Shown here piece by piece: positions 1 to 17,311 of a stretch of DNA of 17,311 nucleotides. The stretch is from Oligoflexia bacterium. Its GTDB lineage: Bacteria; Bdellovibrionota; UBA1018; CAIMNF01. How positions within the stretch are numbered: the stretch's first letter is position 1; the number at the start of each line of letters is the position of its first letter. The stretch covers positions 1-17,311 of the forward strand of contig CAIMWN010000287.1 in the NCBI GenBank assembly GCA_903845155.1. Direction: 5' to 3'. The notes under the pieces were generated by a model. The model worked only from the letters and a program-made list of their open reading frames with translations. It did not search any database and was not told the origin of the DNA. A program made the translations under genes and the position numbers.

Positions 1-2285
1 TCCTTGCCCGTTACAAACGCGCTAAAGGTTTTAATGTTCTCCATCCTATGGGATGGGACGCATTTGGATTGCCGGCCGAGCAATTTGCAATCAAGACCGG
101 GGTTCATCCGGCAAAGACTACCAACGCCGCCATTGAAAACTTTAGAAGGCAGCTTCAAACTCTGGGGTTCAGTTATGACTGGTCCCGAGAAGTGGCAACT
201 TGTGACCCCAAATACTACCATTGGACACAGTGGATTTTTCTGAAACTTTTAGACAAAGGTCTTGCTTACCAAACTGAAGTGGCGGTGAACTGGTGCCCGG
301 AATTAAAAACCGTTCTTGCAAACGAAGAAGTAGTGGATGGAAAATCTGAACGTGGTGGTCACCCGGTTTACCGAGTGCCAATGCGTCAGTGGATGCTTCG
401 AATAACAGAGTATGCAGAAAAATTACTTCAGGGCTTAGATCAATTGGATTGGCCCGAAGGCACTAAAGAGCTTCAGCGCAACTGGATTGGAAAAAGTGTC
501 GGCCTACAAATGAAATTTAAAGTAGACGGCGCAGAAGATTCGTTTGAAATCTTTACGACTCGTCCGGATACTCTCTGGGGAGTTTCATATATGGCCCTAG
601 CACCTGAGCATCCATTAGTGAATAAAATCACTACTGTTGCACAAAGTGCGGCGGTTAAAACATACCAATTAGAAGCTTCACAGAAATCGGAAATCGCAAG
701 ACAAGACGCTTCGAAAGAGAAAACGGGCTGTTTTACGGGCGCATTTGCAATTAATCCCGTAAACGGTGAGAAAATTCAAGTTTGGATTTCTGATTATGTG
801 CTGATGACCTACGGTACTGGAGCAGTGATGGCGGTCCCCGCTCATGACGAGCGTGATTATGAGTTCGCCAAAACATTTAACCTTTCGATTAAAACTGTGG
901 TGTCTGAAGATTTAAAGCCAGGCGCAAAGGCTAGCGTTCTAGACGGTGCATGTTTCTCTGGTGAAGGACTATCGGTAAACTCAGGTTTCATCACCGGCTT
1001 AAAAACAGAGGCGGCGACTGCAAAAGTGATCGAATGGGCAGAAAAAGAAAAAATTGGTTCACGCACGATAAAATATAAACTGCGCGACTGGCTTTTTTCT
1101 CGACAACGCTATTGGGGTGAACCTTTTCCACTCATTAAAGACGCAAGTGGAAAAATTGTTCCGCTAAAAGACCAAGACTTGCCTGTTGTTTTACCTGATG
1201 TCACTAGTTATGAACCGACCGGCACGGGCGAAAGTCCACTCGCGAGTTCAGCGCCCGAAATTAAACAGTGGCGTCAAGTGAAAGATGCGAAAACAGGTGA
1301 GACGTATTTACGTGAGACGGACACCATGCCTGGTAGTGCAGGATCATCTTGGTACTTCCTTCGTTATTGTGATCCGCACAATGACAAAGAAGCGTGGAGT
1401 AAGGATGCTGAGAAATATTGGATGCCAGTTGATTTGTATCTGGGTGGCGACGAGCATGCTGTTGGGCATTTACTCTATTCAAGGTTTTGGACTAAGGTTC
1501 TCTTCGACTGCGGCTTAGTTACGCACGATGAACCTTTTAAGAAACTCATTCATCAGGGAATGATTCTGGGTGAGGACGGCGAAAAGATGTCTAAATCACG
1601 GGGAAATGTGATTAATCCCGACGACGTAGTTAAAGAGTATGGAGCCGACACTTTAAGACTCTATGAAATGTTTATGGGTCCACTCGAAAAGGATAAGCCT
1701 TGGTCGACCACCGCGATTGAAGGTTCGTTCCGGTTTTTAAATCGGGCATACCGACTTTTCTTCAATGATGGTCGGGATGGAGCAACAGACACTTTAAAGG
1801 TCGCGGACGTGCCGATGACCAGCGATGACGAAAAGATGCTTCATCAAACCATTAAGAAAGTCACAGAAGACATTGAAGGACTCAGGTTCAATACCGGAAT
1901 TTCTCAAATGATGGTTTTCGTAAATCATTTTACAAGCAAGGAACAGCCGCCGAGAGCCGCAATGAAACCATTTATTCAATTGCTTGCACCCTATGCTCCG
2001 CACTTTTGCGAAGAAATGTGGCATGCACTGGGGGAAAAGGATTCTCTATCTTATTCACCATGGCCTGGTTTTAACCCTGAACTGGTAAAGTCAGATGTGG
2101 TGACGATCGCCGTGCAAGTATTGGGTAAACTACGCGGAACACTTGAGGTTGAACCGGGGCTCGCGCAGGCGGTATTGGAAACACAAGCTCGTAAAATTGA
2201 AAGCGTGGCCAAATTTATTGAAGGTAAAGAAGTAGTGAAGATCATTTATGTTCAAAATAAGATTTTGAATTTTGTTGTGAAATAA
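1..2285 (+). CDS. leuS: Leucyl-tRNA synthetase, 5' end truncated by the window edge
   Basis: The frame is open from position 3 (LARYKRAKGFNVLHPMGWDAFGLPAEQFAIKTG), so the ATG at 48 is internal. Class I synthetase hallmarks are present: WFLRYCDPHN, the KMSKS loop GEDGEKMSKSRGNVINPDD and the C-terminal anticodon-binding region. The stop is at 2283-2285. Confidence 0.98.
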   Translation, partial: LARYKRAKGFNVLHPMGWDAFGLPAEQFAIKTGVHPAKTTNAAIENFRRQLQTLGFSYDWSREVATCDPKYYHWTQWIFLKLLDKGLAYQTEVAVNWCPELKTVLANEEVVDGKSERGGHPVYRVPMRQWMLRITEYAEKLLQGLDQLDWPEGTKELQRNWIGKSVGLQMKFKVDGAEDSFEIFTTRPDTLWGVSYMALAPEHPLVNKITTVAQSAAVKTYQLEASQKSEIARQDASKEKTGCFTGAFAINPVNGEKIQVWISDYVLMTYGTGAVMAVPAHDERDYEFAKTFNLSIKTVVSEDLKPGAKASVLDGACFSGEGLSVNSGFITGLKTEAATAKVIEWAEKEKIGSRTIKYKLRDWLFSRQRYWGEPFPLIKDASGKIVPLKDQDLPVVLPDVTSYEPTGTGESPLASSAPEIKQWRQVKDAKTGETYLRETDTMPGSAGSSWYFLRYCDPHNDKEAWSKDAEKYWMPVDLYLGGDEHAVGHLLYSRFWTKVLFDCGLVTHDEPFKKLIHQGMILGEDGEKMSKSRGNVINPDDVVKEYGADTLRLYEMFMGPLEKDKPWSTTAIEGSFRFLNRAYRLFFNDGRDGATDTLKVADVPMTSDDEKMLHQTIKKVTEDIEGLRFNTGISQMMVFVNHFTSKEQPPRAAMKPFIQLLAPYAPHFCEEMWHALGEKDSLSYSPWPGFNPELVKSDVVTIAVQVLGKLRGTLEVEPGLAQAVLETQARKIESVAKFIEGKEVVKIIYVQNKILNFVVK

Positions 2286-2303
2286 GAACCCAAAGGAGAA
2301 TTC

Positions 2304-2891
2304 ATGATTTTAAGTGACGTTGAAATTCGCAAGGAAATGGAAAAAGGAACGATCAAAGTCGAACCGTTTCATGAACAATGCCTGGGTACCAATAGTTATG
2401 ATGTTCACTTGGGTAAGATACTTGCTGTTTATGTGGACGACGAGCTAGACGCGAAAAAGCACAATACGATTAGAAAATTTGAGATTCCGCCCGAAGGCTT
2501 TTTATTGCAACCGGATGTTTTTTATTTGGGCGTGACGCTCGAATATACAGAGACTCATGCACATGTTCCGTTTTTAGAGGGAAAATCAAGCACAGGGCGT
2601 CTCGGCATTGATATTCATGCAACTGCCGGAAAGGGTGATGTTGGATTCTGTAATTTCTGGACACTCGAAATTTCTGTACGTAAACCCGTCCGCGTTTACG
2701 CGGGTATGCCCATTGGCCAATTAATTTACTTTGTAGTGAACGGTACTGTAGAGACCCTTTACAACAAAAAACCAAATGCTAAGTACAACCAACGAGCTCC
2801 CGAGCCAGTTGAATCCATGATGTGGAAGAATTTAAATTCCCCGTCCGGTAAAGTTTGGCTCGAGACAGAAATGAATCGGAAGGATAAATAA
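2304..2891 (+). CDS. dcd: dCTP deaminase
   Basis: Motifs: LGTNSYDVHLG, FLEGKSSTGRLGIDIHATAGKGDVGFCNFWTLE and VYAGMPIGQLIYF. An AAAGGAG ribosome-binding site sits upstream at about 2291-2297. Confidence 0.95.
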   Translation: MILSDVEIRKEMEKGTIKVEPFHEQCLGTNSYDVHLGKILAVYVDDELDAKKHNTIRKFEIPPEGFLLQPDVFYLGVTLEYTETHAHVPFLEGKSSTGRLGIDIHATAGKGDVGFCNFWTLEISVRKPVRVYAGMPIGQLIYFVVNGTVETLYNKKPNAKYNQRAPEPVESMMWKNLNSPSGKVWLETEMNRKDK

Positions 2892-2892
2892 T

Positions 2893-3612
2893 ATGAAGAA
2901 CTGTATCATCGTTTTCTTATTGATTGCCTCAATACATACCGCTTATGCAGATGATTCTGCGGCCACGCTTAAAAATGAATCGGAAGCAGGAGTAGTGGTC
3001 ACCGGCGGAAACACGCAAACCGATACCATTTCACTGAAGGAAAAAACGGCGTACGAATGGAATAAGAATATTGTAAAGTTTGGTGCAAACTTCTTAACAA
3101 CTTCCAATGCCGGAAATCAACAGGCCTACCAGTGGGGCCTTGGCCTTCGTTATGAACGCGAGTTATCAGATCAAATTGGTATCTTCCTTGGTCAAGCCGT
3201 GGAAAGTAATAAGTATCAAGGTATCCTTCAGCGCTACAATTCAGACTTAGGTGGCAGATATACTTTTGTAAAAACAGAACAGTTTAAGTGGGCCTCGGAG
3301 TTAGGTTATCGTTTTACTCGTGAGAATTACACCTTGGATGGCTTCAAAAATATAAACTTTTTGCGACTTTATAACGAGCTGGAGAGAATGTTTACGAAAA
3401 CATTTACGATCAAGTGGTGGATTGAGTTTCTACCTAATATTACCACTTCTGAGGCCTATCAGCTCAACACAGAGCTTTCGGGTAGTGCTGCTATATCAGA
3501 AATGTTTTCGATGAAGGCGGGTTATTTGATTAAGTACAACAATCAACCACCTGTTGGGGCTATTTACAAAACAGATTCCATGTTTACCACTGCCCTCGTC
3601 GCTAAGTTCTAG
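2893..3612 (+). CDS. DUF481-family (YdiY-like) outer membrane protein
   Basis: Signal peptide MKNCIIVFLLIASIHTAYA. The remainder is typical of DUF481 beta-barrels: AGVVVTGGNTQTDTISLKEKTAYEW, LGLRYERELSDQIG, LGYRFTRENYT, and a terminal Phe (TTALVAKF). Confidence 0.8.
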   Translation: MKNCIIVFLLIASIHTAYADDSAATLKNESEAGVVVTGGNTQTDTISLKEKTAYEWNKNIVKFGANFLTTSNAGNQQAYQWGLGLRYERELSDQIGIFLGQAVESNKYQGILQRYNSDLGGRYTFVKTEQFKWASELGYRFTRENYTLDGFKNINFLRLYNELERMFTKTFTIKWWIEFLPNITTSEAYQLNTELSGSAAISEMFSMKAGYLIKYNNQPPVGAIYKTDSMFTTALVAKF

Positions 3613-4583
3613 AAACAATGCCCTAAACTCACTAAGCCATTGGTTCCATCAAGTCCCTCATAATTCGCGGTCCCGCATCCGGTGAATACGAGCGTCTCTG
3701 TCGTTCCATTCATTTTTGCCCCTAGTGTGCTCGGGGTTACTCCACTGATTGTTGAAAAAGTGGTCGTAATGGTACCAGAGGTTGGAGTACAGCACCCAGC
3801 CTTGAATGCAACATTAGTGAAGCTAGATGATGCTTTGAGATGTGCCAAATTATGAAATGTGATGACCGTTCCCGAAGTAATTGTATTACCGTTTGAAATC
3901 ACGAGAGGCGATCCACCTGCATTAGTGGTCACTGTGTGTCTGAATCGGGTACTATTTAAATTTAATCCAGCGATCGCAATCTGTGTCCTGAGGCCTCCTG
4001 AAAAACTCACCGTTGTTCCTCCGCTATACACATTTCCATCTGCAGCCGTGGCGGCGCCGGTGGTATCAATGATTACGCCTACACCTGCTGCTGATGTACG
4101 CGAAGTGCCTAAGGAAAAAGTTCGAGTAACACTAGACATGGCACTCGGGAATGCGCTTCCACAAACGGGAGTCGCGCCCGTAAATGCCACAAACTGTGTT
4201 CCGTTCCAAACGGCAGCTGAAGATGAATAACTACAATTCGAATAAGTGAGGGTTGCAGTGTTTGCAGATACAGAGCAGTTAGCAACGGTACCACTCGCAA
4301 TCGTCGGACACGTAGTTCCGGCTTCTGCGTTTTTAAGCGGCAAAAATGCATCTAAGAATGAGCACATTTTTGATTCAGATTTCTGATCGATCCAAAAGTT
4401 TGCCAATGTGCCACCTGAGGAGCCATTAGCTGCACCACCCACTGCTGCGGCAACGGTCCCCGAAGTAGATGCATCATCCGTAGATGCTGCGGTCGTGGCT
4501 TTGCCACAAGCAGATGTGAATCCAATGAGGATGGTTAAAGATAGAAAAGATAGAATAGTCTGAAAATTCGTAATAAAATACAT
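3609..4583 (-). CDS. Hypothetical exported protein or lipoprotein, Ser/Thr/Gly-rich with several Cys
   Basis: The N-terminus MYFITNFQTILSFLSLTILIGFTSACG is signal-like with a weak lipobox (TSAC). An AGAGG Shine-Dalgarno sequence lies 5 nt upstream of the ATG at 4583. The ORF track starts at a GTG at 4589 that abuts this Shine-Dalgarno sequence. No family recognised. Confidence 0.65.
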   Translation of the reverse strand: MYFITNFQTILSFLSLTILIGFTSACGKATTAASTDDASTSGTVAAAVGGAANGSSGGTLANFWIDQKSESKMCSFLDAFLPLKNAEAGTTCPTIASGTVANCSVSANTATLTYSNCSYSSSAAVWNGTQFVAFTGATPVCGSAFPSAMSSVTRTFSLGTSRTSAAGVGVIIDTTGAATAADGNVYSGGTTVSFSGGLRTQIAIAGLNLNSTRFRHTVTTNAGGSPLVISNGNTITSGTVITFHNLAHLKASSSFTNVAFKAGCCTPTSGTITTTFSTISGVTPSTLGAKMNGTTETLVFTGCGTANYEGLDGTNGLVSLGHCF

Positions 4584-4695
4584 GCGCACCTCTCATTCTA
4601 GAATACCTATTTAGAAAGAAGTGGGCAATAGATCAAAGTTGCCGAGTAAGTGTGCGAATACTCAATGGTACTTCAAATACAACACATTTAGTTCA

Positions 4696-5559
4696 TTAAA
4701 GATCTGGTGCGACATCGGGGGTAACTGCCGCAGGCGCTGGAACCGCTTTAGTAGCGGAGGCTGGTGCTCTACTTGGATCCTCAGTTGGTACAGCTTCTGC
4801 GGTTGCAGGCGCTGTGACTGGAGTGGTTACAGCTGGGTCCTGTGTGGTTTCAGGATTCTGCGTAATATTACTATTGAGGGGATTTACTTGTCCGGAGCCC
4901 GCGATCGTAGGCGCAAGCGAAATTCCGTATTTTGAAAAAACAGAAGTAGTGGTGACTTGGCCGTTCGTTTTTTGAACTTGAACCCATGGTTCTAAATCTG
5001 AACGCGAATTCTGAACAAAATTGAGGGTACTATCAGGCGTTGGATTCACCTTTTTGAAAAACACCCATTCAGATATTTTTGAATAATAGAGTGCTGCCCA
5101 ACGGAGGTATCTTGAATCTTTATAAACATCAACGTAGGCATTCGCGATGGGGCCCAAAAATCCAAAAGTATCCAAAACCTTTTTCTGACGAGTATTCCAG
5201 GTGGTGTCTCCTTGAATGGTGTCTTGTAGTTTTGAAATTTTAGCATAAAAACACCAGTGCATGCGCTCTGGGTCTTGAGTCACTAACTCTACTGCGCCTT
5301 TTCTAATGTCATCTTTCGATGTGGTGAGTTGACTAAGTTTCTTAAACTCATCGTCACAAGTATCGCCGAATTCCCCAAGCACACCCTTGGGCGCTAAAGG
5401 GCTGAAAAAAATGGCTTTGAGGTCAGCTAGTTCAAATCCCGCTGGATGTGGCACTTTTACATACTCGGGCACCTCAGGCAGCGGAATCTTTTCAGATACC
5501 GTTACTGTGCTTGAGCACCCTGCCAAAAGCATCAAACTAAAAATGCCGTATAGTCTCAT
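4696..5559 (-). CDS. Hypothetical lipoprotein with a C-terminal Pro/Ala/Thr-rich tail
   Basis: MRLYGIFSLMLLAGCSS is a classic lipoprotein signal with an LAGC lipobox. A GAGG Shine-Dalgarno sequence precedes the ATG at 5559. The track's extra 49 N-terminal residues are unlikely to be real. The tail is VTTPVTAPATAEAVPTEDPSRAPASATKAVPAPAAVTPDVAPDL. Confidence 0.75.
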   Translation of the reverse strand: MRLYGIFSLMLLAGCSSTVTVSEKIPLPEVPEYVKVPHPAGFELADLKAIFFSPLAPKGVLGEFGDTCDDEFKKLSQLTTSKDDIRKGAVELVTQDPERMHWCFYAKISKLQDTIQGDTTWNTRQKKVLDTFGFLGPIANAYVDVYKDSRYLRWAALYYSKISEWVFFKKVNPTPDSTLNFVQNSRSDLEPWVQVQKTNGQVTTTSVFSKYGISLAPTIAGSGQVNPLNSNITQNPETTQDPAVTTPVTAPATAEAVPTEDPSRAPASATKAVPAPAAVTPDVAPDL

Positions 5560-5692
5560 AAAATTGATCCTCGCCATTATCCTTATCGTCAAAATATTGA
5601 ATAACGTTAATTTTTTGTCGGATCTTTTTACTAAGTTAATAAGTTTCAAGGATTTAGCCAGTGTGTCCGAAAGGCTCTTTGTGAAGAACTCT

Positions 5693-6829
5693 ATGAAGAC
5701 AATCAATAGTAGCAGTACAAAGTTGGCAGGCGCAGTATTGTTGTTATTTTTAAGCTCAATTCCTAGTGTTTTTGCACAAAAAACGCAAGGTGAGGAGCAG
5801 CCACCTACCCCCAGTTCCAGTGCAAGTGGTGCAAGAAACTTCTATCAAGTGCTGGATGAAGTCCTTTCTGATTTTGAATACGATCTGAAAGCAGGCCAAG
5901 TGATTGGGCTAAAAGATCTCTCTATCAGAAATGTCGTCATGAGTGAAAATATCCCTCCTTCATTTAAATCACATCTAGAACTTTTGGTCTCCGAGCGCAT
6001 TTTAAAAACGACTAAAACGAGAATTGTACACTGTCTCGCCTGTAAGTCTAAAAAGGCAACACTCAATGGAGACAATATGGTGATTTCATCACCAGAATCA
6101 AATTCTTCCGAGCTCCAAAGAATTGCCAAAATGAATGGCATTCAAAACTTTATGGATATCGCTTTCGCCTATCAACCCACGGGCGTGCTTTTATCTTTTA
6201 CCATCTCAGATACAGAAACAGGCACCATGCTTTGGTCTCACAGTTATAATTCTGAGGGCACCCGCGCAGCAGCCCAGCGCCGTGGAGTTGATTTTCAAGA
6301 GCTAGAAGAAGCTAAGGCAAAAATGGAATATCAACCCACCATTCAAATGAAGCCAACGCTCTATACGGTGTTCGCTCCTAAAGCTAACTCTGGTTATGCA
6401 ACGGCTCTTGGATTCGGATTTAGAATGATGGAACGATATGACAATAGGAAAAAAGAAGTTGGATTTGAAATGAATTACTACAAGGACATTCCGTCACTGG
6501 TCGGAGAACCCGGTGCCTCTGCTGATAAAAATAATATTTATACTGGGTTAAACCTCACTTTCCTGTTTATGCATGGATGGGGCTTGTTTGGGGCAGAAGA
6601 GAATTACAATAAAGCGCGTGGAGTTGTTTATGGCGGTATCGGTGGCACGTACGCTTCAGGCTTTCTGGGTGGCCTCATTCGTGGTGCCTATGAGTGGCGC
6701 TTGGCGAAACATTGGGCGGTAACCACCTTTCTTGGTTATCGACCTCAGGCTACTTTGGTTATTTCTTCATCATCAACTGCACCCCTTACGGGTGTAGAAG
6801 GAGGACTCGGTGTTGGATTCCTATTCTAA
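5693..6829 (+). CDS. Exported protein with probable C-terminal outer-membrane beta-barrel; first gene of the motor-like cluster
   Basis: The start at 5693 gives signal peptide MKTINSSSTKLAGAVLLLFLSSIPSVFA. The N-terminal domain contains SERILKTTKTRIVHCLACKS and SFTISDTETGTMLWSHSY, which loosely resembles CsgG/FlgO-type domains. The C-terminal half has alternating aromatic/glycine segments and ends in GVGFLF. The track start at 5387 would overlap the divergent lipoprotein gene and lacks a signal peptide. Confidence 0.75.
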   Translation: MKTINSSSTKLAGAVLLLFLSSIPSVFAQKTQGEEQPPTPSSSASGARNFYQVLDEVLSDFEYDLKAGQVIGLKDLSIRNVVMSENIPPSFKSHLELLVSERILKTTKTRIVHCLACKSKKATLNGDNMVISSPESNSSELQRIAKMNGIQNFMDIAFAYQPTGVLLSFTISDTETGTMLWSHSYNSEGTRAAAQRRGVDFQELEEAKAKMEYQPTIQMKPTLYTVFAPKANSGYATALGFGFRMMERYDNRKKEVGFEMNYYKDIPSLVGEPGASADKNNIYTGLNLTFLFMHGWGLFGAEENYNKARGVVYGGIGGTYASGFLGGLIRGAYEWRLAKHWAVTTFLGYRPQATLVISSSSTAPLTGVEGGLGVGFLF

Positions 6830-7532
6830 ATTTTATAGCGCTCTCATTGCATTGCTGATCGTATCAGCATGTTCAACCGCACAAAGTGTGCAGGAAAAAG
6901 AACAATCACGTATTGAAAATCCCTTTGGAAACTACAATCAAGAAACCAACGACCCAAGTCGCAATATTACTTTTAGAAGTAAAAAAGGTGATCAGGCATT
7001 GGAACTCGAGTTCCCCGAAAAAGGCAACTCCGACATGGTGATTCCGATGAATTCAAAATATCAAAACAACGAACGCACCTCTATCGCTGGAACGGACGAA
7101 GTAGATTATCAATACAAAGACCGCAAGCCTAGCATGGCTGACCGTGAAATTGCCTCCACATTTGGTGGTTCGAAAAATCTTGAAGATGAGTCCAAAAGGC
7201 ATGAGATTGAACAAAATTTAGGATTACAGCCAAGCGACGAAGCTCCCAATATGGATGAAAGCTATCTTGCAAAACTCGACGTAGTAAAACAACTTTTTAG
7301 AACGAAACGTTATGAAGCAGCCATGATTGAGATAGACCAATTGGTTAAGTCTTATCCGACCAATAGCCGTCTCTACGAAATGCGGGGAACACTTTTAGAT
7401 CGCATGGGTTATCAAGACCTTGCGTTACGCTCGTGGAAACAAGCGATAGAGCTTGATCCAACGCGAGTGACATTAAAGAAGACTATCGAAAAACGTGAGC
7501 AACAAAGAAGTGTTGCGTCTGAGAGGAAGTAA
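6810..7532 (+). CDS. Lipoprotein with C-terminal TPR-like repeats
   Basis: Lipobox in SALIALLIVSACSTAQ. TPR-like segment VKQLFRTKRYEAAMIEIDQLVKSYPTNSRLYEMRGTLLDRMGYQDLALRSWKQAIELDPT. A perfect AAGGAGG at 6798-6804 precedes the GTG at 6810 (or the TTG at 6813), inside the end of the upstream gene. Confidence 0.8.
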   Translation: MLDSYSKFYSALIALLIVSACSTAQSVQEKEQSRIENPFGNYNQETNDPSRNITFRSKKGDQALELEFPEKGNSDMVIPMNSKYQNNERTSIAGTDEVDYQYKDRKPSMADREIASTFGGSKNLEDESKRHEIEQNLGLQPSDEAPNMDESYLAKLDVVKQLFRTKRYEAAMIEIDQLVKSYPTNSRLYEMRGTLLDRMGYQDLALRSWKQAIELDPTRVTLKKTIEKREQQRSVASERK

Positions 7533-9911
7533 ATGATGAAAACCATAATTGCAATTATAGGAATGATGCAAGTAGTGGCCTTTGCCGGACCCTCAACGCT
7601 CGACGTGAAGAAACGGGGTGAGCAAGAAATCAAGCAAATTGTTCAACCGATCCTCACTCAGTACTGTCATGAACAATGCGAAATCATTGGTGCGAGCACT
7701 GAAGTGGATGTTGCCGTTCAAGACGAAGCTACTCCCGGTTTTGAAGACAATGTAGGAAAGGCAACCTTGACTCCGGTTTCAGGTAAAGTGCAAATCCTCG
7801 TGGACAAATTTCTATCAGATACCAAAAGAAAACAAGTAACCGATCTCATCGCTGAACACTTAAAGCAACTCGACTATAGAGTTGAAATTGAAAGCACGAT
7901 TAAGGAATTTCCTCAGCCTGCGGCTTCCGGATATCGCGTAGCTGAACTCCGTGAAAAGGTGACCAGAGACATCAAGGCATCTATGCAAAGTCTGATCAAT
8001 CAATTTTGTGCAGATTCATGTATTTTAGGACAGTTTGATGTGCAAACTGAAGTAGTGAATGCCGATGAAGTCAATTACGGTTCAAGCCAGGATTATTTTC
8101 AAGATGGTCCAGCAGCGATTCGGGTCCGAAATGTGAAGGCGACCGTGATGGTGGATCAATCTCTTCCAAAAGAAGAAGCAGCCGGAATTGTGGAGATGGC
8201 GAAAGTTAAATTAAGCCAATACAAAAATGCCCAGGTGACGAGTGAAGTGATGAATTTTCCGAAAACTTCAAGCATGCTCGCAAAAAATGGAATTTACGGC
8301 AATGGCCGCTATCCAGCGGGCGTTGACGGAAAAAATAGTGAAACCAGTGAATCTAAAGATTCAAAATTAGACGCTAAGAGTGACTCAAAATATGATTCTA
8401 AAACTGATTCGAAGTACGATGCCAAAACTGATTCAAAATACCAATCGTTAACAGACGCTAAAGAACAAACTACGCGCTCTGATGCTCGTTCTGAATCCTT
8501 GAAAAAGAATGAAACGAATAGCAATAGCAATAGCAATAATAATACTGAAAATAAATCTGAGAAATTTGAACGCTTTGAGAAAATTGAGCGCGTTGAAAAT
8601 GGAGATGCCGTTCAACAAGTGCTTGAAAAATTCCGCGTATACGGAATTATTCTTTCTGCGATCATGCTTGCTTTATTATTTAGTTTAGTTGCCATATCAT
8701 TTCGAAGAAACAATTGGGGTGGCGCGAAGGCAACTGATCAGGCGCATTCGCCAAAAGCTGAACAGGGTTCAAAAGGCGCGCCAAGTGCCGAGTCTGGTGT
8801 TCTTACTAGTGACGAGAAATCGGCGCTCATCGGAAAGAGGATTGAAGCCGATCGTCTCTTTAATGACCTTACTCAAATTTTTTCCGAACAGCCTAAAGTT
8901 GCGAAATATGTATTCACTCATGTTTTGACCGAAGAAGGCGTAGAGACTGCCGCCCAGTATTTGGAGATTTTTGGTGAAACCGTAATTATGGATCTGCTTC
9001 GCGATCCCGGTCTTCAGTCTGACTTGTCAGAACTGATGGATTTTTACGCTAAAAATACTTTTGATATTAATGATGATGAGACGTTAATGCTATTGAAGAA
9101 GCTCCATCATCGAACCGTCACCGCCAAAATGCAAGTTCATGGCAGCCGCTCCGCCGTGTTGTTCGATTTCTTGGCAGATATGGATACTCCACAGATTTTT
9201 GAAATGATCAAAAATGAATCGAATACAGTGAAGGCCATTGTCCTCACTCAGTGTGATCAGAAGAAACGTCAGGCTATTTTTGCATCTTATGATGACCATA
9301 ATCGTCTGAAACTGATGACCGAACTTTCTCGCATTGATCATTTACCAAAAAATTATATTTTCAACGTGGCCTCAGCGCTTCGTCGTAAGAAAGCTGAGAA
9401 TCCAAAACTCAATACTGAAGCGCTTCCGGGCACCGATGTGTTGGTCAGTTTCCTTGAAAAGGCGAGTGTGGATACCCAACGCACCATCATTCATCAACTC
9501 ATGTCTTCGGCTGGGGGCGATGTGCTCAATAACTTGAAAGCGAAGCTCGCCAGTGTGGAGACCTTGAGATTTGTGAAGGACGCCCAACTGACTGAAGTAA
9601 TTACCCATGTAAAACATGATGAACTTCTTCAGTTTCTACAGGGCTGTAGTAAGGATGTGCGAGAATCGGTGCTGTCTAAAGCACCGCAAGATCTTGCAGC
9701 TGATCTGAGTGATGGTCTGCAACTTTCTGAGCCGGTCAATCGTGATACCTACATCGCCGTTGAACGTAAGATCATCAATAGAATTAAGGTCCTTGCGAAC
9801 CAAGGGCAGATCAGTCTTACAGAAGTGAATGAACGGATGTTTGCAGAAGAGTTTGGATTTAATCATTCAAACCCTGACGTAACTGAAGTTGGATACGGGA
9901 AGGTAGGTTAA
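7533..9911 (+). CDS. Membrane-anchored FliG-like protein with an exported N-terminal duplicated domain that is possibly FliF-like
   Basis: Signal peptide MMKTIIAIIGMMQVVAFAG, two similar exported domains (CHEQC and CADSC copies), a DSK-rich linker, and one TM helix (VYGIILSAIMLALLFSLVAISF followed by RRN). The C-terminal region aligns with FliG: IFEMIKNESNTVKAIVLTQCDQKKRQAIF matches the middle domain and VITHVKHDELLQFLQGCSKDVRESVLSKAPQDLAADLSDGLQLSEPVNRDTYIAVERKIINRIKVLANQGQI matches the C-terminal domain. A GAGGAAG Shine-Dalgarno sequence precedes the ATG. Confidence 0.85.
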   Translation: MMKTIIAIIGMMQVVAFAGPSTLDVKKRGEQEIKQIVQPILTQYCHEQCEIIGASTEVDVAVQDEATPGFEDNVGKATLTPVSGKVQILVDKFLSDTKRKQVTDLIAEHLKQLDYRVEIESTIKEFPQPAASGYRVAELREKVTRDIKASMQSLINQFCADSCILGQFDVQTEVVNADEVNYGSSQDYFQDGPAAIRVRNVKATVMVDQSLPKEEAAGIVEMAKVKLSQYKNAQVTSEVMNFPKTSSMLAKNGIYGNGRYPAGVDGKNSETSESKDSKLDAKSDSKYDSKTDSKYDAKTDSKYQSLTDAKEQTTRSDARSESLKKNETNSNSNSNNNTENKSEKFERFEKIERVENGDAVQQVLEKFRVYGIILSAIMLALLFSLVAISFRRNNWGGAKATDQAHSPKAEQGSKGAPSAESGVLTSDEKSALIGKRIEADRLFNDLTQIFSEQPKVAKYVFTHVLTEEGVETAAQYLEIFGETVIMDLLRDPGLQSDLSELMDFYAKNTFDINDDETLMLLKKLHHRTVTAKMQVHGSRSAVLFDFLADMDTPQIFEMIKNESNTVKAIVLTQCDQKKRQAIFASYDDHNRLKLMTELSRIDHLPKNYIFNVASALRRKKAENPKLNTEALPGTDVLVSFLEKASVDTQRTIIHQLMSSAGGDVLNNLKAKLASVETLRFVKDAQLTEVITHVKHDELLQFLQGCSKDVRESVLSKAPQDLAADLSDGLQLSEPVNRDTYIAVERKIINRIKVLANQGQISLTEVNERMFAEEFGFNHSNPDVTEVGYGKVG
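8355..8450 (+). repeat. Four imperfect 24-nt in-frame tandem units encoding an (x-D-S-K-x-D-x-K)-type linker
   Basis: Units at 8355-8378 KDSKLDAK, 8379-8402 SDSKYDSK, 8403-8426 TDSKYDAK and 8427-8450 TDSKYQSL, followed by the partial TDAK. Confidence 0.85.
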
Positions 9912-9915
9912 TACT

Positions 9916-10701
9916 ATGAATATTTCATCATTAGTGGGCATTTTTATTGGCATGGCAGTAGTAGGGGCCTCCTTATCTGAGACGGGGATGGATGTTAAAT
10001 TCTTCCTGAACTTTCACGGTTTGGTCATTGTTTGCGGAGGAACGCTGGCGGCAGCGGCCATTAGCTTTCCGCTATCGAAGATTTTTATGCTCGCAAAAGT
10101 ATTTTTCCTGCGACTCGTAGGTAAAAATAAAGTGGATTATCAGGGAACGATTGAGCAAATGTTGGAGTTGAATAAGAAACTTTCATTGGGTTTGGTCGGT
10201 TCACATGAAGCCATTGCGGGAATTAACAATGAATTTTTAAAAGAAGCTGTGACTTTGGTAGCAGATGGAGTGTTGAGTGAAAAAGAGATTAGATGTGTTC
10301 TAGACCAGAGACTGAGAACGATTGAACATCATTATATGCATGAAGCAAATATGTTTAAGGTGATTGGGAAGTATCCGCCTGCATTTGGACTATTAGCAAC
10401 TACACTTGGAATGATCGCACTTCTTCAAAAAATTGGCCAACCCGGTGCCGAAAAACTGATTGGTCCAGCGATGGCAATTGGACTTGTGGGTACTCTCTAC
10501 GGGATTGGTCTTGCCAATTTGCTTTTTTTACCGATATCGGAAGCTCTTGTTGAAAAAACAGAAGAGGAAATTACACTTCGCAAAATGATTATTGAAGGTT
10601 CAGTCCTCTTGAAGCAAAGAGTGAGCCCCGTTTATATGCGTGAGAGCTTAAATTCATTTCTTCTTCCCCGTGATCGCGTGGTTCGTAGAAAGGCAGCGTA
10701 A
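9916..10701 (+). CDS. motA: MotA-like stator / proton channel subunit
   Basis: FLNFHGLVIVCGGTLAAAAISFP, NNEFLKEAVTLVADG, YPPAFGLLATTLGMIALLQKIGQPGAEKLIGPAMAIGLVGTLYGIGLANLLFLPISEAL. This matches the MotA/TolQ/ExbB family with conserved TM prolines. The symbol denotes family, not proven flagellar function. Confidence 0.92.
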   Translation: MNISSLVGIFIGMAVVGASLSETGMDVKFFLNFHGLVIVCGGTLAAAAISFPLSKIFMLAKVFFLRLVGKNKVDYQGTIEQMLELNKKLSLGLVGSHEAIAGINNEFLKEAVTLVADGVLSEKEIRCVLDQRLRTIEHHYMHEANMFKVIGKYPPAFGLLATTLGMIALLQKIGQPGAEKLIGPAMAIGLVGTLYGIGLANLLFLPISEALVEKTEEEITLRKMIIEGSVLLKQRVSPVYMRESLNSFLLPRDRVVRRKAA

Positions 10702-10707
10702 TTTTTT

Positions 10708-11556
10708 ATGGCAGTCATACGTAAGCTTGATCCAAATACTGAAGAGTCAAATGAAGGGCCACCGCCGCCCAAGAAATATGATCGCTTTAATCAAGGCCAC
10801 GACGATTCAAATTGGTTAATTAGTTATGCTGATATGATGACCCTGCTTTGCGTTTTTTACATCATGATGTTCAGTATGGCGAAAATGAATACTGCAGAAT
10901 TTGAAAAGGTGAAGAAAGAGGTCGCACAAAACTTGGGAACCAAGTATGAGTCACCTACCGAGAATCTCGGTAAATATGTCACCAATATTTTAACTGAAAC
11001 GGGTGTAGCAAAAGACGCGACCATGGTGAGCGACGGTGTGAGTGTGAGTATCGCGTTTCACTCGACCCTCTTTTTTGATACAATGAGTGCCGAGATTTCA
11101 CCGCAAGGCCGAGAGATTCTAGAAAAAGTCATTGCTGGGCTGGATGAACATCAAAAGCTAAATAAGAAACATTATAAGATAGTGGTAGAAGGGCATACCG
11201 ATAGCCAAGCGATTGTAGGTGGGCCGTTTCCATCCAATTGGGAATTATCGAGTTCGCGTGCGACTCGTGTGATTAGGTTGTTTTTGGATCGTGGATTTCA
11301 GGCTTCCAATCTTCTGGCGATTGGTTATGCCGATACGCAGCCCGTGGCCGACAGTAGGAATCCTGACGGTACATGGAATGCTGAGAACTTAGGTAAAAAT
11401 AGGCGTGTGGTATTAAGAGTGATGCTCCCTGATGTGGATTCGATACCTTGGAAAGTAGCCCCGTCGGGAGTCAAGAATACTGCTACAACAGCAACTCCAG
11501 TCACGGTGGTTGCGCCCGTTTCTGTTGCCCCGGCCCCTGCGGCTCCGGTCAAATAG
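10708..11556 (+). CDS. motB: MotB-like stator subunit with OmpA-like peptidoglycan-binding domain
   Basis: Channel motif NWLISYADMMTLLCVFYIMMFSMAKMN, with the Asp codon at 10831-10833. OmpA/MotB domain IVVEGHTDSQAIVGGPFPSNWELSSSRATRVIRLFLDRGFQASNLLAIGYADTQPV. Confidence 0.95.
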   Translation: MAVIRKLDPNTEESNEGPPPPKKYDRFNQGHDDSNWLISYADMMTLLCVFYIMMFSMAKMNTAEFEKVKKEVAQNLGTKYESPTENLGKYVTNILTETGVAKDATMVSDGVSVSIAFHSTLFFDTMSAEISPQGREILEKVIAGLDEHQKLNKKHYKIVVEGHTDSQAIVGGPFPSNWELSSSRATRVIRLFLDRGFQASNLLAIGYADTQPVADSRNPDGTWNAENLGKNRRVVLRVMLPDVDSIPWKVAPSGVKNTATTATPVTVVAPVSVAPAPAAPVK

Positions 11557-11689
11557 TTGTCCCTGTTTACCCAGTTGATTTATTAAACTAGGCAAATCAT
11601 TCCCATGGCAGCCCTTGTTTAATAATGAGATTCTGATTCAAGAGTCAGTGGAGATTCCAATTAAACTAAAAAGCAGGGAGCAATACAGG

Positions 11690-11845
11690 ATGTCTACTCC
11701 AAAGGTTAAAACCATACGTACCAGTTCGATCGAGGTGATTGCACTTATCGCATCCCTGTTTTTTCTCGTGGCCGGCATGACTTTGATTTCGAATGGAAAA
11801 AAGATTTATGCAAATCAGCTCAAATTATCCGAGCGAATTAGATAA
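11690..11845 (+). CDS. Small single-TM protein (hypothetical)
   Basis: MSTPKVKTIRTSSIEVIALIASLFFLVAGMTLISNGKKIYANQLKLSERIR contains one hydrophobic helix. The ATG at 11690 lies downstream of a GGGAG-like sequence. The track's in-frame start at 11615 adds a less likely N-terminus. Confidence 0.45.
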   Translation: MSTPKVKTIRTSSIEVIALIASLFFLVAGMTLISNGKKIYANQLKLSERIR

Positions 11846-11851
11846 AAAGTG

Positions 11852-11896
11852 CAAAAAAAACCCCAGTCTCGAATGTTGATACACAAGACTGGGGTT
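11852..11896 (-). terminator. Rho-independent terminator on the minus strand, downstream of tRNA-Asn
   Basis: An 11-bp perfect inverted repeat, AACCCCAGTCT (11859-11869) and AGACTGGGGTT (11886-11896), with a 16-nt loop. On the minus strand it is followed by a T tract (the + strand has gcaaaaaaaacccc). Confidence 0.85.
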
Positions 11897-11970
11897 CCCT
11901 AGGTTGGGTGACTTCTCTAAAGTTGTATTTACGGCCAACACTAAATTTCCAACCAAGTGGTTGGCAAATA

Positions 11971-12045
11971 TGGCTCAGGAGGAGGGATTCGAACCCCCGA
12001 CCAATCGGTTAACAGCCGATTGCTCTACCACTGAGCTACTCCTGA
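11971..12045 (-). tRNA. tRNA-Asn (anticodon GTT), CCA encoded
   Basis: The minus strand reads TCAGGAG TA GCTC AGTGGTA GAGC A ATCGG CTGTTAA CCGAT TGGTC GGGGG TTCGAAT CCCTC CTCCTGA G CCA. It is a complete cloverleaf with anticodon GTT. Confidence 0.96.
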
Positions 12046-12097
12046 ATAGTAATATTTTAAGTAACCAAAAATCGATTCGTTGTCTATACTAAATTTA

Positions 12098-13909
12098 ATG
12101 CACCACAGACGCAATACTCTTCTTATAAATTTACTTTTTTTATTTATATTCGTGGAGAGTCCCATTTTCATTACGCCAGTTCATGCAAAACCTGAGAACT
12201 TAAGCGCACTGCTCCAGAGATGGACGCCACCCGAAGTGAAGAAATCCGTAAAAAAATCACCTAAAAAGAAGGCGGCTCAAGTCGCTTTAGGGGTAGAGGC
12301 CCTTCCTCTGGAGTACTGGATATACTTTGAAGCGAAGGCTGCTTTAGAAAAGAAGTTAGATCTTAAATCAATTGAATCGCTTGAGAAAAGAATTTTAGAA
12401 GTTCGCTTGAATGCAGATACACGTGCGCTCGAAAAGGAATTTGATGAGCTTTTTTATGCGCTCGAAATTAAGCGTGCGGAGAGGCAGGTCAGGCTAAAAT
12501 CGTGGCGCCTAGCCACTCGCTCTTTTACTCACGCCATGAATGCGCTTCATACCTTTAAGTGGATTTATTATTGGAGAGCTGAAACTTCCGATGCTCTGGT
12601 TGCACTCTGCACGCGAAAAGCTAAGGTGAAAGACGATGCCTGTCCGGTCCTTGCAAAAAGGGTAGTTGATGCCTTTCCGAAAAGCGCAACGGAAACTAAG
12701 GTACTAAGGGATTTGCCCGCCATTGAAGCATCCCCCCTGGTTGATGTGGCGACGGCCGACCGCCTTTCTCAGCCTTATCCTGAAAAGACCGAACAAGATG
12801 AAGAGGCTTTTGCAGATGTCCTCGATGATTATCTCAATGGGAAAGATCACGAATTGTTTGAGCACGCGAAACTGTTCATGAACGATTTTCCAAAATCAAT
12901 CTTACGCTTTAGGGCGTTGTTCTTAATGGCCGAGTTTGATTTCAAGTTCAATAGAAAAAAAGACGCCAAAGAAAAATACGATCAAATTATTAGCCAAATC
13001 CCGCTCAGTTATTATGCAGTAGTGGCAGCAGAGCGCAACGGCGTTCAACTCAGGGACCAAGTGAAGAAGGATATGATCAAAGTAGATCTCGATCAACTAA
13101 ACCTTCAGTACCCTGAAAAACAGGCTTTAGTTCGGGCTGAAAGTCTTTATGTGAAGAAACATTATGAAGAAGTCGCATTGGAGCTTGAAACCTTAACGAG
13201 AGTGCGCGCCTACAATCTCGACACCATTTTATATGTGATGGGTCTTGCTCATCAATCCAATCAAGACCTGACTGCATTTAGAATTGCGAACGAATTGATT
13301 CAGCGGAAGTATGATGGTTTACTTGCGAATGAATTCTTGGAAATGATTTTTCCGGATCGGTATTCTGAAGACATTGAACTTTATTCAAAATTAAATAAAA
13401 TCGATCCGCTTTGGGTTATGTCTTTGATGAAGCAAGAGTCGGGTTTTAAGGCACCCATCCTCTCTTCCTCTGGTGCGATGGGACTCATGCAATTGATGCC
13501 TTTTACCGCGCTCGACGTTCAAAAAGATGTGCTCCTTTCATCATTAAAGCAACCATCCAATAATATTTCGATTGGCACTAAATACATTGCTTCGCTTGCG
13601 GAGAAATACAATGGCAACATGGTCTTCGCGCTTGCAGCCTATAATGCAGGCCCAAATCGCGTTGCAAAATGGAAGAAAGACGCGAAACCAAATTGGGGAA
13701 TGACCGAGTTTATAGAATCCATTCCGTATAAGGAAACTCGTGACTATGTGATGTCGATCTTCAGAAATCATTATTGGTATCAGTATCGAAAGGGTCAATC
13801 AGCACAAAGCGTCTTTGATCCCAATTTCGATTTAAAAAGACCAATCGATACCAAAACCGATTCTAAAACTGATGCCAGAGTAGATGTGAAGCTCGAAGCG
13901 AAGAAATAG
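12098..13909 (+). CDS. Soluble lytic murein transglycosylase (SLT domain) with helical N-terminal region
   Basis: A hydrophobic signal follows MHHRRNTLL. SLT motifs: DPLWVMSLMKQESGFKAPILSSSGAMGLMQLMPFTA, with the predicted catalytic Glu codon at 13436-13438, plus NISIGTKYIASLAEKYNGNMVFALAAYNAGPNRVAKW and FIESIPYKETRDYV. The track start at 12080 is a TTG. Confidence 0.9.
   Translation: MHHRRNTLLINLLFLFIFVESPIFITPVHAKPENLSALLQRWTPPEVKKSVKKSPKKKAAQVALGVEALPLEYWIYFEAKAALEKKLDLKSIESLEKRILEVRLNADTRALEKEFDELFYALEIKRAERQVRLKSWRLATRSFTHAMNALHTFKWIYYWRAETSDALVALCTRKAKVKDDACPVLAKRVVDAFPKSATETKVLRDLPAIEASPLVDVATADRLSQPYPEKTEQDEEAFADVLDDYLNGKDHELFEHAKLFMNDFPKSILRFRALFLMAEFDFKFNRKKDAKEKYDQIISQIPLSYYAVVAAERNGVQLRDQVKKDMIKVDLDQLNLQYPEKQALVRAESLYVKKHYEEVALELETLTRVRAYNLDTILYVMGLAHQSNQDLTAFRIANELIQRKYDGLLANEFLEMIFPDRYSEDIELYSKLNKIDPLWVMSLMKQESGFKAPILSSSGAMGLMQLMPFTALDVQKDVLLSSLKQPSNNISIGTKYIASLAEKYNGNMVFALAAYNAGPNRVAKWKKDAKPNWGMTEFIESIPYKETRDYVMSIFRNHYWYQYRKGQSAQSVFDPNFDLKRPIDTKTDSKTDARVDVKLEAKK
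13844..13903 (+). repeat. C-terminal tetrapeptide-like repeats in the transglycosylase (12-nt period)
   Basis: The tail reads IDTK TDSK TDAR VDVK LEAK, five imperfect x-D/E-x-K/R units. Confidence 0.6.
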
Positions 13910-14056
13910 TCGCAGGGGGGAGTGTTATTTGAGGGAAAGGCATTCAATTCTGTCCCCATCAACGCTTATAATGGCTTTGAAAAGCAGCTGAAAACTTAGC
14001 GTTTCTTGCCCCTTTTAACATTGACGATCAAGGCGCGAGTTGGGTAGATTTTCAGC

Positions 14057-15013
14057 ATGCAACGAAAACGCGACTGGGTCTTGTTATCGGGGAGTTATAA
14101 TCCTGCTCTATCACAAAAAATTAGTGACAGACTAGAGCGCCCACTGGGAAAAATTGAAGTGAGACGCTTCAGTGATGGCGAAATCTTCGTTGAGATAAAA
14201 GAAAATGTAAGAGGTCGCGCAGTCTACGTCATTCAAAGTACTTGCGCTCCTGTGAATGACTCGCTGATGGAATTACTCATCATGATTGATGCTCTGAAAC
14301 GCGCAAGTGCGAAGGAAATTAATGTTGTCATTCCTTACTATGGGTACGCAAGACAAGACCGAAAAGTTTCTCCACGCACTCCTATCAGTGCAAAATTAAC
14401 TGCCGATATTCTTACTACTGCTGGTGCAACCCGAGTCGTTTCTGTCGATCTTCATGCCGGACAAATCCAAGGTTTTTTCAATATTCCATTTGATAACTTG
14501 TATGCAATGCCTGTGATTCAAAAATACTTAGAACAAAAAGTAGTTCCCACTGCAGGCGAAATTGTAGTGGTGAGTCCAGATGCAGGTGGCGTGGAGCGTG
14601 CGCGCGCACTCGCAAAGAGATTGAATGCAACCGTAGCCATCATTGATAAAAGAAGGATCGGTCCGAACGTCGCGAAAGCGATGAATATCATCGGGGAAGT
14701 AAAGGGTGCGACTGCGATTATTCTGGATGACATGATTGATACGGCCGGAACCTTAACGGAGGCTGCAAATGCAGTGATGGATCATGGTGCGAAGCGGATT
14801 ATTGCAGCTGCCACGCATGGTGTATTTTCTGGTCCAGCCATTCAACGCATTAATGATTCTAAAATTGAAAAAGTAATTGTGACCGATACTATTCCTCTTT
14901 CACAGATGGCTCAGTCTTCTACAAAAATTGAGCAGCTTTCGGTGGCCCCTCTTTTAGCTGAAGCCATTTATCGAATTCATCACTATGATTCAGTGAGTAG
15001 CCTTTTTACGTGA
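14057..15013 (+). CDS. prs: Ribose-phosphate pyrophosphokinase
   Basis: [66 protein letters not shown] and the PRPP-binding [12 protein letters not shown]. Confidence 0.97.
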
Positions 15014-15035
15014 TTCGAAACAGGGCGGGCTCAGT

Positions 15036-15635
15036 ATGAAGATAGTGGTGGGCTTGGGAAATCCTGGTCAGAAATACGAGACCACTCGCCATAATATTGG
15101 TTTTCTTTGCATCGATTATTTGGTGGACGCATGGAAAGCAAACGGTCCATTTACTAAACATCAGGGTGAGTATTGGCAAACGTCGATCCAAGGCGAACCA
15201 GTAATCTTACTGAAACCGCAGACCTTCATGAATCTTTCAGGACGTTCCCTTGCTCCCTTCTTCCAATTTTATAAATGTAAACCCGAAGACGTCATCGTAC
15301 TCCATGACGAACTAGATTTTGAGCCCAACGAGATTCGGTTCAAAACGGGTGGAAGTCATGGAGGGCACAATGGGCTTCGCTCCATCGACGAATGTCTAGG
15401 ATCCGAGAATACGGCTTACCATCGGGTAAGGCTTGGAATTGGCCATCCGCGAAATTTTAACCTTAAGATGGACGTAGCTGACTATGTGCTAGGGAAAATC
15501 CCCGACCAAGAATGGGCGGAGCTTGAAGATCTATTTAAGAAGGCCCGTGAGGGCATAGAGCTCATATTTTCAGGTAAAATCAAGGAAGCCATGAATAAAT
15601 TCCATGGACGACCGAAGCCCCCTCAAGATAAATAA
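15036..15635 (+). CDS. pth: Peptidyl-tRNA hydrolase
   Basis: MKIVVGLGNPGQKYETTRHNIGF, LLKPQTFMNLSG, VLHDELDFEPNEIRFKTGGSHGGHNGLRSI and YHRVRLGIGHP. Confidence 0.97.
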   Translation: MKIVVGLGNPGQKYETTRHNIGFLCIDYLVDAWKANGPFTKHQGEYWQTSIQGEPVILLKPQTFMNLSGRSLAPFFQFYKCKPEDVIVLHDELDFEPNEIRFKTGGSHGGHNGLRSIDECLGSENTAYHRVRLGIGHPRNFNLKMDVADYVLGKIPDQEWAELEDLFKKAREGIELIFSGKIKEAMNKFHGRPKPPQDK

Positions 15636-15642
15636 CTAAGCT

Positions 15643-16743
15643 ATGAGTTTACAGTGTGGAATTGTGGGATTACCCAACGTTGGGAAAAGTACGATCTTTA
15701 ACGCGCTTACAAGCGCCAAGGCTGAAGCGGCAAATTACCCTTTTTGCACGATTGAACCCAATACGGGGATCGTGAAGGTTCCTGATCCACGCCTCGAGAA
15801 CATTAGTAAATATATTCCACCCCAAAAGTTGATTCCAGCGGTGATGACCTTTGTCGACATCGCGGGTCTCGTTCGCGGTGCTTCGAAGGGCGAGGGACTC
15901 GGAAATCAATTTTTAGGTCACATCCGTGAGACTGACGCCATCGCTCACGTGGTACGTTGTTTTAACGATTCAAATATTATTCACGTCGAAGGAAGTGTCG
16001 ATCCGCTTCGCGACATCGAAACGATCGATACTGAGCTGGTTCTTTGTGATCTCGAAGCGGTGCTAAAGAAATTACCGAACTCAATTAAGCAAGGTAAACA
16101 GGGCGATAAAAAAGCCGCCGCCCTTGCAGGTGTATTAGAAAGAATTAAACCACTCCTCGATCAAGGTAAAACCGTTCGTGCGTGTGGCCTGACCGACGAA
16201 GAAAAAGAAATTGTATATGAGATGCATTTCTTAACCATTAAGCCGGTCATGTATGTTGCCAACGTAGATGAGGCGACCATCGCGAATCCTTTCGAAAATG
16301 AGTATGTGAAGAAAGTGGTCGAACACGCAAAAATTGAAGGTGCACCAGTCGTACCCATTTGCGGAAAGATTGAATCAGAAATTTCTGAACTTGATCCCGC
16401 TGAGAAAAAAGAATTCTTAAGTGAAATGGGAATGGATGAAGCTGGCCTCAATAAAGTAATTCGCGCAGGTTACGGACTCCTTGGGCTTCAAACTTATTTC
16501 ACAGCAGGTGAAGTGGAAGTGCGCGCTTGGACCTTTCATAAGGGTTGGAAAGCGCCCGCTTGTGCTGGCGTGATTCACAGTGATTTCGAGCGTGGATTCA
16601 TTCGCGCCGAAGTGTACCACTACGAAGACCTCATGAAGCATCAGTCAGAAGCGAAGATTAAAGACGCGGGTCTCATGCGTGTAGAGGGCAAAGAGTACGT
16701 GGTTCAAGATGGCGATATTATGCACTTCCGTTTTAACGTGTAG
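15643..16743 (+). CDS. ychF: Redox-regulated ATPase/GTPase YchF
   Basis: [67 protein letters not shown], and the TGS-like C-terminus [22 protein letters not shown]. Confidence 0.98.
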
Positions 16744-16759
16744 TGCGCTTTAAATTATT

Positions 16760-17311
16760 TTAATCGTTAGTTGCTTTTAAGGTCGATTGAATCACACCTG
16801 TTGACGTGGACGTATTGGTCTTGGTTTCATTCATATAATAAGTGACAGCGTTATCGGGGCCGAAGGCCTGGCAAAACAGAGCGAGTTCATTGGCTTTGTT
16901 TTCACACACCAAATTCTCAGAACCGGTATTTCCGAGGCTTAATTCCAAATTCTTCGCTTTCGCTTTTGCCACTTCGGTCGCAAGCGCATCTTGGTAATGG
17001 GTGAGTTTCTTTTGTTGAGAGAGGTAGTAAAGTTTTTTGCAGACTGAAAGATCAAACCTGAGTAAATCATGGGGCTCGCTTTTTGCCACATGGTCTTCAT
17101 GATAAATCGCACGATTCATTACACAATGAAAAGCAGGATCATCATAAGTGTAATCATACTCCATGCTCTCGGTTAAATAGCAGGAACTCAAGCGAGAGTC
17201 CTTACAGAGCACTCCGCGTTCTTTTTTGAATTTCTGAATGGCGGTGGGGTCAAAGTTTTCCTTAAATGAAACAACTCTGTGTTGCTCATCAAAGGTAATG
17301 ACGTAGGTCAA
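16760..17311 (-). CDS. Hypothetical protein, probably truncated at its 5' end by the window edge
   Basis: A 183-residue ORF on the minus strand running to the window end. The first codon, TTG, sits exactly at the edge, so the true start may be outside. It lies tail-to-tail with ychF. No family recognised. Confidence 0.6.
   Translation of the reverse strand: MTYVITFDEQHRVVSFKENFDPTAIQKFKKERGVLCKDSRLSSCYLTESMEYDYTYDDPAFHCVMNRAIYHEDHVAKSEPHDLLRFDLSVCKKLYYLSQQKKLTHYQDALATEVAKAKAKNLELSLGNTGSENLVCENKANELALFCQAFGPDNAVTYYMNETKTNTSTSTGVIQSTLKATND

What the first reader, a model, noticed from the sequence alone, without database searches (positions are those of the whole stretch)
5693..11556. Compact five-gene locus for a candidate trans-envelope motor with its own stator and fused rotor
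Five + strand genes are packed with a 20-nt overlap, then gaps of 0, 4 and 6 nt. They encode an exported probable OM beta-barrel, a TPR lipoprotein, an exported-domain/TM/FliG-like protein, MotA-like and MotB-like. The set covers outer membrane, periplasm, peptidoglycan, inner membrane and cytoplasm. No fliF, fliM, fliN or other flagellar genes are in the window. It could be a non-flagellar rotary or linear motor (for gliding, envelope remodelling or predation) or a flagellar accessory motor. As far as I can tell the architecture is not a standard described system.
Basis: partly seen in the sequence, partly recalled or inferred. Interest (0 to 1): 0.88.

Follow-up and report, generated by a model that had tools for sequence, protein, structure and literature searches.

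The report
Stand-alone flagellar-type rotor–stator gene cluster
Uncultured relatives of Bdellovibrio carry a conserved operon with one protein that joins a flagellar membrane-ring-like part to a torque-ring (FliG-like) part, its own MotA/MotB ion-driven stator and outer-membrane partners, but no export apparatus, rod or switch proteins; I found no paper describing it, and what it drives is unknown.

Summary
Five tightly packed + strand genes lie at 5693-11556, with junctions of -20, 0, 4 and 6 nt. They encode an outer-membrane barrel with a TolB-N/LpoB-like periplasmic domain, a TPR lipoprotein, a 792-aa fusion protein (G3), MotA and MotB.

G3 has a signal peptide, two ring-building-motif-like domains whose best fold matches are FliF, a disordered linker, one TM helix and a full-length FliG-like domain.

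The same five genes are collinear in all 77 related Bdellovibrionota loci wherever the contig is long enough. A very distant branch keeps the same genes in a different order. The G3 periplasmic module occurs in only 86 protein clusters out of 1.84 billion, always in this architecture. Every source name I retrieved was from a MAG.

The FliM-binding EHPQR motif is lost. The torque helix stays acidic, but the canonical FliG R281-MotA E98 charge pair is remodelled on both partners.

A sigma-28 (FliA)-type promoter precedes the operon in 54 of 62 loci, the same motif found before flagellin genes in these loci.

Most likely this is an export-free flagellar-type rotor-stator module expressed with the motile or attack-phase regulon. 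Whether it acts alone or at the flagellum is unresolved, and its output is unknown. No paper describing it was found.

The parts
4696..5577 (-). g0: divergently transcribed lipoprotein (lipobox LLAGC), no known domain. The true start may be the ATG at 5559, which is preceded by GAGGA.
   Evidence: ORF. No Pfam, NCBIfam or PDB match. An ortholog sits at the same place and orientation in 58 related loci.
5646..5672 (+). Sigma-28 (FliA)-type promoter TCAAG-N16-CCGAAA, ending 20 nt before the g1 start codon.
   Evidence: Sequence. The motif is exact in 21 of 62 loci and has at most 1 mismatch in 54 of 62, against 0.6% and 4.4% of random 300-nt windows. It is a phylogenetic footprint in the close clade. 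The same motif precedes 17 of 51 flagellin genes in these loci. It matches the B. bacteriovorus attack-phase FliA consensus TTAAG-N16-CCGATA (PMC3627812).
5693..6829 (+). g1: exported outer-membrane protein. It has a signal peptide, a TolB-N/LpoB-like periplasmic domain (residues ~50-186) and a C-terminal small beta-barrel (residues ~216-378) ending ...GFLF.
   Evidence: AF2 pLDDT 76.7. Foldseek: TolB 1e-6, LpoB 4e-4, OmpA TM domain 1e-4, OmpW, OmpX. The family is 52-83% identical among the 120 best hits and none has a Pfam domain.
6810..7532 (+). g2: lipoprotein (lipobox VSAC) with C-terminal TPR repeats (residues ~150-226).
   Evidence: TPR_2 2.8e-5, below Pfam's cut-off (24.3 vs 27 bits). 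TPR-protein matches in the PDB. An ortholog is present in 69 loci, usually overlapping the G3 start by 4 nt.
7533..9911 (+). G3: 792-aa FliF-like/FliG-like fusion protein, the candidate rotor.
7596..8252 (+). G3 periplasmic module: two alpha-beta-beta-alpha-beta (ring-building-motif-like) domains at residues 22-124 and 130-240. Each has an invariant CxxxC.
   Evidence: Secondary structure. Foldseek to the FliF MS-ring: 7bk0_B 5e-5, 6scn_A 6e-4, 6sd1 and others. Invariant C45/C49 and C159/C163. phmmer of this module finds only 86 clusters in 1.84e9, always N-terminal; the complete proteins are about 720-990 aa.
8268..8561 (+). G3 disordered, low-complexity (S/N/T/K/D-rich) periplasmic linker.
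   Evidence: pLDDT below 50 for residues 246-343. Length is 28-94 aa (median 68) and 40% S+N+T across 71 family members.
8559..8714 (+). G3 invariant juxtamembrane motif (E..ERFEKIERVENGDAVQ) continuing into the single TM helix.
   Evidence: Invariant columns E349-D358. Continuous helix 341-394 in the model.
8808..9854 (+). G3 cytoplasmic FliG-like region with N, M and C domains (residues 426-774).
   Evidence: Foldseek to full-length FliG: 8wo5, 8umx and 3hjl at 2e-8 to 6e-8 over about 320 columns. Profile against PDB FliG at 7e-13. Pfam FliG_M and FliG_C. TIGR00207 scores 62 bits against a cut-off of 226.7.
9916..10701 (+). MotA-like stator A subunit of the flagellar (PomA/MotP-like) type.
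   Evidence: NCBIfam MotA/MotP/PomA at 1e-40 to 1e-35, below the equivalog cut-offs. Full-length alignment to PDB MotA/PomA. The E. coli P173 and P222 equivalents are conserved in 63 of 63 family members.
10708..11556 (+). MotB-like stator B subunit: TM helix with the channel Asp (YADMMT), plug, and OmpA-like peptidoglycan-binding domain.
   Evidence: MotB_plug and OmpA. The best PDB matches are flagellar MotB/MotS/PomB. Sequence.
11690..11845 (+). Small single-TM ORF (51 aa counted from MSTPKV). It may be a sixth gene of the operon in this clade.
   Evidence: ORF. A homolog lies directly after motB in L001-L004, L006, L008, L009 and L055.
11971..12045 (-). tRNA-Asn on the opposite strand, preceded by a 10-bp hairpin at 11860-11895. 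This marks the end of the unit and separates it from the SLT gene at 12080-13909.
   Evidence: ARAGORN and Rfam. Sequence.

Best explanation
The locus is a sigma-28-driven operon, plus one divergent lipoprotein gene, that encodes a self-contained rotor-stator module derived from the flagellar motor. It has none of the parts that make a flagellum: no export gate, rod, hook, FliM/FliN switch or filament genes.

Shown by analysis:
- G3 is a single-pass membrane protein. Its exported half has two FliF-like ring-building-motif folds. Its cytoplasmic half is a complete FliG-like N-M-C domain.
- The adjacent MotA and MotB are flagellar-type. They keep the channel Asp, the two conserved prolines, the plug and the peptidoglycan-binding domain.
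- The partners g1 (outer-membrane barrel with a TolB-N/LpoB-like domain) and g2 (TPR lipoprotein) travel with these genes across the main clade and a distant branch.

Inferred mechanism:
- G3 assembles into a ring in the inner membrane.
- MotA5B2 units are anchored to peptidoglycan by MotB and are powered by ion flow. They turn and push on the acidic torque helix of the G3 FliG_C domain, so the G3 ring rotates.
- Because the FliM-binding EHPQR site is replaced by a different invariant motif, there is no CheY/FliM switch.
- In most relatives, though not in this window, a 165-170 aa cyclic-nucleotide-binding protein is translationally coupled to G3. It probably regulates the ring.
- The periplasmic ring, tethered by a flexible linker, docks to the TPR lipoprotein and the periplasmic domain of the barrel. 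This couples inner-membrane movement to the outer membrane.
- The module is expressed with the motile or attack-phase regulon.

The output is not known. Candidates are movement or remodelling of outer-membrane or surface components, surface motility and prey contact.
For: Architecture and folds.

Tight packing, with no convincing terminator inside the unit: the simple scan found two weak + strand hairpin candidates within coding sequence, and total sites were no more than in shuffled sequence.

Gene linkage:
- The five genes are collinear in 77 loci.
- The same five genes appear in the order g1-g2-motA-motB-G3 at 21-30% identity in L078 and around P0317.
- The periplasmic module is found only in this architecture: 86 clusters in 1.84e9, and 10 of 10 distant members tested have FliG_M and FliG_C.

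Rotor-stator interface:
- FliG K264 is kept (K in 57 of 65).
- D288 and D289 stay acidic (65 of 65 and 61 of 65).
- R281 becomes D/E (64 of 65).
- Its usual partner in MotA (PomA E96, E. coli E98) becomes N/K/Q/S.
- A KK pair is conserved in MotA (62 of 63).
Both sides of one canonical charge pair have therefore changed together.

FliM site: EHPQR becomes E-S-x-T...E, with R160 changed to E in 65 of 65.

The cNMP-binding gene overlaps the G3 stop in 57 of 77 loci and stays with G3 even where motAB is not adjacent (L081).

No flagellar structural gene other than flagellin occurs in any flank examined.

FliA-type promoter.
Against: - No experiment or multimer model shows that G3 forms a ring or that anything rotates.
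- The 28-94 aa disordered linker between the periplasmic module and the TM helix is a poor drive shaft.
- The MotA R90 equivalent and the FliG R281 and R297 residues are not conserved, so the interface differs from the canonical one.
- The FliA promoter, the nearby flagellins and a flagellated carrier fit a flagellum-associated role equally well.
- In three deep-branching lineages G3 has no adjacent motAB, g1 or g2.
- I could not check whether carrier genomes also hold canonical fliF, fliG, fliM and fliN.
Confidence: 0.5

Rival explanations
1. Flagellar accessory. G3, g1, g2 and g0 form an extra ring or scaffold around the conventional, thick and probably sheathed polar flagellar motor of these Bdellovibrionota. 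The adjacent MotAB is one of the flagellar stator sets, and G3 positions, recruits or engages those stators from the membrane side.
For: - A FliA-type promoter identical in form to that of flagellin genes in the same loci.
- Flagellin genes 3-7 kb upstream in 28 loci.
- The carrier FG-1 has one thick polar flagellum (PMC13200544).
- MotA and MotB are of the flagellar type.
- From my own knowledge, not tested here: high-torque motors in other phyla use TPR proteins and lipoproteins (PflA/PflB, FlgP, FlgT) as stator scaffolds.
Against: - The flagellins are separated from the locus by housekeeping genes (MeaB, an M48 peptidase) and mostly lie on the opposite strand.
- No fliL, fliM, fliN, flhA or rod genes occur in any flank.
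- G3 carries its own ring-building and torque domains, which no known scaffold protein does.
- No member was found in a cultured flagellated Bdellovibrio-like organism. All 77 genome hits are MAGs or FG-1, and every source name retrieved for the roughly 30 further clusters looked up is from a MAG.
- In B. bacteriovorus, FliA controls two-thirds of attack-phase promoters, including non-flagellar genes (PMC3627812). The promoter therefore does not imply a flagellar part.
Confidence: 0.25
2. Non-rotary energy transducer, analogous to Tol-Pal or ExbBD-TonB. MotAB uses ion flow to drive conformational work in G3 monomers or small oligomers. The long flexible periplasmic arm of G3 reaches the TPR lipoprotein and the barrel to pull on or remodel the outer membrane or peptidoglycan.
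For: - A long disordered periplasmic linker.
- An outer-membrane partner with a TolB-N/LpoB-like domain.
- A peptidoglycan-binding MotB.
- The canonical rotor-stator charge pairs are only partly kept.
Against: - The MotA is flagellar-type. NCBIfam lists only MotA/MotP/PomA families, and no TolQ or ExbB family appears.
- G3 keeps all three FliG domains, whose known role is ring formation and torque reception.
- The two RBM-like folds are ring-building modules.
Confidence: 0.12
3. G3 is the flagellar MS-ring and FliG of these lineages. It would be a natural FliF-FliG fusion that replaced the separate genes.
For: - Engineered FliF-FliG fusions assemble rings (PDB 8z4d; PMC11481574).
- JGI annotates family members as FliG.
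- Carriers encode flagellins.
Against: - Only two RBM-like domains, a cleavable-looking signal peptide in place of TM1, and no Pfam or NCBIfam FliF match.
- The FliM-binding motif is lost.
- TIGR00207 scores 62 bits against a cut-off of 226.7.
- The gene is never next to fliE, fliH, fliI or export-gate genes.
- A disordered linker would have to carry the rod.
Confidence: 0.06
4. Anti-phage Zorya-like system built on a MotAB-like ion channel.
For: MotB matches the ZorB models of PADLOC (1e-21).
Against: - There is no ZorA match for MotA, and it has no long ZorA tail (261 aa).
- There is no ZorC or ZorD, and no PADLOC hit for g0, g1, g2 or G3.
- The ZorB hits reflect general MotB homology.
- The locus sits among housekeeping genes, and where the contig and strain set allow comparison it occupies the same position.
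Confidence: 0.01

Closest known systems
Bacterial flagellar rotor-stator core (FliF MS-ring, FliG, MotA5B2/PomA5B2)
   Same: - FliG-like N-M-C fold and FliF-like ring-building folds.
- Flagellar-type MotA with the conserved prolines.
- MotB with channel Asp, plug and OmpA-like domain.
- An acidic torque helix and K264.
- A sigma-28-type promoter, as for many motAB operons.
   Different: - The rotor parts are fused in one polypeptide.
- Two RBM-like domains instead of three, with no FliF sequence signature.
- A signal peptide instead of TM1.
- A long disordered periplasmic linker.
- The EHPQR (FliM) site is lost, and the R281/E98 charge pair is remodelled.
- No export gate, rod, hook, FliM/FliN or FliL genes in the unit.
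- Fixed outer-membrane barrel and TPR-lipoprotein partners.
Chlamydiaceae FliF-FliG fusion protein (Bergeron 2016, PeerJ, PMC4768692)
   Same: It is a natural fusion of a shortened FliF (two RBM-like regions) to FliG-like sequence, in an organism without a complete flagellar gene set at that locus.
   Different: - The chlamydial protein is about 330 aa, keeps both FliF TM helices and carries only a FliG_M-like region.
- It has no adjacent motAB and is thought to work with the injectisome.
- G3 is 720-990 aa, has full N-M-C FliG with a torque helix, and is linked to motAB and outer-membrane partners.
Engineered FliF-FliG fusions of Salmonella and Vibrio (PDB 8z4d/8z4g; PMC11481574, PMC6079021)
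   Same: They show that a covalent MS-ring-FliG fusion can assemble into rings, so the G3 design is mechanically plausible.
   Different: They are laboratory constructs of full-length FliF and FliG within a complete flagellar system.
Other 5:2 ion-driven motors with trans-envelope outputs (TolQR-TolA-TolB-Pal, ExbBD-TonB, AglRQS-Glt gliding complex, GldLM of the type 9 secretion system, ZorAB)
   Same: The logic is shared: an inner-membrane ion-driven unit is encoded together with periplasmic, TPR or lipoprotein and outer-membrane partners. The g1 periplasmic domain has the TolB N-terminal fold.
   Different: - Those systems use TolQ/ExbB-type or unrelated A subunits and have no FliG-like partner.
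- Here the A subunit is flagellar-type and its partner is a FliG domain.
Periplasmic scaffolds of high-torque flagellar motors (PflA/PflB, FlgP, FlgO, FlgT, MotX/MotY). Comparison from my own knowledge, not tested here.
   Same: TPR proteins, lipoproteins and outer-membrane proteins are encoded with, or act with, stators.
   Different: - None of them contains FliG or ring-building FliF-like domains.
- No sequence match to them was obtained for g0, g1 or g2.

Membership tests
FliG (flagellar motor switch protein, TIGR00207 equivalog) | Scores above the curated equivalog cut-off | tested here: not met
   62 bits against a cut-off of 226.7. The Pfam FliG_M and FliG_C domain models do pass their own cut-offs.
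FliG (flagellar motor switch protein, TIGR00207 equivalog) | Three-domain N-M-C armadillo-like fold | tested here: met
   Foldseek aligns about 320 columns to full-length FliG (8wo5, 8umx, 3hjl) at E 2e-8 to 6e-8.
FliG (flagellar motor switch protein, TIGR00207 equivalog) | EHPQR motif of FliG_M that binds FliM | tested here: not met
   E125 is kept in 65 of 65. H126 becomes S in 64 of 65, Q128 becomes T in 64 of 65, and R160 becomes E in 65 of 65.
FliG (flagellar motor switch protein, TIGR00207 equivalog) | Charged torque-helix residues K264, R281, D288, D289, R297 (E. coli numbering) | tested here: inconclusive
   K264, D288 and D289 are conserved in charge. R281 is reversed to D/E and R297 is lost.
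FliG (flagellar motor switch protein, TIGR00207 equivalog) | Soluble protein bound non-covalently to the FliF C-terminus | tested here: not met
   It is covalently joined to a TM helix and an exported domain.
FliF (MS-ring protein) | Sequence match to the YscJ/FliF family models | tested here: not met
   No Pfam or NCBIfam FliF hit. No FliF hit by profile against PDB sequences apart from the FliG half of a fusion construct.
FliF (MS-ring protein) | Ring-building-motif (alpha-beta-beta-alpha-beta) folds in the periplasmic region | tested here: met
   Two such units in the AF2 model. The best periplasmic fold matches are FliF rings (7bk0_B at 5e-5, 6scn_A at 6e-4).
FliF (MS-ring protein) | Three RBMs with a beta-collar, flanked by two TM helices | tested here: not met
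   Only two RBM-like units. The N-terminus looks like a cleavable signal peptide (AFA-G). There is one TM helix.
FliF (MS-ring protein) | Forms a ring of about 33-34 subunits that houses the export gate | not testable with these tools
   No multimer prediction was available. No export-gate genes occur in any flank.
Flagellar stator MotA/MotB (PomA/PomB, MotP/MotS) | Full-length similarity to flagellar A and B subunits rather than TolQR/ExbBD | tested here: met
   PDB MotA/PomA at 4e-32 to 2e-24 over residues 1-257. The best MotB matches are MotB, MotS and PomB. The NCBIfam list for MotA holds only MotA/MotP/PomA families.
Flagellar stator MotA/MotB (PomA/PomB, MotP/MotS) | Channel residues: MotB TM aspartate, MotA P173 and P222 | tested here: met
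   YADMMT in MotB. Both prolines are conserved in 63 of 63.
Flagellar stator MotA/MotB (PomA/PomB, MotP/MotS) | Plug and OmpA-like peptidoglycan-binding domain in the B subunit | tested here: met
   PF13677 at 2e-14 and PF00691 at 9e-16.
Flagellar stator MotA/MotB (PomA/PomB, MotP/MotS) | Cytoplasmic charged residues that contact FliG (E. coli R90/E98; PomA R88/K89/E96/E97) | tested here: inconclusive
   PomA R88/K89 become S/A plus a hydrophobic residue. E96 becomes N/K/Q/S. E97 stays E/D in 60 of 63. A KK pair three residues upstream is kept in 62 of 63.
Flagellar stator MotA/MotB (PomA/PomB, MotP/MotS) | Scores above the NCBIfam equivalog cut-offs | tested here: not met
   MotA scores 136 bits against 340. 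MotB scores 132 against 283.
Flagellar stator MotA/MotB (PomA/PomB, MotP/MotS) | Drives rotation of a flagellum | not testable with these tools
   This needs genetics or imaging in a carrier.
Chlamydiaceae-type FliF-FliG fusion | About 330 aa, two TM helices, FliG_M-like region only, no linked stator | tested here: not met
   G3 is 792 aa with one TM helix, FliG N-M-C and adjacent motAB. The description of the chlamydial protein comes from PMC4768692.
Zorya anti-phage system | ZorA with a long cytoplasmic tail, plus ZorC/ZorD or ZorE | tested here: not met
   No PADLOC hit for MotA, g0, g1, g2 or G3. There are only generic ZorB hits for MotB.
Sigma-28 (FliA) regulon | A -35/-10 motif T(C/A/T)AAG-N15-17-CCGA(A/T)A just upstream of the operon | tested here: met
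   Window 5646-5672. At most 1 mismatch in 54 of 62 loci against 4.4% background. The same motif precedes flagellins in these loci. Dependence on FliA itself was not tested.

The most novel reading that the evidence does not exclude
This is a second, flagellum-independent machine built from the flagellar torque-generating pair. A single-polypeptide MS-ring/FliG rotor is turned by its own MotAB, without any type III export apparatus, rod or switch. It is coupled through a flexible periplasmic tether to a TPR lipoprotein and a TolB-N-domain outer-membrane barrel, and it is expressed in the motile or attack phase. It would be the first natural example of FliG-MotA torque used for something other than spinning a flagellum. 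It would also be a minimal living model of a rotor-stator core separated from the export machine.
Probability: 0.35. Interest if true: 0.92.

Novelty: new variant of a known kind. Interest (0 to 1): 0.8.

Why it matters
As far as I know, the only natural partner described for flagellar-type MotAB is the flagellar FliG ring, which sits on an MS-ring built around a type III export gate. Here a conserved gene set keeps the torque-generating pair and a ring-building module. It discards export, rod, hook and switch, and adds dedicated outer-membrane partners.

If the module works on its own, three things follow:
- The flagellar rotor-stator core can be redeployed, as TolQR/ExbBD-type motors have been.
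- It offers a much simpler object for studying how MotA turns FliG.
- It bears on scenarios in which the motor and the export apparatus had separate histories.

If the module instead sits at the flagellum, it would be a new kind of motor accessory carrying a second set of FliG domains. That would also be unprecedented.

Either way, the family (about 86 clusters in 1.84 billion representative proteins; most are annotated as FliG or hypothetical or carry no name) is currently mis-annotated or unannotated. One carrier, the magnetotactic FG-1, has already been imaged by TEM and can be collected magnetically, so it is a practical starting point.

Tried and rejected
- Zorya or another defence system: rejected. 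PADLOC gives only generic ZorB hits.
- The SLT lytic transglycosylase at 12080-13909 as part of the unit: rejected. Its best NCBIfam hit is the Borrelia flagellar-assembly transglycosylase BB0259, at 171 bits against a cut-off of 234. It is separated from the unit by an opposite-strand tRNA-Asn and a hairpin. It is adjacent only in the window's close clade.
- A FliF sequence relationship: not detectable by Pfam, NCBIfam or a profile against PDB sequences. Only the fold matches.
- The N-terminal extension of the 912-986 aa distant members as a third RBM: rejected for L078. It is low-complexity and N-rich.
- The L010 578-aa protein as a divergent G3 paralogue: hhalign was not significant, at probability 0.7%.
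- A sigma-54 promoter upstream of g1: none found.
- Riboswitch or other RNA elements: Rfam finds only the tRNA.
- Search for cultured carriers: three look-ups of cluster names and a profile search of the distant branch returned only metagenomic sequences.
- Whole-genome presence of canonical fliF, fliG, fliM and fliN in carriers: not testable.

Full report
**1. Observation**

The window holds five + strand ORFs:

| Gene | Coordinates | Note |
|---|---|---|
| g1 | 5693-6829 | ORF opens at 5387; the ATG at 5693 begins a signal peptide |
| g2 | 6810-7532 | |
| G3 | 7533-9911 | |
| motA | 9916-10701 | |
| motB | 10708-11556 | |

The rest of the window is housekeeping: leuS, dcd, a DUF481 outer-membrane protein, prs, pth, ychF and an SLT transglycosylase. 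It contains no other flagellar gene.

A simple scan finds no convincing terminator inside the unit. It listed two weak + strand hairpin candidates within coding sequence, and total sites were no more than in shuffled sequence. Downstream of motB there is a small TM ORF at 11690-11845, a 10-bp hairpin at 11860-11895 and a tRNA-Asn on the opposite strand at 11971-12045. Together these close the unit and separate it from the SLT gene.

**2. The proteins**

- **G3 (792 aa), overall.** It scores on Pfam FliG_M (5.7e-9) and FliG_C (4.3e-13). It reaches only 62 bits on the FliG equivalog model, against a cut-off of 226.7.
- **G3, AF2 model.** The model was built from 31 homologues and has pLDDT 73.7. 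Its parts are:
  - a signal peptide
  - two alpha-beta-beta-alpha-beta units (residues 22-124 and 130-240)
  - a disordered stretch (246-343)
  - one long helix that includes the TM segment (341-394)
  - an all-helical cytoplasmic region (426-774)
- **G3, fold matches.** Foldseek aligns the cytoplasmic region to full-length FliG over about 320 columns (8wo5, 8umx, 3hjl; E 2e-8 to 6e-8). It aligns the periplasmic region to FliF MS-ring chains (7bk0_B at 5e-5, 6scn_A at 6e-4, then RBM3/collar entries). No sequence-level FliF signal exists.
- **MotA.** It aligns end to end with solved flagellar MotA/PomA (4e-32 to 2e-24) and hits only MotA/MotP/PomA families in NCBIfam.
- **MotB.** It has the TM aspartate (YADMMT), the plug and an OmpA-like domain, and it best matches flagellar MotB/MotS/PomB.
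- **g1.** It has no Pfam match. Its AF2 model (pLDDT 76.7) has an N-terminal domain like TolB-N (1e-6) and LpoB (4e-4). It also has a small C-terminal barrel like the OmpA TM domain, OmpW and OmpX, ending in F.
- **g2.** It is a lipoprotein with C-terminal TPR repeats; the Pfam TPR hits are below the gathering cut-off (24.3 vs 27 bits).
- **g0.** This upstream divergent gene at 4696-5577 is a lipoprotein with no detectable relatives of known function.

**3. Conservation**

- G3 has more than 145 full-length relatives (740-840 aa). The source names retrieved are Bdellovibrionota MAGs, a few MAGs labelled as other taxa, 'hypothetical', or JGI's 'FliG'.
- A scan of one genome per GTDB species returned 77 loci. 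All are MAGs except the magnetotactic 'Bdellovibrionota bacterium FG-1'.
- tblastn shows g1-g2-G3-motA-motB collinear in every locus long enough to tell. g0 is divergent upstream in 58 loci.
- An exhaustive phmmer search with the G3 periplasmic module alone found just 86 clusters in 1.84 billion representative proteins. The module is always at the N-terminus, and the complete proteins are about 720-990 aa. All 10 distant members tested carry FliG_M and FliG_C.
- In a very distant branch (21-30% identity, including a Silvanigrellales MAG) the same five genes occur in the order g1-g2-motA-motB-G3. A gene set that survives a rearrangement is strong evidence of functional linkage.
- In three other deep lineages G3 stands alone. 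In one it has only a cNMP-binding gene next to it.

**4. Parts the window lacks**

- In 57 of 77 loci a 165-170 aa cyclic-nucleotide-binding protein (PF00027, 62.7 bits) lies between G3 and motA. Its start overlaps the G3 stop.
- In 43 loci a zinc-ribbon/TM/SH3 protein follows motB.
- The window's sub-clade (L001-L009, L028, L055) has lost both. It has the small TM ORF instead.

**5. Rotor-stator and switch residues**

I aligned 65 G3 and 63 MotA family members with reference sequences. The T. maritima, A. aeolicus and C. sporogenes fragments came from the PDB alignments.

| Site | Canonical residue | In this family |
|---|---|---|
| FliM-binding motif | EHPQR | E-S-x-T...E; R160 becomes E in 65 of 65 |
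| Torque helix | K264 | K in 57 of 65 |
| Torque helix | D288 | E/D in 65 of 65 |
| Torque helix | D289 | E in 61 of 65 |
| Torque helix | R281 | D/E in 64 of 65 |
| Torque helix | R297 | lost |
| MotA | P173, P222 | invariant |
| MotA | PomA E96 (E. coli E98), the usual partner of R281 | N/K/Q/S |
| MotA | PomA E97 | E/D in 60 of 63 |
| MotA | PomA R88/K89 | lost; a KK pair three residues upstream is kept in 62 of 63 |

Both members of one canonical charge pair have changed. The torque helix has become uniformly acidic and faces a conserved basic pair. This is what a dedicated, co-adapted rotor-stator pair would look like, but it remains an inference. Loss of the FliM site argues against a CheY-controlled switch complex.

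**6. Regulation**

- The sequence TCAAG-N16-CCGAAA lies at 5646-5672, ending 20 nt before the g1 start codon.
- The motif T(C/A/T)AAG-N15-17-CCGA(A/T)A is exact upstream of g1 in 21 of 62 loci. It has at most one mismatch in 54 of 62. Random 300-nt windows from the same loci give 0.6% and 4.4%.
- In the close clade the two boxes are conserved while the spacer varies.
- The same motif precedes 17 of 51 flagellin genes found in these loci.
- It matches the experimentally mapped FliA consensus of B. bacteriovorus attack-phase promoters, TTAAG-N16-CCGATA. There FliA controls two-thirds of attack-phase promoters, including many non-flagellar genes (PMC3627812).
- The operon therefore probably belongs to the motile or attack-phase regulon. 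This does not tell us whether the product is part of the flagellum.

**7. Relation to the flagellum**

- Flagellin genes lie 3-7 kb upstream in 28 loci. They are mostly on the other strand and are separated from the locus by MeaB and an M48 peptidase.
- FG-1, a carrier, has a single thick polar flagellum (PMC13200544). Carriers therefore do encode flagellar components.
- No other flagellar structural gene occurs in any flank examined.
- No member of the family was found in a cultured Bdellovibrio-like organism.
- I could not inspect whole carrier genomes for canonical fliF, fliG, fliM and fliN. That remains the most important missing check.

**8. Mechanism and rivals**

My best explanation (confidence 0.5) is an export-free rotor-stator module:
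- G3 forms a ring.
- Peptidoglycan-anchored MotA5B2 units turn it through the acidic torque helix.
- There is no FliM/FliN switch.
- A cNMP-binding subunit regulates it in most relatives.
- The tethered periplasmic ring docks to g2 and g1 at the outer membrane.

The weakest link is the 28-94 aa S/N/T-rich disordered linker. It could act only as a compliant coupling, not as a shaft.

The rivals are:

| Rival | Confidence |
|---|---|
| Flagellar accessory ring or scaffold | 0.25 |
| Non-rotary Tol/TonB-like transducer | 0.12 |
| G3 as the lineage's actual flagellar rotor | 0.06 |
| Zorya-type defence system | 0.01 |

**9. Comparison with what is known, and novelty**

- The closest natural analogue is the Chlamydiaceae FliF-FliG fusion (PMC4768692). 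It is about 330 aa, carries only a FliG_M-like region and has no stator.
- Engineered FliF-FliG fusions assemble rings (PDB 8z4d; PMC11481574).
- A phylogenomic survey of MotAB and its non-flagellar homologues places non-flagellar systems such as ExbBD, TolQR and AglRS in a separate 'generic ion transporter' clade from the flagellar stators. I read only extracts of it, and those do not mention a FliG-linked non-flagellar module (PMC12505986).
- Four full-text searches found no description of this family.
- I rate it a new variant of a known kind, meaning a derivative of the flagellar motor, with interest 0.8.

Noticed in passing
L073:12181-12690, L020:12316-12822, L081:12284-12862 and 54 other loci; absent from the window: A 165-170 aa cyclic-nucleotide-binding protein (PF00027) is encoded between G3 and motA. 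Its start overlaps the G3 stop. It stays next to G3 even where motAB is not adjacent. It is a candidate regulatory subunit occupying the place of the lost FliM interaction.
   Followed up: partly
L015:14216-15190 and 42 other loci; absent from the window: A gene for a zinc-ribbon, one TM helix and a C-terminal bacterial SH3 domain directly follows motB in most relatives. The window's clade instead has a 51-aa TM ORF (window 11690-11845), possibly a remnant.
   Followed up: partly
L010:3656-8064: A second gene set with the same logic is inserted between g0 and g1. It consists of a TPR protein (197 aa), MotA (243 aa), MotB (284 aa), a 578-aa protein with a signal peptide, a short periplasmic part, one TM helix and a helical cytoplasmic part, and a 199-aa outer-membrane barrel. 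hhalign of the 578-aa protein against the G3 profile was not significant.
   Followed up: partly
L040:1-2993, L019:2260-4426, L063:249-2273 and 25 other loci: One to three flagellin genes lie 3-7 kb upstream of the locus, separated from it by MeaB and an M48 peptidase. A third of them carry the same FliA-type promoter motif as the operon.
   Followed up: yes
window 5583-5615 (read on the minus strand): A conserved block CTTATCGTCAAAAT.TTGAA.AACGTTAATTT lies in the divergent intergenic region. On the minus strand it reads TTAAC-N16-ACGATA, a degenerate FliA-like promoter for g0. At most 1 mismatch occurs in 14 of 58 loci against 5% background, and at most 2 mismatches in 52 of 58 against 37%. 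If it is real, g0 probably starts at the ATG at 5559 (SD GAGGA) rather than at 5577.
   Followed up: partly
window 7665-7679 and 8007-8021 (G3 residues C45/C49 and C159/C163): Each of the two ring-building-motif-like domains carries an invariant CxxxC at the end of its first helix, in an exported region. This suggests disulfides or metal binding. Nothing comparable is known to me in FliF.
   Followed up: no
window 12080-13909: An SLT lytic transglycosylase with an N-terminal helical-repeat region. Its best NCBIfam hit is the Borrelia flagellar-assembly transglycosylase BB0259 (171 bits, cut-off 234). It is adjacent only in the window's close clade and is separated from the operon by a tRNA gene.
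   Followed up: partly
window 3609-4589 (minus strand) and 2893-3612: A 326-aa S/T/G/A-rich probable lipoprotein (lipobox TSAC) with no family match lies next to a DUF481 outer-membrane protein. This envelope gene pair is unrelated to the locus as far as I could tell.
   Followed up: no
L080:15790-17262: The deep-branching genome in which G3 stands alone encodes a TLC-family ATP/ADP translocase nearby. This hints at an energy-parasitic lifestyle in that lineage.
   Followed up: no
L064 and L066 (FG-1 contigs JBBCAW010000055 and JBBCAW010000062): Two contigs of the FG-1 assembly both end inside G3 at the same position, and their upstream g1/g2 regions differ. This could be two copies or an assembly break at a repeat.
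   Followed up: no

What the first reader, a model, noticed from the sequence alone, without database searches (positions are those of the whole stretch)
7533..9911. Putative natural FliF-like/FliG-like fusion in one polypeptide
In flagella, FliF (MS-ring, membrane) binds FliG (switch, cytoplasm) as separate proteins. Here one 792-aa protein has a signal peptide, periplasmic domains, one TM helix at about 8637-8703 and a cytoplasmic FliG-like region. The second periplasmic domain ends VRNVKATVMVDQSLPKEEAAGIVEMAKVKLSQYKNAQVTSEVMNFPK, which loosely matches the FliF ring-building pattern (V-V-x...LS-x-E-Q-...-I-x-x-L-V...V-T-V-x-x-x-P-F). This would be a minimal rotor with the MS-ring and C-ring parts covalently joined.
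Basis: partly seen in the sequence, partly recalled or inferred. Interest (0 to 1): 0.85.

Follow-up and report, generated by a model that had tools for sequence, protein, structure and literature searches.

The report
Non-flagellar FliF/FliG-like rotor with MotAB
One 792-residue membrane protein joins periplasmic domains shaped like those of the flagellar MS-ring protein to a genuine FliG-type rotor domain. It sits in an operon with its own MotA/MotB stator, and the same gene set occurs in flagellum-less myxobacteria, which suggests a flagellar-type motor used for something other than a flagellum.

Summary
ORF 7533-9911 encodes a 792-aa protein with these parts in order: signal peptide, two periplasmic alpha-beta-beta-alpha-beta domains, a roughly 100-aa disordered linker, one TM helix (nt 8637-8702) and a cytoplasmic FliG-like region.

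- **FliG part: solid.** FliG_M and FliG_C pass Pfam cut-offs in 57/57 family members, and solved FliG chains match at E about 1e-12.
- **FliF part: fold only.** The best PDB fold matches of the N-terminal model are Salmonella FliF MS-ring chains (E 5.5e-7), but nothing matches FliF or YscJ by sequence.
The gene lies in a tight five-gene operon: outer-membrane-type protein, TPR lipoprotein, this protein, MotA, MotB. All five genes recur across Bdellovibrionota. A shorter, one-domain version recurs in Cystobacter, Archangium and Aggregicoccus, which are myxobacteria, a group known to lack flagella.
- **Switch features are lost.** The FliM-binding HPQ residues and the MFXF hinge are absent, while an acidic torque helix is kept.

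My best reading (0.55) is a non-flagellar, non-switching rotor/stator module derived from flagellar parts. Its output is unknown. Ring formation and rotation are inferred, not shown. I found no paper describing the family.

The parts
5693..6829 (+). 378-aa partner protein with a signal peptide (..SVFA|Q). It has an N-terminal domain carrying a conserved CxxC motif. The Gly/aromatic-rich C-terminal half ends ...GLGVGFLF, which looks like an outer-membrane beta-barrel. The mechanical ORF 5387..6829 over-extends the gene.
   Evidence: The gene call on the identical contig gives 378 aa. Orthologues at 55-59% identity sit at the same position in L004, L007, L008 and L009, and a Cystobacter homologue matches at E 1e-9. 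The sequences end in F, L or W. No Pfam family matches. The beta-barrel assignment is inferred from sequence only.
6810..7532 (+). 240-aa TPR lipoprotein (lipobox LIVSAC|S). It overlaps the upstream gene by 20 nt.
   Evidence: Pfam TPR_2, TPR_8 and TPR_14 give weak hits at residues 156-218. Orthologues occur in all related loci, and the Cystobacter homologue matches at E 2e-12. The lipobox is read from the sequence.
7533..9911 (+). 792-aa protein that combines FliF-like periplasmic domains, one TM helix and a FliG-like cytoplasmic region (the finding).
7533..7583 (+). Signal peptide or N-terminal anchor (residues 1-17).
   Evidence: Hydropathy peak at residues 1-23 and an AFA|G site. pLDDT is below 50.
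7596..7904 (+). Periplasmic domain 1 (residues 22-124), alpha-beta-beta-alpha-beta. Invariant residues are C45, C49, P68-G69-F70 and F126-P127.
   Evidence: AF2 model, invariant columns, Foldseek match to the FliF ring. This is the only domain shared with the short myxobacterial subfamily.
7920..8252 (+). Periplasmic domain 2 (residues 130-240), a duplicate of domain 1 with an extra hairpin between strands 1 and 2. C159 and C163 are invariant.
   Evidence: AF2 model. Domain 2 aligns to domain 1 of a homologue at E 4e-5. Foldseek matches FliF RBM3/collar chains.
8274..8594 (+). Disordered S/K/N/D/E-rich periplasmic linker (residues 248-354). It includes a 24-nt tandem repeat at 8358-8441 that encodes DSKYDxKT units.
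   Evidence: pLDDT is below 50. Composition, tandem repeat.
8559..8615 (+). Highly conserved charged motif next to the membrane on the periplasmic side, E-x(5)-EKIERVENGDAVQ (residues 343-361).
   Evidence: Invariant residues E349, E352, R353, V354, E355, G357, D358 and A359.
8637..8702 (+). Single TM helix (residues 369-390), followed by RR on the cytoplasmic side.
   Evidence: Hydropathy and AF2 helix 356-392.
8808..9155 (+). Helical region in the position of FliG_N (residues 426-541).
   Evidence: Foldseek aligns about 317-324 columns to full-length FliG chains of 321-328 residues. The profile aligns to Aquifex FliG from residue 64. Pfam FliG_N is weak and found in only 5/57 members.
9192..9401 (+). 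FliG middle domain (residues 554-623). E562 and R600 are kept, and HPQ of the EHPQR motif is replaced by S-x-T.
   Evidence: Pfam 36.5 bits against a cut-off of 25, found in 57/57 members. Column counts.
9522..9818 (+). FliG C-terminal domain (residues 664-762). It includes the acidic torque helix at residues 716-729 (nt 9678-9719).
   Evidence: Pfam 49.9 bits against a cut-off of 23.3. Alignments to T. maritima and E. coli FliG. Column counts.
9916..10701 (+). MotA-type stator A subunit (261 aa), starting 4 nt after the rotor gene.
   Evidence: Pfam MotA_ExbB E 1e-18. NCBIfam MotA/MotP/PomA about 136 bits, below the equivalog cut-offs. The best solved relative is flagellar MotA 9lu9, E 4e-32. 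K87, K88 and E/D98 are conserved in 7/7 Bdellovibrionota sequences.
10708..11556 (+). MotB-type stator B subunit (282 aa) with the channel Asp (D42 in SYADMMTLL), a plug and an OmpA-like peptidoglycan-binding domain.
   Evidence: Pfam MotB_plug E 2e-14 and OmpA E 9e-16. NCBIfam MotD/MotS-like. Sequence.
4696..5559 (-). 287-aa lipoprotein transcribed divergently from the operon. Possibly associated with it.
   Evidence: Homologues lie at the same relative position in L009 (39% identity) and L004 (34%). No Pfam family matches.
11971..12045 (-). tRNA-Asn (GTT) on the opposite strand. It marks the downstream end of the operon.

Best explanation
The gene encodes the rotor subunit of a non-flagellar motor derived from flagellar parts, and the operon carries that motor's own stator.

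**Shown:**
- The cytoplasmic third is a true FliG homologue (middle and C-terminal domains) with a conserved, strongly acidic torque helix.
- It is covalently tied to a TM helix, so the usual FliF-C/FliG-N non-covalent joint is not needed.
- The next two genes encode an intact flagellar-type MotA/MotB stator with the channel Asp, plug, peptidoglycan-binding domain and conserved prolines.
- The five-gene set is conserved in two phyla: OM-type protein, TPR lipoprotein, rotor, MotA, MotB.

**Inferred:**
- The two periplasmic domains are ring-building motifs of the FliF RBM3 / SctJ kind and assemble the protein into a ring.
- MotA pentamers, driven by ion flow and anchored to peptidoglycan by MotB, push on the FliG-like torque helices and turn that ring.
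- The HPQ residues that bind FliM and the MFXF switch hinge are gone, and no fliM or fliN is present. The motor should therefore not switch under CheY control.
- In most lineages, but not in this window, a small cNMP-binding protein is encoded between the rotor and motA genes and is the likely regulator.
- The output passes through the periplasmic ring and long linker to the TPR lipoprotein and the outer-membrane protein.

What is moved is unknown. Both host phyla contain surface-gliding bacteria, so a role in moving a surface or envelope component is my leading guess, but it is only a guess.
For: **FliG homology**
- Pfam FliG_M and FliG_C score above their cut-offs and are found in 57/57 family members.
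- The family profile matches solved FliG chains at E 8e-13 to 6e-11.
- Foldseek's top 10 hits are all FliG.

**Torque helix**
- The positions of E. coli D288 and D289 are acidic in 56/57 and 51/57 members.
- K716 is K or R in all 57 members, and K/R719, E/D720 and E/D724 are also conserved.

**Stator**
- The best solved relatives are flagellar MotA and PomA, at E 4e-32 to 1e-18.
- MotB has the plug and an OmpA-like domain.
- The channel Asp and the prolines are present.

**N-terminal fold**
- Two alpha-beta-beta-alpha-beta domains are predicted at high confidence.
- The best PDB fold hits are FliF MS-ring chains, E 5.5e-7 to 1e-3, followed by PrgK and YscD.
- The order signal peptide, RBM-like domains, TM helix, cytoplasmic FliG equals FliF followed by FliG, which are adjacent genes overlapping by 8 nt in E. 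coli.

**Operon**
- The genes overlap or lie 0-6 nt apart.
- A tRNA on the opposite strand closes the unit.

**Conservation of the module**
- The same order is found in loci L001, L003, L004, L007, L008 and L009.
- All five genes have homologues in one Cystobacter fuscus cluster.

**Independence from flagella**
- The short subfamily occurs in Cystobacter, Archangium and Aggregicoccus.
- That myxobacteria lack flagella is established knowledge, not tested here.
Against: - No sequence-level link exists between the N-terminus and FliF, YscJ or any solved chain.
- Foldseek TM-scores to FliF are low (0.25-0.47), and unrelated alpha/beta folds (MAT, ribosomal proteins, NusA KH) appear at E 1e-3 to 1e-2.
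- A roughly 100-residue disordered linker between the putative ring and the membrane is a poor torque shaft.
- No gene for an axial component such as a rod or export gate is present, so what a ring would turn is unclear.
- Canonical charge pairs are not kept position for position.
  - The position of E. coli FliG R281 is acidic in 56/57 members.
  - MotA has no residue aligned to canonical R88/R90.
- In this window, the position of D289 is Gly.
- One related contig (L009) carries two flagellin genes about 4 kb from the cluster.
- There is no oligomer prediction, no imaging and no genetics.
Confidence: 0.55

Rival explanations
1. **Force transducer, not a rotating ring.** The protein works as a monomer or small oligomer, in the way TonB, TolA or a gliding-motor cargo does. 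The MotAB wheel pushes the membrane-tethered FliG-like domain sideways, like a rack and pinion. The long periplasmic linker carries that pull or lateral movement to the outer-membrane protein and the TPR lipoprotein bound by the N-terminal domains.
For: - The disordered linker of about 100 aa is rich in S, K, N, D and E, and its length varies between homologues. It recalls the periplasm-spanning spacers of TonB and TolA (established knowledge).
- Two conserved envelope partners are present and no axial component.
- The myxobacterial form has only one periplasmic domain.
- Both host phyla contain gliders.
Against: - The best fold matches of the periplasmic domains are ring-forming FliF chains.
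- FliG middle and C-terminal domains, which build rings by stacking on their neighbours, are both retained in all 57 members.
- No known TonB- or TolA-type system uses the cytoplasmic face of MotA.
Confidence: 0.22
2. **Accessory of the ordinary flagellum in Bdellovibrionota.** A membrane-anchored FliG paralogue docks, stores or regulates one of the several MotAB stator sets. It could act as a decoy or parking site, or as an alternative rotor component.
For: - Predatory Bdellovibrio-like organisms carry 1-4 motAB pairs in separate small clusters (PMC11323537).
- Flagellin genes lie near the cluster in L009.
- Sources annotate the protein as 'flagellar motor switch protein FliG'.
Against: - The same five-gene core occurs in Cystobacter, Archangium and Aggregicoccus, and myxobacteria have no flagella.
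- Conserved periplasmic domains with invariant Cys pairs, an OM-type partner and a TPR lipoprotein are not needed for a cytoplasmic decoy.
- The FliM-binding motif is lost.
- The protein scores 62 bits against the 226.7-bit cut-off of the FliG equivalog model.
Confidence: 0.13
3. **Mg2+-sensing or other non-motor use of a FliG/MgtE_N-type helical domain.** The motAB neighbours would be coincidental.
For: Pfam MgtE_N matches residues 637-730 at 28.2 bits and is found in 56/57 members.
Against: - MgtE_N overlaps the stronger FliG_C hit and is a known structural relative of it.
- There is no MgtE channel or CBS domain.
- motA and motB are adjacent in every locus examined in both phyla, even where the gene order differs.
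Confidence: 0.03

Closest known systems
Flagellar MS-ring/rotor pair FliF + FliG with the MotA5B2 stator, including engineered or spontaneous FliF-FliG full-length fusions (PDB 8z4d; PMC6079021; PMC10941966)
   Same: - The order of parts along the polypeptide equals FliF followed by FliG.
- FliG middle and C-terminal domains are present with an acidic torque helix.
- The MotA/MotB is of the flagellar type and has a plug and an OmpA-like anchor.
- The fold of the periplasmic domains is most similar to the RBM2-RBM3 region of FliF.
   Different: - The fusion is natural and conserved in more than 150 sequence clusters.
- Sequence methods detect no similarity to FliF.
- It has two short RBM-like domains with invariant CxxxC pairs instead of RBM1-3 plus a large beta-collar.
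- A 100-aa disordered linker separates the domains from the membrane.
- It has a cleavable-type signal peptide instead of TM1.
- The cluster has no FliM/FliN binding motif, MFXF hinge, export gate, rod, hook or filament genes.
- A version occurs in myxobacteria, which lack flagella.
SctJ (PrgK / EscJ / YscJ), the inner-membrane ring lipoprotein of type III secretion
   Same: The layout is Sec signal, two ring-building-motif domains, a linker and a C-terminal TM helix. PrgK (2y9j_Y) appears among the fold matches at E 4e-3.
   Different: - It has no lipobox.
- Pfam YscJ_FliF does not match.
- It carries a roughly 400-aa cytoplasmic FliG-like extension.
- No secretion-system genes are nearby.
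Other ion-driven 5:2 motors with non-flagellar outputs: AglRQS-Glt (Myxococcus gliding), GldLM (type 9 secretion and gliding), ExbBD-TonB, TolQR-TolA, ZorAB
   Same: A MotAB-family motor is encoded together with envelope-spanning partners. The host phyla include gliders. The MotB-like protein hits generic ZorB/MotB models.
   Different: Those systems couple through the membrane or periplasmic part of the motor and have no FliG. Here the stator is of the flagellar type and its partner is a FliG domain on the cytoplasmic side. MotA gives no ZorA hit, and no ZorC or ZorD is present.
SpoIIIAG and FliF RBM3 (ring-building motifs with an insertion between strands 1 and 2 that forms a beta-collar)
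   Same: In both predicted domains the variable, motif-bearing insertion lies between the two long first strands, which is where the collar is inserted in RBM3 (collar position from established knowledge). 6sd1_A, the RBM3/collar structure, is among the matches.
   Different: The insertion is only about 18 residues. Whether it forms an inter-subunit barrel is unknown.

Membership tests
FliG (flagellar rotor/switch protein) | FliG middle and C-terminal domains (Pfam PF14841, PF01706) above the gathering score | tested here: met
   36.5 bits against 25 and 49.9 bits against 23.3. Found in 57/57 members. Solved FliG chains match at E 8e-13.
FliG (flagellar rotor/switch protein) | Scores as a FliG orthologue (NCBIfam TIGR00207 equivalog cut-off) | tested here: not met
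   62 bits against a cut-off of 226.7, and only model positions 109-329 are matched.
FliG (flagellar rotor/switch protein) | EHPQR motif of the middle domain that binds FliM | tested here: not met
   E562 and R600 are invariant, but H-P-Q is replaced by S-x-T (S563 in 55/57, T565 in 57/57).
FliG (flagellar rotor/switch protein) | MFXF hinge and Gly-Gly linker used in CW/CCW switching | tested here: not met
   The MFXF position reads L-V/A-S-x, and the GG position reads P632-G633, both invariant.
FliG (flagellar rotor/switch protein) | Charged torque helix (E. coli R281, D288, D289) | tested here: inconclusive
   The D288 and D289 positions are acidic in 56/57 and 51/57 members (this window has D and G). 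The R281 position is acidic in 56/57, preceded by K/R in 43/57. The helix is charged and conserved, but its pattern differs from the canonical one.
FliG (flagellar rotor/switch protein) | FliG N-terminal domain that binds the FliF C-terminus | tested here: inconclusive
   Pfam FliG_N is weak (best E 0.009) and found in 5/57 members. Foldseek alignments span nearly the whole length of full-length FliG. The covalent fusion makes the joint unnecessary.
FliG (flagellar rotor/switch protein) | Encoded among flagellar genes (fliF, fliH, fliM, fliN ...) | tested here: not met
   None is present in the window or in the related loci whose gene content was examined (L004, L005-L009, L012). Those loci carry only motA and motB, plus two flagellin genes in L009.
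FliF / SctJ (YscJ_FliF family, PF01514) | Sequence match to the family profile | tested here: not met
   No hit in 24 N-terminal sequences even at E <= 10. hhalign against E. coli FliF gives probability 0.6%. No FliF or SctJ chain appears in the PDB sequence search at E <= 10.
FliF / SctJ (YscJ_FliF family, PF01514) | Ring-building-motif fold (alpha-beta-beta-alpha-beta) in tandem in the periplasm | tested here: met
   Two such domains are predicted at high pLDDT. The top Foldseek PDB hits are FliF ring chains (E 5.5e-7, 5e-6, 4e-4), with PrgK and YscD lower. Caveats: this is a predicted model and TM-scores are low.
FliF / SctJ (YscJ_FliF family, PF01514) | Topology: N-terminal signal or TM, periplasmic domains, TM helix, cytoplasmic tail that joins FliG | tested here: met
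   Two hydrophobic segments only, RR after the TM helix, and four invariant Cys residues in the periplasmic part.
FliF / SctJ (YscJ_FliF family, PF01514) | Assembles into a large homo-oligomeric ring | not testable with these tools
   No multimer prediction or imaging is available.
MotA/MotB flagellar-type stator | MotA_ExbB channel domain with the conserved prolines; MotB with channel Asp, plug and OmpA-like domain | tested here: met
   Pfam. Solved flagellar MotA chains match at E 4e-32. D42 of MotB and P154/155 and P206 of MotA are present.
MotA/MotB flagellar-type stator | Scores as an orthologue of a named flagellar stator (NCBIfam equivalogs) | tested here: not met
   The best MotA model scores 136 bits against a cut-off of 340, and the best MotB-type model scores 132 against 283.
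MotA/MotB flagellar-type stator | Canonical rotor-facing charges (E. coli MotA R90, E98) | tested here: inconclusive
   K87, K88 and E/D98 are conserved in 7/7 Bdellovibrionota sequences, but they lie 1-2 residues off the canonical positions in the HMMER alignment.
Zorya anti-phage system | ZorA together with ZorB and ZorC/D/E | tested here: not met
   Only generic ZorB/MotB hits appear. MotA gives no ZorA hit and no other Zor protein is found.

The most novel reading that the evidence does not exclude
This is a self-contained rotary engine that is independent of any flagellum. A ring of FliF/FliG fusion subunits is turned by its own MotAB stators and coupled through a TPR lipoprotein and an outer-membrane protein to a process at the cell surface, such as gliding, adhesin transport or envelope remodelling. 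It is conserved from Bdellovibrionota to flagellum-less myxobacteria. It would be the first use of the FliG-MotA torque interface outside flagella. It would be either a stripped-down descendant of the flagellar motor core or a surviving relative of it.
Probability: 0.3. Interest if true: 0.92.

Novelty: new variant of a known kind. Interest (0 to 1): 0.8.

Why it matters
As far as I know, the contact between FliG and MotA is known only from flagella. This would be a conserved operon in which a FliG domain, welded to its own membrane anchor and FliF-like periplasmic domains, is paired with a dedicated stator and with envelope proteins but with no secretion gate, rod, hook, filament or switch. 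If so, the flagellar torque generator can exist as a small independent module.

- **Evolution.** It bears on how the flagellar motor evolved, in particular on what a rotor and stator could do before, or without, a filament.
- **Structural study.** It would give a far simpler rotor than the flagellar basal body.
- **Testability.** The short form occurs in culturable myxobacteria (Cystobacter fuscus, Archangium species), so the idea can be tested by genetics and cryo-tomography.

Tried and rejected
- **Sequence link of the N-terminus to FliF or SctJ: none found.**
  - Pfam on 24 members at E <= 10.
  - hhalign against E. coli FliF.
  - Family profile against all PDB sequences.
  - Exhaustive HMMER search of 1.84 billion representatives. 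It found only 156 relatives, all of the same superfamily.
- **Anti-phage (Zorya) reading: rejected**.
- **MgtE-type reading: rejected.** MgtE_N overlaps the stronger FliG_C hit and no channel domain is present.
- **Slt as part of the operon: rejected.** A tRNA-Asn on the opposite strand lies between motB and slt.
- **Promoter and terminator scan.** It found no more than the shuffled controls.
- **Literature.** Seven full-text searches found no description of a membrane-anchored FliG, a natural FliF-FliG fusion, or a myxobacterial MotAB-FliG cluster. The 2025 MotAB phylogeny paper does not mention it. Morehouse 2011 on Bdellovibrio motAB is not held.
- **Orthologue in cultured Bdellovibrio.** None of the named hits is B. 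bacteriovorus, but I could not scan its genome.
- **MAFFT alignment with E. coli MotA.** The cytoplasmic region was unreliable, so I used the HMMER alignments to solved MotA chains instead.


Full report
**1. The observation**

The window carries an ATG-initiated ORF at 7533-9911 (+) of 792 codons. A Shine-Dalgarno-like GAGAGGAAG lies just upstream, and the ATG directly follows the stop codon of the preceding gene.

Hydropathy shows only two hydrophobic segments, residues 1-23 and about 366-392. The first ends in AFA|G, like a signal peptide. The second (residues 369-390, nt 8637-8702) is followed by RR, so the C-terminal part is cytoplasmic.

More than 120 full-length homologues of 740-840 aa exist in metagenome-assembled Bdellovibrionota (Bdellovibrionales, Bacteriovoracia, Oligoflexia). 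More distant forms of about 970 aa occur in Silvanigrellales. The gene is real and its architecture is conserved.

**2. The cytoplasmic part is a FliG homologue**

- Pfam FliG_M (residues 554-623) and FliG_C (664-762) pass their gathering scores, and they do so in all 57 aligned family members.
- A family profile finds solved FliG chains at E 8e-13 to 6e-11.
- A full-length AlphaFold2 model (mean pLDDT 77, with the folded parts mostly above 90) has FliG chains as its ten best Foldseek matches. The alignments run to about 317-324 columns, nearly the whole of FliG.
- It is not an orthologue of the flagellar protein. It scores 62 bits against the 226.7-bit cut-off of the FliG equivalog model.

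Column counts on the alignment, read against the alignments to T. maritima and E. coli FliG, show the following:

| Canonical FliG feature | State in this family |
|---|---|
| EHPQR motif (binds FliM) | E562 and R600 invariant; H-P-Q replaced by S-x-T |
| MFXF hinge | L-V/A-S-x |
| Gly-Gly linker | P632-G633, invariant |
| D288 / D289 of the torque helix | acidic in 56/57 and 51/57 (D and G in this window) |
| R281 of the torque helix | acidic in 56/57, preceded by K/R in 43/57 |

K716 and E/D724 are also conserved. The domain keeps a conserved charged ridge but has lost the features used for FliM binding and for switching.

**3. The periplasmic part looks like FliF only in fold**

The model gives two domains, residues 22-124 and 130-240. 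Each has the order helix, long strand, long strand, helix, strand, which is the order of a ring-building motif.

- Each domain carries an invariant CxxxC pair where helix 1 meets strand 1 (C45/C49 and C159/C163). Each also has an invariant FP just after it, at F126-P127 and F242-P243.
- Domain 1 has an invariant PGF at the tip of the first hairpin.
- Domain 2 is a duplicate of domain 1 (E 4e-5).
- The variable insertion lies between strands 1 and 2. That is where FliF RBM3 and SpoIIIAG carry their collar (position from established knowledge).

A separate model of residues 18-250 (pLDDT 81) has Salmonella FliF MS-ring chains as its best PDB matches: 7bk0_B E 5.5e-7, 6scn_A 5e-6, 6scn_K 4e-4, 6sd1_A RBM3/collar 1e-3. 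PrgK and YscD follow at 4-5e-3.

Caveats on the fold evidence:
- TM-scores are low (0.25-0.47).
- Generic alpha/beta folds follow closely, at E about 1e-3.
- No sequence method sees FliF or SctJ. This covers Pfam at E <= 10 on 24 members, hhalign against E. coli FliF and the profile against all PDB sequences.

So the fold and the topology match FliF or SctJ, but homology is not proven.

Between domain 2 and the membrane lies a disordered stretch of about 100 residues rich in S, K, N, D and E. It is partly encoded by a 24-nt tandem repeat. A nearly invariant motif, EKIERVENGDAVQ, follows just outside the membrane.

**4.

The gene is the third of five tightly packed genes.

| Coordinates | Product | Notes |
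|---|---|---|
| 5693-6829 | 378-aa protein | Signal peptide, conserved CxxC, and a Gly/aromatic-rich C-terminal half ending GLGVGFLF. An outer-membrane barrel is inferred from sequence only. |
| 6810-7532 | 240-aa TPR lipoprotein | Lipobox present |
| 7533-9911 | This protein | |
| 9916-10701 | MotA | |
| 10708-11556 | MotB | |

A tRNA-Asn on the other strand closes the unit.

The stator is of the flagellar type. Its best solved relatives are flagellar MotA and PomA (E 4e-32 to 1e-18). MotB has the plug, the OmpA-like domain and the channel Asp (D42), and MotA has the conserved prolines. Like the FliG part, both subunits score far below the equivalog cut-offs. In MotA, K87, K88 and E/D98 are conserved in 7/7 Bdellovibrionota sequences, within one or two residues of the canonical R and E.

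The same gene order recurs in L001, L003, L004, L007, L008 and L009. Most of the more distant lineages add two genes that this window lacks:
- a 170-aa cNMP-binding protein between the rotor and motA genes;
- a Zn-ribbon/TM/SH3-like protein after motB.

**5. A shorter form in myxobacteria**

An exhaustive profile search with the N-terminal region against 1.84 billion representative proteins found only 156 relatives. There are two groups:
- the two-domain form;
- a 540-620-aa form that matches domain 1 only and carries a weaker FliG_C.

The short form belongs to Cystobacter fuscus, Archangium species and Aggregicoccus. In C. fuscus it lies directly after motA and motB. Homologues of the 378-aa protein (E 1e-9) and of the TPR lipoprotein (E 2e-12) are encoded just upstream.

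Myxobacteria have no flagella (established knowledge). The five-gene core therefore works without a flagellum in at least that phylum.

**6. Mechanism**

*Shown:*
- a FliG-type domain with a conserved charged helix, tethered to the membrane;
- an intact flagellar-type stator, co-transcribed with it;
- two conserved envelope partners;
- loss of the switch features.

*Inferred:*
- The periplasmic domains build a ring.
- MotA pentamers, turning on peptidoglycan-anchored MotB, drive the ring through the torque helix.
- The motor does not switch and is regulated, where the gene is present, by the cNMP-binding protein.
- The output goes to the outer-membrane partners.

I give this rotor model 0.55.

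The main rival (0.22) keeps the FliG-MotA contact but denies a ring. The protein would then be a tethered transducer that the stator pushes sideways or pulls, in the manner of TonB/TolA or a gliding motor. This fits the long floppy linker and the absence of any axial component.

A role as an accessory of the ordinary flagellum (0.13) fits the multiple motAB sets of Bdellovibrio-like organisms (PMC11323537) and the flagellin genes near the cluster in L009. It does not fit the myxobacterial distribution or the conserved envelope partners.

Zorya and MgtE-type readings are rejected.

**7. Comparison and novelty**

- **FliF + FliG with MotAB.** This is the closest known system. Laboratory FliF-FliG fusions assemble rings (PMC6079021, PMC10941966; PDB 8z4d appeared). 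This is a natural, conserved fusion with a divergent, shortened periplasmic part and no other flagellar gene.
- **SctJ.** The N-terminal half has the SctJ layout: signal peptide, two RBMs, TM helix.
- **Other 5:2 motors.** Agl, Gld, Exb, Tol and Zor systems do not use FliG.

Seven full-text searches found no description of the family. I rate it a new variant of a known kind. If rotation and a non-flagellar output are confirmed, it would arguably be a new kind of machine.

**8. Verdict**

Its interpretation passed both of the tests it proposed, but the FliF likeness is structural only and ring formation is untested. Interest is 0.8.

Noticed in passing
window 11971-12045 (-): tRNA-Asn (anticodon GTT) lies between motB and the slt gene, on the opposite strand. 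It separates the five-gene operon from the lytic transglycosylase gene.
   Followed up: yes
window 8358-8441 and 8517-8544: A 24-nt tandem repeat (3.5 copies, encoding DSKYDxKT units) and an (AATAGC)n run (encoding NSNS) lie inside the disordered periplasmic linker. Linker length varies among homologues.
   Followed up: partly
L004 10391-10897; L007 5116-5631; L008 10262-10771; L009 10355-10867: In more distant Bdellovibrionota a cNMP-binding protein of about 170 aa is encoded between the rotor gene and motA. This window lacks it, with only 4 nt between the two genes. It is a candidate regulator of the motor.
   Followed up: partly
L004 12725-13654; L007 7298-8332; L009 12505-13434 (shorter in L008 12390-12731): A protein with an N-terminal zinc ribbon (CPHC...CYKC), one TM helix and a C-terminal SH3-like domain follows motB in other lineages. 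It is absent from this window.
   Followed up: partly
L012 (Cystobacter fuscus CP043491.1) 3511-13370; L011; L010: Myxobacteria carry a short form of the protein with one periplasmic domain (540-620 aa), placed after motA-motB. Further unannotated genes (309, 200, 567, 348 and 171 aa) flank the cluster and have no Pfam family.
   Followed up: partly
L009 1766-3886: Two flagellin genes lie about 4 kb upstream of the cluster in one Bdellovibrionota contig. That organism is therefore flagellated, and the module coexists with a flagellum there.
   Followed up: no
window 4696-5559 (-): A 287-aa lipoprotein with a Pro/Ala/Thr-rich tail is transcribed divergently from the operon. It is conserved at the same position in L004 and L009 and matches no family. 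The mechanical ORF 4696-5706 over-extends it.
   Followed up: partly
window 5387-6829 (+): The listed 480-aa TTG ORF is an over-extension. The gene call on the identical contig starts at 5693 (378 aa, with a signal peptide).
   Followed up: yes
window 3609-4589 (-): A 326-aa Ser/Thr/Gly/Ala-rich putative lipoprotein (..GFTSAC|G) matches no Pfam family.
   Followed up: no
window 48-2285 (+), 2304-2891, 2893-3612, 12080-13909, 14057-16743: The flanks are housekeeping genes: the 3' part of leuS, dcd, a DUF481 outer-membrane protein, slt, prs, pth and ychF. The module is therefore chromosomal and does not lie in an obvious mobile island.
   Followed up: partly
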